Assembly: GCA_963643715.1 (NCBI GenBank)
Contig: CAVILQ010000009.1
Location: forward strand, 4,520 to 68,519
Source: a bacterium
GTDB lineage: Bacteria; Bacillota_I; Bacilli_A; RFN20; CAG-288
Direction of reading: 5' to 3'
Length of the DNA stretch: 64,000 nucleotides
The notes below the pieces were generated by a model. The model was not told the DNA's origin, searched no databases, and saw nothing but the letters and a program-made list of their open reading frames with translations. Positions within the stretch are counted from its first letter, which is position 1; each line of letters begins with the position of its first letter. Positions 1 through 64,000 of this stretch are shown piece after piece. A program made the translations under genes and the position numbers.

Positions 1-204
1 AAGGCACTGATCTTCGAACAGTTATTCATACTAGACTGGCCTAAGACATCTACTGGTTTTGTCACTGGAAAGGATGAATCATTTGAAATCCGTTTAAAAT
101 ACGATCATTCCTTCTATCCAGAAGATAAATTCACAGGAACCAACGCATTTCCAAAGTTATTCCCTGTCTTGAAGAATATCTTCACCACACTGTTCGAGGA
201 GTGA
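1..204 (+). CDS. 3' end (67 codons) of an unidentified CDS that enters from upstream of the window
   Basis: Frame 1 is open from the window edge to TGA 202-204; the next ORF starts at 206 (TGACATG arrangement). No recognisable motif. Confidence 0.3.
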   Translation, partial: KALIFEQLFILDWPKTSTGFVTGKDESFEIRLKYDHSFYPEDKFTGTNAFPKLFPVLKNIFTTLFEE

Positions 205-205
205 C

Positions 206-568
206 ATGAAAAAAATCGATCATATCCTCTTTTGGAAAAGAAGACCGGATTCTGTAGAAGCGATTCAATCTATCCGTCTCGATTATCATAAAGGCTGTTT
301 CCTTGATGAGAACGGAAACAAATACGAAAAGAAAGAGAGTGATGAATTGATTCGAACACTCTTTGATGTCTTGAAAATAGAAGAGACTGAGAATGATTTC
401 AAAGCTTTTCTCTTTGAAAATGACAAAGAGAACTATCAGATCAAGTTCTTCCTTGAAATCGCATACGATGATGCTACCTATCTTGCCATAAAAGGAACTC
501 AGCCCTTCCATCAGAAAAACTACAAAGAGATTCAATCTCTGTTCCAACCTTACATAGAGAAAAATTAA
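206..568 (+). CDS. hypothetical protein (120 aa)
   Basis: Clean ORF followed immediately by an intrinsic terminator; non-repetitive composition; no recognisable domain. Confidence 0.4.
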   Translation: MKKIDHILFWKRRPDSVEAIQSIRLDYHKGCFLDENGNKYEKKESDELIRTLFDVLKIEETENDFKAFLFENDKENYQIKFFLEIAYDDATYLAIKGTQPFHQKNYKEIQSLFQPYIEKN

Positions 569-571
569 AGA

Positions 572-600
572 AGCCGATGAAAATCGGCTTTTTAAAAACA
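572..600 (+). terminator. rho-independent terminator (aagccgat-gaaa-atcggcttttt)
   Basis: Perfect 8-bp stem, GAAA tetraloop and T-run directly after the stop at 568. Confidence 0.7.
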
Positions 601-797
601 AAAATAAGAGCATAACCAGAAAGAAAATGGTTATGCTCCATCGAGATCTCAATACTTCCCTACTCTTCTCGTATAGAAAGGGGCTCAACAGCGAATATTC
701 AGCGACGACCAAAGAATGTCATCTCAGCAGCTTCCCGACTATACCATGGCCAATGATATACTTACTTGATGGAAGTTGGTGAATATTTAGGCAGATT

Positions 798-1064
798 TTA
801 GAAACTATATTCTTTGCAAAGTTTCTCAAATCCTAAAACGGCTTTATCCTCATCTTCGCCTTCGCAGACGACAGTAAGAGTAGAACCTTTCTCAATAGGA
901 GATAAAGCAAAAACATTCATAATAGACTTTAAGTCACATTCATCACCGTTTTCAAGTTTCAATGTGACAGAGCATCTATGATGATTCGCTTCTTCAACGA
1001 GTTCAGCGCTGGAACGGGAGGTAAGTCCACCCATGTTAGTTACAATGATTTTAAATGTGGTCAT
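798..1064 (-). CDS. HPr-fold phosphocarrier-like protein lacking catalytic His15 (Crh-like)
   Basis: 88 aa. It aligns along its whole length to HPr (MAQKTFKVTADSGIHARPA...KSIMGVMSLG). GLTSRSS replaces GIHARPA, so His15 is Thr. KSIMNVFALS keeps the Ser46 context. Confidence 0.65.
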   Translation of the reverse strand: MTTFKIIVTNMGGLTSRSSAELVEEANHHRCSVTLKLENGDECDLKSIMNVFALSPIEKGSTLTVVCEGEDEDKAVLGFEKLCKEYSF

Positions 1065-1337
1065 AAATTCTTTCCTTCAATTGTATTATATAGAAAAATG
1101 TAAGCGATTACAACCTCTTTGCCTAAAAGAAATAGATAATCTAAATTATTCTATCACAACAATCGAACAAATGAACACAATTTAAAAGGTAAATGTTATA
1201 AATTCACATAGGATGTTCATAGGAGACTTGGTGAAGCATTACAGAGATTAGGACCTATTTGTTCGCTGTTAAACGCTTTACAATAGCGGACATAACGAAC
1301 AGAAATAACCAACTATCCTTACATGTACAACAAAAAG

Positions 1338-1359
1338 TGACTTTCGAATATGGTATAAT
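1338..1359 (+). promoter_or_regulatory. candidate sigma-A promoter with extended -10 (TGgTATAAT) for trpS
   Basis: tgactt ... tggtataat about 35 nt upstream of the trpS ATG. The spacer is short, so this is only a candidate. Confidence 0.3.
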
Positions 1360-1394
1360 TTGAAATAGTCTGCAAATATCTTTGAGGTAATACT

Positions 1395-2558
1395 ATGGAA
1401 AACGAAAAAACAGAGAATAAACGTATCATGCTGACAGGTGACCGTCCGACTGGAAAACTTCACATCGGTCATTATGTTGGTTCTTTAAGAAGAAGAGTCG
1501 AACTTCAAAACCAAGGTGATTTTGATGAAATGTATGTCATGATTGCTGACACACAGGCTCTTACCGATAACGCTGGCACACCTCAAAAGGTCAGAGACAA
1601 CGTCATTGAAGTTGCTCTCGATTACCTCTCTGCCGGATTGGATCCTACTAAAACCACAATCTTTGTTCAGTCTCATGTTCCGGAATTGTTTGAACTGACC
1701 TGCTACTATTTGGATTTAGTGACATTATCAAGACTGGAAAGAAATCCTACTGTCAAAAACGAACTTGCTATGAGAGAATTCGGTGAATCCATTCCAGCCG
1801 GTTTCCTTTGCTACCCTGTTTCTCAGGCTGCTGATATCACAGCATTCGGAGCAAACATCGTTCCTGTCGGTGAAGATCAAGCCCCGATGATTGAACAGAC
1901 AAATGAAATCGTTCACAAATTCAATTCACTATATGGAGACACATTGACTCCTTGTAAGATCATGCTTCCTGAGAATGATGCCTGCAAAAGACTTCCTGGC
2001 ATCGATGGAAAAGCTAAGATGTCCAAATCATTAGGCAACTGTATCTATCTAAGCGATGATAGCAGAACCGTCTCAAAGAAAGTTATGACCATGTTCACAG
2101 ATCCGACTCACTTAAAGATTGAGGATCCTGGACATACGGAGAACAATCCTGTCTTCATCTATCTATCTGCATTTGTAGAAGATAGACACTTTGCAAAATA
2201 CCTCCCTGAATATCATAACTTCGACGAACTCAAGGCCCATTATGAAAGAGGAGGTTTAGGCGATGTCACTGTCAAACGCTTCCTTGCAAATGTCTTAAAT
2301 GACATTCTTGAACCGATCAGACTGAGAAGAAAAGAATTGGAAAGCGATATTCCTAGTGTTTACAAAATTCTTGCCGAAGGAAGTGAAAAGGCTGAGAGGA
2401 AGGCACATGAGACTGTCGTTAAGGTAAGACGCGCATTAGGTGTAAACTATTTTGAAAACAGAAAGCTTATTGAAAAGCAATCTAAAGCATTTAAAAAGAA
2501 ATTGGAAGACGAGAAAAAATTAGAGGAATATCTGAACAAGAACAAGAAATCCGCTTGA
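1395..2558 (+). CDS. trpS: tryptophan--tRNA ligase
   Basis: Class I aaRS signatures: TGKLHIGH (HIGH) and KMSKS are present. Size 387 aa with a Lys-rich C-terminal extension. Confidence 0.9.
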   Translation: MENEKTENKRIMLTGDRPTGKLHIGHYVGSLRRRVELQNQGDFDEMYVMIADTQALTDNAGTPQKVRDNVIEVALDYLSAGLDPTKTTIFVQSHVPELFELTCYYLDLVTLSRLERNPTVKNELAMREFGESIPAGFLCYPVSQAADITAFGANIVPVGEDQAPMIEQTNEIVHKFNSLYGDTLTPCKIMLPENDACKRLPGIDGKAKMSKSLGNCIYLSDDSRTVSKKVMTMFTDPTHLKIEDPGHTENNPVFIYLSAFVEDRHFAKYLPEYHNFDELKAHYERGGLGDVTVKRFLANVLNDILEPIRLRRKELESDIPSVYKILAEGSEKAERKAHETVVKVRRALGVNYFENRKLIEKQSKAFKKKLEDEKKLEEYLNKNKKSA

Positions 2559-2735
2559 TTCTAAAAAAATACTTTACATCAGTTTCTTCAACCCTTATCA
2601 TATACCGCAGGGTTAAAATCATGAACAGAACAAGAAACAGACGTACTTCTATCGCCTGCAGAACCAAATCAAAAGAGATGTTTTCCCTTTCCTGCTTCTG
2701 TTTATTGGTTTCCAATCCATAGTATCGTGTTTTCG

Positions 2736-2768
2736 AGGCTTAGGCATTCCACCTAAGCCTCTTTTTTT
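2736..2768 (+). terminator. intrinsic terminator (aggcttagg-cattccac-ctaagcct-TTTTTTT) inside the trpS-permease intergenic leader
   Basis: 8-9 bp GC-containing stem plus a 7-T run, 27 nt upstream of the permease start and 180 nt downstream of the trpS stop. Confidence 0.6.
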
Positions 2769-2794
2769 GAGAAAAACACGGAAAGGAGCACCAA

Positions 2795-4348
2795 ATGCAC
2801 GAGAACGGGATGTTACTAGAAGTGAATGAGTCGCCGAAGAAGATCAGTTCCTGGATTATCTTAGCTGTTCAACATGTCCTTGCTATGTTTGTCGCCTGTA
2901 TTACAGTTCCTCTCATCGTCTTCAGCGGTTATATCAATGTCTCCGGTGCCTCTTTAGCACAGACAATGATTGCACCGACAATTGTCTCTGCCGGTATTGG
3001 AACATTGATTTACATTATTCTTACGAAAATGAAGTCTCCGATGTTCTTAGCTTCTTCTTTTGCCTATATCTCACCGATGTCTGCTGCAGTCGCATTAGGA
3101 AGCCAGGAAGTCTATGATGCTGCCGGAAACTACTTAGGACAGACAGCCAACATGTGGGCTCTTCCTATCGGTATGGCATTCGTCGGACTTATCTATGTCC
3201 TTGTCGCTGTCATCATCAAGTTCGCCGGTGTCAAATGGTTGAACAAGCTCCTTCCTACTATCGTTGTCGGACCTGTCATCATGGTCATCGGATTAGGATT
3301 ATCTGCTTCTGCAATCTCAAATCTTACCCAGGCAAGCGGAAGCGGTCAGAGTTATAACCTCGTCGCCTTATCCTGTGGCCTTATCGCTATGATAGTCACT
3401 GCTATCTGTGCATTCTATGGAAAGAAGACCATTTCCTTAATTCCGTTCATGATCGGTATGGGTGCCGGATATGTTGCCGCATGTCTATTCACGTTAATCG
3501 GATACTATGGTTGCAAGAGTGATTACTTCCACATCATTGACTTCGATCCTATCATCAACTTATTCACAACAGTCAACAGCGAAGGAAACAGAGTCGCAAA
3601 TATCACAATCCGTTCCTTCCTCGACATCCCTGAATTCCTCTTCCTTCCCAACAACTGGAATTATGCAGCATCTACAAGTTTCTTCGACAAAGCCGGTAAC
3701 GCACTCACTTTGACAAATCCATTCAGTGCCTCTCAGATCGGTACGATCGCCTTATTATTCATCCCTGTCTCCTTCGTCACTATCTGTGAGCATATCGGTG
3801 ATCATAAGAATATGTCCGGACTTCTTCAGAGAGACTTGCTTACAGAACCTGGTCTTACTAGCACATTGATGGGTGATGGAATTGCAACTGCCGCCTCTGG
3901 CATCTTATGCGGTGCCGCTAATACTACATATGGTGAAAACGTTGCCGTCGTCGGTGTTACGAAGATTGCCTCTGTCAAAGTCATCATATTAGCCTGCTTC
4001 TTCTCTATCGTTTTAGGATTCTTCTCTCCTCTTATGGGACTCACTCAGACCATTCCTACCTGTGTCACAGGTGGTGTCTCTCTACTCTTATACGGATTCA
4101 TCGCTTCCTCTGGTGTTAAAATGATGATCAACGAGCACATCGATATGTCCAACACCAAGAATATCTTCGTCGCTTCTTCAATCTTAGTCAGCGGTATCGG
4201 TGGACTTTCACTTGTATTCGGAAATCTTAGCGCTCCCGTTGTCACAATCACATCCACAGCTGTTGCCATGATTCTTGGTATCATCATGAACCTCATCCTC
4301 AAAGACAAGAAGACAAAGACTGACGCTGAGACAGAAAAGACCGAATAA
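2795..4348 (+). CDS. nucleobase:cation symporter-2 (NCS2) family permease (uracil/xanthine-type)
   Basis: About 12-14 TM helices; N-terminal pattern ILAVQHVLAMFVACITVPLIV is typical of UraA/PbuX-type permeases; 517 aa. Confidence 0.75.
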   Translation: MHENGMLLEVNESPKKISSWIILAVQHVLAMFVACITVPLIVFSGYINVSGASLAQTMIAPTIVSAGIGTLIYIILTKMKSPMFLASSFAYISPMSAAVALGSQEVYDAAGNYLGQTANMWALPIGMAFVGLIYVLVAVIIKFAGVKWLNKLLPTIVVGPVIMVIGLGLSASAISNLTQASGSGQSYNLVALSCGLIAMIVTAICAFYGKKTISLIPFMIGMGAGYVAACLFTLIGYYGCKSDYFHIIDFDPIINLFTTVNSEGNRVANITIRSFLDIPEFLFLPNNWNYAASTSFFDKAGNALTLTNPFSASQIGTIALLFIPVSFVTICEHIGDHKNMSGLLQRDLLTEPGLTSTLMGDGIATAASGILCGAANTTYGENVAVVGVTKIASVKVIILACFFSIVLGFFSPLMGLTQTIPTCVTGGVSLLLYGFIASSGVKMMINEHIDMSNTKNIFVASSILVSGIGGLSLVFGNLSAPVVTITSTAVAMILGIIMNLILKDKKTKTDAETEKTE

Positions 4349-4378
4349 TTTTTCTCGTAATAAATCATAACCATGATA

Positions 4379-4415
4379 AAAGCCACTTTGGTAACAATTC
4401 CGAAGTGGCTTTTCT
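4379..4415. terminator. bidirectional intrinsic terminator between the convergent permease and ATPase genes
   Basis: gccactt-(14 nt loop)-aagtggc followed by ttttct, with an A-run on the other side. Confidence 0.55.
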
Positions 4416-4440
4416 AATGTATTCAATAGCAATCTTTTCC

Positions 4441-5832
4441 TTATTTTTTGATTTTCCCTAAAACGATATCATCTGCCAAAAGGAAAGTCATATAAAGAGG
4501 AACTGTCAAAATATCATTTTCTTCATTGTAGCCGAGTTGATTCGAAGAAATCTTGATTGCTGTTGTTCTCTTATTATGTTCACGAAAATCCTTCAATGAA
4601 TTCAGGAATCTTTTGCCTTTCTTAACATCAATCGGGCAAATATCTCCATTGATATCAACAATGAATTCAAACTCATGCTGTTGTTTTCCTGTCCAATAAT
4701 AAAGTGGTATTCCTTTTGACACGAACTCATCAGCGACATACGATTCATAAAAGACACCAGAAAGCTCGTTTCTGCTATCTTTTGAAAGAAATGACGACTG
4801 AAGTATATTGCTCTCCTTTGCAAACAGTCCACAATCAGAAAGATACAATCGAAACAGTCCGCTTTCGTCTTCCATTAAAGGCGAAGTGACCTTGCCTTCC
4901 TTTCGTTTGCTTCGATATATGACATGGGCCAAATCCAACCATTCATATGCCCCAAAATAATCTCGGTTTGATTTTCCTCTTTCTATAGAGGCTATTTTGA
5001 AATTCTTATTTTCCTTATTCAGTTGAGCAAATATGTTCTTATAGATATTTCTTGTTTTTAGAATCATCTCATCTGAGATGTTATATAGACTCATATCAGC
5101 AATATAGTTCTCATACAATTCATTCAGAATCTCTTTTGCTTCCACATAGGAATGATTTTTCAAAAAGGAATCTACAACTTCAGGAAGTCCTCCGATGCAA
5201 AGGAATTCATGAAGCAGATCAAGAGCTAAATCATGCTCATACTTCTCTAATGGTTTATTTCTATCGTAATAGGCTTCTTTGATTCTAGTAAGCAATGGTT
5301 TATTCACGTTGAGAAGATATTCCTCAAATCCCATTGGATACATCGATAATGAATTTATCTTTCCAACTGGAAACATTACATTATCCCCACCATTCCTACA
5401 AGCACGCTGTAAAGCGAGTCGAACCATAGATCCTGTAATAATGACTGGTAATTCAGGATGGTCCTGATTGAAATACTTCAAAGACGTTAGAACATTAGGA
5501 ACCGTTTGTGCTTCATCAATGATAAGTGGGCATTCTTCAGAAATGACTTTCCCATAATTGCTCTCAATAAAACGAAGATATTTTTCATCATCTACAGTCT
5601 CGCTAAAATACTCGGCTGCTCTTTGATCCTTTTTCAAATCAATGTAAACATAATCCTTTGTAAAGTTCTTAGCAAACATCTCTTTGACAAGATATGTCTT
5701 CCCGGTTTGACGAGCTCCCCATATAACAAGAGGTTTTCGTCTATCTTTTTTCTGATACCATGCTAGTATTTTACTCAAATATATACGTTCCATAAACCAT
5801 GCCTCTCTATATGAATTATAATTGAAATTCAT
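4441..5832 (-). CDS. AAA+ superfamily ATPase (COG1373-like, Walker A GARQTGKT with DUF4143-type C-terminal half)
   Basis: GARQTGKT Walker A and IIDEAQ Walker B-like motifs; 463 aa. Confidence 0.7.
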   Translation of the reverse strand: MNFNYNSYREAWFMERIYLSKILAWYQKKDRRKPLVIWGARQTGKTYLVKEMFAKNFTKDYVYIDLKKDQRAAEYFSETVDDEKYLRFIESNYGKVISEECPLIIDEAQTVPNVLTSLKYFNQDHPELPVIITGSMVRLALQRACRNGGDNVMFPVGKINSLSMYPMGFEEYLLNVNKPLLTRIKEAYYDRNKPLEKYEHDLALDLLHEFLCIGGLPEVVDSFLKNHSYVEAKEILNELYENYIADMSLYNISDEMILKTRNIYKNIFAQLNKENKNFKIASIERGKSNRDYFGAYEWLDLAHVIYRSKRKEGKVTSPLMEDESGLFRLYLSDCGLFAKESNILQSSFLSKDSRNELSGVFYESYVADEFVSKGIPLYYWTGKQQHEFEFIVDINGDICPIDVKKGKRFLNSLKDFREHNKRTTAIKISSNQLGYNEENDILTVPLYMTFLLADDIVLGKIKK

Positions 5833-5889
5833 CCAAATACAAGTTTTTCATGTTTTTAGAAGTATCCAAATACAAGTTTTTCATGTTTT
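5831..5889. repeat. 33-bp tandem direct duplication (atccaaatacaagtttttcatgtttt x2)
   Basis: An identical 26-mer occurs at 5831-5856 and 5864-5889. It overlaps the first codon of the ATPase gene and its upstream region. Confidence 0.8.
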
Positions 5890-6068
5890 ACGATGTTTTT
5901 TGCTCCACTGAATATAAAAAGGATGAGGAAGTCTTTCTCAGGCGCTCCTCATCCAAACGATCTTTTGACTTTATACGAGAGTTGTCAACAATTATGTGTA
6001 ACGACTAATGCTGTCAATGACTTCATTCTCATCTTCTCTTCCTTCTTGACCGACATGTCGGTCAAGAA

Positions 6069-6503
6069 CTACGCCGCCAGGGCGAATCCCATCCAGGTCC
6101 TCTCGTCCTCGGTCATTTCGCCGTAGTTTCGTATCCTTCTCTGCTTCCTCTCGTACTTCACGATGGTTCCTGCCATCGTGATGATTCCGTTCGCCTCGGA
6201 ATTGATAAGTCTTCTCTTCCTCGTGTCCGTCTTTATCATCGAGTTGAAGCTCTCGATCTGATTCGACGTGTACAGAGACGTCCTAAGGCATCTCGGAAAT
6301 CCGAGGTATGTGTCAAGGCCGTCCGTCTCCAGGAGCAGGCGCATCCTTCGCGGATACGATTTTTGCCATCTGCTGACGAATTCGGCAAGCCTTCCCTGGA
6401 ACGCCTCCTGAATCCTTTCTCTGACAACCTCATTGAACTCACAGACGATTTCTTTGTGGATTTCCTCTGGGTCGGAATCCAGATAATGTGCTAAAATGTT
6501 CAT
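6069..6503 (-). pseudogene. IS256-family (Mutator-type) transposase, C-terminal fragment only
   Basis: YTSNQIESFNSMIKTDTRKRR matches the IS256 C-terminal YTTN.IES.N signature. Only about 144 aa are present, against about 400 aa for an intact IS256-family transposase. GC is clearly higher than in the flanking DNA. Confidence 0.65.
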
Positions 6504-6557
6504 GGCGCAATCCTTTCGTGTTTAAGTGATCATTAACATTATAAAGGGTCGCGCCTT

Positions 6558-6591
6558 TTCTGTGTCTGAATTCCGGAATTCAGACACAGAA
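6558..6591. repeat. perfect 34-bp palindrome ttctgtgtctgaattcc|ggaattcagacacagaa
   Basis: Read directly; centred on GAATTCCGGAATTC, about 55 bp from the transposase-fragment start. Confidence 0.9.
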
Positions 6592-6763
6592 GCCATTACA
6601 CATAAATTAGTCTACTCTCTATTTGTTGCCTTTCTTTCCTTATAATCACACTTTTTTTCAAACACATCCGGTTCTAACGTCGGTTAAAAAACATTACGCA
6701 ATTAAAATGGCACCTATATTACGAATCATAGGTGCCATCAAACTTAAGAGTTTAATCTTTACT

Positions 6764-8767
6764 TTACGCTTTTACTAACTCACGTTGTTTCAGATAATCA
6801 ATGATCATCTGAGCTGATTTTTCTTTTCCGATAGATGAATCGATGCAAAGATCATAATGATGCTGATCGTTCCAGGATAAAGATGTGATGCTCTGGTAGT
6901 AATTTGATCTAGCTTTATCAGACTGTTTCATCATCTTCTTTGCTTCTTCGTAGCTGTCATTATACATTTCCATGATATTTTTGATCTTAACCTCTTCAGA
7001 TGCATAGATAAAGATAGAAACGACGTTTGGATTATCTCTTAAGACATAATCAGCTGCCCTACCGACAATGACACAGCTTCCTTGTTTTGCAATAGAGAGC
7101 AAAACCTCTTTTTGTGCTTCAATCGACTGTGCCTCTGGGCTCTTGCTTAAATAAAGATTTGAAGGAACACCCTGTTTCAAAGCGTTAGTATTAGAAAGGA
7201 ACTTCTCCGTCAATCCGCTCTTTTCCGCAGCTAATGAGAGCAATTCCTTAGAATAGAACGGAATATTCAATGTCTTTGCTACAATCTCACCAATACCTTT
7301 TCCCTGTGATCCATGCTCACGGGAAATAGTCAGAATAACACCAGGATGAGATTCCTGTATCTCAACCGTCTCAACTGGAGTGATATCCTCTTTTCCTAAT
7401 TCCTTAAATAGGATAAAGGTGAAAGTCAAAGCAATCAAGAAAGCTAAAACGTCCGCAATCATCGGAGCATAAAGAAGAGCAACAATACCAGAACCAGTCT
7501 CATTCTTTTCACTGATCAAAGGAAGAATCATGACAGCAGGGACAAAAAACAGGATATCACGTGCCAGAGAGGCAATCGTTGCTTTGATTGCTTTTCCACA
7601 GGCTTGGAAGAAGATAGAGGACATCTTAATAAAACATGTCAACATCGTAGTCGCCAAGAAAAGACGGAAGACAAGTCTTCCATATTCCATATATAGAGCG
7701 TCATCTTTCGCACCGAATATAGCAATAATTCCATCTGGCCAGATTTCGAATAAAAGTGTAGCAATAAAGGAGAGACCGATTGTCCACATAAGAATGAGGA
7801 AATAAAGATGGCGTACTCTCTTTATCTTTCCGGCTCCGATATTGTATCCGATGATAGGGAGGCCACCTAAGACAATACCGACAACGATATTAAGAACGAC
7901 AGTAAATACCTTTGTCTCAATCGATGTGATTGCGATCGGAATATCCTGACCAAATTTGGATTGGTTACCATATTTCACTAGCATTGTATTGCCGACAAGG
8001 TTGACAACAACAATAGAAATCTGAGTGATGAAAGAAGAGACACCTAACATAAATGGCTCTTTAAATCCAATGATATCTGGAATAAACGACTTCAAATTGA
8101 GTCGGAAGGTTTTTGAACGGAAGAAGTAAGCTGCACCAACTAAGAAAGAAACGACCTGACCAATGACAGTGGCCCAGGCAGCCCCTTCAATTCCCCAATC
8201 ACAGACATAGATAAAGATAGGATCCAATATGATATTCAGAATAGCACCTACTCCAGTAGAAAGCATTGCATATAGTGGAGAACCATCACTTCGAATGACT
8301 CCATTCATCATATTCTGGAGCATGTAGAACGGAAAGAAGAAGGCAACGATTCTCAAGTAGGATTTGGCAAGAGACAAGGAATTGTCACTCGCTCCACAGA
8401 ACCTTAGAATCGGTTCAGCAAAGACAAGGCTGAACAGGATGATAAGGAAAGAGGAAAGAAGGGTAAGCACTATACCTGTACCGATTGCCTTGTTCGCTTT
8501 CTCCTGTTCTTTTCTTCCTTGACAGATACTTAAGAAGGCAGCACATCCATCACCAAAGCACCAAGCAAAAGCCTGTGTGACAACAAGAATAGGAAAGACA
8601 GCGCCTGTTGCCGCATTTCCTAAATATCCTAAGGATGAGTTCCCGACAAAGATCTGATCTACGATATTGTATAAAGAAGAAATCAGCAAGGATGCAACAC
8701 AGGGAATTGAAAACTTCAATAGGAGTTTTCCAATCTTCTCTGTTCCTAAATATTTGTTTTCGTCCAT
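6764..8767 (-). CDS. MATE-family efflux transporter fused in-frame to a C-terminal cytidylate-kinase-like (NMP-kinase fold) domain
   Basis: N-terminal 12-TM MATE region (KLLLKFSIPCVASLL...), then a P-loop-like EHGSQGKGIGEIVAKTLNIPFY cytidylate_kin2-type domain. The start was chosen at MDENKY, which has a GGAGGAG ribosome-binding site; the ORF track extends 34 codons further upstream. Confidence 0.6.
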   Translation of the reverse strand: MDENKYLGTEKIGKLLLKFSIPCVASLLISSLYNIVDQIFVGNSSLGYLGNAATGAVFPILVVTQAFAWCFGDGCAAFLSICQGRKEQEKANKAIGTGIVLTLLSSFLIILFSLVFAEPILRFCGASDNSLSLAKSYLRIVAFFFPFYMLQNMMNGVIRSDGSPLYAMLSTGVGAILNIILDPIFIYVCDWGIEGAAWATVIGQVVSFLVGAAYFFRSKTFRLNLKSFIPDIIGFKEPFMLGVSSFITQISIVVVNLVGNTMLVKYGNQSKFGQDIPIAITSIETKVFTVVLNIVVGIVLGGLPIIGYNIGAGKIKRVRHLYFLILMWTIGLSFIATLLFEIWPDGIIAIFGAKDDALYMEYGRLVFRLFLATTMLTCFIKMSSIFFQACGKAIKATIASLARDILFFVPAVMILPLISEKNETGSGIVALLYAPMIADVLAFLIALTFTFILFKELGKEDITPVETVEIQESHPGVILTISREHGSQGKGIGEIVAKTLNIPFYSKELLSLAAEKSGLTEKFLSNTNALKQGVPSNLYLSKSPEAQSIEAQKEVLLSIAKQGSCVIVGRAADYVLRDNPNVVSIFIYASEEVKIKNIMEMYNDSYEEAKKMMKQSDKARSNYYQSITSLSWNDQHHYDLCIDSSIGKEKSAQMIIDYLKQRELVKA

Positions 8768-8900
8768 AACAGTTCTCCTCCAACAGGCAATAAAAAAGGC
8801 ATCTTTTCTGATGACATAAGTATCATACCAAAGAGATGCCTGATTAAAAAGATTTCGTATCGAAATCAAGAGATAACTATATAAGATATATCATCTAATC

Positions 8901-9605
8901 TTATTTACTCAGCAGTTCCATTGCTTCCTTGTCACAGTAGACAGTGACATTGTCATGTCTATTCAAGATAGAGGCAGGGCAAGAGATATCCGGATTCTCA
9001 AACATAGCCTTTACTGCTTTTGCTTTATTTTTTCCAAAGGCAAGGAGAACAATCTCTTTTGCTTCCATAATGGTAGATAATCCCATTGTGACAGCCTTTG
9101 TCGGAACATCATCGATAGAAGCAAAGAATCTTGAATTATCTTTGATGGTCTCCTCTTTTAAATCTGCAATATGCGTCTTGCTGTCAAAGGGTGTGCCAGG
9201 TTCATTGAATGCGATATGTCCATCACTGCCAATGCCTAAAATCTGAAAATCAATGCCACCCGCCTTTCTGATTTTCTCATCATAAGAGGAGGGATCATTC
9301 TCCGGTGGGAAATTCGTGTTTTCTTTCTTGATATCGATAAAATCGAAAAGATGAGAATCCATGAAATATCGATACGACTGTGAAAAGTCATTATTGTTCA
9401 CATATTCATCGAGATTGAAGGTGGTAACATCAGAGAAAGAGACTCCTCTTTCCTTGCTTCCTTTGATGATTTCGTTATAGCTTTCAATTGGGGTTGAACC
9501 CGTTGCCAATCCTAAGACACAATTCGGTTTCTTCACCACTAAGGTTAAGATTCTATTTGCAACATCCTTAGCAACTTCTTCCTTTGTCATACAGACTAAT
9601 TTCAT
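8901..9605 (-). CDS. nagB: glucosamine-6-phosphate deaminase
   Basis: GLATGSTP and FNLDEY motifs; 234 aa. Confidence 0.85.
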   Translation of the reverse strand: MKLVCMTKEEVAKDVANRILTLVVKKPNCVLGLATGSTPIESYNEIIKGSKERGVSFSDVTTFNLDEYVNNNDFSQSYRYFMDSHLFDFIDIKKENTNFPPENDPSSYDEKIRKAGGIDFQILGIGSDGHIAFNEPGTPFDSKTHIADLKEETIKDNSRFFASIDDVPTKAVTMGLSTIMEAKEIVLLAFGKNKAKAVKAMFENPDISCPASILNRHDNVTVYCDKEAMELLSK

Positions 9606-9611
9606 AAAGCT

Positions 9612-10763
9612 TTATTCTCCTTTTCTATATACACATTCACCGTGGACGAACGTCTGATACACATTCACATTCTCATCTAAGACTACAAAGTTCGCTTCTT
9701 TCCCTACTTTGATAGATCCTAATCTGTCATCTACCTTTAAGTTTCTAGCTGGATTGATTGTTGCCATATCGATGGCATCCGTTAAGGATATGGAAAAGAC
9801 ATCCTTTGCGTTTCTGATAGCATCATTCATCTTCAGAATAGATCCTGCCAAAGTTCCATCAATGAGTCTAGCCGTTCCATCTTTGACATAGACTGGATTT
9901 CCACCTAACTCATATTGACCATCCTCAAGATACTTTGCTTCCATGCTATCCGTAATCAGTGTGATATGATCTTTCCCTTTCAATCGATAAAGCACGTCTG
10001 CTGATTCTTTTGAGACATGATGAAGATCGAGAATCAGTTCACAACAGACACGGTCATCTAGCATCAAAGCCCCGACAGTACCAGCCTCTCGATGGTGGAA
10101 TCCTCTCATTGCATTATAAGTATGAGTCGTAAGCCTGACACCTTTGTCAAATGCCTCTTTCGCTTCCTTATATGTATCATCTGTATGCCCTAATGACAAT
10201 GTAATATTATTTTTCTTAGCTAACTCGATGAAATCATCGTTTCCACTCTTATAAGAGAACGTCATCTCTTTGATTGTATTTCCAGATGCTTTAATGAATT
10301 CATTCAATGCATTCGCATCTAAATCAAGAATATCATCAATGTTCTGAGCACCAGAATATGATTTTGAAATAAAAGGGCCTTCAAGATGAACACCTAAAGC
10401 CTGAGAGCATCTTTTCCTTTGTCTAGGAAGATAATCGCGTATTATGTTTAATGCAGATAGAATTCTCTCTTTTTTCATCGTCATCGTCGTATAGAGGAAG
10501 GATGTTGTTCCTTCCATCAAGATAGATTCAGCAATCTTCTTAAGACTCTCTTCCTTAGAATCCATTGCATCAGCACCATTCGCACCATGAGTATGTTCAT
10601 CAATGAATCCAGGAGAAACAATCAGTTTCTCAGGAAGAGTGATACTATCTTCATCATCGATATCATCTGAGATTTCTTTGATGATTCCATTCTCTATTTT
10701 CAAAGAGGTTCTGATGATGCCTTTTCCTTCTACATAAATATTTGAATCCCGTATGACTGACAT
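9612..10763 (-). CDS. nagA: N-acetylglucosamine-6-phosphate deacetylase
   Basis: GFIDEHTHG metal-binding motif; 383 aa; lies directly upstream of nagB. Confidence 0.85.
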   Translation of the reverse strand: MSVIRDSNIYVEGKGIIRTSLKIENGIIKEISDDIDDEDSITLPEKLIVSPGFIDEHTHGANGADAMDSKEESLKKIAESILMEGTTSFLYTTMTMKKERILSALNIIRDYLPRQRKRCSQALGVHLEGPFISKSYSGAQNIDDILDLDANALNEFIKASGNTIKEMTFSYKSGNDDFIELAKKNNITLSLGHTDDTYKEAKEAFDKGVRLTTHTYNAMRGFHHREAGTVGALMLDDRVCCELILDLHHVSKESADVLYRLKGKDHITLITDSMEAKYLEDGQYELGGNPVYVKDGTARLIDGTLAGSILKMNDAIRNAKDVFSISLTDAIDMATINPARNLKVDDRLGSIKVGKEANFVVLDENVNVYQTFVHGECVYRKGE

Positions 10764-10855
10764 AAGAGCCTCCTATTTTTTTACTTTGTAAAATAATTAT
10801 ACCACAATTCTTTTTGATTATGGTAGAATCTTAACAGAAAGTCGAGGATTTACGC

Positions 10856-12268
10856 ATGATTCAGTTTGGAACTGGCGGTTTCAGAGGAGTGATTGCTGAT
10901 GATTTTACCAAGTCTAATGTTCAATTGATTGCACAGGGCATCAGCAATATCTATAACGAGAGAAAATATAAGAAACCGATTTTGATCGGATATGATTTCC
11001 GCTTTTGTTCAAAAGAGGCATCCGAATGGATTGCGGAAGTATTAGCCGGAAATCATATTCCAGTTCTACTATCCAATGAACCTTCTCCAACTCCAGCCAT
11101 CATGCAGCAGAGTAAAATCATGGATAATGAATTCGGAATCATGATTACTGCCAGTCATAATCCTTATTGGTTCAATGGCGTAAAGTTATTCCAAAATGAG
11201 GGAATGGATGCTGAAAAGAAACTGACCGATGAACTAGAAAATAGAATAGAAGAAGTAAAGGAAGTTCATAAAGTTTCTATTGATGATGCTATTCAAAACG
11301 GAAAGATACAATATGTCTCTGTCTTGAAACCATATCTAGAATATATCCAGAGATTCCTCCTGATCGATCAGAACAAAAAAGACACAAAGATCCTGATTGA
11401 TCCTATCTATGGAACCGGTCTTCTCACTTTAAAACCAACATTTGAAGAGATGGGATTTGAAAACATCAAGGTCATCCACGATGAACACAATCCTCTATTT
11501 GGTGGGCTTCTTCCGAACCCGATTGAAAAGAATATGCTTGCCGACAAGGAAATTGTCCTAAAGGATCATTACGATATCTGCATCGGAACAGACTCTGACT
11601 GTGACCGTCTTTCCATATTGGATGAGAAAGGTAACTTCGTCGATGCCAATGAAATCTTAGCTTCCATCTATTACTATCTCATCAAATACAGGCATGAAAA
11701 AGGAGACATCGTCAAGAACCTTGCAACGAGCAATCTAGTCGATGCAGTTGCTAAGAAATTTGGATATAAGTGCCATGAAGTTGATGTTGGATTTAAAAAC
11801 ATCTCTTCTGGAATTAAAGAATATGATGCACTCTTAGGTGGCGAAAGCTCCGGTGGACTCACAATGCGTGGATACATCTATGGAAAAGACTCTACATTCG
11901 CATCTGCTCTATTCTTAGAGATGGTATCGAATATGAAGAAACCTGTATCAGAGATCATCAAGGAGGTAAGAGAATTCGCACAGTTTAATAAGGTATCCTA
12001 CGAAGATAGTATCCGTTTCAAAGATAGAGAAAGAATTATGGATGCCTGCGTCAAGGACTTTCCACACTTCTCAGAAAAGAAATTCATCTTCAAAAAGATT
12101 ACGAATAACTTTAAATACTATTTCCCTTCCGGTGACTGGGCATTGATCCGCTTTTCAGGGACGGAACCATTGATACGAATATTCATCGAAAGCGATAAGA
12201 AGAAAGATGTCTGCTTAAAAGATATTGAAGCCATCAAGGCTTTCATCAGAAAACATGACAGCAACTGA
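10856..12268 (+). CDS. alpha-D-phosphohexomutase family protein (phosphoglucomutase / phospho-N-acetylglucosamine mutase-like)
   Basis: TASHNP active-site serine loop and a GGESSGG sugar-binding loop; 470 aa. Confidence 0.75.
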   Translation: MIQFGTGGFRGVIADDFTKSNVQLIAQGISNIYNERKYKKPILIGYDFRFCSKEASEWIAEVLAGNHIPVLLSNEPSPTPAIMQQSKIMDNEFGIMITASHNPYWFNGVKLFQNEGMDAEKKLTDELENRIEEVKEVHKVSIDDAIQNGKIQYVSVLKPYLEYIQRFLLIDQNKKDTKILIDPIYGTGLLTLKPTFEEMGFENIKVIHDEHNPLFGGLLPNPIEKNMLADKEIVLKDHYDICIGTDSDCDRLSILDEKGNFVDANEILASIYYYLIKYRHEKGDIVKNLATSNLVDAVAKKFGYKCHEVDVGFKNISSGIKEYDALLGGESSGGLTMRGYIYGKDSTFASALFLEMVSNMKKPVSEIIKEVREFAQFNKVSYEDSIRFKDRERIMDACVKDFPHFSEKKFIFKKITNNFKYYFPSGDWALIRFSGTEPLIRIFIESDKKKDVCLKDIEAIKAFIRKHDSN

Positions 12269-12275
12269 GGACAAT

Positions 12276-14735
12276 ATGAACATTTATCAAGAACTTCTCA
12301 ACAATTTCTCTTCATTAAAAGAGAAAGCCGACAAAGAAAAGAATCATTACCTTTTTTGGAATAATGGTATCTTTTTAACCAATGACAAAAGAAGCGATGC
12401 CCGTTACCCGTATGTCAAAGACGGAATGGTATTATGGGCACACAATAACGGAAAGATTCATCTCAGTGAATCTGATTTCTTTATTCTTCCGGAAACAGTA
12501 GAAGGAGAAACTTCCTTCCTTTCCTTTTTCTTAGGAATCAAAAAGAAAGATCAGTATCTTCCTATTTCACTCTTTGAGTTTGATAGGAATGTCTTAGAAG
12601 ATGATGTAGAAAGAGCAACCTTCTTTTCCTATCATTCCGCAACCTATATCCTGCATGCGAACGGAATCTTTTTCTTTGTCACACTGGCATTGAATGAAAA
12701 GAAAGAACTTCTTCTCTATGGCAAAGTCATCAATGATACAAATGAAGAAAAAGATATCTATACCTCTTTATATTTCAATCCTATGCTGATGCATAATAAC
12801 TACTCCAGTGTCGAAACTAAGTGGTTTAAGAAATGTCATATCAAAAACGACTGTTTCCAGTTTGATACAACAGAAGATATCTCAAGGGAAATCCATCTCT
12901 ATCATCATTACAATTTCAAAAGAAACACAGTCAATGTACAGAAAAGTGAGGACACAACATCAAGACTTGTCTATTCGAATTCCAAGACCGGAAACAAGAA
13001 TGCGTCAGATTGTCTTTTAAAAGGAGAATTCTTCGAAGAGAAGAAGACAACCTGTTTTTCTGATACAGCTATTAGTGGAGACTTCTTGAAATCACATCTA
13101 TGTGGAAAAGAATCTTTCTCCTTCTCTTATCAGCTGACAAAGTCAGATGAATTCATGAGTCTGAAAGAGATTGAAGATTATTTCATATCCATTTCAAATG
13201 ATGAAGATGTTTATAATATCTTCTCCTTTGATAAAGGTAGTATTATCGATTCAAAAAAGTTCACTGACTTTTCCAAAATGTTAGTTAAGCAGGTAGATTA
13301 CTGTGCCGGGACGAAAAACAGCACACTTAGAATGCTCGGTTTCCGTGATATCTTCCAGGCGTTAGAGGCTGCAGTCATCTTCAAACCCGAAATGGTGAGA
13401 GAAAAGATATTAGGATGTCTAGACTATGTCTCCACAACAGGAAGATGTCCAAGGCAGTTTGCCTGGTCTGAAGGAAAGGATGTCCGCATCGATTCTAGGG
13501 AATTCATCGATCAGGGACTTTGGGTCATTGACTGCATCTATCAATACCTATCTTATACGGATGATTATTCCCTTCTTTCTGAGAAGAGAAGATATATCGA
13601 GATTCACGATGATTCCTCTGCCTGTTTTTCAGATAGAGCAGATGATGTCTTATCTCACTTAAAGCAGATGCTGAGTTATCTGATTGACAACATCGACGCA
13701 GATACAGGATGTCTAAAGACACTCTACGGAGACTGGAATGACGCTATCGATGGATTAGGAAAAACAGAGAACGGCATCGGTTTTGGTAATGGTGTCTCCA
13801 TCATGGCTACCTTCCAACTCTATTCTGCATTAAATAAATCCATCGAGATATTCAACAAAATAGGTGGACAGGAAGATTGGATTACAAAGGCAGAGAGAGC
13901 AAAGTCTCTTATTGAAGAGGGACTTCTCCATCACGCCTTTGTAACAAAAGGAAACGAAACCAAAATCATCCATGGCTGGGGAAACAATCGTTCCTTTTAT
14001 GTTGGTTCCTTCTTTGATATCGATCAGATGGAAAGAGACACACTGACTTCTAACGCCTTCTATGTCTTAAGCGGATTTTATCGTTCTCATCCAGAATATA
14101 TCAATGCGGTTTTCACGGCATATGAGAAATTAGAAGGGAAATACGGATTCAAAACCTTTGAGCCTTACTTTGACAAGGATGCCTATCAAGTAGGAAGAAT
14201 TGTTAATCTTCCTAAAGGCACTGCAGAAAATGCAGCAACCTATATCCATGGAAGTGTATTCGCTTTAGATTCTCTCTTCCTACTGAACAAACCCAAGATG
14301 GCGTGGGATGAGATAGAGAAACTCATTCCTATCACACATGAATTCATCTCTACTACTCCCTTTGTCATGCCAAATAGTTATGTCTACAATCCAGAATTAG
14401 GATGTGATGGAGAAAGCATGAATGACTGGTTCACAGGAAGTTCTTCTACCTTATTCAAATCACTAGTCCGTAACGCATTTGGATTTGACCCTCATCTTGA
14501 TCAGCTTGTTCTTAATCCTGCAGACTATTTCCCGTTTGAAGAAGCAGATATGACTATCACTTTCCGAAACAAGCTAATTCATCTACACCACATCCAAAAA
14601 GGAAAAGAAAGAAATATTCTCCTTAATGGAAAAGAATTGAATCTTTTAGACGAAGAAAACGGATTGAGAAAAAAGATTGCAACCATCCCCTATACGGACT
14701 TAGAAGAAGAGAATACAATCGTCATATCAGACTAA
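12276..14735 (+). CDS. GH94-family glycoside phosphorylase (chitobiose / cellobiose / laminaribiose phosphorylase family)
   Basis: YGDWNDAIDGLG...VSIMATFQLY lines up with the GH94 catalytic-Asp DWND motif of chitobiose phosphorylase. NAFYVLSG and ENAATYIHG match further GH94 blocks. Start set at 12276, downstream of the mutase stop. Confidence 0.6.
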   Translation: MNIYQELLNNFSSLKEKADKEKNHYLFWNNGIFLTNDKRSDARYPYVKDGMVLWAHNNGKIHLSESDFFILPETVEGETSFLSFFLGIKKKDQYLPISLFEFDRNVLEDDVERATFFSYHSATYILHANGIFFFVTLALNEKKELLLYGKVINDTNEEKDIYTSLYFNPMLMHNNYSSVETKWFKKCHIKNDCFQFDTTEDISREIHLYHHYNFKRNTVNVQKSEDTTSRLVYSNSKTGNKNASDCLLKGEFFEEKKTTCFSDTAISGDFLKSHLCGKESFSFSYQLTKSDEFMSLKEIEDYFISISNDEDVYNIFSFDKGSIIDSKKFTDFSKMLVKQVDYCAGTKNSTLRMLGFRDIFQALEAAVIFKPEMVREKILGCLDYVSTTGRCPRQFAWSEGKDVRIDSREFIDQGLWVIDCIYQYLSYTDDYSLLSEKRRYIEIHDDSSACFSDRADDVLSHLKQMLSYLIDNIDADTGCLKTLYGDWNDAIDGLGKTENGIGFGNGVSIMATFQLYSALNKSIEIFNKIGGQEDWITKAERAKSLIEEGLLHHAFVTKGNETKIIHGWGNNRSFYVGSFFDIDQMERDTLTSNAFYVLSGFYRSHPEYINAVFTAYEKLEGKYGFKTFEPYFDKDAYQVGRIVNLPKGTAENAATYIHGSVFALDSLFLLNKPKMAWDEIEKLIPITHEFISTTPFVMPNSYVYNPELGCDGESMNDWFTGSSSTLFKSLVRNAFGFDPHLDQLVLNPADYFPFEEADMTITFRNKLIHLHHIQKGKERNILLNGKELNLLDEENGLRKKIATIPYTDLEEENTIVISD

Positions 14736-14743
14736 TATCCATA

Positions 14744-14777
14744 AAGCATCAGAGTGTAAAAATCTGATGCTTTTTCT
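14744..14777 (+). terminator. intrinsic terminator (gcatcaga-...-tctgatgc-TTTTT)
   Basis: 8-bp stem plus a T-run 10 nt after the GH94 stop. Confidence 0.65.
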
Positions 14778-15037
14778 ATAAGAAACCTGGCTGGAATACA
14801 GCCATTAAAAGCGCTCTAACTTGAAATATGACAATATCGATGTCCTATCTCATTAATTTCTCCAGTGCTATTTCTTTGTAATTCTCCAATATGACATTCC
14901 ATTCCATCTCGTCTATTATTTAGCCAATCACATAAAGATTTTCATCGCATGAACCATAACAAAAACAATCACAACTAAAATGAGACTATCGTAAGCACAG
15001 ACTTACAAATAGTCTCATTTTTAATTCGTTTATGAAA

Positions 15038-16477
15038 TTATGCGCGGCTGAAGCTATCCTGAGCAGCTTTGTAAATAGTATCGAAGCTAGATTCTACTGT
15101 CTTAGAGCTCTGCTGAAGGAGTCCTAAGAAAGGACGGTTGCTACTAGCGACCCAAGCGTTAGAGATATATCCATTAAGATAGATGGATGCTTTGGAATCA
15201 TCTGTTGCTGCTTTCTTTACGCTGTTTTTGACATCAAGATAAGAACTGATATAAGAATTCGATGTATCGATAGAAGAGGAGTCTGTATTCTGATAGGCTA
15301 AGAATCCATGAGACTTATTTGTAAAGTTGGATAAGGACCAGTTGCTGATCATTGTCTTGATAAAGGATTTCGCCAAATCCTGTTTCTTACTGGATGCAGG
15401 AATAGCAATATACTGATCGCTTCCGATGACATAAGACACATCCGTATCTTTTGCACCATCGAAGACCGGAGTCTTCATCAGCTTCATTTCAAATCCATCC
15501 GGTTTGGTTCCATATTCCAAGGTTTCATTATAGATCCAGTCACCATCAAAGATCATCGCCGCTTTTCCGTTGAAGAAATCCTGCTGTGCCTGATGATTCG
15601 TATAGGATAAGGATCCACCAATATAGGTTGAGGTCTGTTCTGTTGTCTTTTTTCCACTCTCATCGGTTGTCTCAATTGTGACATCACTGAATAAGGTCTT
15701 CCAATAATCTACAACGGTTTTCAAGGATGAGTAGGCAGAATCCTTATTCTGCCAGTTGAAGTTCTCGGCACTCTCGTAGTTATAGAATTCTTTGACTTTA
15801 TCATATCCAGCCAACTGCATCCACCAATTAAAGATAGCATAATCGAAATAGTCTGTGTTTTCACCGGTATAGACAAAAGGCTTTACGCTAGCAGCATCAT
15901 CACCTTTGACTTCGACTGGATTCTCAAGAATCTCTTTCACCAATGCAGTCAATTCAGAAGTAGTAGTCGGAACCTTCCAACCATTCTCTTCAAACATCTT
16001 CGCATTGTAATAGATTCCACCGAAACCGCTAGTCCATGGTAAACGATAGACATGCTCTTCTCCGCTAACATTCATCTTCAAGGAAGAACGGAATTCATCA
16101 TTGACCTTCTCTTCAACAGTCATGCCATCTACTGTTTCATTCATCAAGTCATCAAGAGGAGCAAACTTTCCTTGATATGCATAGTTTCTCCATCCACTAT
16201 CCGTGGTGATATATAAATCATCAGTATTATTCCTAGAGGATAAGTGTCTATTGATCAAAGTCTTGACTTCATATTTGGCAGTAAGGTTTACCTTGTAGCC
16301 CTCGTTTTCACTTTCCCACTTTGTGATGACATCTTCTAGCCATTCACTTCCCCATCCTGCATTATAAAGAATGATATTGAGCGTGGATTTATCTGATTCA
16401 TCATTGGTAGAACCAGAGCATCCTGTAAGCATCAATATAGAAAGTACACCGACTAATCCTCTTCTTATCTTGTTCAT
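15038..16477 (-). CDS. ABC transporter extracellular solute-binding lipoprotein (carbohydrate)
   Basis: Signal peptide plus lipobox LTGC; 479 aa; sugar-SBP-like composition; lies in a sugar ABC locus. Confidence 0.7.
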   Translation of the reverse strand: MNKIRRGLVGVLSILMLTGCSGSTNDESDKSTLNIILYNAGWGSEWLEDVITKWESENEGYKVNLTAKYEVKTLINRHLSSRNNTDDLYITTDSGWRNYAYQGKFAPLDDLMNETVDGMTVEEKVNDEFRSSLKMNVSGEEHVYRLPWTSGFGGIYYNAKMFEENGWKVPTTTSELTALVKEILENPVEVKGDDAASVKPFVYTGENTDYFDYAIFNWWMQLAGYDKVKEFYNYESAENFNWQNKDSAYSSLKTVVDYWKTLFSDVTIETTDESGKKTTEQTSTYIGGSLSYTNHQAQQDFFNGKAAMIFDGDWIYNETLEYGTKPDGFEMKLMKTPVFDGAKDTDVSYVIGSDQYIAIPASSKKQDLAKSFIKTMISNWSLSNFTNKSHGFLAYQNTDSSSIDTSNSYISSYLDVKNSVKKAATDDSKASIYLNGYISNAWVASSNRPFLGLLQQSSKTVESSFDTIYKAAQDSFSRA

Positions 16478-16702
16478 ATCCGTCTCCTTTTTCAGTTAGT
16501 GAAAAAACTCACTATCACTATTGTAAAACACAAGGAAACCGCTTGCAATATTTTTTAAGTGTCAAAGTATTTTTATTTTTCCCATATAATACGGAAATAT
16601 TCTACATTTATTTATTTTTATGGAATCGCCGTTTTTCTATTTTCTTAACTTTATGAAAAATATCTTGAGCATTCCTATTTTGTGTTCTATAATGTAAGCG
16701 CT

Positions 16703-18199
16703 ATGAAAAAAATATATAAAACTTGTCTGATTCCACTAGTCCTCCTGCAGTTCTCTCTTTCATCCTGTAACGGAAAGGCTTCCGCTATAGAAAGCAGTCC
16801 TATTTCAAATGATGATAAGAACTCAGAGAACACGGGAAAGGATCAATTCACAATTGGTGAAAACTACCACCTCTTAAACAATGTCGAAGAAGATGTCGTA
16901 AACGGATTCTACGATGGTTTCGATACGCTAAGCAAATCCAACTGGCTCGTATTGAAAGGCTATTGGGGCGCTAATAATGGGGGCGTCTCTCCCGAAAACG
17001 TATCGATCACGGAAGATGGAACATTAGCCTTAGCCGGAAATGGTCTCTACTACAACAGAGGCGATATTGAAAGCTACGGTCAGTTCAAAGACGGAAGAAA
17101 ATGCGGAGCATCTTTGATTTCCACTTTCAAAGCCTTACCTGGACACTATGAGATCAAGATGAAGGTTCATCCTCGTATTGGTGCCTGCACTGCCTTCTGG
17201 ACCTATGGAAATAGAGCCGTAGAAGGAGAAAGTGAGAACGAGAACGCTGAGATCGATGTCGAACTACCAGGCGGTTCTAAATCTGGTAAGATCACCTACA
17301 AGAAAGCTTTATACACCAACTGGATCACCGAAAAAGCAAGCGACTCCGTCGAAGTAGATATCAGCGATACCGATAAGACATCTGTAGCCTATAACGATAA
17401 CCAGTGGCACACATTCGGATTTGACTGGTATACCGACCCTGAACTTGTCGTCTATTACTGTGACGGAAAGATCACCAATATATCAGATACATTCGTTCCG
17501 ACATTGGCTGGTAGATTATGGCTCGGTGTCTGGTTCCCGAACGGATTCACAGGAACAGCTAACTTTGAAAAAGACTATATGTTTGTCGACTATGTCAAAT
17601 ACAACCCTTTCAAAGATCAGCCTTATACCGATTTTGACGCTGTTCCCTCCTCTTCTCTCTCTGTCGCATCTGATTCCATATATCAGAAGAAACCGATTAA
17701 AACACCTATTGCCAACAAAGTCAGCAACGGCGACTTTGAATATGCAGGAAAAATCGATACCTCATCTGAAGAGACCTATAATTCCACACTGAAGAACAGA
17801 GGATGGACTTTCACGAAGAAAGTCAGTGAAAAGAAAGCACAAAAAGAAGTGTGTTGGATTGAAAGCGGAACGATGAACTCTACCTATTCCGTCTTTGTCA
17901 AAGATGGTGGTGTCTTAAGACAAGAGATTGAAGCTGTCTATGACGGATACCAATACAATTATGAATTCAAAGCCAAAGCAGATGCTTCCTCTAGCGGAAC
18001 GGTAACATTCCACTACTACGGAGCAAATGATGAGACCCCATTAGATTCCTATACAGTCAATATCACTTCCACTGATACTCAGACCTATCAAGGCACATTG
18101 ACTGCTCCAGAAGGAACTGAGAAAATCCGAATCGAAGCACGTACTTCCGGAACCGGAAATAAGATTATGTTAGATGATTTTTCAATAACGAACAAATAA
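16703..18199 (+). CDS. GH16-family glycoside hydrolase lipoprotein with C-terminal beta-sandwich (CBM-like) extension
   Basis: Lipobox LSSC; the ENAEIDVELPGG stretch contains the GH16 catalytic E-x-D-x-x-E motif. Start moved to the MKK codon. Confidence 0.6.
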   Translation: MKKIYKTCLIPLVLLQFSLSSCNGKASAIESSPISNDDKNSENTGKDQFTIGENYHLLNNVEEDVVNGFYDGFDTLSKSNWLVLKGYWGANNGGVSPENVSITEDGTLALAGNGLYYNRGDIESYGQFKDGRKCGASLISTFKALPGHYEIKMKVHPRIGACTAFWTYGNRAVEGESENENAEIDVELPGGSKSGKITYKKALYTNWITEKASDSVEVDISDTDKTSVAYNDNQWHTFGFDWYTDPELVVYYCDGKITNISDTFVPTLAGRLWLGVWFPNGFTGTANFEKDYMFVDYVKYNPFKDQPYTDFDAVPSSSLSVASDSIYQKKPIKTPIANKVSNGDFEYAGKIDTSSEETYNSTLKNRGWTFTKKVSEKKAQKEVCWIESGTMNSTYSVFVKDGGVLRQEIEAVYDGYQYNYEFKAKADASSSGTVTFHYYGANDETPLDSYTVNITSTDTQTYQGTLTAPEGTEKIRIEARTSGTGNKIMLDDFSITNK

Positions 18200-18200
18200 T

Positions 18201-19202
18201 ATGAAAAGCATTACACCAAATTTGGAAAACAGTGAAAGAGTATTGTCTTTCACTGATTCCACCACAAAAGAGAAAAAGAGAAAACTCTCCAAGAAACAGA
18301 GAGACTACATTTTCGTTGCCATCATGCTTCTCTATCCTTTAGCACAATTCATCTTCACTTGGAGTTTTGTCAATATCCGTTCGTTATTGCTCGCCTTCCA
18401 AAAAGGTTCCATCACCGGTTATGAGTGGGTTGGTTTCGAGACGATCAGCCGAGTCTGGTATGACTCATTCCACAACTATGCCAATACAACAGGTGTATCT
18501 TGGTTGAACAATTCCTCTGTCATCATCTTAAACTCATTAGGATTTGCACTCATCACCATCTTCATTTCATTGCCTTTAAGCATGTTGTTCTCTTACTTCT
18601 TATCGAAGAAAATGCCATTAGCCAATCTCTTCCGCATCATCTTCTTCCTTCCGAACATCATTCCTGTGGTCGTTCTGACATTTGCATTCAAGATGGCATA
18701 TCAGCCAAATGTAGGATACCTCTATCCCCTCATCAAAGCATTAGGCATATCTGAGACAGCATCTAAAACCTATCCAATGTCACAGATCATCGTTTACCTG
18801 TATTGTATCTGGGCAGGACTCGGATACAACATCATCCTCCTTTCCGGTGCAATCGGACGTATTCCTAAGGAACTTCTTGAATCAGCAAAGATCGATAACT
18901 GCGGATACTTCAAGGAATTCTTCCACATCGTTGTCCCAATGATTTGGCCTACTGTTGTCACGCTTGTCATTTTAGGCATGACAAACGTCCTCACCTTATA
19001 TCTACAGCCTCTCTTCCTAACAGGCGGTGAAGGAAATACCTGGACAATCTCACTTCAAATTTGGGATTCCGTCGATACAAGAAATCCAAAAGATCTTTGT
19101 GAAGCTGCCGCAAAAGGTCTCATCTTCTCTGCCATCTGGTCGCCTGTCATCCTTCTCACAAGAAAACTGATGTCGAAAAAATACAGTGAGGTGGATTACT
19201 GA
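18201..19202 (+). CDS. carbohydrate ABC transporter permease (MalF/UgpA-like)
   Basis: 6-TM permease; its stop lies next to the next start; 333 aa. Confidence 0.75.
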   Translation: MKSITPNLENSERVLSFTDSTTKEKKRKLSKKQRDYIFVAIMLLYPLAQFIFTWSFVNIRSLLLAFQKGSITGYEWVGFETISRVWYDSFHNYANTTGVSWLNNSSVIILNSLGFALITIFISLPLSMLFSYFLSKKMPLANLFRIIFFLPNIIPVVVLTFAFKMAYQPNVGYLYPLIKALGISETASKTYPMSQIIVYLYCIWAGLGYNIILLSGAIGRIPKELLESAKIDNCGYFKEFFHIVVPMIWPTVVTLVILGMTNVLTLYLQPLFLTGGEGNTWTISLQIWDSVDTRNPKDLCEAAAKGLIFSAIWSPVILLTRKLMSKKYSEVDY

Positions 19203-19203
19203 T

Positions 19204-20118
19204 ATGCTGAAAATCGAAAACATGACTGCCATAAGACAGAACGAAAATAGCAAGCCGAAAAAGAGCATATCCTATCAGGCAACGAAATGGATTGTCTTCG
19301 CTATTTTTGCAATCTATGCTCTTTCTTTATGTATTCCTTTCTTCTGGATGCTGTTGAATTCGTTCAAAACCAATCAGGATTTCAATTCCGGAAATGTTTG
19401 GGGGTTCCCACGTCAGTTTGAAGGTCTGAACTTCATCGAAATCCTTCAGTACAAAGTGACAACAATCGGAGGAACGGAAGAGACAATATGGGAGATGTTC
19501 CTATGGTCTGTTTTGACTACGATTGTAGGAACGCTTGTCAGTGTCTTCTTTTCCGCCGTCGCTGCTTACGTATTGGCAAAATACAAATTTCCTGGAAGAG
19601 ATGTAATCTATGCTGTTGCGATATTCGCAATGGTTGTCCCCATCGTCGGAACCCTTCCAGCCCAAGTCAACATGATGGAATTCCTCCATCTCGATGACTC
19701 TTTCTTCGGCGTCATCTTCCTATATTCAGGATGCTTCGGATTCAACTTCATCATGCTCTATTCCGCCTTCAAATCAATCAGTTGGTCTTATGCTGAGGCA
19801 GCTAGCATGGATGGAGCAAATCGTTTTTCCATCTTCTTCCGTGTCATGCTTCCGATGGCAAAAGGACCTATCATCGCCTGTTCCATTCTTCAGGCCATAG
19901 CCTTATGGAACGATTACTCTACTCCCTATCTATTCATGCCTAGTCACTATACTCTTGCAGTCGGATTATATGAACTGCAGAGTGAATTCAGCGGAAGCGG
20001 AAACTATCCGATGATGTTCACTACCGTCATCATCGCACTAGTTCCGGTTCTTGTCCTTTATTCATGTTTCCAGAAGAAGATTATAGAAAATACAAATGCA
20101 GGAGGATTAAAAGGATGA
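19204..20118 (+). CDS. carbohydrate ABC transporter permease (MalG/UgpE-like)
   Basis: 6 TM segments and an EAA-like loop (EAASMDGAN); the stop overlaps the next ATG (ATGA). Confidence 0.75.
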   Translation: MLKIENMTAIRQNENSKPKKSISYQATKWIVFAIFAIYALSLCIPFFWMLLNSFKTNQDFNSGNVWGFPRQFEGLNFIEILQYKVTTIGGTEETIWEMFLWSVLTTIVGTLVSVFFSAVAAYVLAKYKFPGRDVIYAVAIFAMVVPIVGTLPAQVNMMEFLHLDDSFFGVIFLYSGCFGFNFIMLYSAFKSISWSYAEAASMDGANRFSIFFRVMLPMAKGPIIACSILQAIALWNDYSTPYLFMPSHYTLAVGLYELQSEFSGSGNYPMMFTTVIIALVPVLVLYSCFQKKIIENTNAGGLKG

Positions 20119-23100
20119 AAAAGTCATTGATTTTCTTAGCCAGTGCCGGATTTCTCGTTTTAGCAGGATGTGGTAAAACATCGGATGAGTCTAATGTCAA
20201 CACAGGCAAATCAAACACCACCGAGAAGAAGGAAGATACGATCAGTTTCGAAAAGGATTCCTATACAATCAATCCAAAAGACAAAGTCACAGTAAAAGAA
20301 GCAGTCAGTGGTGTTGTCTATTCTTTCCAAGGAGGAGCACCGGAAGGAGTCACTCTAGATAGCACAACAGGCGAAATCGATTTCGACGCTTATGCTAACC
20401 CGATTCCAGAGAAGGTCTATATTGCAACTTACAACGGAAAGACTGCAACCACCATCATCAAATTCAACATGCAGCAAGAAAAGCCAGTCCTCACCTTCCA
20501 GAATCTGAGCGACTATCTTGTCGACGGCGATATCGTCTATTGCACAGCTAAAACAGATAAAGGAAGAGAATATGCTGTCAGTTACTCCTTGAAGGAGAAC
20601 GTCGACGGAATCAGCATCAATGCTGAGACCGGCAGAGTCAGTTTCTCTGACAAGGTCAATCATGGCACATCTTTCATCGTTGTAGCAGAAAGTCAGGGTG
20701 TCACTAGCGAAAAGTCTTTCATCGTCATGAAGGATAACATCATCTTCTCTGAGAATGATGTCATCTTGGAAAAAGGGTCAAATGAAGATGCTCTCTTCAC
20801 CTTGAATTTCAACGGCAACAGCGATGGTGAAAAAGAGACAACACAGAATGACGTCAAATTGATTGTTGATGATGTCATTGTCGCTGTCGAAGGTTTCACA
20901 TACGATAAAGAATCAAAGACAGTGACAATTCCACACAGTTATCTTGCAACGCTAGGTAGCGGGGAACACAATCTCAAAGTCACAACGAAGCGAAACAATG
21001 TACCTCTCTCTTTGGCAATCGCTGATAAGATCATCTATGATGCCACCGATTTCATTACCATCTTCGAAGCTGACTATTCCACAGAGACTCCTACATTCAA
21101 AGAAGGAAGCCTTAGCGGCTACTATACTTTAGGCTGTGACATCGATTTATCCGATGTGATCAAAGCTAATGGAGACTGGGCTCCTATCGGTGCCTATAGC
21201 GATGGAATTCATGATGTTCCATTCACCGGAACATTCAACGGAAATGGATACACCATTTCCGGATTCTCCTATAACGGAATGGCACCTGTCAACGGATTAT
21301 TTGGCAGAAACAAAGGAACCATCAAGAACTTCAGACTCAATGGTGAAATCAAGAGTGCAAAGTCTTGGTCTGGTGCTTTGGTCGGAAACAATGCAGGAAC
21401 GATTGAAAACATCATCATGGATGTCAGCTTAGTCAATGAAGGACAAAACGCAACTGGTGTACTTTGCTCCGTCAACCACGGAACCATACAGAACTGTCTT
21501 TCAATCAATGAAAACGTTGTCGGAAATATCGATCCCGACCTTTCCTGGAAACAGAGTGGACTTCTTGTCGGATTGAATGAAACAGATGGTTCCATCAAAA
21601 ACAGTTATGCCGTCGGAAACGGAAACCTCTTCGGGTATAGCCAAAACACAGAAGTGACAGAAGAGAGCGCTGGAAAAGTATTCGATACGATTGCGGAAAT
21701 GAAAGCCTATGATTTCTCCAACCTTCCAACTCACTACTTCAATGTTGAAGAGAATGCTCTTCCAACTCTTAAGACATTATCGATTCCGCATACTCCCGGA
21801 TATTTCGCATTTGGAACTCTTCCTACCTACGCATTAAAAGGAGATAGCGTCGCACTTTCAGCTGTTATCAAGCCTTTTGAAAGAGAAGCAGAATACAAGA
21901 CCTATCTTAGTTATAGCATCGAAGGTGAAAATTATGGTGCGACGATCGTCGACAATTCCCTTTCATTAGCCAACGTAGCTGTACCTGAAGAAGGAGCAAC
22001 ACTTACATTAAAAGCAACATTAAAGATTGATCAGTACGGCATTGATTTATCAACTACTGCAGATATTCTAGTCTACAATTCAATCAGTGGACTCAAGATT
22101 GCTAACAATGAGACGATATTGCAGGCTGGTGATACAATCGAATTAAAGACTGCAACCACACCGGAAAGTGATATCCAAGCCACCTTTAACGCCTCTACAA
22201 CTCCCGTTTGGAAAGGATGCTACTTCACCTTATCCGGCAATAAACTTTCCATCAAGGATGATTGCCCGGATGGACTTGAAATCACAGTCACTGCATCCGC
22301 TATCGGTGAAACAGCCGAAAAGACATTCACTGTCAAGAAACTGAACACTTTAGATAACAGCAATGTCATCCACTATAAAGATGATGTCTCTTCCTTCTCT
22401 TATACTCTTTCTGGAGTTGAGACTATCAAGAATGTTGCCATTGATGGTGCCTCTATCGAAAACACAAAATACACATACTCTAACAACACATTGACATTGG
22501 ATAGTTCACTCATCACAAAAGATGACATTCAGCATGTCATCAAGATCACAGACAATAATGATAATAGTTATCGTGCATTTGCCACTTCCACTAATGAAGA
22601 GAAGGTGACAGAAGAATGGTTGAACAACGCTTTTGGAGCCACAGGATACAAGAAAATCTCATCACTCAGCGACTTCTACACTTACTTTGCTGTTGATGGT
22701 GCTACACACTCAGAACTTGTCTCCAATATGTCTCAGTCCAATGTCTACGCTTTGACTGCCGATCTTGATTTCTCCGGCGTCGATTTCCACGCCATTGGTG
22801 AAAACTTAGGAAGCAGTGATGGAACAATATTCAATGGAAAGTTCTATGGACTTGGTCACACAATCAAAAATGTCAGCATTCAAAAAGATGGAAGCAACTG
22901 GGGTGATGGATTCTTCCGTCAGATCGGTGGTGAAGGAGTAAAGGCTGTTGTCCAGGACATCAACTTTGAAAACTGCACCATCAACAAGACAGGTGGTGAT
23001 GCCACCGGTATTTTAGCCGGTTATGTCGGCGATTCCTCACAGATTCGAAACATCAATGTTTTCTCTTCCACTGTCATCGCCGGTGATGATCAGCCGTTCA

Positions 23101-23204
23101 ATCATGCAACAAATTTAGCCGGTGTTGTTGGAAGAACATGGTCTTCAGATATTAAATATTGTACCTTTAACGGATATAATATCAATTTGATAGGTAATAA
23201 GTAA
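20115..23204 (+). CDS. large surface lipoprotein with GLUG-type beta-helical repeats
   Basis: Lipobox LAGC. Repeated F.G.F.GNG.TI...GLFG / GALVG motifs (FTGTFNGNGYTISGF, NGKFYGLGHTIKN) are characteristic of GLUG repeats; 1030 aa. Confidence 0.55.
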   Translation: MKKSLIFLASAGFLVLAGCGKTSDESNVNTGKSNTTEKKEDTISFEKDSYTINPKDKVTVKEAVSGVVYSFQGGAPEGVTLDSTTGEIDFDAYANPIPEKVYIATYNGKTATTIIKFNMQQEKPVLTFQNLSDYLVDGDIVYCTAKTDKGREYAVSYSLKENVDGISINAETGRVSFSDKVNHGTSFIVVAESQGVTSEKSFIVMKDNIIFSENDVILEKGSNEDALFTLNFNGNSDGEKETTQNDVKLIVDDVIVAVEGFTYDKESKTVTIPHSYLATLGSGEHNLKVTTKRNNVPLSLAIADKIIYDATDFITIFEADYSTETPTFKEGSLSGYYTLGCDIDLSDVIKANGDWAPIGAYSDGIHDVPFTGTFNGNGYTISGFSYNGMAPVNGLFGRNKGTIKNFRLNGEIKSAKSWSGALVGNNAGTIENIIMDVSLVNEGQNATGVLCSVNHGTIQNCLSINENVVGNIDPDLSWKQSGLLVGLNETDGSIKNSYAVGNGNLFGYSQNTEVTEESAGKVFDTIAEMKAYDFSNLPTHYFNVEENALPTLKTLSIPHTPGYFAFGTLPTYALKGDSVALSAVIKPFEREAEYKTYLSYSIEGENYGATIVDNSLSLANVAVPEEGATLTLKATLKIDQYGIDLSTTADILVYNSISGLKIANNETILQAGDTIELKTATTPESDIQATFNASTTPVWKGCYFTLSGNKLSIKDDCPDGLEITVTASAIGETAEKTFTVKKLNTLDNSNVIHYKDDVSSFSYTLSGVETIKNVAIDGASIENTKYTYSNNTLTLDSSLITKDDIQHVIKITDNNDNSYRAFATSTNEEKVTEEWLNNAFGATGYKKISSLSDFYTYFAVDGATHSELVSNMSQSNVYALTADLDFSGVDFHAIGENLGSSDGTIFNGKFYGLGHTIKNVSIQKDGSNWGDGFFRQIGGEGVKAVVQDINFENCTINKTGGDATGILAGYVGDSSQIRNINVFSSTVIAGDDQPFNHATNLAGVVGRTWSSDIKYCTFNGYNINLIGNK

Positions 23205-23206
23205 TA

Positions 23207-24367
23207 ATGAACGAAATTTTAGGAAAAAATCAATCGATAGCAAGAATACTGAATAACGAAATAGTTCTAAAGCAGTTGAGGGAAAAACCGACGAGCGGAA
23301 CTGAATTAGCTGAGAAGCTATCCCTTTCCAATGCAACTGTGAGTTCCATTCTCCGTTCCCTTTTAGCTAGTGGCATCATTCAAATCTGTGCAAATGAAAA
23401 GACAAACGCCAAAGGAAGAAAGAGAGTCACCTATTCCATCAATCAGAATTATGGGTTAGTCCTTGTATTCTCAATCACAAGCTATCATTCTCATCCGATC
23501 ATCGCAAACCTTCTAGGTGAGAATCTCTATGAGTCTGACCATGAAATCGAAAACTATTCTCTCTCCGTCTTTGAGAATGAAATTAAGAATGTAAAAGAAG
23601 TCCTGAAGCGCTCCGCGTTCAAGAATATTCCAATCCGCTCTGTCATCATCTCTCTTCCAGGATTGGTCAATCAGAAGACAGGTCAATTACAGGTATCACC
23701 TCAATTCGATAAAGACCTCTTCTCTAACTCTCAGACTTTGATTTCTCTCTTCCAGGATGCTTTTCATTGTCCTGTGACATTAGAGAATGATACCAAACTG
23801 ATGATGATGGCTGAACTGGCCAAGAATTCATTCAAGGATGGAAACTCTGGTCTATTAGCCTATATCGATTATGGTATCGGCGGTGCATTTGAATTCGACA
23901 ATAAGCTCTATTGGGGAGCTAGAGGATACTCTGGTGAAATCGGTAGACTCGTTGTCAAAGTGGATGGTGAATCCCATCATCTTGATGACTTTGCCTCTCT
24001 CCGCGCTATTCAGAAAAACGTATCGGAAAAGAAAGGAAAGAACATTCCAATCTCTCAGATATACGACTTGTTCCATCAAGGAGATGAAGATGTATTAAAG
24101 GCAGTATCCATCTCTGCAAGAAGTGTCGGAAAAGCACTCAAAGAGATAATCCGTGTCATCGACATCGATCAGTTCATCCTCTCTGGCAGCATCACAAACT
24201 TCGGTGACTACTATTTGAAGTATGTACAGGAAGAGACAATGCTAGCCAACGATTCAGCTATTGTCAAATTCTCAACATTGAACGACTATGCAATCTGTGA
24301 TGGTGCAAAAGAGATGGGAATCTCTTATGTCCTATCAACTGCTTTAGAATCTCTAAAGAACCAATGA
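23207..24367 (+). CDS. ROK-family transcriptional regulator (NagC/XylR-like)
   Basis: N-terminal wHTH (GTELAEKLSLSNATVSSILRSL) plus a ROK sugar-kinase-like domain; 386 aa. Confidence 0.8.
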   Translation: MNEILGKNQSIARILNNEIVLKQLREKPTSGTELAEKLSLSNATVSSILRSLLASGIIQICANEKTNAKGRKRVTYSINQNYGLVLVFSITSYHSHPIIANLLGENLYESDHEIENYSLSVFENEIKNVKEVLKRSAFKNIPIRSVIISLPGLVNQKTGQLQVSPQFDKDLFSNSQTLISLFQDAFHCPVTLENDTKLMMMAELAKNSFKDGNSGLLAYIDYGIGGAFEFDNKLYWGARGYSGEIGRLVVKVDGESHHLDDFASLRAIQKNVSEKKGKNIPISQIYDLFHQGDEDVLKAVSISARSVGKALKEIIRVIDIDQFILSGSITNFGDYYLKYVQEETMLANDSAIVKFSTLNDYAICDGAKEMGISYVLSTALESLKNQ

Positions 24368-24376
24368 GGTAATCTT

Positions 24377-25996
24377 ATGGAAACACTACGCCTAGAACAT
24401 GTATCGAAAACCTATAAGGCAAAAAAGAGAAAAGAGAAGGATGTTGAAGCAGTAAAAGACTTTTGTCTCTCTGCAGATGATGATGAGTTCATCGTCTTTG
24501 TCGGACCATCCGGATGCGGAAAATCCACCACTCTTAGAATGATTGCCGGTTTTGAAGATATCACAGATGGTGACCTTTACATCAACGGTCAGAGAATGAA
24601 TGATATCGAACCAAATTACCGTGATATCGCGATGGTCTTCCAAAACTATGCGCTCTATCCTCACATGACTGCATATCAGAACATGGCTTTCGGATTAAAA
24701 AACAGGCATGTTCCAAAAGAAGAGATCGATGAGAAGATTCGTGCAGCTGCTAAGATTCTCGATATCGAGGAACTGTTAGACAGAAAGCCTGGTGCAATGT
24801 CAGGCGGTCAAAGACAAAGAGTCGCTTTAGGTAGAGCTATTGTCAGAAGACCGAAGATCTTCCTTCTCGATGAACCTCTGTCCAATTTGGATGCTAAGCT
24901 TAGAGCAACGATGCGCGTTGAAATCACTCGTCTCTTTGAGAAACTGAAGACAACATTCATCTATGTCACACATGACCAAGTAGAAGCAATGACGATGGGA
25001 AGCAGAATCGTTGTCATGAAAAGCGGTGTCGTTCAGCAAATTGATACTCCAACGAACATCTTCGACTATCCAAAGAATAGATTTGTCGCCGGTTTCTTAG
25101 GAACACCTCAGATGAACTTCTATGAAGGAATCGGAAAGAGAATCGAGAACGATTTCATCTTCACGATGCATGGAAAGGAACTCCGTTATCCTCTTTCTGA
25201 ACTAAAAGAATTGCATCAAAGCATGTTAGACGGAAATGAACATAAAATGATTCTCGGTATCCGTCCAGATGATATCAAGATTTCTGATATGGGTGATTTC
25301 AAGACAAGAATCAACATTATGGAAATCCTTGGAAATGAAGCAATCGTCTATACCGACTTCAGTGAGAATAACGATGGAAGCAAAGAGAGCGAAACCTCTC
25401 TTGTCATCAAAGTTCCAGGAAGAATCGAAGCAAAGAAGGGAGACGACATCTCTATCCTTTTGCCTGCTGAAAAGATTCATTTCTTCGAAAATGATGAGAA
25501 AGATGAAAAGTCCCTTATCATCTCTCCACGCAGTTCATTGACAGAGATGAAAGGATACTTGTCATATGAGAACGAATCCTTTGAATTCCTCTTTGAAAAC
25601 GGAGTCAAGTTCACACTTGATTTCATCAACAAAGAAACAATCAATGAAGTATATCGAAGCGGAACACATCGTGTAAAGATGGTCATTCCAACCGATGCTG
25701 TCTCATTCGATGACAATGGCGAAATCGAAGCCATCTATGAAGGTGATGGCATTTACGGAAAGAAGAGACTATCTCGACTTGAGCTGAATCTTTCACTCGA
25801 TTATCAGTCCTCATTCGATTCACCTATATCCCATCTGTATGTACCATACAAAGCAGGGTACAAGTCTCAAGACCACGTTCACATCCATATCGACACTTCT
25901 GCCATTGATTTCATCGGTGATGATCATTTATCCATCTACGATTTAAACAAGAAAGAGAAAGAGATTACTGAATATAGAGTAAGTGAGTGTGAGTGA
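24377..25996 (+). CDS. sugar ABC transporter ATP-binding protein (MsmK/MalK-like) with extended C-terminal region
   Basis: GPSGCGKST Walker A, LSGGQRQR signature and a LLDEPLSNLD Walker B-like motif. At 539 aa it is about 170 aa longer than a typical MalK. Confidence 0.8.
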   Translation: METLRLEHVSKTYKAKKRKEKDVEAVKDFCLSADDDEFIVFVGPSGCGKSTTLRMIAGFEDITDGDLYINGQRMNDIEPNYRDIAMVFQNYALYPHMTAYQNMAFGLKNRHVPKEEIDEKIRAAAKILDIEELLDRKPGAMSGGQRQRVALGRAIVRRPKIFLLDEPLSNLDAKLRATMRVEITRLFEKLKTTFIYVTHDQVEAMTMGSRIVVMKSGVVQQIDTPTNIFDYPKNRFVAGFLGTPQMNFYEGIGKRIENDFIFTMHGKELRYPLSELKELHQSMLDGNEHKMILGIRPDDIKISDMGDFKTRINIMEILGNEAIVYTDFSENNDGSKESETSLVIKVPGRIEAKKGDDISILLPAEKIHFFENDEKDEKSLIISPRSSLTEMKGYLSYENESFEFLFENGVKFTLDFINKETINEVYRSGTHRVKMVIPTDAVSFDDNGEIEAIYEGDGIYGKKRLSRLELNLSLDYQSSFDSPISHLYVPYKAGYKSQDHVHIHIDTSAIDFIGDDHLSIYDLNKKEKEITEYRVSECE

Positions 25997-26015
25997 AGAC
26001 TGATTAATTTGCTTA

Positions 26016-26049
26016 CTAGAGTTCTACATTTATTGTAGAACTCTTTTTT
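26016..26049 (+). terminator. intrinsic terminator (agagttctac-...-gtagaactct-TTTTTT)
   Basis: 10-bp stem plus a T-run after the ATPase stop. Confidence 0.7.
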
Positions 26050-26386
26050 GTGTAAAAGAAATTGTTTAATTAACTTAGTGATGAAATAAAGCAATATTAA
26101 ATTATAAGAATTATAAGCAAAACATAGAATAAGTTGTGATAAAAACATCACTCTCCTAATACAACAACGCCGTAGAATGAAATGACAATCTAGTCGTTCA
26201 TAAATATGGTATCAAGTTTTGAAGGCTGTATTAAATCCTTCTCGCTATATGCGATTTTTCGTTTATGATTCATTAGGATAACCAATTCTTATCTTCTATA
26301 TATGTTCCAATGCTGAGAATCACAAAAACATTGGCTATATGATTCTTAATTTCGTTTACTTGTTTTTACTGATTTGATATAATTTA

Positions 26387-26470
<84 letters not shown>

Positions 26471-26483
26471 TTTTATTTTCAAA

Positions 26484-26936
26484 ATGACTAAGACTGATTT
26501 AAAGATCATATTAGACCATCTATATGAAGAAGCACAGATTTCATGCCAAGAGCATGAAATCCCTGTTTCTGCATGTCTTGTATTAGAAAATGGAAGACAA
26601 TTCTATAGTCATAATGAAGTAGAGAAATATAACGACCCCTTTATGCATGCTGAATTCTCCGTGATCGATAGAGCGCTAAAGCTTACAGACGGTCGTTATC
26701 TGAAGAATAGTACGCTTATCGTTACAATGGAGCCCTGCCTATTATGCATGGGTGCAGTCATAAAGGCTGGAGTATCCTCTTTATATTATGTGCTTCCCGA
26801 TGAGAAGGGCGGGGCCCTATCTCATTATCACGCATTTGTTGATGATAAACTGAAAGTCTCTGAAATCGAAGATGCTCGATTCAAGAAATTGATGAATGAC
26901 TTCTTCAATACACTGAGAAATCAAGATAAGAAATAG
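26484..26936 (+). CDS. CMP/dCMP-type zinc deaminase family protein (TadA-like tRNA adenosine deaminase)
   Basis: HAEFSVI...MEPCLLCMGAV zinc-binding H-A-E / PC..C motifs. Start moved to MTKTD so it does not overlap the SRP RNA. Confidence 0.65.
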   Translation: MTKTDLKIILDHLYEEAQISCQEHEIPVSACLVLENGRQFYSHNEVEKYNDPFMHAEFSVIDRALKLTDGRYLKNSTLIVTMEPCLLCMGAVIKAGVSSLYYVLPDEKGGALSHYHAFVDDKLKVSEIEDARFKKLMNDFFNTLRNQDKK

Positions 26937-26996
26937 GCTTCTTGTGATAAAATTATTTTTTGGATACTATTTTGATAAAGAAGGAGAATACGAACG

Positions 26997-28097
26997 ATGG
27001 ATTACATGATCGAAAGACTCAAGGCGATGAAGATTCGTCTCACCGATATTGATAATATACTTACTGAAGGCAAGGCTGATATTCCGACAATGACAAAACT
27101 CAGTAAGGAAAGAGCCACATTGGAAGATCCTGTCAGAATGTATGATGAACTGACAAGAAAAGAATCAGACCAGAAAGACGCCTTGGAAATGATGAAAGAC
27201 TCTGATCCTGAAATCAAGGCAATGGGAAAAGAGGAATTCGATACCCTTGCCGATGAAATCGAAAAGCTAAGAGAAGACCTCAAGATCGCTCTTCTTCCGA
27301 AAGATGAAAACGATGACAAGAACATCATCATGGAAATCCGTGGTGCTGCAGGCGGAGATGAAGCCAATATCTTTGCCGGCGATCTTTTCCGTATGTATTC
27401 CCACTATGCCGATAGAATGGGATGGAAAATTGAAATCCTTGATTCTCTTCCGACACCATTAGGCGGATACTCCCTCATCTCCTACAAAGTCAAAGGAAAA
27501 ATGGTCTATTCCAAGCTCAAATTCGAAAGTGGAGCTCACCGTGTCCAAAGAGTCCCTGTCACCGAAGCGAACGGAAAAATCCAGACCTCTACTGCAACAG
27601 TTTTAGTCATGCCTGAAATCGAGCATGTCGATATCACCATCAACCCTGCCGACTTGCAGATTGACACATATCACTCCTCCGGAGCCGGCGGACAGAACGT
27701 CAACAAGACAGAATCCGCTGTCCGTATCACACATATCCCCTCTGGAATCGTTGTCTCCTGCCAGGTCGAAAGAGACCAGCTTGCCAACAAGGAAACCTGC
27801 ATGGAAATGTTAAAAGCCAAGCTTCAGGCTAAGCATGACGCTGAGATTGAAGAGAAGGTCGGCGGTGAAAGAAGGCTCAAAGTCGGAACCGGCGAAAGAA
27901 ACGAAAGAATCCGTACCTACAACTATCCTCAAAACCGTGTCACCGATCATCGTATCGGTTATAGCTGCCTTAACCTTCCTAAGATCATGAATGGCGACTT
28001 AGACGAAATGCTTACAGCCTTGAATGAAGCAAACCAGAAGGATCTTTTGGAAGAGCAGACAAAGCAGTTACAGGCTGAAATGAAAGACAAAGAATAA
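26997..28097 (+). CDS. prfA: peptide chain release factor 1
   Basis: GGQ motif (SGAGGQNVNK) and the PVT tripeptide anticodon motif typical of RF1; 366 aa. Confidence 0.85.
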   Translation: MDYMIERLKAMKIRLTDIDNILTEGKADIPTMTKLSKERATLEDPVRMYDELTRKESDQKDALEMMKDSDPEIKAMGKEEFDTLADEIEKLREDLKIALLPKDENDDKNIIMEIRGAAGGDEANIFAGDLFRMYSHYADRMGWKIEILDSLPTPLGGYSLISYKVKGKMVYSKLKFESGAHRVQRVPVTEANGKIQTSTATVLVMPEIEHVDITINPADLQIDTYHSSGAGGQNVNKTESAVRITHIPSGIVVSCQVERDQLANKETCMEMLKAKLQAKHDAEIEEKVGGERRLKVGTGERNERIRTYNYPQNRVTDHRIGYSCLNLPKIMNGDLDEMLTALNEANQKDLLEEQTKQLQAEMKDKE

Positions 28098-28104
28098 GCG
28101 TTCG

Positions 28105-28968
28105 ATGACTTACAATGAGTTTTTCCGTGAAGCACAGAAGATAGGCATTCCATTAGCGGATATCCGGGTTGTTTTTAACGGATATTTCCATATGCCGTTT
28201 GATTATATCGGGATTCATGGAGAAGAAACTGCTGAAAATGCTGAGAATGCTCTTTTTCTATTGAAACAAGGATATCCAAGCAACTATTTAGCTGGATATA
28301 TCGATATACTCTCTCTTCACATTTTCCTTGATGAATCAACACTGATTCCAAGGAATGAGACTGCGGATTTTATATACAACTATCTCTATAAGCTCAATTT
28401 AAATGAAAAGAAAATACTAGATCTTTGCACGGGTTCCGGTTTTATCGCAATCGCACTGAAAAAGAAGTTCCCGAAAGCGGAAATCTTCGCCTCCGATATA
28501 TCAAAACAAGCTTTGACAATGGCGGAAAAATCAAGCAAACTCAACGAGGCACCAATTCACTTCATTCATTCCGATTTCTTGAAAGACATTCATGAATCTT
28601 TTGATATCATCGTATCAAATCCACCATACATCGAAGAGAATAGCAAAGAAGTCTTAGCTCCATTTGAGCCAAGGCTTGCCTTATTCTCTGGAATGGATGG
28701 CCTTGATTCGTATCGAAGCATATTCAAAGACCTCGATTCTCATCTAAACAAAGATGGAAAAGCATATTTTGAAATGGAATCCACAAACAGTGAGAATACA
28801 AAATCTTTATTCGATTCGATGCATTCAGAAAAATATTCATCTAGCATTTGGAAAGACTCTTACGACAGAGATCGTTATTTGATTATTGAATCACTCTGCT
28901 GTTCCACCCATCCACGTTCTACCTTCCACAATCAAAGCAATCAGGAAAGAAAGCATCAGGATAACTAA
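28105..28968 (+). CDS. prmC: release factor glutamine N5-methyltransferase
   Basis: SAM-methyltransferase motifs (LDLCTGSG; NPPY) immediately downstream of prfA. Confidence 0.8.
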   Translation: MTYNEFFREAQKIGIPLADIRVVFNGYFHMPFDYIGIHGEETAENAENALFLLKQGYPSNYLAGYIDILSLHIFLDESTLIPRNETADFIYNYLYKLNLNEKKILDLCTGSGFIAIALKKKFPKAEIFASDISKQALTMAEKSSKLNEAPIHFIHSDFLKDIHESFDIIVSNPPYIEENSKEVLAPFEPRLALFSGMDGLDSYRSIFKDLDSHLNKDGKAYFEMESTNSENTKSLFDSMHSEKYSSSIWKDSYDRDRYLIIESLCCSTHPRSTFHNQSNQERKHQDN

Positions 28969-29796
28969 GTCAATAATGAGGAATACAGGTCTCATTTGAA
29001 ATTCTTTTGATATGACAAGAATAAGAGTCAGAAAGAATCCGGCGGTATAGAAATATAGGTATTTATAATCTCTCGGGAATTTCAAAGAACCTAGAAATGT
29101 CAAGGCAATCAAAATCATTGCAAGCAGGTCTAATCCGGAAAAGACAGCCATGAACGATGTTCCCTTTTTCTGCATGCTTGTTATGTAATATATCATCAAA
29201 GTCACAAAGACAATTCCGAAAGAGAAGATTCGTGCCAGCCTTGAAAACTTCGCCTGTTTTCTCTTCTTCATCTTCGCTTTTTCTATGCCATCCATGATAT
29301 TCTCAATATCATCCTCAATGTGCTTATTCGCTGAAGTGGCATTCAGAAAATCATAAAGTGTGTCTTCATTCGTATCCTCTTTGACTGCCCCCGCCTGTTT
29401 TTTCTTTCGCTTAGCATAATGAAGATAAGATATAATACTGATTGCAAAACCGATTAAGCAATATACGATCTGAACCCAGAAAACAGCGGTGAAATTAAAA
29501 TCAAATCCATCCGGAGAAAAATCACTGAACTGAAGAACATATATAATCACCAATTCTAAAAAATAGAAAAAGGTTGTTCGAATAGGTCTCACCAATGTCA
29601 TCGTTCCCGTTCCCACGATGGCACCTATTAAAGTAATGCAGCGTATGACAATATCCGTAACCTGATTTGTCTCGTCTGTGTAATAGAGAACATAAGTCGG
29701 CATCACTAAAAACATAGCCATAGAAACAAACACAATGATTCTATCTAGATTATCGATTCGAAAGACAAAGGCTAAAATCTTTTTCATAGTAAACAT
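28891..29796 (-). CDS. hypothetical polytopic membrane protein
   Basis: 301 aa with about 8 hydrophobic helices; overlaps the prmC 3' end convergently by 78 nt. Confidence 0.45.
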   Translation of the reverse strand: MFTMKKILAFVFRIDNLDRIIVFVSMAMFLVMPTYVLYYTDETNQVTDIVIRCITLIGAIVGTGTMTLVRPIRTTFFYFLELVIIYVLQFSDFSPDGFDFNFTAVFWVQIVYCLIGFAISIISYLHYAKRKKKQAGAVKEDTNEDTLYDFLNATSANKHIEDDIENIMDGIEKAKMKKRKQAKFSRLARIFSFGIVFVTLMIYYITSMQKKGTSFMAVFSGLDLLAMILIALTFLGSLKFPRDYKYLYFYTAGFFLTLILVISKEFQMRPVFLIIDLVILMLSFLIALIVEGRTWMGGTAE

Positions 29797-29877
29797 TATA
29801 CTTCTTTTTCTTCTTATAAATGAGATAGAAATGTACGTTCTCGGTTATAATATTAAAGTCTTATATAGAGGTAAGAA

Positions 29878-31533
29878 ATGGCATATCAGGCATTTTACAA
29901 CAAATATCGTCCACAGACTTTCGATGAGGTCGTAGGACAGAAAGCCGTCGTCACTACATTGAAGAACGCAATTGCAGAAGATAAGATTGCACACGCCTAT
30001 CTTTTCTGTGGTCCAAGAGGAACCGGAAAAACGACTATGGCACGTCTATTTGCAAAGGCGTTGGACTGCAAAGAAGGGCTTGGCCATCAGTGCAACCACT
30101 GTGATTCCTGTGAAAAGATCACACATGGTCAGCATCCGGATGTCATAGAAATCGATGCTGCTAGCAATTCAACAGTCGATTCAGTCAGACAGCTCATCGA
30201 AAATGTCTCCTATCAGCCTCTTCTTTCCCGATACAAGGTCTATATCATCGACGAAGTTCATAATATGTCAGACTCCGCATTCAATGCCCTCTTGAAGACA
30301 ATCGAAGAGCCTCCGAGTTTTGTCATATTCATTCTTGCAACTACCGACCCTCAGAAAGTTCTTCCTACCATTCTTTCCCGTGTTCAGAGATTCGACTTTT
30401 CCAAAGTCCGTGATGACGATCTGATCAAGAACATGAAACGTGTCCTTGATAACGAGCATATCACCTATGAGGATGATGCTTTAAGGCTGATCTGTTCTCT
30501 TAGTGATGGTGGCGTCCGTGACTCACTGTCTCTTCTAGACAAGGTCGTCTCTTACTGCGGAGATGATATCAAAGCCAAAGATGTAAATGATCTATTAGGT
30601 CTCTTATCCTTAGACGAAGAAATCAATATCATCAACAATATCTCACAGAAGAAAGCTTCTGAAGTTCTTAACGCAGTCAAACAAAGATACCAGCAAGGAC
30701 TGGATATTAGAAGATTCCGTAATGATCTCATCAACATCTACAAAGACTTCCTGATCTACAATGTCACACAAGACAAAGGATTATTGGAACACCTAAAAGA
30801 GAATGAAGTGAAGAAAATACATCTCAATGTCGATGACTGTCGTCTCAATATCGAGATACTGATGCAGAACATCCGAGACAATCGTCTTAGCGATGATGTC
30901 TTCACACAGTTTGAGCTCGCTTTGATGACAATGATGGCACCGAAAAAGACAGTCAGTGCACCGATCATCTCCCCAACACAAACCGCTGTAAAGGAAGAGC
31001 CTAAGAACGAAATCAAATCAAAACCGATTGAAATTGTATCTGAGAATAAAGAAAAAGCATTCAAAGCCAGCGCAAATGATGTCGAGACAAGCACAGACAT
31101 CATTCAGTATGCAAAAGAAGACATCCTCTATCTTATGCACCATTTCGACAAAGAAAAGAAGGCATCCATTGTCCAGACTTGGAACAAACTGATGACTCTA
31201 TTCAATAGCGACAAAGCCTTTGAAGCAAAAGCCTTGTTCAGCTGCACTCCCAAGCTCTTCGGTGAGAACATACTGATTGTCACAAACAAATCCCCGATGG
31301 AAATCAGCAAGATAAATAAGAAGAACGTTCAAAACACACTGCTATCTATCACAGATGAATGTTTCGGAAAAGCGTTCAATGTCCTTCCTATCACTGAGAC
31401 TGAACTGAAAGAAGCCTATGATGACTATAAGAAAGACGTAAAGCCAAAAGACACTCTCAACATTGACTTCGGTGTCCAGAGAAATGTCAGTGCTTCTACC
31501 GATTTCTTCAACAACATAATAAGTGAAAAGTGA
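29878..31533 (+). CDS. dnaX: DNA polymerase III subunit gamma/tau
   Basis: GPRGTGKTT Walker A, a zinc-binding Cys cluster (CNHCDSC) and a sensor arginine region; 551 aa. Confidence 0.9.
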   Translation: MAYQAFYNKYRPQTFDEVVGQKAVVTTLKNAIAEDKIAHAYLFCGPRGTGKTTMARLFAKALDCKEGLGHQCNHCDSCEKITHGQHPDVIEIDAASNSTVDSVRQLIENVSYQPLLSRYKVYIIDEVHNMSDSAFNALLKTIEEPPSFVIFILATTDPQKVLPTILSRVQRFDFSKVRDDDLIKNMKRVLDNEHITYEDDALRLICSLSDGGVRDSLSLLDKVVSYCGDDIKAKDVNDLLGLLSLDEEINIINNISQKKASEVLNAVKQRYQQGLDIRRFRNDLINIYKDFLIYNVTQDKGLLEHLKENEVKKIHLNVDDCRLNIEILMQNIRDNRLSDDVFTQFELALMTMMAPKKTVSAPIISPTQTAVKEEPKNEIKSKPIEIVSENKEKAFKASANDVETSTDIIQYAKEDILYLMHHFDKEKKASIVQTWNKLMTLFNSDKAFEAKALFSCTPKLFGENILIVTNKSPMEISKINKKNVQNTLLSITDECFGKAFNVLPITETELKEAYDDYKKDVKPKDTLNIDFGVQRNVSASTDFFNNIISEK

Positions 31534-31543
31534 GGTACACATT

Positions 31544-31894
31544 ATGGATGATGAAAACATGAAAAAATCAAAAGACGCCGTTGACCTTTTGATGCTTCAG
31601 ACAAAAGCAAGAGAATTCCAAAATAAGACCAACGATCTCCAGCAGAAAGAATATCAGGGCAAATACCAAGGATTGTCCATGAAGATGAAAGGTGACCACA
31701 CCGTATTTGAAGTTCACATCGATCAAGGTTTCTATGAAACCTCTGGGAAAGGTCAGATGGAAAAAGCCATCTTCAGCCTATTGAATAACCTGAACACTGC
31801 CATCAAACAGGATCAGGATGAGCTCCAGAAGGAATTCCAAGGTGACATCGAAAGAATGCAGAAGGATGCCATGTTCAACAATGCAGGAAATTAA
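31544..31894 (+). CDS. YbaB/EbfC family nucleoid-associated protein
   Basis: About 116 aa and Gln/Lys-rich; position between dnaX and recR; pattern resembles YbaB. Confidence 0.7.
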   Translation: MDDENMKKSKDAVDLLMLQTKAREFQNKTNDLQQKEYQGKYQGLSMKMKGDHTVFEVHIDQGFYETSGKGQMEKAIFSLLNNLNTAIKQDQDELQKEFQGDIERMQKDAMFNNAGN

Positions 31895-32501
31895 GACAAT
31901 CACAGATTTAATCAGCGCGTATAAAAAGCTTCCTGGTATCGGATATAGAACAGCAGAGAGACTTTCCTATGCAACTCTTTCCCTTTCGAAAGAAGATATA
32001 GATAGCTTCATTCAGGCACTGAATGATGCCAATACCAAGGTGAAAAGATGCCCGTATTGTGGAACATTCTATGATGATGTCTGTCCAATCTGTTCAGATG
32101 ATACAAGAGATAAAAGAACCTTGCTTGTCATATCCGATAGCAAAGACATCCTCACCATTGAAAAGACAAATGGATTTCATGGCACCTATTTCACATTGCA
32201 AGGAACGCTCTCTCCTTTGAAGAATCGGACGCCGGATAAAATCGGAATCCCAGAACTGAAAAAGAGAGTCTTGGAAAATCAGGTCGAAGAGATTATCCTT
32301 GCGCTTCCTACCGATTTGGAAGGAGAAACGACGGCTTCCTATATTGCTAACCTCTATAAGGACAATAAAGACATCTGCATTTCAAAATTAGCGAATGGCA
32401 TACCCATTGGCACCAACTTGGAATATCTTGACAGTCTTACAATCACCTCTTCCTTAAAAGGAAGAATCTCAATCAAAGAAGGAGAAAAGAAAGATGAATA
32501 A
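31881..32501 (+). CDS. recR: recombination protein RecR
   Basis: LPGIGYRTAERL HhH motif and a CPYCG...CPIC zinc finger, followed by a Toprim region. Confidence 0.85.
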   Translation: MQEIKTITDLISAYKKLPGIGYRTAERLSYATLSLSKEDIDSFIQALNDANTKVKRCPYCGTFYDDVCPICSDDTRDKRTLLVISDSKDILTIEKTNGFHGTYFTLQGTLSPLKNRTPDKIGIPELKKRVLENQVEEIILALPTDLEGETTASYIANLYKDNKDICISKLANGIPIGTNLEYLDSLTITSSLKGRISIKEGEKKDE

Positions 32502-33126
32502 AGGTTTGTTTATATCATTTGAAGGATGTGATGGCTGTGGCAAAACGACTGCTTTGGAAAACGTTCTCAAGCGATTAAACGACCTTGGCATTCATCCTCT
32601 TGTCACAAGAGAACCAGGCGGAAGCAAGATTGCAGAACAGATTCGCAACATCATCTTGGATAAGAACAATACAGAAGAGGATCCTAGAACAGAAGCTCTT
32701 CTCTATGCGGCAAGCAGAAGACAGCATTTAGTCGAAGTTGTCTTGCCTGCTTTGAACGAAGGGAAAATCGTCATCTCTGACCGTTATATCGACTCTTCTT
32801 TAGCATATCAGGGATATGCTAGAGGAATCGGAATCGATGAGGTCATGTCCATCAATGCATTCGCTATCGATAATGTCTATCCGGATGTCACATTCTTCCT
32901 CGACCTTTCTCCTGAAGAAGGAATCAAGAGAATGAAGGATAGAAAAAGAGGAGCGGATAGACTCGATCAGGAAGCATTGGATTTCCACCAAAGAGTCTAT
33001 GAGGGATATCAAATCGTCAACAATATGTTTAAGGACCGCATCATCAAAATCGATGCTTCTCCAAAACCGGAAGTCATTGCTGACAATATCGTAAAAGAGA
33101 TACTAAAAAAGATAGAAGAAAACTGA
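32494..33126 (+). CDS. tmk: thymidylate kinase
   Basis: FEGCDGCGKTT P-loop and a DRY motif; 210 aa. Confidence 0.85.
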   Translation: MNKGLFISFEGCDGCGKTTALENVLKRLNDLGIHPLVTREPGGSKIAEQIRNIILDKNNTEEDPRTEALLYAASRRQHLVEVVLPALNEGKIVISDRYIDSSLAYQGYARGIGIDEVMSINAFAIDNVYPDVTFFLDLSPEEGIKRMKDRKRGADRLDQEALDFHQRVYEGYQIVNNMFKDRIIKIDASPKPEVIADNIVKEILKKIEEN

Positions 33127-33129
33127 TTC

Positions 33130-34140
33130 ATGGACAAAGACACCTTTTTACAATACGAGCCAAAAGCGGCGAAACTATTCATCAATTCGCGTAAGACAGG
33201 AAGATTATCCTCTGCCTATCTTCTTTATGGTGAAAGAAACGCACCGTTAAAGGAAACTGCCCTTTATTTAGCAAAGTCATTAGGCTGTGAAAAGGAATTA
33301 TTGGCCTGTGATGAATGTGACAGCTGCAAAAGATTCAATAAAGGCATCCACCCTGATTTTGTTCTGATCGACGGTGAAACGACAAGAATCAAAAAAGAAG
33401 ACATTCAAAATCTTCAGGATAAATTCTCAGAATCCGCTTTTGAGAAAGGTCACCGTCTTTGTTATGTAATACATAGAATTGAAAACATCACGGAAAAAGC
33501 AGCAAACACAATCCTAAAGTTTCTAGAAGAGCCAAGGGAAGGTCAAGTTGCGATTCTGACAAGTTACAACATCGATAAAGTTCTCAAGACCATCTTATCA
33601 AGAAGCGTGCTAGTTAGGATCGATCCTCTCGATATGGATAAGATGCAAAGGGATTTGATCAACAATCCTATCATCCTATCTGGAGAAAAGAAGAAAAAGG
33701 AAGAAGAAATTCATTTCAATGAGGGTGAAGCATACATACTATCCCGTTACTTTTCATCCTATGAAAGCGTCAAAAATACCCTGGCACAGGATTCCTCTTT
33801 CCTAGAAGGCTACCAGATAGCAGAGAGCTTCTTAAATGACCTGACTGTATCCACTTCTCAGGCTGGATACACTCTTTTACTGCAGACAAGCCTGAAAAAA
33901 GGAACATCGTGTTATAATTGGATGTATTTGATTCTACATGATGTTTTCGCTTCTGTTTTGCTTGATAACGTCAAGGATGACAATCCTTTCCGGGATATCA
34001 TCCTGAAACTCAGCAAAAACAAAGATAAAATTGCAAGAGCCGATGCTGTCGTCAAAGAAGCTCTTGCTTATCAACATATCAACTACAACCCTACTTTGCT
34101 TTCCGCAAGGCTGATTCGAGCCTTAGATGAGGAGAAATGA
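33130..34140 (+). CDS. holB: DNA polymerase III delta' subunit
   Basis: AAA+ clamp-loader fold with a Cys cluster (CDECDSCKRF); follows tmk as in Bacillus. Confidence 0.75.
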   Translation: MDKDTFLQYEPKAAKLFINSRKTGRLSSAYLLYGERNAPLKETALYLAKSLGCEKELLACDECDSCKRFNKGIHPDFVLIDGETTRIKKEDIQNLQDKFSESAFEKGHRLCYVIHRIENITEKAANTILKFLEEPREGQVAILTSYNIDKVLKTILSRSVLVRIDPLDMDKMQRDLINNPIILSGEKKKKEEEIHFNEGEAYILSRYFSSYESVKNTLAQDSSFLEGYQIAESFLNDLTVSTSQAGYTLLLQTSLKKGTSCYNWMYLILHDVFASVLLDNVKDDNPFRDIILKLSKNKDKIARADAVVKEALAYQHINYNPTLLSARLIRALDEEK

Positions 34141-35336
34141 TTATGATCACATTATTAGGTATCCCATTCGATTTCATGGGAATGACGTATTATAGAACTG
34201 ACAAGGACATCAGCGTTGGAAACAATGTTGTCGTCAAAACAAGTCATGGCACCTTCGTCGGTACTGTTGTCAAGACAAGAGTTGCAACGGAAGAAGAACT
34301 CAAGAAGAAAGACTTCAACACAGTCTTCCCTGCGATCGAGAGAATTGCAACTTTTTCTGATTGCTCTTTTAAAAGGAAAGCTGAAGGAAAAGAACTTCAG
34401 ATTTCTCAGGAAACACAGAAACAGGCCGATCAGTTGAATCTGGGAATGAAAGTCCTCAAGACCTATCTGGATGTCGATGATGACAAAGCATTGATCACCT
34501 TTGCATCGGAAACAAGAGTTGATTTCCGTGAGCTTGTCAAAATCCTCAATTCTGTTTTCCAACTCAAGATCGAATTAAGACAGATTGGTCCTCGTGACCA
34601 GGCTAGACTTGTCGGTGGCATTGGTCCATGTGGACTTCCTTTATGCTGCAAGACATTCCTTACATCATTTGATGGAATTTCCATCAATATGGCAAAGAAT
34701 CAGTTACTCCCTATCAACATTCCTAAACTTTCCGGACAATGCGGAAAACTGATGTGTTGCCTTAAGTTTGAAGATGAAGCATATAGCAAATTAAGACCAA
34801 CCTATCCGAAAATCGGTGAAAAGTTCAGCTATATGAACAAACAATATGAAGTCACTGGACTCAATCTACTAACGGATACTATCACAACCTACAATGGCGA
34901 TAATTATGAATCTTTCAGCAAGGAAGAGTATGAAAGAGTGAAGAAGGGCTTAGCAAAGAAAGATGAAAAGTCTTTGAATGCCAATAAAGATGTTAATGCC
35001 GGTGTCAATCTTAGTGGCTATGGTATTTCTGATACGAACAATCGTATCGCTCAGATCAAAGAAAAAGAAGAGAAACATAAAGAAGAACTCCACAACAAAG
35101 AAAACAAGAAGAATTTCAACAATAAGAACAAAGGCAAGAATAACTCTTCCTTTAACGGAAAGAACAACAACCATAAGACTTTCAACGGAAAGCAAGACCA
35201 TCATTACGGAAACAAGAACAACTTCAACAACAAAAATAAATCATCCTCTTCTTCTGGGTTCATTCCTGTCTCTGAGTTAGATGATTCCTCCTTCCTTGAT
35301 ATCACTCCAATCAAATCAAGCCATGATAAGAAATAA
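34137..35336 (+). CDS. PSP1-domain protein (YaaT/RicT-like) with long Asn/Lys-rich low-complexity tail
   Basis: Cys-rich PSP1 core (GPCGLPLCCKTF...CGKLMCCLKFE); the C-terminal ~120 aa are N/K/G-rich. Confidence 0.7.
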   Translation: MIMITLLGIPFDFMGMTYYRTDKDISVGNNVVVKTSHGTFVGTVVKTRVATEEELKKKDFNTVFPAIERIATFSDCSFKRKAEGKELQISQETQKQADQLNLGMKVLKTYLDVDDDKALITFASETRVDFRELVKILNSVFQLKIELRQIGPRDQARLVGGIGPCGLPLCCKTFLTSFDGISINMAKNQLLPINIPKLSGQCGKLMCCLKFEDEAYSKLRPTYPKIGEKFSYMNKQYEVTGLNLLTDTITTYNGDNYESFSKEEYERVKKGLAKKDEKSLNANKDVNAGVNLSGYGISDTNNRIAQIKEKEEKHKEELHNKENKKNFNNKNKGKNNSSFNGKNNNHKTFNGKQDHHYGNKNNFNNKNKSSSSSGFIPVSELDDSSFLDITPIKSSHDKK

Positions 35337-36183
35337 GCCTTACGAAAACGAAAACGTCGGCATCGTTGCTTTAGTGACGACACCGATTGGAAATCGTGAT
35401 GACATCACACTTCGTGCCCTCAAGTTTCTCAAGGATGCCGATATTATCGCATGTGAAGACACAAGAAACACATCTCTTCTTCTTTCCTATTACGGAATTA
35501 AGAATAAGAAGTATGTTTCCTTATACGCACAGACAGAGGCAAAAGAAGCTAGAAGTCTTGTAAACACAGTAAAAAAAGACAAATTGAAGTTAGCATACTG
35601 TTCTGATGCCGGTATGCCTGGTATCTCAGATCCCGGCTCCATTCTTGTACAGGCGTGTTTAGAAGAGAATGTTCCTGTTACCATCCTTCCAGGTCCAACC
35701 GCTTCTTTAAGTGCCTTGGTCTTATCTGGCATTGATAGTGCAGACTTCTCTTTCTATGGATTCCTTCCGACAAAAAGTGGTCAGATCAAAACAATGCTGA
35801 CTGAATTAAAAGCAAGAAAAGAAACATTGATTTTCTATGAATCTCCAAAGAGACTTGTAAAGACACTCTCCTATATGAAAGAAGTATTTTCTGGTCAAAG
35901 AGAAGTGTCCGTCATCCGAGAACTCACAAAAATACATGAGGAAGTCATTCACGGAACATTGGATGAACTGACTTCTTCTCCTATAGAAGAAAGAGGCGAA
36001 TGTGTTATTGTTGTTAAAGGCGCGACTGAGGATGAGACAAAATTAGATGATGAAGAATTAAAGAAAATCATCAAGAAATACAAAAAAGACGGATACTCCG
36101 TTTCCGATTTATCCAAGGAAATCGCTTCTAAGTATTCACTCAAGAAAAGTGATATTTATCAATTAGCACTGAAAGTAAAATAA
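35323..36183 (+). CDS. rsmI: 16S rRNA (cytidine1402-2'-O)-methyltransferase
   Basis: Tetrapyrrole-methylase fold motifs (TPIGNRDDITLRA; ACEDTR). Confidence 0.8.
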   Translation: MIRNKPYENENVGIVALVTTPIGNRDDITLRALKFLKDADIIACEDTRNTSLLLSYYGIKNKKYVSLYAQTEAKEARSLVNTVKKDKLKLAYCSDAGMPGISDPGSILVQACLEENVPVTILPGPTASLSALVLSGIDSADFSFYGFLPTKSGQIKTMLTELKARKETLIFYESPKRLVKTLSYMKEVFSGQREVSVIRELTKIHEEVIHGTLDELTSSPIEERGECVIVVKGATEDETKLDDEELKKIIKKYKKDGYSVSDLSKEIASKYSLKKSDIYQLALKVK

Positions 36184-36210
36184 CGATGGCATTACCATCG
36201 TTATTTTTTA
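36181..36210 (+). terminator. intrinsic terminator (aacgatgg-catta-ccatcgtt-TTTTTT)
   Basis: Perfect 8-bp stem plus a T-run that overlaps the rsmI stop. Confidence 0.7.
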
Positions 36211-36332
36211 GTTCTTTAGTGCTGTGATCAAAATTTATCTAGTCTTTTGCATCCGGCATATTTTTCATTAAGCGGTTTTAGCCGTCACAAGATAAAACTT
36301 TCTGTCAGTTCTATACCCTAACTATCGACTAG

Positions 36333-37184
36333 TTATTTCGTATTTTCTTCATCAACCTGCTGATAGTGCAAACGATATAATTTATCCATCGGAGCTACCT
36401 TATCGATAATGAGCTTTGCAATATTATCAAGCTGTTTTCCTTCTGAATAATCTGCTTCGCAAAGGAAATCGACACGTCTATCATTGAACAGTTTGCTAGC
36501 TGGTTTTTTCTTCTTCTTATCATAGACAGCAATTGCAATTCCGCCATTGCTTCTTACCGTCTTCATGCATGGGACATCCGTCTCTCCGTCAGCAATATAG
36601 ACCATGTTCTGGAACGGAACGGGTTTATCTTCATCTGGCATAGACGCATTTACTTTTGCATTCTCAGAAATATCAAGGACGCCTTTATTGATTCGATATA
36701 AGAACTGTGTCTTTGTCGTATAGTTAACTACACTCTTAGGCCAAACAGCAATTCCATTTTCGTAAAGGTATTCACAGGCATAGACTTCCTTAAAGTAGGA
36801 AAAAATAGAAGAGCCTTCTATGATTTCCTTATTGCCCGAAGAAATGACATAGTGTTGAACCTCAACCCCCTTTTCTTTTCCGTATTCATCTAATCGTTTA
36901 AACCATGTTTCGACACCAGGAAAATACTGAATGTCTTTTCCTAACTGAACGAATGCTTCTCTATTGATAGGAAGATTCTTTTTCTTTGATTCCTCAATCA
37001 TCAAATACATATAGGCGAGAAGTGGGTCCATGTGATTAACCTGAGTCAAATCATTTGCCTTAGACCAGAACTCTTTCGGTTTAATATCCAACGATGGAAT
37101 GAAAGAATAATTCTGCATATCCGTTGTGCAGAGCGTATGATCGTAATCATAAATGAAAGCTACTATCGTCTTTTTCTTGTTCAT
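36333..37184 (-). CDS. HAD-superfamily hydrolase
   Basis: The N-terminal FIYDYDHTL matches HAD motif I (DxDxT); 283 aa. Confidence 0.5.
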   Translation of the reverse strand: MNKKKTIVAFIYDYDHTLCTTDMQNYSFIPSLDIKPKEFWSKANDLTQVNHMDPLLAYMYLMIEESKKKNLPINREAFVQLGKDIQYFPGVETWFKRLDEYGKEKGVEVQHYVISSGNKEIIEGSSIFSYFKEVYACEYLYENGIAVWPKSVVNYTTKTQFLYRINKGVLDISENAKVNASMPDEDKPVPFQNMVYIADGETDVPCMKTVRSNGGIAIAVYDKKKKKPASKLFNDRRVDFLCEADYSEGKQLDNIAKLIIDKVAPMDKLYRLHYQQVDEENTK

Positions 37185-37894
37185 ATTTCCATATCCTTTA
37201 TATCATTATAAAGGAAAAAGAAACATTTTCAAAAAATATCATAATATTTCTATATAAAATGATGTGAATCAATTCCTAAATCCCATTGTGATGGCATCCT
37301 CACTTTTCAATAATTGTTTCTCTTTTCTACATTCCAAAATCACCATTCATCCTATTGAAACACATTTTTCGGTGTAATAAATGGCAGTAGTGCCGCTTTT
37401 TCCGTGGAAAAAGTGGCAAGTTGCATTGTTGTTCATTGCATTTTTCTGTAACATAGATCATAAGCATTTAATTCTCGGTCTTGAATTACATGTCGATCAT
37501 AAGATAGATCCGAATAACAATCTATTGGTTTTCGAAGAGATTCTAGATGTTGACCGGGTATTGACTTCCCTAAAACACTTCTGCGAAAATGCACAAGAAT
37601 ATCAAATAATCTATGCTGAATCACTTTTAGGAATAACACTCCATCACAGATTGCGAAAGAAAAATTTCGTATATGGTGTAGTGAGATAAGATGGGGGAAG
37701 CAAAAAGATGAAGTGACCATCATGCGGCTTTCTACTTTATGCGATTGAAAACATCAAAAAAGAGATAAAGAAAAGAGAATGAATTCTCTGTCTAACATCC
37801 CAATAGATATACAAGAACATCGCTTTATCAGTCATAAAAGAGTCTATAATAGAGTCTGCTTCAAAAAGCGTATTCTTATATTTCAGAGGTAACT

Positions 37895-38164
37895 ATGAGA
37901 ACCTGTCCAAATTGTAAAAAAGAAGTCCCAGATCATGATTGGTATTGTCCCTACTGTCATACAAAACTGCCTTCATTAAACAAAACGATAGTCGGACATG
38001 CTACATTTGGCGATTTAGATGCTTACAACGCAAAAGCTGTTGTCTCTATCGAAGATAAAAACATGATACGCGATAAAAATCATCAATCATCAGACGGAGA
38101 TGATGATTTCGATTGTGCTCAGCCTTATAACTTCACAACAAGAGAAAACGGAGATAGAAACTAA
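37895..38164 (+). CDS. small zinc-ribbon protein
   Basis: CPNC...CPYC at the N-terminus; 89 aa. Confidence 0.45.
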   Translation: MRTCPNCKKEVPDHDWYCPYCHTKLPSLNKTIVGHATFGDLDAYNAKAVVSIEDKNMIRDKNHQSSDGDDDFDCAQPYNFTTRENGDRN

Positions 38165-39972
38165 GACTGTATTTCTTTTGTTGTGTCGACTACTGAATAA
38201 TACTGAAAATGCTCCACATGATACTTTGACAGTTTATCTTCACTGTATGTATTGTCTGAATTATAGATAATATAAGTGTTTCCTTTTTCGAGTTTGGAAG
38301 GAAGAGAGAAGACATATCCAGAAAATGATTTCACATTTTCAAATGCAGAACCAGGATTTGTAAACACAACACTATCCACATAATCCCTTGTATTGTATTT
38401 CGTATAATACAGAACCAGAGTGTAATTAGCATGTGATGAAATATAAGTGGTTTCATGTTCAATGCTTTCTGAATAGAGTAATGCTTCTTTAAAGGAATAA
38501 AAGAAGTTCGGTTCAATCCTATTCTTATTCCAGTAGATAGAATAATAGGAAAAGAAAGAAACAAACGAAGCAATATAAAGTGTAGAGAGCGAAGACTTAA
38601 CTATAAGCTTTGCTTTTTCTTTTTTGTCAAATAAAGAAATGAATAATGATATACCGTCAATCGCAAGAAGAATCAACGGGAACCATATAATATTGATGCG
38701 ATTGATGTTACTACTTAGGATAAACATCATCATCAAAGAAACGATTAACCAGTCCTTCACTATAAAAGCATAGGTGTCTTTTGCAATGATTTTCCTATCA
38801 ATGCCAGCTAGCATTCTATCTTTATAGGAACGAGTGAACCCTTTAAACAATCCTAATATTGAAAAAGGAATTGTAAATAGATATAAGGTACCAAAGGCGG
38901 GTATGCTATTCCATGGCAGTCCATCATTCTGAGTAACTAGAAGCGTCAAACCATTTTTCAGATTCTTCATTCCGTCTGTTATGAAGTTTTTAGAAAAAAT
39001 AGAGGTAACGGAATGGAAACGATCAACTTTCAATTTCGGAATATCGAAGAAAAGAATATGCATTGTTTCTTTATCAAAGATATTGATATAGAGGAAAAGA
39101 ATAATCGGAATGCATAATACTCCAATGGTCAAAAGATAAAGAAGCAAATGATACCATTTAAAGACCTTCTTCAATAGAAGATAAGCTAAAAAGAAGATAA
39201 CAAAGAAGAACAAGAAGAAGTAGGAAGTTCCATAACTATAAGAAGATAATGCAAATAGAATCGCTGATAAATAGAAGAAAATATAGTTTCGTTTCTGAAC
39301 GGAAACCAAAAGAAGCAGGACAGCAAGAAAGACCATCTCTGGAAAAAGATTGCTTTCTAACGCCCATCTGCTCTTCATAATATGCCAAGGATTGATTGCT
39401 AAGAAAGCCAAAGATAATGTTGCCGTCTTTTCATTTATCATCGATTTGATCACAAAGTAGAATACGAACAAAGAGAGACAAGAAGATAATGCCATCGGTA
39501 ATCTCAATGCAATCTCAGTATTAGACATGATTTTCAGAAACGGAATGCATAAATACGAATAAGCAGCATTCTGACCACTTCCCCATGCAATCAAATGAAT
39601 AGGATATGACATTCCATTCCTATCGATTCCATAGGTCATAATACTAAAAGCGTCATAACCTGAACTAGCCTCATCCTGATTCAATCCACCAGGAAGAAGA
39701 TCAAGAAAAGAAACACGAGTCAGACAGCCTATCATAAAAAAGAGTGTAGCAACACAGAGAGGAATATTCTCATTGAATACAAATCTTGTTTTCTTTCTTC
39801 TGTGTTTGAAATAGGAAACAGCTAAAGGCACTGAGGAACACATAACCGATAACATAATCAGAATTCCGTTGATCATAGATAAAACCCCATCACTGAATAA
39901 TGATAGCATAATCCACCATATGAATATAAAAAGAAACCAGAATGTATTCGTCCTGGTTTCTCCGCTTTTCAT
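38161..39972 (-). CDS. GT-C-fold glycosyltransferase (PMT/ArnT-like, GT39/GT83 type) polytopic membrane protein
   Basis: About 12 TM helices with the first-loop LNQDEASSGYDAFS DE motif typical of the PMT/ArnT family. Start set at MKSGETR to avoid overlapping glpK; the start is uncertain. Confidence 0.55.
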   Translation of the reverse strand: MKSGETRTNTFWFLFIFIWWIMLSLFSDGVLSMINGILIMLSVMCSSVPLAVSYFKHRRKKTRFVFNENIPLCVATLFFMIGCLTRVSFLDLLPGGLNQDEASSGYDAFSIMTYGIDRNGMSYPIHLIAWGSGQNAAYSYLCIPFLKIMSNTEIALRLPMALSSCLSLFVFYFVIKSMINEKTATLSLAFLAINPWHIMKSRWALESNLFPEMVFLAVLLLLVSVQKRNYIFFYLSAILFALSSYSYGTSYFFLFFFVIFFLAYLLLKKVFKWYHLLLYLLTIGVLCIPIILFLYINIFDKETMHILFFDIPKLKVDRFHSVTSIFSKNFITDGMKNLKNGLTLLVTQNDGLPWNSIPAFGTLYLFTIPFSILGLFKGFTRSYKDRMLAGIDRKIIAKDTYAFIVKDWLIVSLMMMFILSSNINRINIIWFPLILLAIDGISLFISLFDKKEKAKLIVKSSLSTLYIASFVSFFSYYSIYWNKNRIEPNFFYSFKEALLYSESIEHETTYISSHANYTLVLYYTKYNTRDYVDSVVFTNPGSAFENVKSFSGYVFSLPSKLEKGNTYIIYNSDNTYSEDKLSKYHVEHFQYYSVVDTTKEIQS

Positions 39973-39988
39973 CAATTGATAAGATTGT

Positions 39989-41479
39989 TTAATTTCTATG
40001 CTTTGGTTTAAAGACTCTTGTCGCTGCAACAGCCATCTTCCAGCCATCGTATAATTCATCCACTTCATCTTTGCCCATCATTGGGAAATATTTTTTCTGA
40101 ATGTTGTGATTCTGTTCAATATCAGATTTGCATTTCCAGAATCCGACACCCAAGCCTGCCATATATCCAGCACCTAAAGCAGTTGTCTCGATGTATTTAG
40201 GAAGATGAACTTCACACTGAAGAATATCTGACTGGAACTGCATCAATAACGCATTAGCACTTGCTCCGCCATCAACACGAAGAGATTTCAATTCCAAGCC
40301 GGCTTCTTTCTTCATCGCTTCAATGACATCCTTAGATTGATAAGCGATTGAGAACAAAGTGGCTCTCACAAAATTATGTCTATCGGCTCCTCTTGTCAAT
40401 CCAAATACAGCGCCTCTTGCCTCATCATCCCAGTAAGGAGTACCTAAACCGACGAAAGCAGGAACGACATAAACACCTGCAGTATCACTGACACGATTGG
40501 CGTATTCCTCACTCTGAGCAGAGGATTTGATCATATCCATCTGATCCCTTAACCACTGAATGATAGCTCCACCCATAAAGACAGAACCTTCCAAAGCATA
40601 GGTTGTGACTCCATTCTCTCTCCAAGCAACTGTAGTCAAGAGTCCTTGTTTGGAGATGATTGGTTTATCACCGATATTCATCAACATGAAGCAGCCTGTT
40701 CCGTAGGTATTCTTACTGTCTCCTGCCTGATAGCAGCACTGGCCGAATAAGGCTGCCTGCTGGTCACCGGCAACACCAAATATATGAACATTTCCTTGGA
40801 AGAAGGAGGCTTCTCCATAATCATCCGAATTGTCCTTGACTTCAGGAAGCATGCAAGACGGAATATTCCAGATTTTTAAAAGTTCATCATCCCACTTCAT
40901 ATCAAAGATGTTGTATAGCATAGTTCTAGAAGCATTGGAAACATCGGTGTAATGATGTTTACCATTTGTCATCTTATAGATCAGCCAGGAATCAATCGTG
41001 CCAAACATAAGTTCACCTTTTTCGGCTCTTTCCTGACCATCCGGAATATTATCCAATATGAATCTGATCTTAGATGCTGAAAAGTACGGATTCATTCTAA
41101 GTCCAGTCTTCTGCTGAATCAAATCCATGTACTGTGCGTTCTTATCGCAATATTCCTGTGTCTGCTTTGACTGCCAGATAACAGCATTGTATACCGCATT
41201 TCCTGTCTTCTTATCCCATACAACAGTCGACTCACGCTGATTGGTGATACCGATGGCCGCCACCTCATCCATGGAAGAATTGGAAACAACCATCAATTCA
41301 TTGATGACATCAATGACGGAAATCCAAATCTTATTCGGATTGCTTTCAACCCATCCTGGTTTTGGATAGAGGCACTCGACTTCTCTCTGTGCCTTAAAAA
41401 TCTCTTCACCTTTGTCGTTGATCAAGATAGCACGTGTTGATGTTGTACCCTGATCGATTGATAGAATGTATTTTTTCAT
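39989..41479 (-). CDS. glpK: glycerol kinase
   Basis: FGGY kinase N-terminus (LSIDQGTTSTRAIL); 496 aa. Confidence 0.9.
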   Translation of the reverse strand: MKKYILSIDQGTTSTRAILINDKGEEIFKAQREVECLYPKPGWVESNPNKIWISVIDVINELMVVSNSSMDEVAAIGITNQRESTVVWDKKTGNAVYNAVIWQSKQTQEYCDKNAQYMDLIQQKTGLRMNPYFSASKIRFILDNIPDGQERAEKGELMFGTIDSWLIYKMTNGKHHYTDVSNASRTMLYNIFDMKWDDELLKIWNIPSCMLPEVKDNSDDYGEASFFQGNVHIFGVAGDQQAALFGQCCYQAGDSKNTYGTGCFMLMNIGDKPIISKQGLLTTVAWRENGVTTYALEGSVFMGGAIIQWLRDQMDMIKSSAQSEEYANRVSDTAGVYVVPAFVGLGTPYWDDEARGAVFGLTRGADRHNFVRATLFSIAYQSKDVIEAMKKEAGLELKSLRVDGGASANALLMQFQSDILQCEVHLPKYIETTALGAGYMAGLGVGFWKCKSDIEQNHNIQKKYFPMMGKDEVDELYDGWKMAVAATRVFKPKHRN

Positions 41480-41573
41480 AGATTTTGAATGTTTGTTGCT
41501 TTTTATAGCTCTCCTTACAACATTATAATCAATTGTAAGTGCTTACTCCAACAATTATTCACAAAAACTGACA

Positions 41574-42518
41574 TTATAGTGAAGAAATAGATCCATAGAA
41601 CAACATGACATCATCGTAAAAACTAGCATAAAGGAAAGGTCGATCCAATGTGAGTTCTAGATCATAGGAGGGATCTACGTCTATTGGACCTTTTACTGTA
41701 AAGGAAGAGGCAGACACTCCATAATGATCAAAACTGAACTTATTCCCTTGATAACGGAATCCCGAAGTATCCATGTTCGCATACTGATATTCTTTTTCAA
41801 ACTCCGGAACATAAGCGTGAACTCTTTTCGTTTCTGTATTTTCTTGATAAAAATCTGATACAGAAACATCACTCAACGAATGATTTTCTGTTGGAAATAG
41901 AATTCTAAGTTCTGTCTGATTGATGGTCAAAGAAACATAGGTATAAGAATCATTCAAGACAGTAGAATAATCGCCGATAAATTCAACATAGGTATGTTTT
42001 CCCTCTCCATTGAACTTCATATCCTTCTTTGTATCATGAGGAATCAGGAATCGATCATTCAAATTCAACATAGAGAAATAATAGGTTCCGTTATTGGATA
42101 ATTTGACATCCTTATCATAAAAACGAGATAAAGAGTGATTCAGTTCATCAACAGTCCCCTCAAAATAAGAGACTTTAGAAACACCCTTATCTTCTATTTT
42201 TTCTGTCGAAGCCACTGCAAAATTATCCGACAATTCGAAATTATCTTCATTCTGGTTCAGTTTCTTATATAATGCAGAAAAAGTGTCTTTATCATTTTGA
42301 TAACTGTCGACCAATCTAAGGCTGACAGGTGAGACAACACAATTATCCGAAACCGTCAGATCATTTGAATTCTCTTCCTTCAGATACTTCTTTTCATCTT
42401 CAGAAAACGAGATTCGTTTATTAGAAATAGTAGGTTTACTGATTGTTTCTTCCGCATAAGCGACATTATTACAGGAAATGAGGAAGACAGACAATAATGG
42501 CAAAAGTTTACGTTTCAT
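41574..42518 (-). CDS. hypothetical secreted lipoprotein
   Basis: Signal peptide with lipobox LISC; 314 aa; no recognisable domain. Confidence 0.45.
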   Translation of the reverse strand: MKRKLLPLLSVFLISCNNVAYAEETISKPTISNKRISFSEDEKKYLKEENSNDLTVSDNCVVSPVSLRLVDSYQNDKDTFSALYKKLNQNEDNFELSDNFAVASTEKIEDKGVSKVSYFEGTVDELNHSLSRFYDKDVKLSNNGTYYFSMLNLNDRFLIPHDTKKDMKFNGEGKHTYVEFIGDYSTVLNDSYTYVSLTINQTELRILFPTENHSLSDVSVSDFYQENTETKRVHAYVPEFEKEYQYANMDTSGFRYQGNKFSFDHYGVSASSFTVKGPIDVDPSYDLELTLDRPFLYASFYDDVMLFYGSISSL

Positions 42519-42522
42519 AATA

Positions 42523-43521
42523 TTAGCTCCTTTGAGTATATCCGCATATCGAACATCTAAATGTTATTTTCTTTCCTTGTCTTATGATTTCCATAACATG
42601 CTTATGATAATACGGATAGGTATAAACATCATCACCACACGAACAATACGCAGTGGAATTGCTTGAATCAACATATAGATAATTATGTATATGTGATAAA
42701 AAGTTAACATATACAATGTACTGAATGCCTGGGGATTGCTCTGAACCATCATCATTGAATTCCATCAATGTCGGTGAACTTTTCCAACCATTATGAACTA
42801 ATAATTTCTTGGTATTTGGAACATATCCATAAACCACAAACGAATGCTTAGGAGTATTTGCAATCACTGGCTGACCAGACTGCAATAATGAAATGATGGT
42901 GTTATAAACAGAAGATATATTCAAGACAGACTTATCCTCAAATATTGTATAGTCGGTTTTCTCAACATATCCATAATCTGTTAGATATTGATTTATCAAA
43001 TTCGCCTGCTCTGAATAGCTTGTAAAAACAGTCGGCATATATTGAAGAACAGGATAGGTAAATGAGGATTTATACTTATTGACAAAATCACCATAGAACG
43101 AACCAGAAGCATACGAATCTAAAACACCTGGTGATTCGGCATAAGATGAAAAGTCGGTTCCCGTGCCAATAGAACGAACGATATACTCCTCTTTAATAGT
43201 CGGAGAATAGAAGGTATTCATATATGACAAATACATTGTCGCCGCTACCCAAGTACACTCACCAACACTATTAGTAGGATAATTCTCTTGTAAATTATAG
43301 AAAAAATAATAATTGTTGATGACATAGCCTTCATCAATTTGCTTCATCATAACAGGAACATCACTAGAACTAGCAGAATTCCGATTGATTTCATCATCCG
43401 ATGAAACATCAGATGTTATAGGCTCAGAATCATGTGGGCTATATTTAAGAGTCACAACACATGCTGGACAAAAATCAACAATCAGCGAAATCAAACTTAT
43501 CAACAGTAAATTAAATTTCAT
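42523..43521 (-). CDS. secreted papain-fold cysteine peptidase-like protein (Peptidase_C39-like / YvpB-type) with C-terminal Cys4 motif
   Basis: Signal peptide. GECTWVAATMYLSYM resembles the YvpB-type C39-like catalytic Cys block, with a His in HSFVVYGY. The C-terminus carries CSCG...CSICG. Confidence 0.4.
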   Translation of the reverse strand: MKFNLLLISLISLIVDFCPACVVTLKYSPHDSEPITSDVSSDDEINRNSASSSDVPVMMKQIDEGYVINNYYFFYNLQENYPTNSVGECTWVAATMYLSYMNTFYSPTIKEEYIVRSIGTGTDFSSYAESPGVLDSYASGSFYGDFVNKYKSSFTYPVLQYMPTVFTSYSEQANLINQYLTDYGYVEKTDYTIFEDKSVLNISSVYNTIISLLQSGQPVIANTPKHSFVVYGYVPNTKKLLVHNGWKSSPTLMEFNDDGSEQSPGIQYIVYVNFLSHIHNYLYVDSSNSTAYCSCGDDVYTYPYYHKHVMEIIRQGKKITFRCSICGYTQRS

Positions 43522-43857
43522 AAAGTTCCTCCAGATTTCTATATGTAATAATAAACAATGTAGTCTATACTTTTTTCAAGAGTATTTATATGTTTGATTG
43601 TTTGAAAGTATGTTTTCTTAGATATTTGGCTCTTTTTTGCGCATAATAAAGATATTTTAAACTGACAGAAATTCATTTTTGTCAAACCAAATCAACTTAA
43701 TTCAAAGCACTTTTCTTAAAAACAACTTAAAACTATCGACAGCATACAACCATAATATTTTCTAGGAAAAAGTAGGAGCTAAGCATCATCAAGATAATTT
43801 CGCACATAAAAAATCGGCCCTTGCTTAATAGCAAAGGCCGACTATTAATTGTTCGAA

Positions 43858-44862
43858 TTACTTAATGAGAGAATTCTTGCACTTTCCAGTGGCGAGATAT
43901 TCTTCCATGTTCTTGATTGAAACTTCGATCATATCGATCAAAGCCAAATCAGTGGCGGAACCGATATGCGGAGTGATGAGGACCTTAGGATAGAGGTCAA
44001 TGATTTCCTGATGGACAGGATCACCCATATTCTTCGGATCATGATCGATGTTGAACAATGTCTTTTCATGATCGATGACATCGAGTCCGAGACCATCGAG
44101 ATGTCCGTTCTTGACAGCATCCAAAGCAGCCTTGGTATCCATGACTTCACCACGGGCAACATTAACAAGGATAGCATGATCCTTCATCTTGGCGATCTTC
44201 TCAGCATCGATGAAGTTATCATTCTTGCCCTTGAAGTAAGCCATATGGCAGACGATGATATCTGCATCAGCAAGGAAGGAATCAATGTCTTCGAATTCAA
44301 CGATCTGCTTTGCATAATCAGACTGGAAGACATCATAACCGATGACTTTGGCACCTAAACCCTTGAAGAGGCTAGCTGTTGTGCATCCGATTCTTCCGCA
44401 GCCCATGATACCGACTGTGCAGCCACGGACTTCTCTGGAGAACATCTGATTGGTGACCTTGAAATGTCCCTGATGTGTCTGATCACAGGCATAAGCGGCA
44501 TTTCTAAGGAGCATCATGGCAAGAGTCAAAGCGAGTTCAGAGATGGCATTCGGAGAATAGCCAGGAACGAAGGCTGTCTCGATACCGAATTCCTTGCAGG
44601 CAGCGACATCGACATGATTGTAACCAGCGGTTCTGGTGAGATAGTACTTAAGGCCGTTGTCCTTGAGCATCTTCATATGATCTCTGTCAAGGATGCAGTT
44701 GCCACGGACCATGACAATTTCATAGCCTTTGGCAAGTTCCCATGTATCATTGCTGATGTAGACAGGGCTGAGAACTAATTCATATCCGTACTTTTCGCCT
44801 AATTTTTCGAAATAAGGCTTTTCATAATCACGGACACCGAAACAAATGATTTTCTTTTCCAT
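43858..44862 (-). CDS. ldhD: D-isomer-specific 2-hydroxyacid dehydrogenase (D-lactate dehydrogenase-like)
   Basis: NAD-binding GxGxxG (GIMGCGRIG) and a catalytic His region; 334 aa. Confidence 0.8.
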   Translation of the reverse strand: MEKKIICFGVRDYEKPYFEKLGEKYGYELVLSPVYISNDTWELAKGYEIVMVRGNCILDRDHMKMLKDNGLKYYLTRTAGYNHVDVAACKEFGIETAFVPGYSPNAISELALTLAMMLLRNAAYACDQTHQGHFKVTNQMFSREVRGCTVGIMGCGRIGCTTASLFKGLGAKVIGYDVFQSDYAKQIVEFEDIDSFLADADIIVCHMAYFKGKNDNFIDAEKIAKMKDHAILVNVARGEVMDTKAALDAVKNGHLDGLGLDVIDHEKTLFNIDHDPKNMGDPVHQEIIDLYPKVLITPHIGSATDLALIDMIEVSIKNMEEYLATGKCKNSLIK

Positions 44863-44885
44863 TGTAATTTACCTTTCTATCTTAA

Positions 44886-46097
44886 TTAGGCAGCGACATA
44901 GAAGAAGTTGAGTTCTTTAACAACAGTGAGAAGGATAACCCAGATGATGATACCAACAACAGCACCAAGAGTGGAAACCAAGGATATGTGAGAAGCCATT
45001 TCTTTTTCTTTGTCGAAGGAAATGCAATAACCGACAGCGACAGTGGCAGGCGGAACCATCCACGTGATGACAGCAGAGTTGACAGTATTCATAGAAATAA
45101 GCTGTGAAACATCAGAAGTAACACCATTAACAGTCTTTAAGATACCTGTTGCATTTGCGATACCCTGGATAGCGAAGAGAAGGACTAAGACGATGATAGG
45201 AGCGACGAAGACCTTAAGAGCGGTCCAGATCCAAGCATACTTATCAGCAATAGCTTCCTTGAAGTTTGTCTTTCCTAAAGTGCATCCGATAGCGATCAAG
45301 ATGACTGTGGAGGAAAGTCCACCTAATGTGTTAGCAGCCTGGTAGATCCAAGGCAATGTGACATCAATTCTCCAGAAAGCAACTTTCGTTTCAGAAACAT
45401 TAGTGCTGAGCCAATCAGTACGGACCATACCAGAGCCCGGGATAGCCTGTAAGAGCCAGAGGATAAGACCGGCGAAAGTAGCGATAACGATAGGATTGAG
45501 CAAAGCCTTCTTCAACATAGACTTGATATCAGTCTTAGGCTTTGCAGGAGCATCACCATTCAAGGAAATGTCTGCTTCAGCATCGGTATCGGTAAGGTTG
45601 GCGATAGCGACATAAGCATAAGAATATAAGAAGACACGATAGGCAACGTTCATGACGTTGAAGTTGTTACCAGCATCCTTGCCAAAGAGAGAAGAAATTA
45701 AAGGATAGGCGAAGAATGTGGTAGAACCGAAAGCGAACAAGACAGCAAGAACGACACGTTTCTTTTTGTCCTTAACCCAGATAAAGAGAAGCTTGCCGAC
45801 GAAGATGAAGAGAATGTAGAGAATGAAACCAAAGACGAAGTTGAAGAGAGCGTCGATGGCACCACTGACCGTGAAAGTTGACATAAAGGAGCAGAAGGCA
45901 AGGCAAGGAATACAGATTGCCATGACGAACTTGGTCAAAATCGTACCGGTGTTCTCAGGGATAAGTTTCTTTTTTGTAAAAATGAAACCTACAAGAATAA
46001 AGATGATAGTCTTTGCAATGTTGATCCAAAGATTGTTGGAAGACATTGCTTTTGCGATATTGGAACCAATATCACTTGCTAGTACAAAGTCAGACAT
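44886..46097 (-). CDS. AEC-family membrane transporter (malate permease / auxin-efflux-carrier type)
   Basis: 403 aa with about 10 TM helices in two halves; AEC-like N-terminus. Confidence 0.55.
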   Translation of the reverse strand: MSDFVLASDIGSNIAKAMSSNNLWINIAKTIIFILVGFIFTKKKLIPENTGTILTKFVMAICIPCLAFCSFMSTFTVSGAIDALFNFVFGFILYILFIFVGKLLFIWVKDKKKRVVLAVLFAFGSTTFFAYPLISSLFGKDAGNNFNVMNVAYRVFLYSYAYVAIANLTDTDAEADISLNGDAPAKPKTDIKSMLKKALLNPIVIATFAGLILWLLQAIPGSGMVRTDWLSTNVSETKVAFWRIDVTLPWIYQAANTLGGLSSTVILIAIGCTLGKTNFKEAIADKYAWIWTALKVFVAPIIVLVLLFAIQGIANATGILKTVNGVTSDVSQLISMNTVNSAVITWMVPPATVAVGYCISFDKEKEMASHISLVSTLGAVVGIIIWVILLTVVKELNFFYVAA

Positions 46098-46378
46098 TTA
46101 GTTAATACCTCCAATAAACTGACACGCATATTCTACTAAGTTTTTGCATTAAAACCATAGCAATTTGATAAAAAATTCGTGTAAGCGGTAGATTTTTCCA
46201 CATACGTGAAATAAAAATGATTGTTTCTTTATCAAACAATGCACATATTTTTGCTTTTAAGCAATAAATGTGCAAAAAGCAATGGATTAAAGTGATACTA
46301 CTTCAAAGCTGTCTTGATAAATCTTCTCACTAAAATAGTGAATTCATCTCTTTTTAATGTTGTCTTAAGAAACCAAAA

Positions 46379-46439
46379 TTGCCAACTTGCCAAACAAAAC
46401 ACTGCCAAATTGCCAAATAAATCATTGACAAATTGCCAA
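46379..46439. repeat. array of six TTGCCAA-like heptamers (TTGCCAA x4, CTGCCAA, TTGACAA) about 120 nt upstream of the RHS gene
   Basis: Read directly; copies are 8-15 bp apart. Confidence 0.8.
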
Positions 46440-46554
46440 ATGGAAAGTGTTATTCCTTCTTTTTTTCTGGCATACTTATGAAGAAGAAATAGGCATCAAA
46501 TCATTTTTACCCTTAAATAAAGCTTAAACTACTTTATATAATGTGATATGATAT

Positions 46555-49500
46555 ATGTGTAAAAAACGAAAGGACTTATGTCCTATGACAGCAAGCAAGG
46601 TATCAGCACAACGCATCAACTCACATCACTCATATATCGGAAGCAACCCGGAATGGTCGCTCCTTGACGGCTCCGTCCACTATTCTTATCCGATCTGCTC
46701 ATTCGGAGGAGGCCATTCCTTTTCATGTGAACTCATTTATGACTCGAACCTGCCTATCATCACCAGCGAAAAGTTCGGCGGCATGCCGTACTGCTTCATG
46801 CTGTCCTGCCACGCAAGGCTGATGCAATCGGAAGGCGGATATATCTTCGTCGATGAGGAAGGCATCCCCCATCTTTTCACAGGCTTCATCGATCAGGGAG
46901 ACACCTACTATCATGACAACGACGGGCTTGGCATGATCCTAGATGACCACAGCGACATCAGAATCGACAACGGATTCGGAACTATTCTTTACTTTGACGA
47001 CAGCATGAGACTGAGCAGGAAATGCTCTCCTGGCGTCTTTGAGATCTCCTACTCTTACGATAACATAGGAAGACTGACTTCAGTGTCGGACACGACAGGA
47101 AAGAAGCGAAAGTTTGTCTTCGAATACGACGGTGCCCTAGCCTTTGTCAAATCATATTATGAAAACAAAGTAGTTTCGATAACAAAGATAGGCTATTCAA
47201 CGAAACACGTTCTTAACATCGTAGCGAAGTGGCAGTTGCTTTCCCTTGACAGGATATCAACGGAGAACGGTTCGCAAGCAGAGCCTTTGCTCAGAATAAA
47301 GTATAAAGAGCAGGTCTTCAGCGAAGAGCCTCCCGCAGTCGAGTTCGATGACCTTTACAATCATTCAGCATTCCGGATAACATATGTAGGGGAAAAAGCC
47401 GCTAGACTGTCGTTCTCCGACATTGCCGCCGGCCTTTCGTTTAAAGAAAAGTCCTGTCTGGAAATGGCCGCTGACGAAGACATGGTCACCGTCAAGGACC
47501 AGGACGGCAAGCAAACATCATACATGCTAGACCAAAAAGGATACATCGTCTCATGTTTTAGAAAGGACGAATACGGGAATTTGCTCTCACTAGACAAGCC
47601 TATAGGAACCCGACTCGTCCTGACTAACGCTGAGACAGGAATAGATACGCTTCCGATCAGGACATGCGACAGAGGTCTCCCCGTCAAGATAACGGAATGC
47701 ATCCCACAGGGCAAAGACAAGGCCTCTCCTCTCTCAACGCTTCTCATCGACAAAGGCTGTTCTCTTTCCGTCTATGTCAGGCTGAAGGAGTCGCATCCTG
47801 GTGCCGTCCTTTCCGCCTCGGGATTCGTTTCGGCCGCGCTGAACCCCTATGCTGTCGGAACATGGCAAAAGGCACGGCTCGGGTTCAAGGACAGCAAGAC
47901 ACCGTCCGAACTGAAAATCAGTGTCACCAATGACCTGGGGGTCGCATTCAAAGCCGACATCTGTGAGCCGGTCATCGTGAATTCCGGCACCGAAAGACTG
48001 ATCCTCGGGGAAGCAGAACTCAATGAATTCAGCAGCCTGACAAAGAATTGTGAAAGAATCCGCGGCGTCGTCTCCAAGACAGACCTTCTGACCAGCATGA
48101 AGCATTTCGTGTTCTCTGACAGCATCACATATTTCCTGTGGATGAACAACGGACACGACGTCATCCAGATGGACAACGTTTCCTTCACCCTGAACGGCAG
48201 AGAGGTCCTTTTCACCGATTTCCTGAGGACGCAGGAACTGACGCTCGTGAAATATGACACGCAGAATGGATTCATGCGCGAAAGGAAACTCAAGAGAAAC
48301 GGAAACCATCAGATAACGGATGAAAAGACGATATCAGATGCCAACGGAAACGCCATCGAGCACGAGAAAAGAATGCGCGATGTCACAAATGAGGTGGTGC
48401 TCGACTCCTACGGTCTCCTTCACAGAAGCCAATATACTTCAGACGGACTGCCCTGGAGGCAGTACGACAGCAATGGCAAAGTCATCTCCGAGAATGAGTA
48501 TGACAGCGATGGGAATCTTACCTGCGCGAAGACCGATACCTCCACGCATCATTACACCTACAGCATGGGAACTCTGTCCTCAATCGCAAACGGCGGCGTG
48601 ACAAGAAGCATATACTATGACGGATTTGGAAGAACCGGCGGAGTTCGCTTTACAGACGGAAGCGAAAATCGGTTCGGCTATTTCGGGAGCCATCTGTCGT
48701 CAATCAGCGACAGTTCGATAGGAGTCGCCTTTATCACGGATTCCAGAAGGGATTATGAAGACTACTACATAAACAAGAGCCTCATAGAGCATGTGGAAAA
48801 CGGCAGTCAGACAAGGAAGAAGACATACCCTAACGGAACAGGAATCACGGAATGCTATGACAATGACGGGAATCTGATATCCGTGGTCGGCAACGGAACG
48901 GACACGGCCACAATCACAAGAAGCCCTGACACTTCCTTGCCTGTCACAGTCAAGGACGGATTCGCCGACATGACTACTGACATCGAATACAGAGGAGACA
49001 AAAGCGTCCGAAAGACTACGACGAGAAAAGGCGGAAAAGTCTATCTCACAAAGGAAGAGATACATAGCGAGTATGACACCGAATTTGTCATTGGACCTGA
49101 CTCCCTGCCATACAGAAAGGCTATAAGCAAACAAAATGCGCTCATCCGTATCATCTATGACAATGGCACTCACAAGGTCAAAGGGCTCGGAAGCGACACC
49201 TATCTCGATGCTTTGGCAAGACCGTCCAAGAAGCAAAGCGGACCGATAAGCTGCTCCTACCAGTATAAGAACGGTTCCTCTCTCCTTCATAAGCTTAGCT
49301 GTGACGCCTTCACCGAGGAGCTAGAGTACGAAAATGATTCCTTCCTCGTGTCGAAGGCAGTCTTTTCCGGATACATAAATGAAACCGATAGTTTCCGATA
49401 TGACTCATGCGGCAGACTACTTGAGGCAAGAAGAACAGGTAACGGCGATTACCGGCATATTTACAGCTACAAAGGCTCCAGGCTTGATGAAATCAAAGAT

Positions 49501-50769
49501 TACCTAAAGATAATACGCGGCAGCGACGGACTCATCAGCTCCGTTGAAGACTACCTTGGGAGAAGGCATATCGGAATCAGCTATGACAGTGCCGGAAACA
49601 TGACAAAACATGGAGACAAGGAACTCAGCTACCAGTACGGGCATAGGTTAAGCAGTGTGAAGGAAGGGCTTAACGAATCCAAATACCTATATTCCTATGA
49701 CGGGATACGCATCGAAAAGGACGTGAACGGGACCAAGACAACCTTCTACTATGACGGCAAGACTCTCTTAGGCGAGGATCGCGGCGATGAGATACGCATC
49801 CGCTATTTCCAAGACACGAACTCCTACACCGGATTCACACTCGAAGAGAAGGGGACTGACACGTTCTACCTATATCTAAAAGACTCGTTCGGAAACATAA
49901 TCGGCATCATCGACAGCCAGGGATATCTCGTAGGAAGATACATCTACGACGAAAAGGGAAGGCTTCTCGGAACGGTGCCAAACAGCAACATCAAGGATGC
50001 CGAGCACATCCTTGACATCAACCCTCTCAGGTACAGAGGCTACTACTATGACGAGGAAACCGGCTTCTATTACCTCCACGCAAGGTACTATGATCCGATT
50101 TCCATGTCTTTCCTTACCCCTGATGACAAGGAAAACATCGACGGATATTCCGTTTCGGGCGCTGATCCATACTGCTACTGCAACTATGATCCCGTCAACT
50201 ACTTCGATCCGTACGGGACCATCAATGTCCTTATAGCATTGATGCTGATCGGAGCCGCAGTCGGCGCACTCAGCTACACGGCATCGTCACTCATTTCCTA
50301 CGCCGTGACTAGAAAATGGTCCTGGTCTTGGTGCCAGTTTATCGTATCAACATTTTTTGGTGCTCTAGAAGGTGCATTGACCTTTGCTCACATACCACCC
50401 GTTTGGAGTTATTTAATTTTTAGTTCTTTACCAACAGGTATTGGTATGTGTTTACAAAATATCTTTGAGGGGACAGATTACACAACCAACCAAATCTTAA
50501 TTTCGTCAGCTTTTAGTTATTTTTTATCAGCTTTTCTCTCACGAATTCCACAGTTCTTAATCAAAGGACTTAATTATGGAAGAAACAGTTTTTCAGAAAT
50601 TGCTAGTTCAATAACAACAAAATATGCGAACAATGTAATCAAAAACATGTCAATGAAGACCATGGGAAAAATATTCATTTCCAATCTTTATGACTCCACA
50701 TATGGGATACTTTCCGATGCCTTTTTTAGTATCCTCGACGACGATGAAAAGGAGGAAGCATTTGCATAA
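46555..50769 (+). CDS. RHS/YD-repeat polymorphic toxin with hydrophobic multi-helix C-terminal domain
   Basis: Many YD repeats (YDSNGKVISENEYDSDGN, YYDGFGRT, YSYDGIR...). The RHS core ends at ARYYDPISMSFLTPD...DPVNYFDPYG, followed by about 180 aa containing four hydrophobic helices. The body is high-GC and GC drops at about 50335. No signal peptide. An alternative start exists at 46585. Confidence 0.85.
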   Translation: MCKKRKDLCPMTASKVSAQRINSHHSYIGSNPEWSLLDGSVHYSYPICSFGGGHSFSCELIYDSNLPIITSEKFGGMPYCFMLSCHARLMQSEGGYIFVDEEGIPHLFTGFIDQGDTYYHDNDGLGMILDDHSDIRIDNGFGTILYFDDSMRLSRKCSPGVFEISYSYDNIGRLTSVSDTTGKKRKFVFEYDGALAFVKSYYENKVVSITKIGYSTKHVLNIVAKWQLLSLDRISTENGSQAEPLLRIKYKEQVFSEEPPAVEFDDLYNHSAFRITYVGEKAARLSFSDIAAGLSFKEKSCLEMAADEDMVTVKDQDGKQTSYMLDQKGYIVSCFRKDEYGNLLSLDKPIGTRLVLTNAETGIDTLPIRTCDRGLPVKITECIPQGKDKASPLSTLLIDKGCSLSVYVRLKESHPGAVLSASGFVSAALNPYAVGTWQKARLGFKDSKTPSELKISVTNDLGVAFKADICEPVIVNSGTERLILGEAELNEFSSLTKNCERIRGVVSKTDLLTSMKHFVFSDSITYFLWMNNGHDVIQMDNVSFTLNGREVLFTDFLRTQELTLVKYDTQNGFMRERKLKRNGNHQITDEKTISDANGNAIEHEKRMRDVTNEVVLDSYGLLHRSQYTSDGLPWRQYDSNGKVISENEYDSDGNLTCAKTDTSTHHYTYSMGTLSSIANGGVTRSIYYDGFGRTGGVRFTDGSENRFGYFGSHLSSISDSSIGVAFITDSRRDYEDYYINKSLIEHVENGSQTRKKTYPNGTGITECYDNDGNLISVVGNGTDTATITRSPDTSLPVTVKDGFADMTTDIEYRGDKSVRKTTTRKGGKVYLTKEEIHSEYDTEFVIGPDSLPYRKAISKQNALIRIIYDNGTHKVKGLGSDTYLDALARPSKKQSGPISCSYQYKNGSSLLHKLSCDAFTEELEYENDSFLVSKAVFSGYINETDSFRYDSCGRLLEARRTGNGDYRHIYSYKGSRLDEIKDYLKIIRGSDGLISSVEDYLGRRHIGISYDSAGNMTKHGDKELSYQYGHRLSSVKEGLNESKYLYSYDGIRIEKDVNGTKTTFYYDGKTLLGEDRGDEIRIRYFQDTNSYTGFTLEEKGTDTFYLYLKDSFGNIIGIIDSQGYLVGRYIYDEKGRLLGTVPNSNIKDAEHILDINPLRYRGYYYDEETGFYYLHARYYDPISMSFLTPDDKENIDGYSVSGADPYCYCNYDPVNYFDPYGTINVLIALMLIGAAVGALSYTASSLISYAVTRKWSWSWCQFIVSTFFGALEGALTFAHIPPVWSYLIFSSLPTGIGMCLQNIFEGTDYTTNQILISSAFSYFLSAFLSRIPQFLIKGLNYGRNSFSEIASSITTKYANNVIKNMSMKTMGKIFISNLYDSTYGILSDAFFSILDDDEKEEAFA

Positions 50770-51323
50770 TGAAAAAGAAAATATATTTTCAAGACAGCAT
50801 CCCATATCACATTTTATTTTCTATCCCTTTAATAATTGGCATAGCAACAATCACGTTTGCAGTTGTAGAATTGATACATTCTCCTTCTACGAACTTATAT
50901 TTGAATATTTTTTTGATATTTGCTGGATTGTATTGTTTTTACGTCTTTTTAGACACAGAGTCTTTTATCATCCACATGGATGATAAAAAGGTTTGGATGA
51001 TAGGAGAACCTGTCATTGAACCTTTACGAACTCAGTACAAAGCTGAAGTCCTGTTTTCTGACATCATTAACATTTATATTGTCAGGTCTCACACAAACAG
51101 CAAAGGAAAAAAATATGAAAACAGAAACAGAAAAGTAAGACTTGGAATTAGAGCCTATTTGGTGTTTACAAAGAAGAATGGTCACAAGGTCAGAATGTTG
51201 GTCAGTTATCACACAAGGGAACATCTATTAGAAATCATCAGTGAAATCATCGTTCGAATCAATGCTACAGGTAACATATACGAAGGAAATGACCCTCTTT
51301 GGATTGTCAATCACATCAAATGA
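50769..51323 (+). CDS. candidate immunity protein (two-TM, 184 aa) translationally coupled to the RHS toxin
   Basis: Its ATG overlaps the RHS stop (TAATG). Two N-terminal TM helices. It is a paralogue of the next ORF, sharing the C-terminal IIRRINATGN.YEG..PLWI block. Confidence 0.65.
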   Translation: MKKKIYFQDSIPYHILFSIPLIIGIATITFAVVELIHSPSTNLYLNIFLIFAGLYCFYVFLDTESFIIHMDDKKVWMIGEPVIEPLRTQYKAEVLFSDIINIYIVRSHTNSKGKKYENRNRKVRLGIRAYLVFTKKNGHKVRMLVSYHTREHLLEIISEIIVRINATGNIYEGNDPLWIVNHIK

Positions 51324-51413
51324 AGAACTGCAATCTTTTTATAGCCATATAAGTTTGGCCTTATCAATATTATCGTTATAAACCATTTGAATTCAGTAAA
51401 GGAGAAACTGGTA

Positions 51414-52004
51414 ATGAAAAAGAAAACATATTTACAAAACGATATATCGTATTATATAGCAATGTTTTTAATGTTTGTGCTTGCACTTACATCTGTCGGT
51501 TTAGGAATTTATCCTCTTATAAAATTGTTTACATCAGAATCTGACACTCGAGACGCTTTAAATATCATCCTTTTGATAATTTTCTTAATTATTTTTCTCG
51601 CATTAGCAGCGTATGTAGTTTTTATTACGATTGGTGAAATGAGCATCATCATATATATGGATGATGAAAAAATATGGATGAACGATGACCTAAAGTTAAA
51701 AAGGCTGCGATTACAGTATAAAACTGAAGCATACTTCTCGGAAATTAAAGATATCCGTTTAATCAAGAACAAAAAGGATAGCAAATCACATAGTTTTCCA
51801 AAAGACAGCATCTATCCCGGAAAACAAAAATATCTTGTCCTTACAATGAAAGACGATCATGTCGAAAGACTGAATGTCACATATTTCAGAAAAGGAACAA
51901 TCGGAAAAATCATCTGTGAAATCATTCGAAGAATCAATGCTACAGGTAACACATACGAAGGAAAATACCCTCTTTGGATTTTCAATAACATCACCTTAGA
52001 ATAA
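51414..52004 (+). CDS. paralogue of the preceding protein (second candidate/orphan immunity protein)
   Basis: Same architecture with strong C-terminal identity and a diverged N-terminal TM region. Start taken at MKKKTYLQ, which has an AAAGGAG ribosome-binding site. Confidence 0.6.
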   Translation: MKKKTYLQNDISYYIAMFLMFVLALTSVGLGIYPLIKLFTSESDTRDALNIILLIIFLIIFLALAAYVVFITIGEMSIIIYMDDEKIWMNDDLKLKRLRLQYKTEAYFSEIKDIRLIKNKKDSKSHSFPKDSIYPGKQKYLVLTMKDDHVERLNVTYFRKGTIGKIICEIIRRINATGNTYEGKYPLWIFNNITLE

Positions 52005-52030
52005 TCCTATTAGAATCATCAGCCAAGAGA

Positions 52031-52065
52031 AAAGGCAAGCCGTATGATTGACTTGCCTTTTTTTG
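52031..52065. terminator. bidirectional intrinsic terminator (aaggcaag-...-cttgcctt-TTTTTT)
   Basis: Hairpin plus a T-run between the convergent 51414-52004 and 52073-53362 genes. Confidence 0.6.
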
Positions 52066-52072
52066 ATTTGAA

Positions 52073-53362
52073 TTAAGAACGTGCCTGATAGACTGGCTTA
52101 GATGTATCGGTTGTCGTGGGAGGACAGATACGATTCATGATGAAGACAGCACGGATAAGGTTTGCACCGATGATAATCATCATCGAATAGTTGGAAGCGA
52201 AGAATCCGAAGATCATGCTAAGGAGTGCAGGAGTGAGAGACATGTTCACAGCGGTGTTGATAGCATGGAAGTAGTTGCTTTCACGATAGATAGAGGACTT
52301 TCTCTTGAAGAAGATGATAAGAAGGACAGAGGAGACAAGGATAGAAGCAGCACCAGCAACGGTGAGAGTAAGAATATTCATCCAAACGGAATGAATCGTA
52401 TAATCTCTTGCCGATTCATTCGCTAAGGAAACGAAGTTGTTTGTGAATCCATCTTGGATGTTATAAGCACCCTTATTGAGGATGAAATCATAGAGAGAAG
52501 TAGAACCATTGAGATCCATCTTAGCAAGACCTAAATCCAATTTGCCAACATAGGAACCAGATGCGCTTGTAGTGGATGTTGTAGCAGTGAAAGGATAGAA
52601 GGCGACTAACATATAATCCTTGAGAAGGATCATATAGGAATGCGGAACGTTATGATTCACACCATTGAGGTCTTTGTTCAAGATAATGGTAGTGGTGAAG
52701 TTAGAAAGATATGTGGAGAAATTATCATCGTTTCTGGAAAGCTCCGGTAACATATAGAGTTCAAGATAGATTCTTCTTTCTGTTGTTTCGGTCTTTGTCT
52801 CAGTGCCGTCGCTGTTCTTAGTTGTGTTGGTGACATTGATATCTGCACCGATGGAATCGAAGTAGTAGATTTTCTCCATATCGGTAGCTGTCTTAACATA
52901 GGGGCTAGCACCATCACTGACCTTATCGACATAAGTAGAACGGAATAATGCTTTATCGCTGGTTCCATTCAATTCGTTAGTCCAGTTATAGGCGCTATCA
53001 TCACCTGTTTTTTCACCATAGTACTTTTCATCATTCAATCCAGAGAGATCAAGAGTGCGAACACCATCTTTTTCAACGATATTGATGCTCTTGAAGTAAT
53101 CCTCTTCAGAGATGACATGCTTCAAAGCAGTAGAGACTTCATAATTGCTCGTGCTAGAAAAGACAGCTCCTCCATTGGTACGATATCCTGTGGAAAGGGT
53201 AGGAATCCAAGGAAGAAAAATAGCAAGAACAAACATAGTCAGAGTGACATACCACTTCATTTTGCGGTTGTCTAAGGCTGCTTGGTTGCTGTACAAAGAT
53301 TTTAATATGTTTTTGAGTGTGAACATTTTTCTTTTTTCCTTATTATAAATATATAAAGACAA
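52073..53362 (-). CDS. hypothetical membrane protein (N-terminal TM, large extracytoplasmic domain, C-terminal TM bundle; ABC-2-permease-like topology)
   Basis: Hydrophobicity pattern only; no partner ATPase is adjacent. Confidence 0.4.
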   Translation of the reverse strand: MSLYIYNKEKRKMFTLKNILKSLYSNQAALDNRKMKWYVTLTMFVLAIFLPWIPTLSTGYRTNGGAVFSSTSNYEVSTALKHVISEEDYFKSINIVEKDGVRTLDLSGLNDEKYYGEKTGDDSAYNWTNELNGTSDKALFRSTYVDKVSDGASPYVKTATDMEKIYYFDSIGADINVTNTTKNSDGTETKTETTERRIYLELYMLPELSRNDDNFSTYLSNFTTTIILNKDLNGVNHNVPHSYMILLKDYMLVAFYPFTATTSTTSASGSYVGKLDLGLAKMDLNGSTSLYDFILNKGAYNIQDGFTNNFVSLANESARDYTIHSVWMNILTLTVAGAASILVSSVLLIIFFKRKSSIYRESNYFHAINTAVNMSLTPALLSMIFGFFASNYSMMIIIGANLIRAVFIMNRICPPTTTDTSKPVYQARS

Positions 53363-53673
53363 AAGTCTTTACGAGTTATTATTATCTCTTAAATAGAATG
53401 ATTTTACAATAAAAATCAACCAATGCTTATTTGCTGTCGAAAAAGAGAGGATGTCAGTTTTTTCCATACTAGTTCACTTATATTTTTTTGAAAACATCCC
53501 TAAATCATCCACATATTTCAAATAAAATCATCGGACAGAGAAATAATAAAAGAGACAAAAACATAAACAACTTGTTGAAAATTCAAAATCGCTAAGCATA
53601 GTTTTTGTAGTTATAAGTTGTCTTTTTACTATTTTTTTAGTATACTTGTAATACCATTTTGGAGGAAAAAAAT

Positions 53674-54321
53674 ATGGCTAAAGAAAGATCTACACCACGT
53701 TACATCAAAATCGCTCAGGACGTCTGCGGTAAAATCCTTACCGGTGAATATCCTGAAGGAACATTATTGAAGGGCCGTTCCATCTTAGGAGCCGCCTATG
53801 GCGTTTCCCCGGAAACTGTCAGAAAGGCTCTCAACATTCTTGAAAAGGAGAAGGTCGTTTCTTCTAAGAGAGGTGTCGGCGTCTATGTCGATTCCGTCTT
53901 ACACGCTCAGGAATTCGCAAACAAGTGGAAAGCCGAGACTCAGATCAAGGACAAGTATGCTACTCTCGAGAAGCTTCTCATCGAACAGAAAGAACTTCAG
54001 GCCAAGATTAACACAGCCATCGATGATATGAAGGATTCCTTCACCTATCAGACAACCGAAGCCGTCAAGTTCTCCCAGGTCGAAGTCCCTCAGAACTCTT
54101 GGATCAATGGAAAGACAGTCGGCGAAGTCTACTTCTGGAACTACACCGAAGCCACCATTGTTGCTGTCATCGGCAGCGACAATATCGCCAAGCAGTCTGT
54201 CGGTCCGGATTTCGTTCTCCATTCTGGAGACAGAATCATCTTTGTCGGAAAAGACAACCTCACTTTCGACAGAGTCCTTTCCTTCCTCACCTATGGTGTC
54301 ATCAACCAGGGTCAGGAATAA
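53674..54321 (+). CDS. GntR-family transcriptional regulator with C-terminal TrkA-C-like domain
   Basis: N-terminal GntR wHTH (RSILGAAYGVSPETVRKALNILE), then a coiled segment and a small C-terminal ligand-binding-like domain. Confidence 0.6.
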   Translation: MAKERSTPRYIKIAQDVCGKILTGEYPEGTLLKGRSILGAAYGVSPETVRKALNILEKEKVVSSKRGVGVYVDSVLHAQEFANKWKAETQIKDKYATLEKLLIEQKELQAKINTAIDDMKDSFTYQTTEAVKFSQVEVPQNSWINGKTVGEVYFWNYTEATIVAVIGSDNIAKQSVGPDFVLHSGDRIIFVGKDNLTFDRVLSFLTYGVINQGQE

Positions 54322-54443
54322 TCTTCTGATTCAATCGATTTGAAACATATCTCCCGGTACATCTACCGGGAGATTTTTCTTCCTTTCTTTTGCCTTGAAT
54401 CCTTTAACTACCAATTCAAGACAAAAAAATTTATACTTATACT

Positions 54444-55415
54444 ATGACACTCAAACAAGATTTAAAGAACCTAAAAAACAAACTTACCGGTGACAAAGAT
54501 AAAGATATCGCTACTTTGAAAGCATCATTGACTGAATACGATGATCGTCCCTATAAAAAAGAGATAGTAGACCTGATCAATGAGATGATCGCACAGATGC
54601 TTTCTCCTTCAACGGATAATCCAGATTCCTTTTTGAAATCATTCCTTTCAAATTATGAGAATACTCTTCTTGAAATTAAACATTATTTGGACCAAGGGGA
54701 ATATGAACTTGCACTCAAACTATGCGCTCCAGCGGAAGAACTGTTAAATAAGCTCATAATTTTGGAATTAAAACTTCAAAAGTGCCCACCCTTGCCATTA
54801 AGATTTTACTTTTCCACGATAGAGTATGATTTAGCAATGAAATATTATCCAGAAGAGCAATTCATACCTCATGCTGATCCTGTCTCATTATCTATCCTAA
54901 AAGGACAAGCACTCTTCTTCTTAAAAGATGACAACGCTGCAATCGAAAGCATACGTCACGGCCTAGAACTAGATCCCGTATCAGCTGATGTATGTTTCCT
55001 TTTAGCTGATATCGAAAGACAGAGAATGAATTCCTACTCCTATCTTTCCTATATCGAACGTGCAAAGGATTGTCTTTACAAGAATGAAGACTACATCCGC
55101 TATTTGAAATATCTATCCGACTATTATCATGACTTTGAGCATGACGATAAGACAGCCACCAATCTTAAGACTCTCTATACCAAAGGAAAGACTTACAAAG
55201 AGATTACCCATGTAGGAAAGGAAAAATGGGCAAAGTCCCATAAAAAGATACTGACACAATTGGAGAAGAATAAAATTGATATATCTGTATCAGACAATGT
55301 CATCACCACTGCACTTGAGAAATACAAAGAATACATAAAAGAAAACGATAATGAAGGTGCCACATACTATAAAGGCATCTTAGACACCTTTATCGACACA
55401 TCAAAATTAGACTGA
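54444..55415 (+). CDS. hypothetical helical-repeat (TPR-like) protein
   Basis: 323 aa, alpha-helical-repeat composition; no enzymatic motif. Confidence 0.4.
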   Translation: MTLKQDLKNLKNKLTGDKDKDIATLKASLTEYDDRPYKKEIVDLINEMIAQMLSPSTDNPDSFLKSFLSNYENTLLEIKHYLDQGEYELALKLCAPAEELLNKLIILELKLQKCPPLPLRFYFSTIEYDLAMKYYPEEQFIPHADPVSLSILKGQALFFLKDDNAAIESIRHGLELDPVSADVCFLLADIERQRMNSYSYLSYIERAKDCLYKNEDYIRYLKYLSDYYHDFEHDDKTATNLKTLYTKGKTYKEITHVGKEKWAKSHKKILTQLEKNKIDISVSDNVITTALEKYKEYIKENDNEGATYYKGILDTFIDTSKLD

Positions 55416-55484
55416 TTTTCATTCCTCTTTCATTGTTTAAAGCCCTTTCATATTGATATAATGTAAAGAAAGGAGCTTTTCAAC

Positions 55485-56255
55485 ATGAAACTTGAAAACA
55501 AAGTCGCAGTCGTAACTGGTGCTTCTTCCGGCGTCGGAAGAGAGACCGCCCTCCTCTTTGCAAAAGAAGGATGCAATGTCGTCGCAGTCGCTAGAAGAGA
55601 AGAAAGACTCATCGAACTGGCAAAAGAAGCAGAAGACAAAGGTTACAAAGGAAAGATACTTCCATTCAAAGGAGACATCTCATCTGAAGAAACCAATGTA
55701 GCTATGATCGATTACGCTATTGAGAAGTTCGGTCATTTCGATATCCTTATCAACAATGCCGGAATGATGGATAACTTCGCTCCAGTCGATGAACTCGACT
55801 CTGAGCTCATGAAGAGATTGATGGCTGTTGATGTCTATGGTCCTACCTATGCCACAAAGAAAGCCGTTCAGGAATTCATCAAGAGCAACGTGAAAGGAAG
55901 CATTGTCACTATCGCATCTATCGCTGGTATCTGCGGCGGTAAAAGCGGTTGTGCCTATACTATGGCAAAGCATGCTGTCTTAGGTATGGTCAAGAATACC
56001 GCCTTCAACTATCGTGATATCTGCCGTTGCAACGCTATTTGCCCTGGCGGAATCGCAACCGAGATGGTTGGGCCTTCTGCCTTCCAGAATGCATCGCAGA
56101 AAGGTCTTGCCTCTGTCATGTTAGCCACTCAGTTCAACACACCTATGGCTACACCTTTACAGATTGCGGAGGTCGCTCTCTTCTTAGCAAGTGATGATTC
56201 CTCCATTGTCAATGGAGCTATCGTAACCGCTGACAGCGGACTCACCTCCTTCTAA
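55485..56255 (+). CDS. SDR-family oxidoreductase
   Basis: TGASSGVG cofactor motif, NNAG, and a catalytic Y..xK (YTMAKHA). Confidence 0.85.
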   Translation: MKLENKVAVVTGASSGVGRETALLFAKEGCNVVAVARREERLIELAKEAEDKGYKGKILPFKGDISSEETNVAMIDYAIEKFGHFDILINNAGMMDNFAPVDELDSELMKRLMAVDVYGPTYATKKAVQEFIKSNVKGSIVTIASIAGICGGKSGCAYTMAKHAVLGMVKNTAFNYRDICRCNAICPGGIATEMVGPSAFQNASQKGLASVMLATQFNTPMATPLQIAEVALFLASDDSSIVNGAIVTADSGLTSF

Positions 56256-56319
56256 CAACAAAAATAGAGCGGCGTGATAAAATAATCACGTCGCTTTTTT
56301 CTGTTCTAGAGGATTTGAA

Positions 56320-56610
56320 ATGCATTACATTTACTTAGGCAAAAACGGAGACTTCTCCTCTCCTGACAAATTGATCATCCAATACAATGAGAAATGGTTC
56401 TATCGTAAAAGGACTACAGACTGGGAAGAGATGGAAGAGAATGACATCCATTCCCTATTGTCTGGAAACGATGAGAACTACTACAGCATTGAAAAGTCAC
56501 AGTTTGATTCCATCCTTTCTTTATGGGGAGGGAGTCGTTTTGGGTATAAGAACATCGATTTAAGAGACGCAGAAGAAGATACTGAGTACGGAAGAGACTA
56601 CGACTACTAA
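56320..56610 (+). CDS. hypothetical protein (96 aa)
   Basis: ORF with reasonable composition; no motif. Confidence 0.3.
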   Translation: MHYIYLGKNGDFSSPDKLIIQYNEKWFYRKRTTDWEEMEENDIHSLLSGNDENYYSIEKSQFDSILSLWGGSRFGYKNIDLRDAEEDTEYGRDYDY

Positions 56611-57110
56611 AGATTATCTTTCGTCATCGGTATCATCAGCACTGATATCCTCATCAGTATCGGTATCTTCATTCTCATCTCCTACAAAGACAAACATTCC
56701 TTTTGATTCTAAAATCTTTTCGATTTCAGAATCTCTTCCTCTTCAGCAATAAAAAGCTTAAAACAACGATAGATACGCTATACAAGATTAGCAACTTCTT
56801 TACCGTTCTTCATACGTCTAACGCATAATAACCTGCTTCTAACAACACGTCTATCATTCCTTTTTTCAGCAATCAAAATCATATCTGTCATTTTTTCGAT
56901 ATAGCCTAGTATAAGACTATATAAGGAAGGAATATGGAATGCAGAATTTGATAAGTCGATTAAAAAAACTATGCGTTAATCATAACGAGAATCTCACGAT
57001 TGATTTCAGCAAATACGTCTTCTATTTTTAAAGATTATCTCCTGCTTCTTTTTTGCTATAACTGCCTTCTACGATGCTAAACATTCCATTACAGTTATGC
57101 TACAATATCA

Positions 57111-58976
57111 TTGAAAAAAGAGACACAAAGTATGGAATCCAAGGAAATTCTTTACAAACCAAAAGAACTTTATGAAAGGCTGTTGAAGCAACAATATCAC
57201 CAAGCGGCTGAAGAATACTTCGATAAGCTGGTTAAAGACACGAAAACTGATGTCGCCATCAATTCTCAGCATGTTAAGGAATATAACGAACTGCTATCCA
57301 AACAAAAGGTAGCAGAAAACAGTGTAAATCAATCTAGTGGATTAAAGGCATTCCTTATCGTTTTGGTTGCATTCAGTTTCCTTGGCGCCTTCATCTTTTT
57401 ACTTGTTGCTTTATCCGATATTACAAGATCTTGGTGGGCATTATTCATAATGGCAGCACTAATATGCCTAGCCATCTTTTTACTTGTCTACACACATAAA
57501 AACATTGATAAAGCCATCACACAAAAGCAGGCATTCGCAGATAAAATAAAACAATCAACAGACTCAAAACTGAATGAATGTTATAAGGATATGCAGGCAT
57601 TGAACAACGCATTCGACTGGTCACTTCCCAACAAAATTATGCAAAAGGTGACTAATATCATCGAATTGGATCCGTATTTTTCTAGAAAACGTCTGAATTA
57701 TCTCGTTGAGAAATTCGGTTTTGATGAAGATGGTGACGATAACGAATCAACTCTGGGCATTCTCTCAGGCAGCATTCAAGGAAACCCATTTGTCCTAAAA
57801 AAGACACTTACTGAGAAATACGGATATCAGAGATATGTCGGCAGTCTTACAATCACATGGGAAACCTATTCCACCAATTCAAAGGGTGAGCTTGTCACGA
57901 ATTATCATTCTCAAGTTTTGACAGCAAGTGTTGTCCATCGTGCTCCGTTCTATTCTACAAGCACTGTTCTTATCTATGGAAACGAAGCTGCTCCTCATCT
58001 TACTTTCACACATTCCCCATCCAAGATCAATCAGCTCAACGCAAAAGAAAGAGAAAGAGAAGTCAAACACAGAATGAAGGAAATCAACAAGTCTGCAGAT
58101 AAAGCAATCCAGAATGGTACCTCATTCGTTCCAACTGGAAATGATGAATTCGATGTTTTCTTCGGTGGATTAGATAGAAACAACGAAGTAGAGTTTCGTC
58201 TATTATTTACACCACTTGCTGAAAAGAATATGTTGGAACTTATCTCTGATCCGATGCCCTTCGGCGATGATTTCCATATGATAAAGCAACACATGGTCAA
58301 CTGCATCGTTTCAAAGCACTCGCAGTCATTCGACTATTCTGCTTCTCCTGGTCAATATACATCATATGACTTAACAGTATCCAAGAGCGCCTTTGTAAGT
58401 TATTGTGATGACTTTATTAAAAATCTCTTCTTCGACTTAGCCCCACTATTATCCATTCCACTCTATCAGATGCATAAACCAAAAGAATACATCTATGAAA
58501 AAGAGCCTTCCTCAAACTACTCTTACTGTGAACATGAAACAATTGCAAATTCAATGAATCCAAGTCTATTCATGCCCTATAATGCCGATCCTTCCTTACC
58601 GGTTATGATCAAATCAAAATCGGCATCTATGTGTGGAAATGTAGACCGTGTTCACATACATTCCTACTCCTATCAGACAACACCAAGGGTCGATTATATC
58701 TCAGTATACGGAAGAGATGGTTTCTGGCACAGGGTTCCAGTTCCCTGGATACAGTATGACAGAGTCGACGATGACCAATCATTCGATTTAGCTTATACTG
58801 GCGCTAATAAACAAGAAGTCAATTCTAAACTTAGCGAAGATAATTCATTTACGCATCTTATGTCTACCGCCAAAGGTGCATTCTTAGGAAGAGGGATGGT
58901 GTCCTTATTAGAAGATGGACTATCACAAAATGACATCGACAAAATACTGAAAGATACATTTCAAGAAAAAAACTGA
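57111..58976 (+). CDS. hypothetical two-TM membrane protein (paralogue of 60456-61574; DUF3137-like, LemA-associated)
   Basis: Cytoplasmic N-terminus, two adjacent TM helices and a large C-terminal domain that shows similarity blocks with the 60456 protein. An alternative start exists at 57132. Confidence 0.5.
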   Translation: MKKETQSMESKEILYKPKELYERLLKQQYHQAAEEYFDKLVKDTKTDVAINSQHVKEYNELLSKQKVAENSVNQSSGLKAFLIVLVAFSFLGAFIFLLVALSDITRSWWALFIMAALICLAIFLLVYTHKNIDKAITQKQAFADKIKQSTDSKLNECYKDMQALNNAFDWSLPNKIMQKVTNIIELDPYFSRKRLNYLVEKFGFDEDGDDNESTLGILSGSIQGNPFVLKKTLTEKYGYQRYVGSLTITWETYSTNSKGELVTNYHSQVLTASVVHRAPFYSTSTVLIYGNEAAPHLTFTHSPSKINQLNAKEREREVKHRMKEINKSADKAIQNGTSFVPTGNDEFDVFFGGLDRNNEVEFRLLFTPLAEKNMLELISDPMPFGDDFHMIKQHMVNCIVSKHSQSFDYSASPGQYTSYDLTVSKSAFVSYCDDFIKNLFFDLAPLLSIPLYQMHKPKEYIYEKEPSSNYSYCEHETIANSMNPSLFMPYNADPSLPVMIKSKSASMCGNVDRVHIHSYSYQTTPRVDYISVYGRDGFWHRVPVPWIQYDRVDDDQSFDLAYTGANKQEVNSKLSEDNSFTHLMSTAKGAFLGRGMVSLLEDGLSQNDIDKILKDTFQEKN

Positions 58977-59043
58977 TACGACCAACAGAAAATCAAATAT
59001 AATATTGATTGAACATAGTTGACTAGAAAGGAATTAAAATAAT

Positions 59044-59712
59044 ATGGCACAATTAGATGAAACGGATGTTAGCCTAGAAAACAAAGAAGGAAGAAGTGTG
59101 CATGTTATCGACAAAAAAGTACCGGTAGAACTGAATACGACAGACAAGGTTGTCAACGTCGCCGTCTGGTTTTTATTCATCATCGGAGGTGTCGCATACA
59201 CAATCAAGAAGAACCATGCCCGTTCCTATTTCAAACAACTAGAGCAGAAAATCCAGCATGATGCTTCAACTATTGATAACTATATGGAGCAGCGAGTCAT
59301 CATTCTTCAGAACACAGCAAAACTGATTGATAAAGCTGTTTCTTTAGACAAAGAGACCTTTGTCGATGTAGCCAAAGCACGTAATGGCATCTCTTCCGAC
59401 AATGACCTAGCCAGAAACGAACTACAAGAGAATCTGGACACAGTTCAAAAATCTCTCAATGTCGTCTTAGAAAGATATCCCGAACTAAAGGCACACCAAG
59501 AAATCCAGGACGCCTTACAGCAAAACTCCTATCTCCAACAGGAAATCACTGCAGCAAGAGAAGTTTACAATGACTCTGTTGCAAAGTGGAACACTGAAAT
59601 CTTTACCCTTTGGGCAAAAAAATATGTTGCTGCTAAAGAAAGATATACAACTCGAATTCCATTCATTGCTTCAAAAGAAATTAAAGACAAATCCGCAGGC
59701 GTTTTCTTCTAA
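59044..59712 (+). CDS. LemA-family protein
   Basis: Single N-terminal TM plus helical LemA-like pattern (ARNELQENLD..., ...WNTEIFT...); 222 aa. Confidence 0.65.
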   Translation: MAQLDETDVSLENKEGRSVHVIDKKVPVELNTTDKVVNVAVWFLFIIGGVAYTIKKNHARSYFKQLEQKIQHDASTIDNYMEQRVIILQNTAKLIDKAVSLDKETFVDVAKARNGISSDNDLARNELQENLDTVQKSLNVVLERYPELKAHQEIQDALQQNSYLQQEITAAREVYNDSVAKWNTEIFTLWAKKYVAAKERYTTRIPFIASKEIKDKSAGVFF

Positions 59713-60001
59713 ATTTTTAGAGTTTCTTACTGCATTTCAAATTATTATTCAACAACCTTCAATATCGATCAAACACGCAATTGTCTCAACAAAAAAAACA
59801 TCATTTCGAATATTTCGTGTTTTCATATTGCACTATTGATATGAGCTTCGCCTCTCTAGTTGAACACTAGAGAGGTTTTCAGTATAGACCTACCCAAAAC
59901 AAGTGCTGCTCTTGCTTTACCTTTCAGATTTCTGGTTATTTTTTCTATTTTCATCTCATTTTGATGAAATTCAGTCCATAAAAAAGTAAAATATCTTAGT
60001 T

Positions 60002-60466
60002 ATGAAAGAAAAAATACTAGTATCAGCATGTCTTATCGGTGAAAACTGCAGATATGACGGAAAAAACAATCTAAAAAAAGAAATACTTGCCTTGACCAAG
60101 TACTATGACTTGATTCCGATTTGTCCGGAAGTCAATGGTGGCATGAAAACACCTAGACTGAACTCTGAGATAGTCGGAGACAAAGTCATCAATGCCAGAG
60201 GGAAAGATGAAACTCAGTTCTATTATGATGGCGCCTACTGGGCGACATCCATCGCTAGAATCTACAATATCAAACTAGCTATCATGAAAGAGAGAAGTCC
60301 AAGTTGTGGATGCAAGGTGATACACAATGGAAAGTTTGATGGTAAAGTCATTCCTGGCAAAGGAATCACTGTCAGACAATTAGAAAAAATCGGAGTTAAA
60401 GTCATCGACGAAGATGATGCAATAGAACTACTAAAACAATTGGAGGAAAAAAACAATGTTCAATGA
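60002..60466 (+). CDS. DUF523-family protein (TudS-like Cys-rich)
   Basis: ILVSACLIGENCRYDG, CPE and SPSCGC Cys motifs typical of DUF523; 154 aa. Confidence 0.65.
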   Translation: MKEKILVSACLIGENCRYDGKNNLKKEILALTKYYDLIPICPEVNGGMKTPRLNSEIVGDKVINARGKDETQFYYDGAYWATSIARIYNIKLAIMKERSPSCGCKVIHNGKFDGKVIPGKGITVRQLEKIGVKVIDEDDAIELLKQLEEKNNVQ

Positions 60467-61574
60467 TCAACAGTTCACACAGGAAATCAAATCCAAACCC
60501 TATGTCATCAAACAGATGTCAGAGATTCTAAACAATTCTGAATACAAGACTCTTCGCGATAATCTTGCAAAGAAGAGAAAAACAAACACCATCATCATTC
60601 TCATTCTCGGTTTGGTCATTGCTGTCGTTGCTTTCTTTGCCGGATGGGTGGTATCTGAAAAACAGATTTTTGTTGGTATCATACCTGCCGTCATCGTTTT
60701 ACTCGCCACTTTAGGCGGTGTCTATGTTGTTTATAGAAACGCAAAGAAGAATTATACTTCCGTAATCGCACCACAGATCATCGAAGCATTATATGGCCCA
60801 AAAGCCAATTACAATCCAAACGGCGGATATGCAAGAGATTACCTTGTTGGCATTGATTGCTTCCCTGTCAACAGATTGAATCAGGACACCTTGATTGAAG
60901 GCCATTACTTCGGTATTCCTTTCACTATTGCCAATGTTGAATCCTATCACTATGAAACTAGAGGAACCGGAAAGAATGCACATGAAGAGAAGGTCACCGA
61001 CTTCTATGGTTCTGTTATGTCCTTCAAGATGAATAAGCCATCTGAATCCACTATCAAAGTCGTTGAAGGATCAAACCTCTTCAAAGGAAAAACAATCGAT
61101 TTCGAAAGTTCTGCCTTCAACAAGAAGTTCAACGCCTATTGCGATGATAGAGAACACGCCTTCTATATCATCACTCCTCAGCTTCAGTTAGCTATGCTCG
61201 ATATTGAAAAAGCTCTTCCGGGCGGATTGAAATTCATCTTCCGCGGACAGGAACTTGTTCTTGTCGCATCTAGCAATACAACATCCTTCAAAGGTGTCGA
61301 TATCAAGAAGTCTGATAACCACAACATCAACGCTATCTTAGATGATATCTTGGGTCCTGCCTTCATCATCGAAAAGATGAATTTAGACCACAAGTTCTTC
61401 CTTAATGAAAGTGATTTGAATAGTGGCTCAACTGAAACCAAAAAAGATGATGACAACACAATTCTTTCTGATGAAGATGTCGCTTCTATCAAGAAAGCTG
61501 TCAAAGACGACACCGGTATAACAAAAGAAGATATCGATAAGGTCAAAGAGACAATCGATTCAGAAAATAAATGA
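60456..61574 (+). CDS. hypothetical two-TM membrane protein (paralogue of 57111-58976; DUF3137-like)
   Basis: Same architecture as 57111-58976 and alignable blocks with it (G.YFGIPFTIANVESYHYETRG vs G.QRYVGSLTITWETYSTNSKG; F.IITPQL.LAML vs F.LLFTPLAEKNML). Confidence 0.5.
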   Translation: MFNDQQFTQEIKSKPYVIKQMSEILNNSEYKTLRDNLAKKRKTNTIIILILGLVIAVVAFFAGWVVSEKQIFVGIIPAVIVLLATLGGVYVVYRNAKKNYTSVIAPQIIEALYGPKANYNPNGGYARDYLVGIDCFPVNRLNQDTLIEGHYFGIPFTIANVESYHYETRGTGKNAHEEKVTDFYGSVMSFKMNKPSESTIKVVEGSNLFKGKTIDFESSAFNKKFNAYCDDREHAFYIITPQLQLAMLDIEKALPGGLKFIFRGQELVLVASSNTTSFKGVDIKKSDNHNINAILDDILGPAFIIEKMNLDHKFFLNESDLNSGSTETKKDDDNTILSDEDVASIKKAVKDDTGITKEDIDKVKETIDSENK

Positions 61575-62563
61575 AACCCTTCTCCATTGCAGGAATCGAA
61601 ATCAAAAACAGATACGTTCTAGCTCCCTTAGCTGGATTTACCGACTACGCCATGAGAAAGCTTTCTTACGATTATGGCGCAGGTCTTTTATATACCGAAA
61701 TGGAGTCTTGCGAAGCTCTCTGTTTCGATTCAAAGCTAACAATCGAAGATATCAAGAATACAAAACTGGATAAAGCAAATTGCCCCGATGGAAAACTGGC
61801 TTTACAGATTTTCGGCGGAAAGGAAGAGTCCATTCTAAAATCCATACCAATAGTAGAAAAATACGGGGACTATGATTTCCTTGATTTCAACTGTGGTTGT
61901 CCTGTACCGAAAGTCATCAAACAGCACGCAGGAAGCTATTGGCTCAATCGAGAGGATGAACTCATTCCGCTTCTGAAAAGAATGGTTTCCATTTCATCAA
62001 AGCCTGTCATTGTCAAAATCCGTATCGGATATACACAGATTCAGGATATCGTACCGTTATGTAAAAGAATTGAAGATGCCGGTGTCAAAGCTATCGCCGT
62101 ACACGGAAGAACAAGGAACGAGTTCTTCTCCTCTCCTGTTCATTATGATGTCATAAAGGATATCAAGAAGAATGTATCCATCCCTGTGATTGCCAACGGG
62201 GAAATCACCGAGGATAATTTCGTTAATGTCTTAAACGAAACGAATGCCGATGCTGTCATGATTGGTCAACACGCCATCGGATATCCAAAGATATTTCGCG
62301 ACATGATTGCAAAGGAAGAGAATAGACTAGTAGCGGAAAAGACATTATCTAGTCAGTTAAACGATTTAAGAAAGCATCTTGATCTGATCTTCTCTATCAA
62401 AGACGAAAGAAGCGCATCCTCTATCATGAGAAGCTTTGCTGTCAACTACGTTAAAGGATTCTCTGATAGCAAGAAGTATCGAAATCTATTGGTTCACTGC
62501 TCTAGCAAGGAAGAATATTTTTCTGTTATCCAGTCCATTGAAGACGAATTTTATGCTCAATAA
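61571..62563 (+). CDS. tRNA-dihydrouridine synthase
   Basis: LAPLAGFTD N-terminus and an FMN-binding TIM-barrel pattern (VKIRIG; AVHGRTR). Confidence 0.85.
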   Translation: MKPFSIAGIEIKNRYVLAPLAGFTDYAMRKLSYDYGAGLLYTEMESCEALCFDSKLTIEDIKNTKLDKANCPDGKLALQIFGGKEESILKSIPIVEKYGDYDFLDFNCGCPVPKVIKQHAGSYWLNREDELIPLLKRMVSISSKPVIVKIRIGYTQIQDIVPLCKRIEDAGVKAIAVHGRTRNEFFSSPVHYDVIKDIKKNVSIPVIANGEITEDNFVNVLNETNADAVMIGQHAIGYPKIFRDMIAKEENRLVAEKTLSSQLNDLRKHLDLIFSIKDERSASSIMRSFAVNYVKGFSDSKKYRNLLVHCSSKEEYFSVIQSIEDEFYAQ

Positions 62564-62685
62564 ATGCTTACTTGAGCATTTTAGACCTAGTACCATTCAA
62601 AAATTGTATTTTTTGTGATTAAAATACGCAAAGTATCTACATTTTAAAGATTAAAAATAGTAAAATAGCTTACGGAGATTTTAAT

Positions 62686-63474
62686 ATGAGCTTCAAAACA
62701 CGTGATAGTGAAATTCTAAGACTATTGGATGAAAGTCCAAGCCAATTCGTCGCCGTTGAAAATTTAGCCGAATATTTCAAGACAAGCGAATCAACCATCA
62801 GAAGAGACCTGCAGAGAATGGCATCTCAGCACCAGCTTATGAGAGTTCATGGCGGTGCAGCAAGCCTTCACTTCTCTGGAAACTTCAAGTTCGATCGTTT
62901 GGACAAGGAATATCTCGAAAGAGAAAGAACGGAACCCGAAATAAAAAAATACATTGCAAAGAAAGCGGCATCCTTTGTCAAAGATAGTTCCTGCATCTAT
63001 CTCGATGCATCCACGACTGTCGCTAGCATGATTCCGTACCTTCCTACACATAAGAACATCTGTTATGTCACCAACTCACCGCTTCTAGCACAGAAGCTGA
63101 CTGAAAAAGGCATGACTTGCTATGTGACAGGCGGTGAACTCAAACTTACAACAAACGCATTCATTGGTTCCTATGCTTTGGAGTTTTTGAAGAGATTCAA
63201 TTTCGATATTGGATTCTTTGGAACCAACGGCATTCATCCTCAGGCTAAGTTCACAACACCTGACCCTCAGGAATGCGCCATCAAATCCGCAGCCATCAAC
63301 AAATGCTTCGCTTCCTATATCTTAGCAGATCATACGAAGTTCGATCGTATCGCAACGGCAACATTCTCAGACTTCTCTCGTCCTATCATCATCACAGAAC
63401 AGATTGAAGAAAAATACAAATCCATTGCGAAAATGATTAAAGTCGACATTCCGAAAAAAGAACCACTTAACTGA
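62686..63474 (+). CDS. DeoR-family transcriptional regulator (FruR/LacR-like)
   Basis: N-terminal DeoR HTH (STIRRDLQRMASQHQLMRVHGGA) plus a DeoR C-terminal sensor domain. Lies immediately upstream of a 1-phosphofructokinase gene. Confidence 0.8.
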   Translation: MSFKTRDSEILRLLDESPSQFVAVENLAEYFKTSESTIRRDLQRMASQHQLMRVHGGAASLHFSGNFKFDRLDKEYLERERTEPEIKKYIAKKAASFVKDSSCIYLDASTTVASMIPYLPTHKNICYVTNSPLLAQKLTEKGMTCYVTGGELKLTTNAFIGSYALEFLKRFNFDIGFFGTNGIHPQAKFTTPDPQECAIKSAAINKCFASYILADHTKFDRIATATFSDFSRPIIITEQIEEKYKSIAKMIKVDIPKKEPLN

Positions 63475-63496
63475 TTACAAGGAGAATTTATATAAA

Positions 63497-64000
63497 ATGA
63501 TTTACTCACTTACAATTGCACCGGCTATGGATTATAGCCTCAACTTAGGAGATAAGGAACTCAACATCGGTTGCACAAACCGTCTTAAGGAAGGTGTCAT
63601 GTCCTTAGGCGGAAAAGGCATCACTGTCGCTAGAATGCTGAACAACCTCCGTGTCAAGAACATTCCGATCGTCGCTGTCGGCGGCTCTATGGGAAAACAG
63701 ATGAAGGACATCATCGACAAGGAATATGATAAAGCCATTTATCTTCCTACCAAAGGTGATTCCCGTCTCAATGTCATGATCACCGGAACACATCAGGACA
63801 CACGTTTCAACGTCGAAGCTCCAAAGGTTACAGACAAAGGCATGGAGAAGCTCTACACCTACTTAAAGAAGAACCTCAAGAAAGGTGATATCCTCATTCT
63901 CGCAGGTTCCTGTGGTCAGGAAGGCAGCGGACTCTATGCAAAGATCATCTCTGAATATTGCAATCCTGTCGGCGCACTTGCCATCTTAGACACAACTGGT
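63497..64000 (+). CDS. fruK: 1-phosphofructokinase (PfkB family), 5' part; continues beyond the window
   Basis: MIYSLTIAPAMDYSL...GGKGI..A motif typical of FruK/PfkB; no stop before the window end. Confidence 0.75.
   Translation, partial: MIYSLTIAPAMDYSLNLGDKELNIGCTNRLKEGVMSLGGKGITVARMLNNLRVKNIPIVAVGGSMGKQMKDIIDKEYDKAIYLPTKGDSRLNVMITGTHQDTRFNVEAPKVTDKGMEKLYTYLKKNLKKGDILILAGSCGQEGSGLYAKIISEYCNPVGALAILDTTG

Follow-up and report, generated by a model that had tools for sequence, protein, structure and literature searches.

What can an HPr protein still do once the histidine of its phosphocarrier function has been replaced? This question is raised by the gene at 798..1064 on the minus strand of the window (the whole 64-kb stretch of DNA analysed here), which is the only HPr-family open reading frame within it. 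The gene, taken from the open reading frame list and supported by PF00381, TIGR01003 and AlphaFold2 (AF2), encodes an 88-aa protein, MTTFKIIVTNMGGLTSRSSAELVEEANHHRCSVTLKLENGDECDLKSIMNVFALSPIEKGSTLTVVCEGEDEDKAVLGFEKLCKEYSF, carrying Thr15, Arg17 and Ser47, the last being the counterpart of canonical Ser46. The protein is a member of the HPr family and its HPr fold is confidently predicted. Residues 3-84 match profile positions 2-80/81 of Pfam PTS-HPr (PF00381) at 63.1 bits against a cut-off of 23, TIGR01003 is matched at 57.8 bits (cut-off 47.9), and the AF2 model, with a mean pLDDT of 94.5, follows the beta-alpha-beta-beta-alpha-beta-alpha order of HPr, with strands at residues 2-7, 32-36, 42-44 and 62-68 and helices at 16-27, 48-52 and 72-85. 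The best PDB matches of this model are HPr structures, the ten best showing TM-scores of 0.82-0.88 and rmsd values of 1.1-2.0 A. In the alignment with Mycoplasma capricolum HPr (1pch), GLTSRSSA lies opposite GLHARPAS, which places Thr at the position of His15 and keeps Arg17, and DLKSIMNV lies opposite NLKSIMNV. An earlier, sequence-only reading had described just such a protein, with an HPr fold, Thr in place of His15 and the Ser46 region retained, and this description is borne out by the end-to-end Pfam match, the 1pch alignment, an alignment of 33 homologues and the AF2 model.

The regulatory serine is encoded by codon 47 (TCT, 924..926, minus strand), equivalent to the Ser46 that is the target of HprK/P, and an insertion in the beta2-beta3 hairpin shifts its number one beyond that of the canonical residue. 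It lies inside the invariant block C43-D-L-K-S-I-M-N-V-F52; DLKSIMNVF does not vary in the aligned homologues of the window protein, and four synonymous TCN codons are in use for the serine across orthologues. Invariant columns among the 33 homologues comprise G13, L14, R17, A20-V23, E25-N27 and the whole block C43-F52, which we take to be the helix-1 and helix-2 faces of HPr that touch HprK/P and CcpA in the complexes 1kkl and 1rzr. Both Thr15 and Ser47 are preserved across synonymous codon changes, and the gene is under purifying selection (median dN/dS 0.12, 103 pairs).

We propose that the gene encodes a regulation-only HPr, namely an HprK/P-phosphorylated co-repressor that works with a CcpA-type regulator at cre operators, and we put the probability of this reading at about 0.65. 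Both HPr surfaces for regulatory partners would have been kept for this purpose. At high glycolytic flux, the kinase/phosphorylase HprK/P would phosphorylate Ser47 (canonical Ser46), the seryl-phosphorylated protein would bind a CcpA-type LacI-family regulator via P-Ser and Arg17, and the resulting complex would sit on promoter-overlapping cre operators and repress transcription. Its targets would be the promoters of the glucan-utilisation/ABC-transporter locus and the promoter of the HPr gene itself, the latter implying negative autoregulation. Within this scheme, we infer Ser47 phosphorylation, a regulator that binds cre together with its identity, and the direction of regulation; for phosphorylation and CcpA binding, hprK on the contigs of relatives and the cre sites give indirect support.

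Related genomes carry canonical HprK/P genes on the very contigs that hold their Thr15-HPr genes. In a sister lineage (L055-L057), the gene for a 309-aa HprK lies, with lgt, 7 kb from the Thr15-HPr gene. On contig CAYRUQ010000008.1, HprK P0486 (21306..22406) and the Thr15-HPr gene of L025 (5340..5603; product 75% identical to the window protein) are 15.7 kb apart, a linkage established through two pieces of the contig that share an identical 298-nt overlap. For HprK P0488, the longest contig on which it is found measures 875,710 bp, the same length as CALVMW010000001.1, which holds the Thr15-HPr of L035 (73% identical to the window protein). The HprKs of these relatives keep the Walker A motif GESGIGKSE, HRLIADD and EVRGIGII as well as H138, K159, D176, D177, E202, R204 and R243 (B. 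subtilis numbering), and hprK in relatives is clustered with gap, pgk and tpi. A profile built on the HprKs of B. subtilis, S. xylosus, L. casei and M. pneumoniae returned almost exclusively Bacillaceae and staphylococcal proteins among its best 120 matches, and the enzymes of the related lineages were reached with a closer query, the sister-lineage hprK found 7 kb from Thr15-HPr; tblastn with B. subtilis HprK matched some of the related loci only. No hprK was found in the 64-kb window, and from the sequences of its relatives we infer that the window's exact species probably has the gene too. The search for hprK and ccpA that the sequence-only reading had suggested succeeded for the kinase in related genomes but not for the regulator: tblastn with B. 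subtilis CcpA gave no match in ~1.1 Mb of the group's DNA, and as no LacI/CcpA gene was seen there, the cre-binding protein is a postulated one.

This missing ccpA match, and the clustering of the relatives' hprK with glycolytic genes (gap, pgk and tpi), would also fit a protein that is phosphorylated by HprK/P and controlled through cre/CcpA, and acts mainly on enzymes or transporters rather than as a co-repressor, be it by inducer exclusion at a MalK-type ATPase or by binding glycolytic enzymes. Such actions have precedents: the maltose ABC transporter of Lactobacillus casei is subject to P-Ser-HPr-dependent inducer exclusion, and in B. subtilis MgsA is inhibited by Crh and GapA is bound by HPr/Crh. 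The organism imports sugars through ABC systems: the window encodes ABC transporters for sugars and a phosphorylase route of the GH94 type, with no PTS gene, and the MalK-type ATPase of the sugar locus (24377..25996, 539 aa) is unusually long. We nevertheless consider it unlikely that direct action of this type is the main output. The invariant Arg17 and Ser47, together with canonical cre sites at catabolic promoters, are what a CcpA co-repressor needs, the analysis turned up no partner, and a role of this kind would add to co-repression rather than exclude it.

The operators on which the co-repressor reading depends begin at the HPr gene itself. Its sigma-70-type promoter (1085..1113, minus strand) consists of a -35 box TTGTAA (1113..1108), a 17-nt spacer and a -10 box TATAAT (1090..1085), reaching 10/12 matches in the promoter scan, and an RBS, AAGGAAAG (1070..1077, minus strand), was read from the sequence 5 nt upstream of the ATG; orthologues have AGGA/GGAA-type RBSs at the same place. 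A palindromic cre box at 1099..1112, TGTAATCGCTTACA when read in the direction of the gene, agrees with TGWAANCGNTNWCA without a mismatch; it starts 48 nt before the ATG and takes in the -35 box together with half of the spacer. Orthologous upstream regions show the same layout of promoter and cre: in 37 of the 53 gene copies examined the box lies 44-52 nt ahead of the ATG, and about ten further species have it with one mismatch. This own-promoter cre is conserved in nearly all GLTSRSS-type orthologues amid unrelated flanks, and its conservation reaches 9 nt into the spacer (TCGCTTACA). In the sister lineage L055, whose Thr15-HPr gene is next to hprK, the HPr promoter has no cre. The canonical cre in the gene's own promoter, missing from the sequence-only reading, is to our eyes its most telling feature.

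A wider scan placed this operator in context. Perfect intergenic cre matches numbered 29 in ~850 kb, every one of them at an HPr promoter, and with up to one mismatch allowed, 50 intergenic sites were found where 4.85 were expected (~127 kb of intergenic DNA). Away from the HPr promoter there are about 10 such sites against the expected 4.85, an approximately twofold enrichment, and some of them precede genes for a GH3 beta-glucosidase-like protein and a YesM-like sensor kinase (both assigned by eye) and for a large lipoprotein. A global cre regulon is undemonstrated by the perfect matches alone, as all the intergenic ones in ~850 kb belong to the HPr promoter; other targets are supported only by the one-mismatch scan and by the footprint at the sugar locus.

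Two further sites lie in the sugar locus of the window. One had been suspected at about 16534, and a cre-like site, TTGCAAGCGGTTTC, is indeed present at 16535..16548 (minus strand). It departs from the strict cre consensus by two mismatches, overlaps the -35 box of the promoter-like site ahead of the sugar-binding-protein gene (15038..16477, minus strand), and is invariant in two relatives (L068 and L069) while its flanks diverge. The motif TTGNAANCGNTTNC occurs in the window only at this site and at the HPr promoter (2 matches, 0.17 expected). The promoters of the sugar-binding-protein gene and of the GH16/ABC-permease operon are divergent, and each has a cre-like site: that of the operon, TGTAAGCGCTATGA (16693..16706, plus strand), has one mismatch, begins on the final base of the -10 box TATAAT (16688..16693), and falls within a 24-nt block that L068 and L069 share without change.

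Because the perfect sites are confined to the HPr promoter (29/29 intergenic matches in ~850 kb) and enrichment elsewhere is weak, at about twofold, there is room for a dedicated local regulator. The palindrome might then be the operator of a local repressor, of LacI type or another, or an extended promoter element, as its TTG doubling as the -35 box could suggest; there would be no CcpA-like regulon, and the protein would have nothing to do with catabolite repression. We hold this to be quite improbable. Conservation continues for 9 nt into the spacer, which in promoters is normally free to vary, the motif fused to a -35 box is found again at the sugar-binding-protein promoter, and a third site directly adjoins the -10 box of the GH16 operon, both of these being invariant in relatives; moreover, the box at the HPr promoter matches the CcpA cre consensus exactly.

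The co-repressor reading can also be extended. The family of the window protein has conserved residues of its own, namely AELVEEANHHxC, Cys43 and a C-terminal EYSF, among which the near-invariant His28, Cys31 and Cys43 are unusual. In the extended form, Thr15-HPr would be the sole HPr of a PTS-free order and an autoregulated HprK-HPr-CcpA flux sensor that takes a second input, absent from canonical HPr and Crh, through Thr15 beside Arg17, His28, Cys31 and Cys43, by way of Thr phosphorylation by a Hanks-type kinase or of redox or metal sensing. We regard this combination as a long shot.

The PTS status of the lineage bears on what has become of position 15. According to the tabulated part of the supplement of PMC7301438, ptsI (K08483, COG1080) occurs in 0 of the 21 genomes of 'gut lineage 2' (RFN20) and five Glc/Mal-type PTS permease KOs at 0-5% among the same 21. 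The assignment of the window organism to RFN20, and with it the absence of Enzyme I, is read from relatives (Ca. Enterosoma = GTDB UBA7642, RFN20) and from this table rather than from its own genome. A tblastn search with B. subtilis Enzyme I found no match in ~1.1 Mb of related loci, and ptsI is absent from the window too. The term paralogue, used in the sequence-only reading, is unproven, since no second HPr gene was seen in the window or in any related locus examined; given that Enzyme I was listed for 0/21 RFN20 genomes, the window protein may instead be the lineage's only HPr.

Codon 15 (1020..1022, minus strand) reads ACC (GGT on the plus strand) and, as judged from the sequence and the 1pch alignment, encodes Thr where HPr has its phosphocarrier His15; two nucleotide changes separate it from each of the His codons. 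Almost all of the 33 aligned homologues share Thr15, and the residue recurs in more than 80 homologues spread over 47 species of uncultured Bacilli from the order RFN20 and its relatives, being encoded by ACC, ACT or ACA across 41 distinct orthologous genes. Most of the window protein's family has Thr here, with Asn or Ser in two members; close relatives with Asn, Gly or Ile are also found, and in the wider clade the position is mostly Thr, Ser or Asn. Owing to Thr15 and to published tables without Enzyme I or PTS permeases, the window protein cannot be expected to carry phosphate from Enzyme I. The predominance of Thr, Ser and Asn in the wider clade and the unusual conserved His28, Cys31 and Cys43 could be taken to mean that the protein is still a phosphocarrier, with a non-canonical relay via Thr15 or another residue, which we find very improbable. 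Putting Ser or Thr at position 15 leaves E. coli HPr inactive with Enzyme I. Enzyme I is itself reported absent from RFN20 genomes, the Asn, Gly and Ile found at position 15 in close relatives imply that a phospho-acceptor is not required there, and in L. monocytogenes HPr loses more than 96% of its PTS activity with His15Ala or His15Asp (PMC3526391). A sequencing error at the His15 codon, which the sequence-only reading had itself held up against its proposal, is ruled out by the near-invariance of Thr15 in 33 homologues and its three synonymous codons in 41 orthologues, and the chance of an assembly error or of a decaying relic of a lost PTS, in favour of which there is only the fact that His15 was lost in a lineage for which absence of the PTS is reported, is negligible given an identical protein in at least five independent assemblies, the same substitution in more than 80 homologues, a dN/dS of 0.12, and an intact and conserved promoter, RBS and operator.

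How, then, does this protein relate to HPr proteins of known function? It had been called Crh-like, and a regulation-only role is indeed the best reading, but membership of the Crh family is ruled out. NF010354, presumably the Crh equivalog model, gives 42 bits against a cut-off of 123, the window protein has Thr15 where Crh has Gln15, and a neighbour-joining tree groups it with other HPr proteins of uncultured Bacilli that lack His15, in a clade of their own, the 21-member clade around it being free of Gln15 representatives such as P0279, P0344 and P0353. In the relatives' loci whiA is not followed by an HPr-family gene, as it is by crh in B. subtilis. The HPr/PtsH equivalog model NF010352 scores 41.9 bits (cut-off 110), and in the tree the nearest representatives with His15 branch as the sister group, which points to an origin from ptsH.

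Crh of B. subtilis and related Bacillaceae has in common with the window protein the HPr fold, the lack of His15 and of PTS phosphotransfer, and the Ser46 motif with Arg17, and both would be expected to be phosphorylated by HprK/P and to act with CcpA as co-repressors at cre sites. However, Crh is accompanied by a canonical HPr and a full PTS, whereas the lineage of the window is reported without Enzyme I, and a cre in its own promoter is a feature of the window HPr gene; we know of no report of one in the promoter of crh. Canonical HPr (M. capricolum 1pch, B. subtilis) is the best match in sequence and structure, and canonical PtsH shares length, fold, Ser46 region, Arg17 and Leu14 with the window protein; His15 is present there but lost here, and with it the defining phosphocarrier function of HPr. 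In Mycoplasma pneumoniae and Treponema, the signalling pair of HprK/P and HPr persists without a link to PTS sugar transport or to CcpA, and HPr retains His15 and, where present, an Enzyme I. In the window, by contrast, the histidine is replaced and the cre operators point to a LacI-type output. A parallel in overall logic is Ruminiclostridium (Clostridium) cellulolyticum, for which the relevant sections of PMC3656788 describe no HPr orthologue and no PTS EII, a Crh-like protein (Ccel_0806) and CcpA homologues, and propose cre sites as controls of polysaccharide-degrading genes. As portrayed in those sections, the setting of Ccel_0806 resembles the present case in being one of PTS-free catabolite repression; unlike for the window HPr gene, they report no autoregulatory cre (PMC3656788). 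Ccel_0806 comes from another class (Clostridia) and is a sequence-distant relative of the window protein, and PDB 7ff5, an HPr-family protein of R. cellulolyticum, is matched at E = 5e-6 only.

RFN20 and its relatives are common, uncultured, genome-reduced bacteria of the gut and rumen that live on imported glycans. The concept of such an HPr is already known from Crh and from PTS-less clostridia with a Crh-like protein. If the regulation-only reading is true, Gram-positive-type catabolite repression would here have outlived the complete loss of the PTS, with HPr turned into a pure signalling protein, and His15 would have been lost independently of Bacillus Crh. The cre boxes would then offer concrete, testable sites for predicting the sugar preferences of bacteria that have not yet been grown, and a natural HPr without His15 would provide a means of separating the regulatory from the transport roles of HPr.

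The window HPr gene is monocistronic and divergent from trpS, and ptsI is not adjacent. The 330-nt trpS/HPr intergenic region gave no T-box or other Rfam element, even at E <= 1. About 210 nt downstream of the HPr-gene stop codon, the terminator scan marked a terminator-like hairpin followed by a T-rich tail (571..590, minus strand), which we tentatively assign to this gene and which probably also ends the convergent open reading frame at 206..568.

The 88-residue ORF at 798..1064 (-) encodes an HPr-family protein without His15. It matched PF00381 over nearly the whole profile in Pfam (63.1 bits; cut-off 23) and TIGR01003 in NCBIfam (57.8 bits; cut-off 47.9), and its closest solved structure by sequence alignment is Mycoplasma capricolum HPr (1pch), in which GLHARPAS lies under GLTSRSSA and NLKSIMNV under DLKSIMNV of the window protein. 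Relative to 1pch, His15 is replaced by Thr, Arg17 is retained, and the regulatory serine is Ser47, since one extra residue inserted into the beta2-beta3 hairpin shifts the numbering. An AlphaFold2 model built with 33 homologues reached a mean pLDDT of 94.5 with secondary-structure elements in HPr order, and its ten best matches among HPr crystal structures gave TM-scores of 0.82-0.88, the superposing structures including HPr from HprK/P and CcpA complexes. Profiles, alignment and model confirm the sequence-only reading of an HPr-fold protein with Thr for His15 and the canonical Ser46 kept.

A protein search with the window protein returned 87 homologues, nearly all of 88 aa, from uncultured 'Bacilli bacterium' genomes. 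In the 33-homologue alignment, G13, L14, R17, A20-V23, E25-N27 and all of C43-D-L-K-S-I-M-N-V-F52 are invariant and Thr15 is found in at least 90% of sequences; departures from Thr15 are Asn in one homologue (P0012) and Ser at one relative's locus (L044). Codon 15 of the window gene is ACC, two changes from any His codon. A sequencing error at this codon, which the sequence-only reading had named as a refutation, is ruled out: Thr15 is conserved and selected, being encoded by ACC, ACT or ACA across 41 distinct orthologous genes (Ser47 by four TCN types), with a median dN/dS of 0.12 over 103 orthologous pairs with unsaturated dS, and several independent assemblies share a protein identical to the window's. 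Cys43 is also invariant, and His28 and Cys31 near-invariant, among the homologues (ANHHxC ... ECDLKS); these residues could form a metal or redox site near the phospho-serine. No cysteine is present in B. subtilis HPr.

Against NF010354, which we take to be the Crh model, the window protein scored 42 bits, far under the cut-off of 123, and it scored equally on NF010352, the HPr equivalog (41.9 bits, far under the cut-off of 110). Searched exhaustively by profile, 1.84 billion representatives yielded 2,715 proteins of the HPr family at E <= 0.001. The nearest representatives to the Thr15-HPr family also lack His15 and retain the serine, with Thr, Ser, Asn, Gly or Ile at residue 15 and the motif (A/C)DLKSIMNV, and where named they come again from uncultured Bacilli genomes. 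In a neighbour-joining tree, 16 His15-less representatives formed one clade with five His15-bearing representatives as its sister, and none within this 21-member clade carried the Crh-type Gln15; the tree covers the representatives, the B. subtilis references having been removed from it for too many gaps. The hprK regions of relatives run uvrA-hprK-lgt-(HAD)-trxB-like-whiA-gap-pgk-tpi, with no HPr-family gene 3' of whiA; in B. subtilis, crh lies downstream of whiA (yvcL). The NF010354 score, Thr rather than Gln at residue 15 and the tree position argue against Crh family membership. We conclude that the window protein probably works like Crh, yet is not a Crh family member, and the earlier term "Crh-like" holds in the former sense only. 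Descent from the ptsH of a Mollicutes-related ancestor, with independent loss of His15, is more likely. B. subtilis Crh is the nearest analogue in function; in ecology it is the Crh-like protein of C. cellulolyticum, an organism to which PMC3656788 ascribes CcpA homologues and cre sites but neither an HPr orthologue nor a PTS EII. Our literature search found no paper on the Thr15-type His15-less HPr lineage, which is a new, independent lineage widespread in uncultured Bacilli.

The Thr15-HPr gene is present in 47 GTDB species representatives, with Candidatus Enterosoma, 'uncultured Mollicutes bacterium' and Clostridium sp. CAG:568 among the named carriers, and the window protein is 73-84% identical to its counterparts in the carrier genomes, from which the window probably comes from RFN20 or a near neighbour of that order. 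Ca. Enterosoma corresponds to GTDB genus UBA7642, family CAG-288, order RFN20 (PMC8035907), an uncultured gut lineage with reduced genomes that stands beside Mycoplasmatales and Erysipelotrichales (PMC7301438, PMC10868615). Species-representative records titled Alistipes onderdonkii, Oscillospiraceae, Paludibacteraceae and Prevotellaceae (L008, L009, L038, L039) also bear this Bacilli-type gene at 72-100% identity, probably through mis-binning of contigs or mislabelling of metagenome-assembled genomes. The window gene stands as a monocistronic unit diverging from trpS, surrounded by housekeeping genes, and synteny across relatives is only loosely kept. The 330-nt leader region upstream of trpS holds no T-box or other Rfam element. 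The 64-kb window encodes ABC sugar transporters, GH16 and GH94 enzymes, nagA/nagB, phosphoglucomutase, an FGGY kinase and regulators of the ROK, GntR and DeoR types, and contains no PTS component or LacI-family gene. The PMC7301438 supplementary table records ptsI (K08483, COG1080) for 0% of 21 genomes of 'gut lineage 2' (RFN20), and for the five Glc/Mal-type PTS permease KOs that it shows the figure is 0-5%; the same paper proposes sugar uptake by ABC transporters for the lineage. Thr15-HPr is likely the sole HPr of a lineage reported without PTS, which would be new.

The search for hprK, suggested by the sequence-only reading, came out empty within the 64-kb window and succeeded in relatives, where the gene lies on the same contigs as Thr15-HPr genes. 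Matches to classical HprK queries were swamped by Bacillaceae and staphylococcal HprKs. An hprK-lgt pair lies 7 kb from a sister-lineage Thr15-HPr (P0369) on three contigs, and this sister-lineage HprK as query retrieved kinases of about 360 aa from the window's bacterial group. One such gene (P0486) occupies 21306..22406 of contig CAYRUQ010000008.1, which at 5340..5603 also carries a Thr15-HPr gene (L025; protein 75% identical to the window's), and the pieces bearing the two genes overlap over 298 identical nt. For another kinase, P0488, the longest carrier contig measures 875,710 bp, exactly as does CALVMW010000001.1, which bears the Thr15-HPr-type locus L035. The group's HprKs retain the Walker A motif, the ADD motif, EVRGIGII and other residues invariant in known HprKs, and hprK coexists with the Thr15-HPr type in related genomes. 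In three of these kinases (P0486, P0488 and P0489, at L060, L058 and L062) the C-terminus is extended by about 55 residues that include a conserved NPEPD...G.IN.E motif; the extension is missing in B. subtilis HprK and in the sister-lineage kinase.

The promoter of the window gene contains a palindromic cre, TGTAATCGCTTACA (1099..1112), which starts 48 nt 5' of the ATG, matches the CcpA operator consensus TGWAANCGNTNWCA perfectly and lies across the -35 box of a TTGTAA / TATAAT promoter as well as half of its 17-nt spacer. The cre recurs 44 to 52 nt before the ATG in 37/53 copies of the gene and in one-mismatch form in about ten further species, with flanks unrelated between copies, a pattern that marks it as a phylogenetic footprint; such a conserved cre in the gene's own promoter is new. 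Because the cre overlaps the promoter, repression is implied, and repression at its own cre would make Thr15-HPr negatively autoregulated via the complex it helps form, as we predict. Genes of a distant GLTPRLAA subfamily (L049-L054; 44-49% identical) have no canonical cre upstream; at 3/6 loci (L050, L052, L053) the promoter spacer holds an AAAGCG(C)TT(T) palindrome, perhaps an operator of the same regulator that has diverged, while L049 has only the related TAAGCGGTTT and L054 none.

In about 127 kb of intergenic DNA from the window's group, 50 cre sites with at most one mismatch were observed against 4.85 expected, about 40 of them being the Thr15-HPr promoter. The remainder include sites 5' of a GH3-like protein (assigned by eye), a large lipoprotein and the window's GH16 gene, and a YesM-like kinase (by eye) is preceded by a cre-like site in two species. 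Against 0.17 expected matches, the motif TTGNAANCGNTTNC has 2, one in the HPr promoter and the other at 16535..16548, where a possible cre-like site had been noted from sequence (at about 16534). That site is borne out: it lies over the -35 box of a promoter-like site of the sugar-binding-protein gene. A second site in the sugar locus, TGTAAGCGCTATGA (16693..16706), directly adjoins the -10 box of the GH16 / permease operon, which runs divergently. In two metagenomic relatives (84-86% protein identity) these two sites lie within stretches of 16 and 24 nt that do not vary, and the centre of the intergenic region is divergent. No gene for a cre-binding regulator was seen in about 1.1 Mb of DNA from the window's group; from the DNA sites we infer such a regulator as the partner of Thr15-HPr.

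The best-supported reading is a PTS-independent catabolite-repression module, in which Ser47 would be phosphorylated by HprK/P and the phosphoprotein, via P-Ser and Arg17, would activate a regulator presumably of CcpA type; promoters with cre, those of polysaccharide-utilisation loci and of the Thr15-HPr gene itself, would then probably be repressed. Additionally or alternatively, Thr15-HPr may act directly on ABC-transporter ATPases or glycolytic enzymes. Less probably, the promoter cre serves as a dedicated local operator; perfect cre sites away from the HPr promoter are scarce, which speaks for this reading. A residual phosphocarrier role is unlikely, because Enzyme I is reported absent from the lineage (PMC7301438), residue 15 of relatives can be Asn, Gly or Ile, and replacing His15 leaves almost no PTS activity (PMC3526391).

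Within the sugar locus, the MalK-type ABC ATPase (24377-25996, +) has 539 aa, an estimated 170 aa or so over the usual length, and its extra C-terminal part, which has no family match, could be a regulatory domain and possible P-Ser-HPr target. A 701-aa protein (6764-8869, -) shows an unusual pairing of a MatE efflux-pump domain with a C-terminal Cytidylate_kin2 (cytidylate-kinase-like) domain, a fusion also called in related contigs. A truncated Mutator-family transposase fragment (6069-6503, -; profile positions 257-358 of 379) adjoins an AAA_14/DUF4143 ATPase (4441-5832, -) that is present or absent depending on strain within one species. The window holds no tRNA gene and one small SRP RNA gene (26383-26480, +; 57.6 bits). 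At 46555-52004 (+), two small ORFs without Pfam match (50769-51323 and 51387-52004) come after the gene for a 1404-aa RHS-repeat protein, an arrangement that resembles a polymorphic toxin with immunity genes.

Follow-up and report, generated by a model that had tools for sequence, protein, structure and literature searches.

Organization of the locus

The window, i.e., the whole 64-kb stretch of DNA analysed here, carries on its minus strand a reading frame in which a MATE efflux transporter is followed by a cytidylate-kinase-like domain of Pfam family PF13189. No second MATE or PF13189 copy is found in the whole window. The gene and its surroundings comprise the following features.

6764..8767, minus strand: fused MATE::PF13189 coding sequence, 667 aa plus a TAA stop codon at 6764-6766 (ORF list, sequence, both Pfam domains in the same frame)
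7400..8767, minus strand: MATE transporter module, aa 1-456, twelve predicted TM helices (PF01554 twice, TIGR00797)
7337..7399, minus strand: linker of ~20 residues, aa 457-477 (ELGKEDITPVETVEIQESHPG), predicted coil
6767..7336, minus strand: PF13189 cytidylate-kinase-like domain, aa 478-667, NMP-kinase-like alpha/beta fold
7295..7321, minus strand: atypical P-loop-like motif R483-E-H-G-S-Q-G-K-G491, between strand 1 and helix 1
7049..7063, minus strand: G569-R570-A-A-D573 motif, aligned with the CMP-kinase GRD motif
8775..8781, minus strand: Shine-Dalgarno sequence GGAGGAG, 7 nt 5' of the ATG at 8767 (direct sequence reading)
8792..8840, minus strand: second hairpin (GGCAUCUC...AGAUGCC) followed by UUUUUU, just 5' of the Shine-Dalgarno sequence (RNA fold)
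8851..8867, minus strand: terminator-like hairpin with a T-run, just past the nagB stop codon (consensus scan and RNA fold)
6701..6738, minus strand: strong hairpin with a U-run, 26 nt past the stop codon of the fused gene (RNA fold)

The stop-to-stop open reading frame extends over 6764..8869 on the minus strand and counts 701 aa from a TTG codon. The ATG at 8767 is preferred over this TTG at 8869 as the start codon because of the Shine-Dalgarno sequence located 7 nt upstream of it. The gene likely starts there and encodes 667 aa, in agreement with the homologues, which begin with MDENK or MENTK. Between the MATE part and the kinase-like part, the sequence and the ORF list contain zero stops and zero frame changes, and the kinase-like part has neither a start codon nor a ribosome-binding site of its own at the junction. 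That a complete MATE transporter is fused in frame to a cytidylate-kinase-like domain, as the initial annotation proposed, is borne out by this single ORF with both Pfam domains in one frame. Judged from the sequence and from the independent assemblies described below, the ORF is one genuine gene that encodes a single polypeptide, and no assembly artefact.

The position of the junction was revised. It had been placed at about 7480-7560, which corresponds to aa 403-430 and lies within TM11-TM12, while the linker is actually found at ~7337-7399. The final TM helix stops near aa 456 and the kinase-like domain begins at aa 478. In between, the linker shows a pLDDT below 50 (aa 461-467) and low conservation in the alignment consensus. 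With this disordered linker and a pTM of 0.65, the full-length model says nothing reliable on the packing of the two domains.

The MATE half

A domain search confirmed both parts of the protein, with two MatE stretches and Cytidylate_kin2 (PF13189), and added the NCBIfam model TIGR00797 (matE). The MatE match (PF01554) has an E-value of 6.6e-37 and a score of 127 bits against a cut-off of 24.9; TIGR00797 spans aa 22-419 at 166.8 bits, with a cut-off of 147.4.

The AlphaFold model of this part consists of 12 long helices, with a pLDDT of mostly 80-95. Its Foldseek matches are PfMATE, DinF-BH, VcmN, ClbM and NorM, with target-normalised TM scores of 0.7-0.84. The best solved relatives are DinF-BH of Bacillus halodurans (PDB 4lz6/5c6n; E 4e-45 for 4lz6) and PfMATE (3vvn/6fhz; Foldseek E 2e-15), which share the twelve helices and the two MatE repeats. 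DinF-BH is aligned over its full length with aa 3-449, at 29% identity in the Foldseek alignment. The likeness includes the aspartate of TM1 within the segment YN(I/V)VD(Q/T)IF: D37, in YNIVDQIF, is invariant in 46 homologues and is aligned with YNVVDTIF of DinF-BH. In DinF/PfMATE-type pumps, the acidic residue of TM1 serves cation/proton coupling. On the basis of the full-length DinF-BH match and the invariant aspartate, the MATE half looks functional. Its substrate is not assignable, because the substrate-specific NCBIfam equivalogs (VmrA-like NF007130, MepA and FepA) all score far below cut-off for the fused protein.

The matched MATE structures comprise 440-500 residues, and the 200-residue C-terminal region of the fused protein is covered by none of them.

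The C-terminal kinase-like domain

This C-terminal region matches Cytidylate_kin2 (PF13189) over aa 478-645, with an E-value of 1.1e-46 and 159.7 bits for a cut-off of 28, and it covers profile positions 1-175 of 176. The resemblance to stand-alone proteins of ~200 aa from Firmicutes, which had been recognized from the peptide EHGSQGKGIGEIVAKTLNIPFY (aa 484-505, window positions 7253-7318), is explained by membership of the same family. Two of these stand-alone proteins have solved structures, 3hdt (Clostridium symbiosum; sequence match E 8e-26) and 3fdi (Eubacterium ventriosum; E 6e-23). The domain-only model (pLDDT 88.5) can be superposed on both with a TM score of 0.88, normalised by target, and an rmsd of 2.7-2.8 Å. 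Identity is 30-31% in the Foldseek alignment and 37-44% with the nearest stand-alone representatives. Both structures are structural-genomics proteins with no assigned function. The next Foldseek neighbours are CMP, shikimate and adenylate kinases with TM scores of 0.5-0.64, and gluconate kinases as well.

The conserved residues are concentrated in two motifs. R483, G486, G489, G569 and R570 do not vary among 49 fused and stand-alone domains, and D573 and R620 hardly vary; the R...G..G and GR motifs are thus common to both forms. Within the fused clade, R483, H485, G486 and G489 are invariant and K490 is conserved at 90% or more. The lysine of the P-loop is kept in 114 of 115 fused homologues, whereas stand-alone proteins mostly have an arginine, or otherwise H, S, A or Y, at that position. 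The soluble stand-alone proteins of ~200 aa carry R-E-[YF]-G-S-G-G-[RH]; the fused clade carries R-E-H-G-S-x-G-K and is covalently attached to a transporter. The window protein nests within this R-x-H-G-S-x-G-K subclade.

The (d)CMP kinases, such as E. coli Cmk and the S. aureus enzyme 2h92, share the overall fold (Foldseek E 2e-7, TM 0.55-0.64) and the order strand 1/P-loop/helix 1, and hhalign sets G569-R570 opposite GRDMG of E. coli Cmk, in an alignment of low confidence. They differ in sequence, with 11-16% identity, and in the Walker A motif, which is non-canonical in the fused tail: its first glycine is replaced, and among family members the basic residue varies or is displaced. A genuine CMP kinase (EC 2.7.4.25) was rejected, as TIGR02173 reaches 31.3 bits for a cut-off of 102.1, the bacterial cmk model is unmatched, hhalign against E. 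coli Cmk gives a probability of 2%, and the P-loop reads neither GxxxxGK[ST] nor GxxGxGKG[ST]. From these comparisons, the fold of the tail is that of NMP kinases, yet the tail does not belong to the CMP kinases.

Distribution of the fusion

The fused architecture had been considered unusual. It turned out to be common: 118 of the best 120 database matches are proteins of 656-689 aa with both Pfam domains, at 52-98% identity, and the fused ORF is intact in 62 of the 80 best-matching loci of GTDB species representatives, down to 39% identity. Such proteins are labelled by NCBI as "MATE family efflux transporter" or "cytidylate kinase family protein". The family is defined by an uninterrupted ORF of ~655-690 aa with MatE twice and then PF13189, and the window protein fits this description. 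Seen from the other side, the kinase-like domain is linked to MATE in at least 32 of its 149 nearest 50%-identity representatives. The fusion occurs widely among gut Clostridia and Bacilli, with intact copies in dozens of Firmicutes species of the gut, and the window protein is an ordinary member of its family. The window gene is routine in this respect, as its architecture is already present in public databases for hundreds of species.

This distribution bears on the question of whether the fusion could be an artefact, i.e., a sequencing or assembly merge of two adjacent genes, or a chimeric contig. Some copies are indeed interrupted: L054 and L055 by a frame change, L034 by an in-frame stop, and one Logan contig by a split into 548 + 69 aa. 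One locus, L115, holds separate genes with a single in-frame stop between them, the second gene having its own ATG. The frameshifts and stops raised by the initial annotation are confined to these few scattered copies of relatives. Against a merge stand the full-length copies of 667-671 aa in the same 90%-identity cluster, which come from at least 10 separate NCBI, ENA and Logan assemblies, a 98%-identical protein of exactly 667 aa being present in independent assemblies. The 62 intact fusions among species representatives point the same way, as does the junction, with no start signals of its own. Finally, dN/dS relative to locus L002 (dS 0.28-0.51) amounts to 0.034 in the MATE half and 0.055 in the kinase-like half, values by which both halves are under strong purifying selection. 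The artefact reading is effectively refuted, with a residual probability that is practically negligible.

Modularity of the kinase-like domain

Within the fused clade, proteins consisting of the MATE part only are nested in at least five separate places. They include the nearest relatives of the window protein below 80% identity (P0101/L001 at 75%, L041-L043 at 66-68%). No kinase-like gene was found in the flanks of the nested MATE-only loci. Going by this nesting, the kinase-like domain was repeatedly lost from close MATE relatives.

The domain also has other partners. It is C-terminally fused to DUF6198/YitT-like membrane proteins (P0237, P0240, P0299, L155), and one protein (P0268) is a tandem PF13189-PF13189. 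Stand-alone PF13189 genes have a same-strand adjacent MATE gene at 5 of 80 loci (L090, L110, L133, L115, L135), in both gene orders, which makes MATE their second commonest immediate neighbour. The repeated loss, the DUF6198/YitT-like fusions and the stand-alone copies that are sometimes found beside a MATE gene favour an accessory rather than a core module. About 90% of the stand-alone genes have no adjoining MATE gene, and the gene most often found next to them encodes an RluD-like pseudouridine synthase (16 of 80 loci); the general role of PF13189 may therefore be unrelated to transport.

Genomic neighbourhood and RNA elements

The fused gene had been reported to sit directly downstream of nagAB. 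The adjacency is real, nagB lying on the same strand 133 nt upstream of the gene, but it is confined to 98%-identity relatives and hairpins intervene. The order nagA-nagB-fusion was seen in L002 and L003 (98% identity) and is gone at 80% (L004) and beyond. Likewise, the 133-nt spacer is near-identical in L002 and L003 and missing from L004. Its RNA fold has a z-score of -2.4, and it contains the two hairpins listed above. The hairpin at 6701..6738, behind the gene, reaches -20.4 kcal/mol with z = -3.9, none of 200 shuffles being equally stable, and is likely a transcription terminator. An Rfam scan of 6400-9100 with E-values up to 1 found neither riboswitch nor leader families.

A functional link to the catabolism of GlcNAc might be suspected from this position, the neighbouring domains being confirmed as Glucosamine_iso, Amidohydro_1, PGM_PMM and GH94. 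The fused gene would then belong with nagA, nagB, the PGM-like mutase and the GH94 phosphorylase; the pump could, for example, export a by-product of amino-sugar catabolism. The short distance, the shared strand and the repetition of the gene order in the two 98%-identical relatives speak for it. On the other hand, NagA/NagB homologues flank none of the 80 reference-genome loci, including the closest one (L004), and the only recurrent neighbours of fused genes among ORFs within 4 kb at these 80 loci are generic ABC ATPases (12) and MATE paralogues (9). Two terminator-like hairpins before the gene and the strong one after its stop codon also argue against such a link. It was rejected because synteny already ends above 80% identity, and we consider it very improbable.

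Proposed role of the C-terminal domain

In the reading that we favour, the N-terminal part is a DinF-type MATE exporter, proton- or cation-coupled and with 12 TM helices, whose cytoplasmic C-terminus carries the NMP-kinase-like domain on a flexible linker of ~20 residues. The tail may bind a phosphate-bearing small molecule, a nucleotide or similar, via the atypical P-loop and the invariant arginines. A ligand site is suspected there because the residues that are invariant from fused to stand-alone proteins lie in the P-loop and the GR motif. Once loaded with its ligand, the tail would modulate the attached transporter, or couple metabolism to it, and stand-alone PF13189 proteins may act likewise in trans on some MATE pumps. 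The cytoplasmic location is deduced from MATE topology; ligand binding and the regulatory effect are inferences as well. A comparison of fused with nested MATE-only proteins, a low-powered test, showed no sign that the tail docks on the MATE part: of the positions conserved at 85% or more in the former and 40% or less in the latter, none lies on the cytoplasmic face. Those retrieved were two positions in TM2 and an indel in the turn between TM11 and TM12 on the periplasmic side. Taken together, a selected fusion of a DinF-type MATE with an accessory cytoplasmic module, which would bind a phospho-ligand and affect transport, is a plausible reading that falls slightly short of being probable. 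For the putative function of the tail as such, a regulatory or nucleotide-sensing appendage, as already suggested by the initial annotation, is the most plausible reading.

The tail might instead be an active small-molecule or nucleotide kinase whose reaction is coupled to transport. Pump and tail could then form a metabolic channelling or detoxification pair, the tail phosphorylating either the exported compound or a product that it receives from the pump. The fold agrees with this, since genuine CMP, shikimate, adenylate and gluconate kinases are the next structural neighbours. So do the Gly-Lys retained in the P-loop of the fused clade, the GR motif and a conserved LID-like Arg/Tyr, which hhalign places opposite the GRD and LID segments of CMP kinases, and a weak NCBIfam match to the archaeal (d)CMP kinase (E 1.8e-7). 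However, the CMP-kinase equivalog score is far below its cut-off, and a PDB profile search with 49 kinase-like domains retrieves no characterised protein below E 0.2. The first Walker A glycine is replaced, the lysine position varies among the stand-alone proteins, which would be unusual for a catalytic P-loop lysine, and many close MATE relatives do without the domain. In addition, MATE substrates are typically cationic or lipophilic and not phosphorylated. An active kinase thus seems unlikely. A structural module that binds no small-molecule ligand and serves in dimerisation, folding/stability or protein docking is more doubtful still. The deposited structures of the two solved stand-alone homologues each contain two chains, but a crystal's chain count is a poor guide to the biological assembly. 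The tandem PF13189-PF13189 protein and the loss of the domain tolerated in several lineages would suit such a module; the invariant residues, however, occupy the ligand site of the fold and not a surface patch.

Returning to the regulatory appendage, cytoplasmic ligand-binding domains are known from other transporters, with CBS domains on OpuA and MgtE, RCK/KTN on K+ transporters and STAS on SulP. By analogy, the fused protein would likewise carry a soluble domain of a nucleotide-binding-type fold on the cytoplasmic end of a secondary transporter or channel, one that also exists separately and can be lost while the transporter persists. The PF13189 fold is unrelated to these domains, and its ligand binding and gating are postulated. 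A wider version of this reading would make PF13189 a cytoplasmic sensor domain for secondary transporters, binding a nucleotide or an alarmone-like phospho-ligand via the atypical P-loop and gating the attached MATE or DUF6198/YitT-type proteins, with the abundant stand-alone PF13189 proteins of gut Firmicutes acting in trans on MATE pumps; this is conceivable, and rather unlikely in its full breadth.

Significance for the MATE and PF13189 families

No cytoplasmic regulatory domain on any MATE transporter was described in the literature searched, and we know of no report of any regulatory domain in MATE transporters. As to the MATE::PF13189 fusion or the function of PF13189, the search found only a passing listing in a 2026 atlas of gut "colonization factors" (PMC13601570), in which MATE and PF13189 are both among the largest families and PF13189 is transcriptionally over-represented.

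In gut Firmicutes, the most expanded gene families include both the MATE pumps and the PF13189 proteins. The fusion, its DUF6198/YitT-like counterpart and the occasional operon pairing provide a testable hypothesis that joins the two families. If the sensor reading is true, PF13189 would be the first described regulatory domain of the MATE family.

Identification of a genuine fused gene

The elements of the fused gene and its upstream spacer are:

8869 to 6764, minus strand: open reading frame including a TTG start (701 aa)
8792-8867, minus strand: two consecutive hairpins, each with a T-run, in the 133-nt spacer between nagB and the MATE gene
8775-8781, minus strand: GGAGGAG ahead of the ATG, read from the sequence
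8767, minus strand: probable start ATG, based on the upstream GGAGGAG and on the starts of homologues

The ATG at 8767 is the likely start, since GGAGGAG precedes it and homologues share that methionine. The product is 667 aa long, ending with TAA at 6764-6766, and shows no internal stops or frame changes. In Pfam, PF01554 (MatE) matches in two stretches (E 6.6e-37) and PF13189 (Cytidylate_kin2) matches over its whole length at aa 478-645, with E 1.1e-46 and 159.7 bits where the gathering score is 28; TIGR00797 (matE, NCBIfam) covers aa 22-419 above its cut-off. This domain search bears out the two domains named in the initial annotation, whose quoted peptide corresponds to aa 484-505. The junction had been placed at 7480-7560, which actually lies within TM11-TM12; the true linker is formed by aa 457-477, at about 7337-7399.

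The fusion is real and old, and selection acts on it; an artefact is extremely improbable. In the 90%-identity cluster around a 98%-identical protein, copies of 667-671 aa come from numerous independent assemblies (NCBI, ENA and Logan), and two of the NCBI assemblies have the same nagA-nagB context. In a 5.8-billion-protein collection, 118 of the 120 best matches (656-689 aa, 52-98% identity) carry both Pfam domains. A survey of one genome per GTDB species gave 584 relative-encoding stretches, of which the best 80 loci were classified: 62 have an uninterrupted fused ORF, 14 are MATE-only and L013 is one further intact fusion once a natural stop is allowed for. The claim of a single in-frame gene is thus confirmed by independent assemblies and by these 62 species loci. 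Interruption is limited to three of the 80 loci (L054 and L055, frame-shifted; L034, an in-frame stop at codon 80), and another interrupted fused gene lies on the Logan contig with the proteins P0131 and P0129; such interruptions could reflect pseudogenes or errors of assembly. Compared with a relative at dS 0.28-0.51, the window's gene has dN/dS values of 0.034 in the MATE part and 0.055 in the kinase-like part.

Homologues of 44-68% identity also occur in bins labelled Muribaculaceae, Bacteroides, Saccharibacteria, Hallerella, Treponema, Fusobacteriaceae and Spirochaetia (L011, L024, L027, L031, L034, L041, L042, L048, L049, L052), reflecting either horizontal transfer out of Firmicutes or bin contamination.

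Genomic context

The nagB and nagA genes lie upstream on the same strand, divergent from a PGM-like mutase and a GH94 phosphorylase. This adjacency to nagAB, pointed out in the initial annotation, is real in the window, but it provides no functional clue, as only the 98%-identical relatives L002 and L003 share the synteny; it is absent from the 80 reference-genome loci, including the closest, L004 (80% identity). The second spacer hairpin ends about 10 nt ahead of the Shine-Dalgarno and could be an attenuator rather than a plain terminator. L002 and L003 carry almost the same spacer hairpin sequence. After the fused gene's stop codon comes another, strong hairpin with a T-run; no Rfam family matches these hairpin regions. 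No recurrent neighbour family was found around the fused genes of other species. Based on the hairpins, the lineage-limited synteny and the lack of recurrent neighbours, the fused gene looks like its own transcription unit.

The section from 8901 to 14735 (nagB, nagA, the PGM/PMM-family mutase and the GH94 phosphorylase) looks like a chitobiose/N-acetylglucosamine utilisation cluster. Because the GH94 ORF as listed (TTG 12225) shares 44 nt with the mutase ORF, translation of the phosphorylase probably begins at a more downstream position. On the other side, a 144-aa Mutator/IS256-family transposase fragment (6069-6503, minus strand) closely follows the fused gene; it matches profile positions 257-358 of 379 only and lies in a patch with a GC of 0.50 against about 0.37 around it. 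It is followed by an AAA_14 + DUF4143 ATPase gene (4441-5832, minus strand). In L002 (8281-13579), ORFs of 891, 677 and 143 aa instead separate the fused gene from a xanthine/uracil permease gene. This interval is a variable, probably insertion-prone spot.

Occurrence of fused and separate forms

The fusion was initially considered unusual. That view is incorrect, as gut Clostridia and Bacilli commonly have the architecture and public databases already annotate it: several of the best matches are entered there under the names 'MATE family efflux transporter' or 'cytidylate kinase family protein' (from Lachnospiraceae, Pseudoflavonifractor, Lachnoclostridium pacaense, Emergencia and Candidatus Enterosoma). 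The gene is a further member of a known, functionally uncharacterised kind of protein. When the kinase-like domain was searched exhaustively against 1.84 billion 50%-identity representatives, 7,240 matched at E up to 1e-3; the nearest 149 classifiable ones are summarized below.

Architectures among the nearest 149 classifiable representatives
Stand-alone, about 200 aa: 93
MATE-linked: at least 32 (13 full length, 19 partial ORFs)
Fused to DUF6198/YitT-like membrane proteins: 3 (P0237, P0240, P0299)
Tandem PF13189-PF13189: 1 (P0268, 394 aa)

In the DUF6198/YitT-like fusions, also found at L155 (5239-6591), PF13189 is C-terminal on multi-pass membrane proteins of about 430-450 aa.

A neighbour-joining tree of the transporter halves, without bootstrap support although identity values agree, contains two fused subclades, R-x-H-G-S-x-G-K (including the window) and R-E-Y-G-S-G-G-R-Y, and nests MATE-only proteins within the fused clade at least five times. 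The MATE half of the window has 75% identity to the MATE-only P0101/L001 and 66-68% to L041-L043, against only 52-59% to most fused relatives. No kinase-like gene is present in the flanks of the 14 MATE-only loci. The simplest reading of these sequences is an ancestral fusion whose tail was lost repeatedly.

Neighbours of stand-alone genes were surveyed in 80 metagenomic loci found with the stand-alone PF13189 profile, two of which are actually fusions (L117, MATE; L155, DUF6198). A same-strand MATE gene adjoins the PF13189 gene in five, in both orders (kinase-like gene first in L090, L110 and L133; MATE gene first in L115 and L135). In L115 (4516-6588) both genes share a frame, with one stop between them and a new ATG five codons on, an arrangement that may represent either a naturally split version of the fusion or a recently acquired nonsense mutation. 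MATE adjacency, at 5-6 of 80, is several-fold over expectation, given an assumed share of about 1% of genes in such genomes rather than a matched background. By frequency, MATE ranks second among the immediate neighbours.

The top-ranking neighbour is an RluD-like pseudouridine synthase gene, with the PF13189 gene directly downstream in 16 of the 80 loci (L099, L101, L109, L116, L120, L122, L123, L126, L139, L145, L150, L151, L156, L159, L160, L161). Five loci, three of them among these 16, have it upstream of a D-aminoacyl-tRNA deacylase-like gene. This context is of a housekeeping type, unrelated to transport.

PF13189 is thus a losable domain, found on a second membrane-protein family and occasionally encoded beside MATE genes.

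Structure and possible role of the two halves

DinF-BH (4lz6, E 4e-45) matches the MATE half over its full length, and PfMATE, ClbM and VcmN give weaker matches; all substrate-specific NCBIfam equivalogs score far below cut-off. The full-length AlphaFold model (pLDDT 82) has twelve long helices and reaches a target-normalised TM of 0.7-0.84 against solved MATE structures. The TM1 aspartate D37 (YNIVDQIF) is invariant in 46 homologues.

The closest structural matches of the kinase-like half, modelled alone (pLDDT 88.5), are 3hdt ('putative kinase') and 3fdi ('uncharacterized protein'), both uncharacterised products of structural genomics (TM 0.88). They are also its only significant sequence matches in the PDB, even when a 49-sequence profile is used. 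Next in structure are CMP, shikimate, adenylate and gluconate kinases (TM 0.5-0.64, 11-16% identity). Identification as a CMP kinase was rejected, as TIGR02173 gives 31 bits where its cut-off is 102 and the hhalign probability for E. coli Cmk is 2%. The selected single polypeptide hence joins a DinF-type MATE to an NMP-kinase-fold domain with a conserved, atypical P-loop/Arg site.

MATE transporters have an N-in/C-in topology, so the kinase-like domain would be cytoplasmic. R483, G486, G489 and G569-R570 are invariant across fused and stand-alone domains, and D573, R620, Y624 and W632 nearly so. These residues make up the fold's ligand site, which makes it plausible that the domain binds a phosphate-bearing ligand. 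The ligand-bound tail would then modulate the pump, or couple it to metabolism. Such an accessory ligand-binding module is our tentative reading. A catalytic kinase coupled to transport is unlikely: the P-loop lysine is kept in 114 of 115 sequences of the window's clade, but the loop reads R-E-H-G-S-Q-G-K-G instead of GxxxxGK[ST], stand-alone proteins mostly have Arg at the Lys position (also His, Ser, Ala or Tyr), and canonical catalysis appears doubtful from these motifs. A ligand-free, structural role is improbable. The packing of the two domains cannot be read from the full-length model, and a low-powered comparison found no fused-specific conservation on the cytoplasmic face of the MATE half.

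No paper on the MATE-PF13189 fusion or on PF13189 function was found. In a 2026 atlas of gut 'colonization factor' families (PMC13601570), those of MATE and of cytidylate-kinase-like proteins are listed among the largest, and the latter is reported to be highly expressed. If shown, a role of PF13189 as a sensor domain for MATE pumps, a hypothesis at the family level, would be of more interest than this single locus.

What the first reader, a model, noticed from the sequence alone, without database searches (positions are those of the whole stretch)
46555..52004. Horizontally acquired RHS polymorphic-toxin cassette with two tandem candidate immunity genes
A 1404-aa YD-repeat (RHS) protein sits in a block whose GC is far above its neighbours, so it looks foreign. 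It ends with the RHS core terminus (RYYDP...DPVNYFDPYG) followed by a variable C-terminal domain. Directly downstream is a translationally coupled small two-TM ORF (TAATG) and then a diverged paralogue of it. This is the classic toxin / cognate immunity / orphan immunity arrangement. The C-terminal domain and the small proteins match no family I recognise, so they may be a new toxin-immunity pair.
Basis: partly seen in the sequence, partly recalled or inferred. Interest (0 to 1): 0.85.

Follow-up and report, generated by a model that had tools for sequence, protein, structure and literature searches.

The report
RHS membrane toxin with paired immunity
This is a genuine bacterial "RHS" weapon gene whose detachable tail looks like a membrane-puncturing toxin. 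It is always followed by a small membrane protein that most likely protects the producer, and neither the tail nor the protector belongs to any catalogued family.

Summary
A 1394/1404-aa YD-repeat protein (46555/46585-50769) carries a scoring Rhs-associated core. It ends in a 183-aa hydrophobic, glycine-zipper-rich tail. A 2-TM gene overlaps it at TAATG, and a 34%-identical paralogue follows.

The tail (CT) and the small protein (Imm) match nothing in Pfam or NCBIfam. They are nevertheless not one-offs. A CT-only HMM finds at least 77 near-full homologues among the 150 best 50%-identity cluster representatives. In 24 of 24 independent loci the CT is followed directly by an Imm homologue or its remnant. 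CT and Imm distances co-vary (r=0.85, Mantel p≤2e-4).

Within the species group, a block running from CT TM3-TM4 to the end of imm1 has been swapped by recombination (76-85% nucleotide identity against about 96% in the flanks, with dS raised as well). Two related MAGs have deleted the RHS gene but kept the immunity genes.

Best reading: an RHS-encapsulated, self-cleaved, membrane-inserting (pore-forming or depolarising) toxin. It is neutralised inside the membrane by a 2-TM plus PH-like immunity protein. imm2 is a conserved orphan paralogue.

"Horizontally acquired" is only partly supported. Shell GC3 is an outlier, but the locus is syntenic across the clade and has no mobility genes. The delivery route is unknown. 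A weak, position-matched similarity to the TM helices of mosquito SGS1/SGS4 remains unresolved.

The parts
46380..46439 (+). Array of five TGCCAA motifs in the AT-rich 5' region upstream of the RHS gene. This is a possible regulatory site, and its membership in the system is uncertain.
   Evidence: Read and counted. There are 5 copies in L009, 2 in L003 and 0 in L010. Direct repeat D8.
46585..50769 (+). RHS/YD-repeat polymorphic toxin gene. The likely start is 46585 (1394 aa). The first in-frame ATG at 46555 would give 1404 aa.
   Evidence: ORF. Orthologue starts. PF05593, TIGR01643 and TIGR03696. The nearest solved relatives are RHS cocoons.
46585..50013 (+). Lineage-specific N-terminal region plus the YD-repeat shell. 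It is GC-rich (GC3 0.61) and has no signal peptide, no TM segment and no PAAR, LXG or DUF6531 domain.
   Evidence: the only 19-residue window in the RHS protein with mean hydropathy of 1.6 or more is at the CT. The N-terminal search found only one fragment.
50014..50217 (+). Rhs-associated core (aspartyl autoprotease plug), ending in DPVNYFDPYG. Cleavage is predicted one residue after the G, i.e. ...DPYGT|INVL, at about 50220/50221.
   Evidence: TIGR03696 at residues 1154-1221. In the alignment to SGS1, the window's LTPDD and FDPYG aspartates align with D2708 and D2729, and the cleavage position with 2733/2734 (PMC9935623).
50218..50766 (+). C-terminal domain (CT, 183 aa), the predicted membrane-inserting toxin. 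The clearest hydrophobic helices are at about 50218-50274, 50332-50388 and 50494-50550. A weaker one lies at about 50395-50460. An amphipathic Lys-rich tail follows from about 50575.
   Evidence: Hydropathy. All-helical model, low confidence. Family alignment A5 with the motifs LIGAxVGA, EWxWSW, GSxIGGAxGG, QNxFEG and GRNSxxAIxK..TK..K. No Pfam or NCBIfam family.
50401..51300 (+). Hyper-divergent, recombinationally exchanged module running from CT TM3-TM4 through imm1. It is the presumed specificity determinant.
   Evidence: 76-85% nucleotide identity to L003 against about 96% in the flanks. Lowest amino-acid identities in CT TM3-4 and the imm1 TM helices in three comparisons. dS 0.65-0.71 against 0.07-0.16.
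50769..51323 (+). imm1, the cognate immunity candidate (184 aa). It has 2 TM helices (50811-50867, 50895-50951) plus a PH-like beta-sandwich with a C-terminal helix. It is translationally coupled to the RHS gene (TAATG).
51414..52004 (+). imm2, a paralogous immunity-like gene (196 aa, own AGGAG RBS). It is conserved in second position across the clade and is a candidate orphan or second immunity gene.
   Evidence: 34% identity to imm1, E=6e-34. Orthologues in L003, L009 and L010.
51232..51318 (+). First copy of the 87-nt repeat at the 3' ends of imm1 and imm2. The second copy is at 51907-51993, 87% identical. It is the substrate for the imm1/imm2 fusion seen in a related MAG.
   Evidence: Repeat D1. 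Chimeric protein P0011 and locus L031.
52032..52064 (+). Terminator-like hairpin (8-bp stem AAGGCAAG/CTTGCCTT, 12-nt loop, T-run) that closes the RHS-imm1-imm2 operon opposite a convergent gene.
   Evidence: Read directly from the sequence. The scan did not list it because the loop exceeds 8 nt.
46859..50755 (+). Segment deleted in RHS-minus relatives (GCA_963624285.1 and GCA_963630245.1). The deletion leaves a stub of about 100 codons joined to the last codons of the CT. The right breakpoint is about 50751-50759.
   Evidence: blastn and junction sequences.

Best explanation
This is a chromosomal three-gene polymorphic-toxin operon (RHS toxin, imm1, imm2) of an uncultured low-GC gut bacterium.

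Proposed mechanism, with each step marked as shown or inferred:
- The YD-repeat shell forms a closed cocoon (inferred from homology to solved RHS cocoons).
- Its Rhs-associated aspartyl-protease core cuts just after DPYG(T) (inferred from conserved motifs).
- The 182/183-aa C-terminal domain then lies free but enclosed in the shell (inferred).
- That domain is an uncatalogued, all-helical module of four hydrophobic or amphipathic helices, rich in glycine-zipper motifs, followed by a Lys-rich amphipathic tail. It has no conserved catalytic-type residues (shown).
- On delivery to a competitor it most likely inserts into the cytoplasmic membrane and forms a pore or ion leak that dissipates the membrane potential. 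This is analogous to Tse5-CT, the CDI ionophores and the LXG glycine-zipper toxins (inferred).
- imm1 is a 2-TM protein with a cytoplasmic PH-like domain (TM helices and fold are predictions; cytoplasmic location is assumed). It protects the producer by binding the toxin within the membrane (inferred).
- The contact is most likely between toxin TM3-TM4 and the immunity TM helices, because these are the segments that vary together (co-variation shown, interface inferred).
- New toxin-immunity specificities arise by recombination that swaps the distal CT plus imm1 as a unit. The conserved TM1-TM2 region serves as the left-hand homology arm (replacement shown by dS, arm inferred).
- imm2 is a conserved paralogue that probably protects against another allele (inferred).
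- Some strains have lost the toxin and kept immunity (shown).
For: RHS identity and the intact core.

CT properties: hydrophobic helices only at the C-terminus; GxxxGxxxG in 31 of 34 family members. The invariant or near-invariant columns are Gly, Trp, Ser, Ile and Lys, with no conserved His, Asp, Cys or Arg set. There is no enzyme family hit.

Family size: at least 77 near-full CT homologues, nearly all at the C-terminal end of RHS proteins or RHS-end fragments.

Linkage: 24 of 24 loci have an Imm homologue or remnant downstream of the CT — within about 105 nt in the 23 intact pairs, and starting 65 nt past the CT ORF's stop for the L025 remnant. These include orphan CT-imm modules without a shell (L001, L020, L028).

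Co-variation: r=0.85, Mantel p≤2e-4, n=22.

Joint hypervariability of CT TM3-4 and the imm1 TM helices: 64/41/40% and 65/27/49% identity, against a shell at 95/55/77%. dS is raised as well, indicating module replacement.

RHS-minus haplotypes retaining the immunity genes occur in two MAGs.

Imm architecture of 2 TM helices plus a PH-like fold.

Precedents: Tse5 is an Rhs that encapsulates a pore-forming CT (PMC9637101, PMC10684867). CDI ionophores have glycine zippers and cognate-specific, highly polymorphic CdiI immunity proteins, with toxin variation concentrated at predicted CdiI contact positions (PMC11630599).
Against: No toxicity, depolarisation or protection data exist.

The CT structure prediction is unusable (pLDDT 47), so the fold and oligomeric pore are unproven.

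The window's own CT has a degenerate zipper (SxxxGxxxG with a Glu in TM2), and its helices 2-4 are only moderately hydrophobic.

No secretion or delivery determinant was found. There is no signal peptide, LXG/WXG, PAAR or DUF6531 domain, and no T6SS or T7SS genes among the window ORFs scanned.

The conserved polar motifs (QNxFEG, GRNS) leave room for a specific target or ligand rather than a generic pore.

CT-Imm co-variation can partly reflect shared ancestry of linked genes.
Confidence: 0.62

Rival explanations
1. The CT is a membrane-embedded enzyme toxin. Examples would be a Lipocone/VanZ-like or other lipid- or lipid-II-head-group-modifying domain. It would not be a pore-former, and the Imm would block its active site at the membrane.
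For: The four-helix membrane module has recurrent polar motifs (QNxFEG after TM3, GRNS and conserved Lys residues in the tail). [quoted passage not shown]
Against: None of the 34 diverse members hits VanZ or any other enzyme family in Pfam or NCBIfam at E≤0.1. No His, Asp, Arg or Cys is conserved across the family: QN and E are not invariant, and the invariant positions are three Gly and one Lys. Glycine zippers are typical of pore-formers (PMC11630599).
Confidence: 0.13
2. The hydrophobic C-terminus is not a toxin. It is a membrane anchor or insertion device that tethers or docks the RHS cocoon, as discussed for the mosquito SGS1 TM helices. The small 2-TM proteins would then be assembly or partner subunits or chaperones.
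For: The similarity to SGS1 and SGS4 extends past the cleavage site into TM1-TM2, and SGS proteins are not known to be toxins (PMC9935623). No secretion signal was found, so the protein's topology is unknown.
Against: An intact autoprotease motif would sever an anchor from the shell. The CT and downstream gene are exchanged as an allelic module with high dS. They also occur as shell-less orphan modules (L001, L020, L028). Strains that lost the RHS keep the small genes. A structural anchor would not be expected to be hypervariable together with its partner.
Confidence: 0.1
3. The cassette is a decaying or silent relic with no current function. Its composition would simply reflect an old transfer, and the small ORFs would be conserved for an unrelated membrane role.
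For: Two related MAGs have deleted the RHS gene, and one has fused or frameshifted immunity genes. No delivery system is visible in the 64 kb.
Against: The 4.2-kb ORF is intact in at least six independent assemblies and in lineages only 55-60% identical in the N-terminal region and shell. Shell dN/dS is 0.21, indicating purifying selection. Translational coupling and the terminator are preserved.
Confidence: 0.05

Closest known systems
Tse5 / Tsi5 of Pseudomonas aeruginosa (T6SS Rhs effector with an encapsulated pore-forming CT)
   Same: Both have an Rhs cocoon and an aspartyl-protease core that releases a C-terminal fragment of 16-20 kDa. In both, that fragment is hydrophobic and acts, or is predicted to act, on the cytoplasmic membrane, and an immunity gene lies directly downstream (PMC9637101, PMC10684867). 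The core end aligns with 8cp6_B.
   Different: No sequence similarity was detected between the CTs: CT-only searches of all PDB chains returned nothing. There is no PAAR, VgrG or T6SS context, and the host is a low-GC, Mollicutes- or Bacillota-like gut bacterium. The immunity protein here has 2 TM helices plus a PH-like domain.
CDI ionophore toxins (CdiA-CT EC93 class) and their CdiI proteins
   Same: Both are alpha-helical membrane toxins with a glycine-zipper motif. In both, within-family variation is concentrated at predicted toxin-immunity contacts, and the immunity proteins are only about 30% identical within a group (PMC11630599). The CDI immunity proteins are experimentally cognate-specific, which remains to be tested here. 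Zhang et al. 2012 describe Imm-CdiI as a two-TM immunity protein (PMC3482391).
   Different: The delivery scaffold differs (a CdiA filament in Gram-negatives against an RHS cocoon here). No homology was detected. No entry or receptor-binding domain is recognisable in this CT.
T7SS LXG glycine-zipper membrane toxins (TelE, EsxX, TspA) of Bacillota
   Same: Both are membrane-depolarising, glycine-zipper C-terminal toxins from monoderm bacteria with dedicated immunity proteins (abstracts listed).
   Different: There is no LXG or WXG domain, no Lap partners and no T7SS genes here. The toxin is carried by an RHS shell.
Mosquito SGS1 / SGS4 (Tc-toxin-like Rhs shell with C-terminal 'daisy-chained' TM helices, PDB 8fjp and 9on3)
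   Same: These are the best-scoring solved relatives of the core end plus CT: 57.9 and 35.4 bits, against 21.4 or less for every other RHS structure. In both, the same autoprotease site is followed immediately by a TM helix, a K-W-x-W motif and a Gly-rich second helix, and the hydrophobic helices are stored inside the shell (PMC9935623).
   Different: CT-only searches do not reach database significance. hhalign gives 60% probability. SGS proteins are 3,300-aa eukaryotic proteins with six predicted TM helices and a Tox-SGS domain, with no immunity partner.
Bacterial PH-like (bPH) membrane proteins and the STM3941 / MAG1140 NCBIfam families
   Same: The architecture is the same: an N-terminal TM hairpin followed by a PH-like beta-sandwich capped by a helix. 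imm2 gives weak sub-threshold hits to MAG1140_fam (E=4.6e-4) and STM3941_fam (E=3.2e-3).
   Different: All hits are below the curated cutoffs. No Pfam bPH family is matched. I know of no immunity role described for those families (own knowledge, not searched exhaustively).

Membership tests
RHS / YD-repeat polymorphic toxin | YD/RHS repeats forming the shell | tested here: met
   PF05593 E=1e-10 (42.2 bits against a 22 cutoff) and TIGR01643 at 33 bits against 15.8. Homology to solved RHS cocoons.
RHS / YD-repeat polymorphic toxin | Rhs-associated core ending in a DPxG motif, with the catalytic Asp residues of the autoprotease | tested here: met
   TIGR03696 at 56.6 bits against a 32.5 cutoff, residues 1154-1221. 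The aspartates of LTPDD and FDPYG align with SGS1 D2708 and D2729 (PMC9935623). Actual cleavage was not testable.
RHS / YD-repeat polymorphic toxin | Variable C-terminal domain that differs between strains on a conserved shell | tested here: met
   Against L003 the shell is 95% identical while CT TM3-4 is 64%. P0029 is a further mosaic allele.
RHS / YD-repeat polymorphic toxin | Cognate immunity gene immediately downstream that co-varies with the CT | tested here: met
   24 of 24 loci. Mantel r=0.85. The protective function itself is not testable with these tools.
RHS / YD-repeat polymorphic toxin | Recognisable delivery determinant (Sec signal, PAAR/VgrG, LXG/WXG, TcA/TcB partner) | tested here: not met
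   No such domain is found in the protein or in five long family members. Most members lack a signal peptide. No T6SS, T7SS or Tc genes occur among the window ORFs scanned.
Tse5-type pore-forming Rhs CT | Sequence homology to Tse5-CT | tested here: not met
   The CT-only profile and the CT-only phmmer search against all PDB chains gave no hit at E≤10 to any RHS, Tse5 or other toxin chain. Only the core end aligns.
Tse5-type pore-forming Rhs CT | Hydrophobic, glycine-zipper-bearing helices able to insert in membranes | tested here: met
   Three clear hydrophobic helices plus a weaker fourth. GxxxGxxxG in 31 of 34 members.
Tse5-type pore-forming Rhs CT | Pore formation or membrane depolarisation | not testable with these tools
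   Requires bilayer electrophysiology or membrane-potential dyes.
Lipocone / VanZ-like membrane enzyme toxins | Four-helix core with conserved polar catalytic residues; profile similarity to VanZ, Wnt or PAP2-like families | tested here: not met
   No VanZ or related Pfam or NCBIfam hit in 34 members. No conserved His, Arg or Asp constellation. Structure-based comparison was impossible because of the poor CT model.
SGS1/SGS4 C-terminal TM moiety | Homology of the helices that follow the autoprotease site | tested here: inconclusive
   The alignment runs into TM1-TM2. SGS fragments score 12.0 and 14.9 bits on the CT-only HMM, with 0 of 2000 shuffles as high. hhalign gives 60% probability. There is no hit in CT-only database searches.
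Two-TM immunity families of Zhang et al. 2012 (Imm17, Imm-CdiI) | Two TM helices only, with the family sequence signature (for example WxW and R for Imm17) | tested here: not met
   Imm has two TM helices but adds a PH-like domain of about 120 aa. No Pfam family was matched by any of 9 members at E≤1 beyond weak DUF hits.
PH-like fold (bacterial PH superfamily) for the Imm soluble domain | Seven-stranded beta-sandwich capped by a C-terminal helix | tested here: inconclusive

The most novel reading that the evidence does not exclude
The helices that follow the autoprotease site of mosquito salivary SGS1 and SGS4 have no known function. They may descend from this bacterial family of RHS-encapsulated membrane toxins.

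If so, the bacterial family, which comes with a dedicated membrane immunity protein and shows toxin-like population genetics, would be the first functional model for the SGS 'daisy-chained' TM helices. The model would be insertion into, and permeabilisation of, a target membrane. It would also revise the earlier view that the bacterial toxin tip was simply replaced in SGS proteins.

Independently of that link, the CT and Imm would define a new, fairly large family of pore-forming toxins. Its 2-TM plus PH-like immunity protein would recognise the toxin inside the bilayer, in wall-poor or monoderm gut bacteria that show no known delivery system.
Probability: 0.3. Interest if true: 0.75.

Novelty: new variant of a known kind. 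Interest (0 to 1): 0.5.

Why it matters
RHS toxins are a major currency of bacterial warfare, but almost all characterised tips are soluble enzymes from Gram-negative T6SS systems. Tse5 is the one studied pore-forming RHS tip.

This locus exposes a sizeable uncatalogued family of membrane-targeting RHS tips in gut metagenomes. The family has a new kind of immunity protein (a TM hairpin plus a PH-like domain). A natural experiment is also visible in the population: allelic module swaps, shell-less orphan modules, and toxin-minus, immunity-plus strains.

The locus offers a tractable pair for studying intramembrane toxin-immunity recognition, with TM3-TM4 facing the immunity TM helices. It raises the question of how an RHS cocoon of about 160 kDa with no known secretion signal is delivered in such bacteria. 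Finally, it gives a testable lead on the function of the enigmatic TM helices of the mosquito SGS proteins that aid pathogen transmission.

Tried and rejected
(1) The CT structure prediction, made from a 3-sequence alignment, gave pLDDT 47. It is unusable, so no fold search of the CT was attempted.

(3) The deep HMM search profile (A3) unintentionally kept about 90 positions of RHS core end from P0003. The count of 34,643 hits therefore mostly reflects RHS ends. I re-scored the 150 listed proteins with a CT-only HMM to count true CT homologues. The full family size beyond the top 150 is unknown.

(4) The word-indexed homologue searches were very insensitive here. They returned 4 CT hits, 6 Imm hits and 1 N-terminal hit, and they missed the window's own orthologues.

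(5) The search for related loci with the diverse alignment A5 failed because it had no conserved stretch. A closer 7-sequence alignment (A6) worked.

(6) The genome-contig scan used only an N-terminal Imm pattern and returned 3 loci. Their MAG labels (Oscillospiraceae, Alistipes onderdonkii, Clostridiales) are mutually inconsistent for syntenic loci, so I do not trust them. The organism was not resolved. The NCBIfam hits MAG1210_fam (E=7.5e-164) and Mplas_Cys_pep point to Mollicutes-like affinities.

(7) Assembly chimera was rejected.

(8) A recent mobile-element insertion was rejected. There are no integrase genes or flanking repeats, and synteny is conserved.

(9) In-situ positive selection as the cause of the hyper-divergent block was rejected in favour of recombinational replacement, because dS is raised 4- to 10-fold as well.

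(10) A search for a cognate CT for imm2 found none. The nearest first-position Imm is only 43% identical.

(11) Rfam found nothing in or near the cassette.


Full report
**1. The observation**

The window contains the ORF 46555..50769 (+), 1404 aa. Orthologous genes in other assemblies are called from the second Met (46585; 1394 aa).

The protein carries RHS/YD repeats: PF05593 at E=1e-10 and TIGR01643. It also has an Rhs-associated core at residues 1154-1221, where TIGR03696 scores 56.6 bits against a cutoff of 32.5. The core ends in ...RYYDP...DPVNYFDPYG. Its closest solved relatives are RHS cocoons.

The RHS stop overlaps the ATG of a 184-aa ORF at TAATG, 50767-50771. A second ORF follows. 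Its real start is the ATG at 51414 behind an AGGAG (196 aa), and it is 34% identical to the first (E=6e-34). A hairpin with a T-run at 52032-52064 closes the unit.

GC is 0.48-0.50 across 47-50 kb against about 0.39 elsewhere. Shell GC3 is 0.607 against 0.416±0.065 for 27 other genes in the window. The C-terminal domain (GC3 0.37), imm1 (0.36) and imm2 (0.33) are AT-rich, and the break falls inside the C-terminal domain. The cassette is therefore compositionally composite, like classical rhs elements (own knowledge).

**2. Not a chimera, and not a recent insertion**

An independent Logan assembly (L030) is 100% identical to window 44769-51359. Four further assemblies (L002, L003, L006, L007) carry the same RHS-imm1-imm2 unit at about 94% nucleotide identity, between the same neighbours. 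Those neighbours are a 2-hydroxyacid dehydrogenase and a Mem_trans permease on the left, and a 417-aa protein and a GntR regulator on the right.

Two more diverged loci repeat the architecture. L010 has N-terminal-region and shell identities of 55-60% and the same flanking genes on both sides. L009 has 77-78%, but its contig starts 348 nt upstream of the RHS gene and a different gene lies to its right. No integrase, transposase or flanking repeats are present.

The compositional signal is thus compatible with an old transfer of the shell. The locus is nevertheless ancestral to this clade.

**3. The C-terminal domain (CT)**

Residues 1222-1404 (window 50218-50766) contain the only strongly hydrophobic segments of the whole protein. 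An amphipathic Lys-rich tail follows them. The AlphaFold model is all-helical but unreliable (pLDDT 47). Pfam and NCBIfam give nothing for this CT.

A word-indexed search found only four relatives. An exhaustive HMM search of 1.84 billion cluster representatives found many more. I re-scored the 150 listed hits with a CT-only HMM containing no RHS core. At least 77 carry a near-full CT, almost always at the extreme C-terminus of RHS proteins of 1200-2180 aa or of RHS-end fragments.

A 34-sequence CT-only alignment (A5) shows the family signature in order:
- TM1: LIGAxVGA
- a short linker with EWxWSW
- a Gly-zipper TM2: GSxIGGAxGG
- TM3 ending in GMxLQNxFEG
- TM4
- GRNSxxAIxK...TKLxNGxI...SxKTxGK

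GxxxGxxxG occurs in 31 of 34 members. The invariant and near-invariant columns are Gly, Trp, Ser, Ile and Lys. There is no conserved His, Asp, Arg or Cys set that would suggest catalysis. None of the 34 members hits a Pfam or NCBIfam family beyond scattered weak transporter or Gly-zipper matches.

**4. The small proteins (Imm)**

The AlphaFold model of imm1 (pLDDT 69) has two TM helices (11-37 and 43-63). A beta-sandwich capped by a C-terminal helix follows.

No Pfam family is matched. imm2 gives sub-threshold hits to the NCBIfam MAG1140 and STM3941 families. I treat the fold as 'PH-like, moderately supported'.

**5. Linkage and co-variation**

In every locus where DNA downstream of a CT homologue is available, an Imm homologue follows on the same strand, within about 105 nt in every intact pair. 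The loci are:
- the window, L003, L009 and L010
- the distant L001, an orphan RHS end plus CT plus Imm in an unrelated neighbourhood
- L011, a Clostridiales MAG whose Imm has an extra C-terminal domain
- 17 of 18 metagenome loci, L012-L029

The one exception, L025, retains a truncated Imm N-terminus. L020 and L028 show arrays of shell-less CT/Imm modules.

Across 22 pairs, CT and Imm pairwise distances correlate with r=0.85 (Mantel p≤2e-4). Shared ancestry of linked genes contributes to this figure.

**6. Population genetics at the locus**

Between the window and L003, nucleotide identity is about 96% through the shell and through CT TM1-TM2. It falls to 76-85% from 50401 to 51300, and returns to 93-99% from imm2 onward.

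In three independent comparisons the least conserved segments are CT TM3-TM4 (64/41/40% amino-acid identity) and the imm1 TM hairpin (65/27/49%). The shell is at 95/55/77%.

In the divergent block dS is raised as well as dN: 0.65-0.71 against 0.07-0.16, with dN/dS 0.3-0.5. The block was therefore replaced by recombination with a diverged allele. This is the classical C-terminal displacement of polymorphic toxins. The strongly conserved TM1-TM2 region probably served as the homology arm. P0029 is a third mosaic allele on the same shell.

Two MAGs (GCA_963624285.1 and GCA_963630245.1) share a deletion of window 46859 to about 50755. It removes the RHS gene but keeps imm1. One of them has a frameshifted imm2. 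The other has an imm1/imm2 fusion made through the 87-nt repeat at the 3' ends of the two genes.

The shell itself is under purifying selection (dN/dS 0.21).

**7. Mechanism**

What is shown:
- RHS shell and core motifs
- a hydrophobic, Gly-zipper CT family
- strict CT-Imm adjacency
- joint hypervariability and module exchange
- toxin-minus, immunity-plus haplotypes

What is inferred:
- The core cuts after DPYG(T). This rests on alignment with the SGS1 site 2733/2734 and its catalytic D2708 and D2729 (PMC9935623).
- The CT is stored inside the cocoon. After delivery it inserts into the target's cytoplasmic membrane and forms a pore or ion leak.
- imm1 neutralises it by intramembrane binding between toxin TM3-TM4 and the immunity TM hairpin.

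There are three precedents:
- Tse5, an Rhs that delivers an encapsulated pore-forming CT (PMC9637101, PMC10684867).
- The CDI ionophores, which have Gly zippers and highly polymorphic, cognate-specific CdiI proteins, with variation at predicted contact positions (PMC11630599).
- LXG Gly-zipper toxins such as TelE and EsxX.

An enzymatic membrane toxin of the Lipocone/VanZ kind (PMC12419801) is the main rival. It lacks support from profile hits or conserved catalytic residues.

How the protein leaves the producer and reaches a target is unknown. There is no signal peptide, PAAR, LXG/WXG or DUF6531 domain. No T6SS, T7SS or Tc genes occur among the window ORFs scanned. Most long family members also lack signal peptides. 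RHS proteins have been linked genetically to several T7SS variants in Bacillota (PMC11217815), but nothing in this window tests that.

**8. imm2**

imm2 is conserved in second position in all four syntenic lineages (90/70/55% identity). The closest first-position Imm is only 43% identical. No CT remnant lies in the 90-nt spacer.

Its TM half shows dN/dS of 3.6 against L003, but on very few substitutions. An orphan or second immunity role is the most economical reading, but it is unproven.

**9. The SGS1/SGS4 lead**

The best solved match of the core end plus CT is mosquito SGS1 (8fjp_A, E about 1e-15), followed by SGS4 (9on3_A). Using only 64 core residues plus the CT, they score 57.9 and 35.4 bits. 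Every other RHS structure scores 21.4 bits or less.

The alignments continue past the cleavage site through TM1, a K-W-x-W motif and the Gly-rich TM2.

CT-only searches of the PDB find nothing. hhalign of the family profile against the SGS1 fragment gives 60% probability. The SGS1 and SGS4 fragments score 12.0 and 14.9 bits on the CT-only HMM. None of 2000 shuffles, and none of 80 natural TM 64-mers (maximum 5.4 bits), reaches those scores.

This is suggestive positional homology, not proof. The SGS1 authors report no sequence similarity of this moiety to the corresponding regions of Tc toxins and teneurins, and its function is unknown (PMC9935623). Zhang et al. 2012 considered the bacterial toxin tip to have been displaced in SGS proteins (PMC3482391).

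**10. Verdict**

This is a real and well-formed RHS polymorphic-toxin operon. The kind of system is known. The toxin tip and the immunity protein belong to families absent from Pfam and NCBIfam. Zhang et al. 2012 list no such toxin or immunity domain in the passages I read.

The 2-TM plus PH-like immunity architecture and the apparent intramembrane specificity interface are unusual. The host lineage looks Mollicutes- or Bacillota-like: MAG1210_fam at E=7.5e-164 and Mplas_Cys_pep. No delivery system can be named.

I rate it a new variant of a known kind, of moderate interest. The upside is the SGS connection, or a novel delivery route, if either is borne out.

Noticed in passing
window 46380-46439: Five TGCCAA motifs lie within 60 nt of the AT-rich region upstream of the RHS start. 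The orthologous upstream region has 5 copies in L009, 2 in L003 and none in L010. This could be a regulator binding array or simply a low-complexity repeat.
   Followed up: partly
L008 4380-4430 and L031 3250-3285 (window 46859 to about 50755 missing): Two MAGs from the same species group share an almost identical deletion junction that removes the RHS gene. The junction joins a stub of about 100 codons to the last codons of the CT. The immunity genes are retained.
   Followed up: yes
L031 3279-3839; window repeats 51232-51318 and 51907-51993: In GCA_963630245.1, imm1 and imm2 are fused into one 186-aa chimeric gene (P0011). The fusion arose by recombination across the 87-nt repeat at their 3' ends. 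In GCA_963624285.1, imm2 is split into 91-aa and 108-aa ORFs.
   Followed up: yes
window 51414-51668 (imm2 TM half): dN/dS is 3.6 against the L003 orthologue (dN 0.068, dS 0.019 over 85 codons), while the PH-like half has dN/dS of 0.10. This may reflect positive selection on the TM hairpin of the 'orphan' immunity gene, but it rests on few substitutions.
   Followed up: partly
window 57111-58976, 42523-43521 and 51414-52004: There is a strong NCBIfam hit to MAG1210_fam (E=7.5e-164) and hits to Mplas_Cys_pep and MAG1140_fam, all families named after Mycoplasma loci. The syntenic MAGs, by contrast, are labelled Oscillospiraceae and Alistipes onderdonkii. The taxonomic labels of those bins look unreliable, and the organism may be a Mollicutes-like gut bacterium using genetic code 11.
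   Followed up: partly
L020 (1934-5123) and L028 (71-4034): These metagenome loci carry arrays of shell-less modules. L020 has Imm, CT, Imm and a CT fragment; L028 has two CT ORFs and an Imm. They resemble the orphan toxin/immunity clusters seen downstream of rhs and cdi genes.
   Followed up: partly
L011 2677-3534: The Imm homologue of a distant Clostridiales MAG is 285 aa. It carries an extra C-terminal domain of about 100 aa of unknown nature after the PH-like domain.
   Followed up: no
L010 2393-3682: One syntenic relative has an extra 429-aa ATPase-like gene (P-loop sequence GPKWCGKST) inserted between the permease and the RHS gene. It is absent from the window.
   Followed up: no
window 20064-23204 and 16682-18199: Large ORFs of 1046 and 505 aa, located inside a sugar-utilisation gene cluster, have no Pfam or NCBIfam match at E≤1e-5.
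   Followed up: no
window 26383-26480: Bacterial small SRP RNA (RF00169, 57.6 bits). It is the only Rfam match in the window.
   Followed up: no
P0034, P0046, P0095, P0097, P0114, P0143 (N-termini): Several long RHS proteins carrying the same CT family share a distinctive N-terminal module with the recurring motif '...N(I/V)(S/T)(D/E)EL(Q/N/I)(D/N)'. It has no signal peptide and no Pfam match, and could be a shared trafficking or adhesion domain.
   Followed up: no
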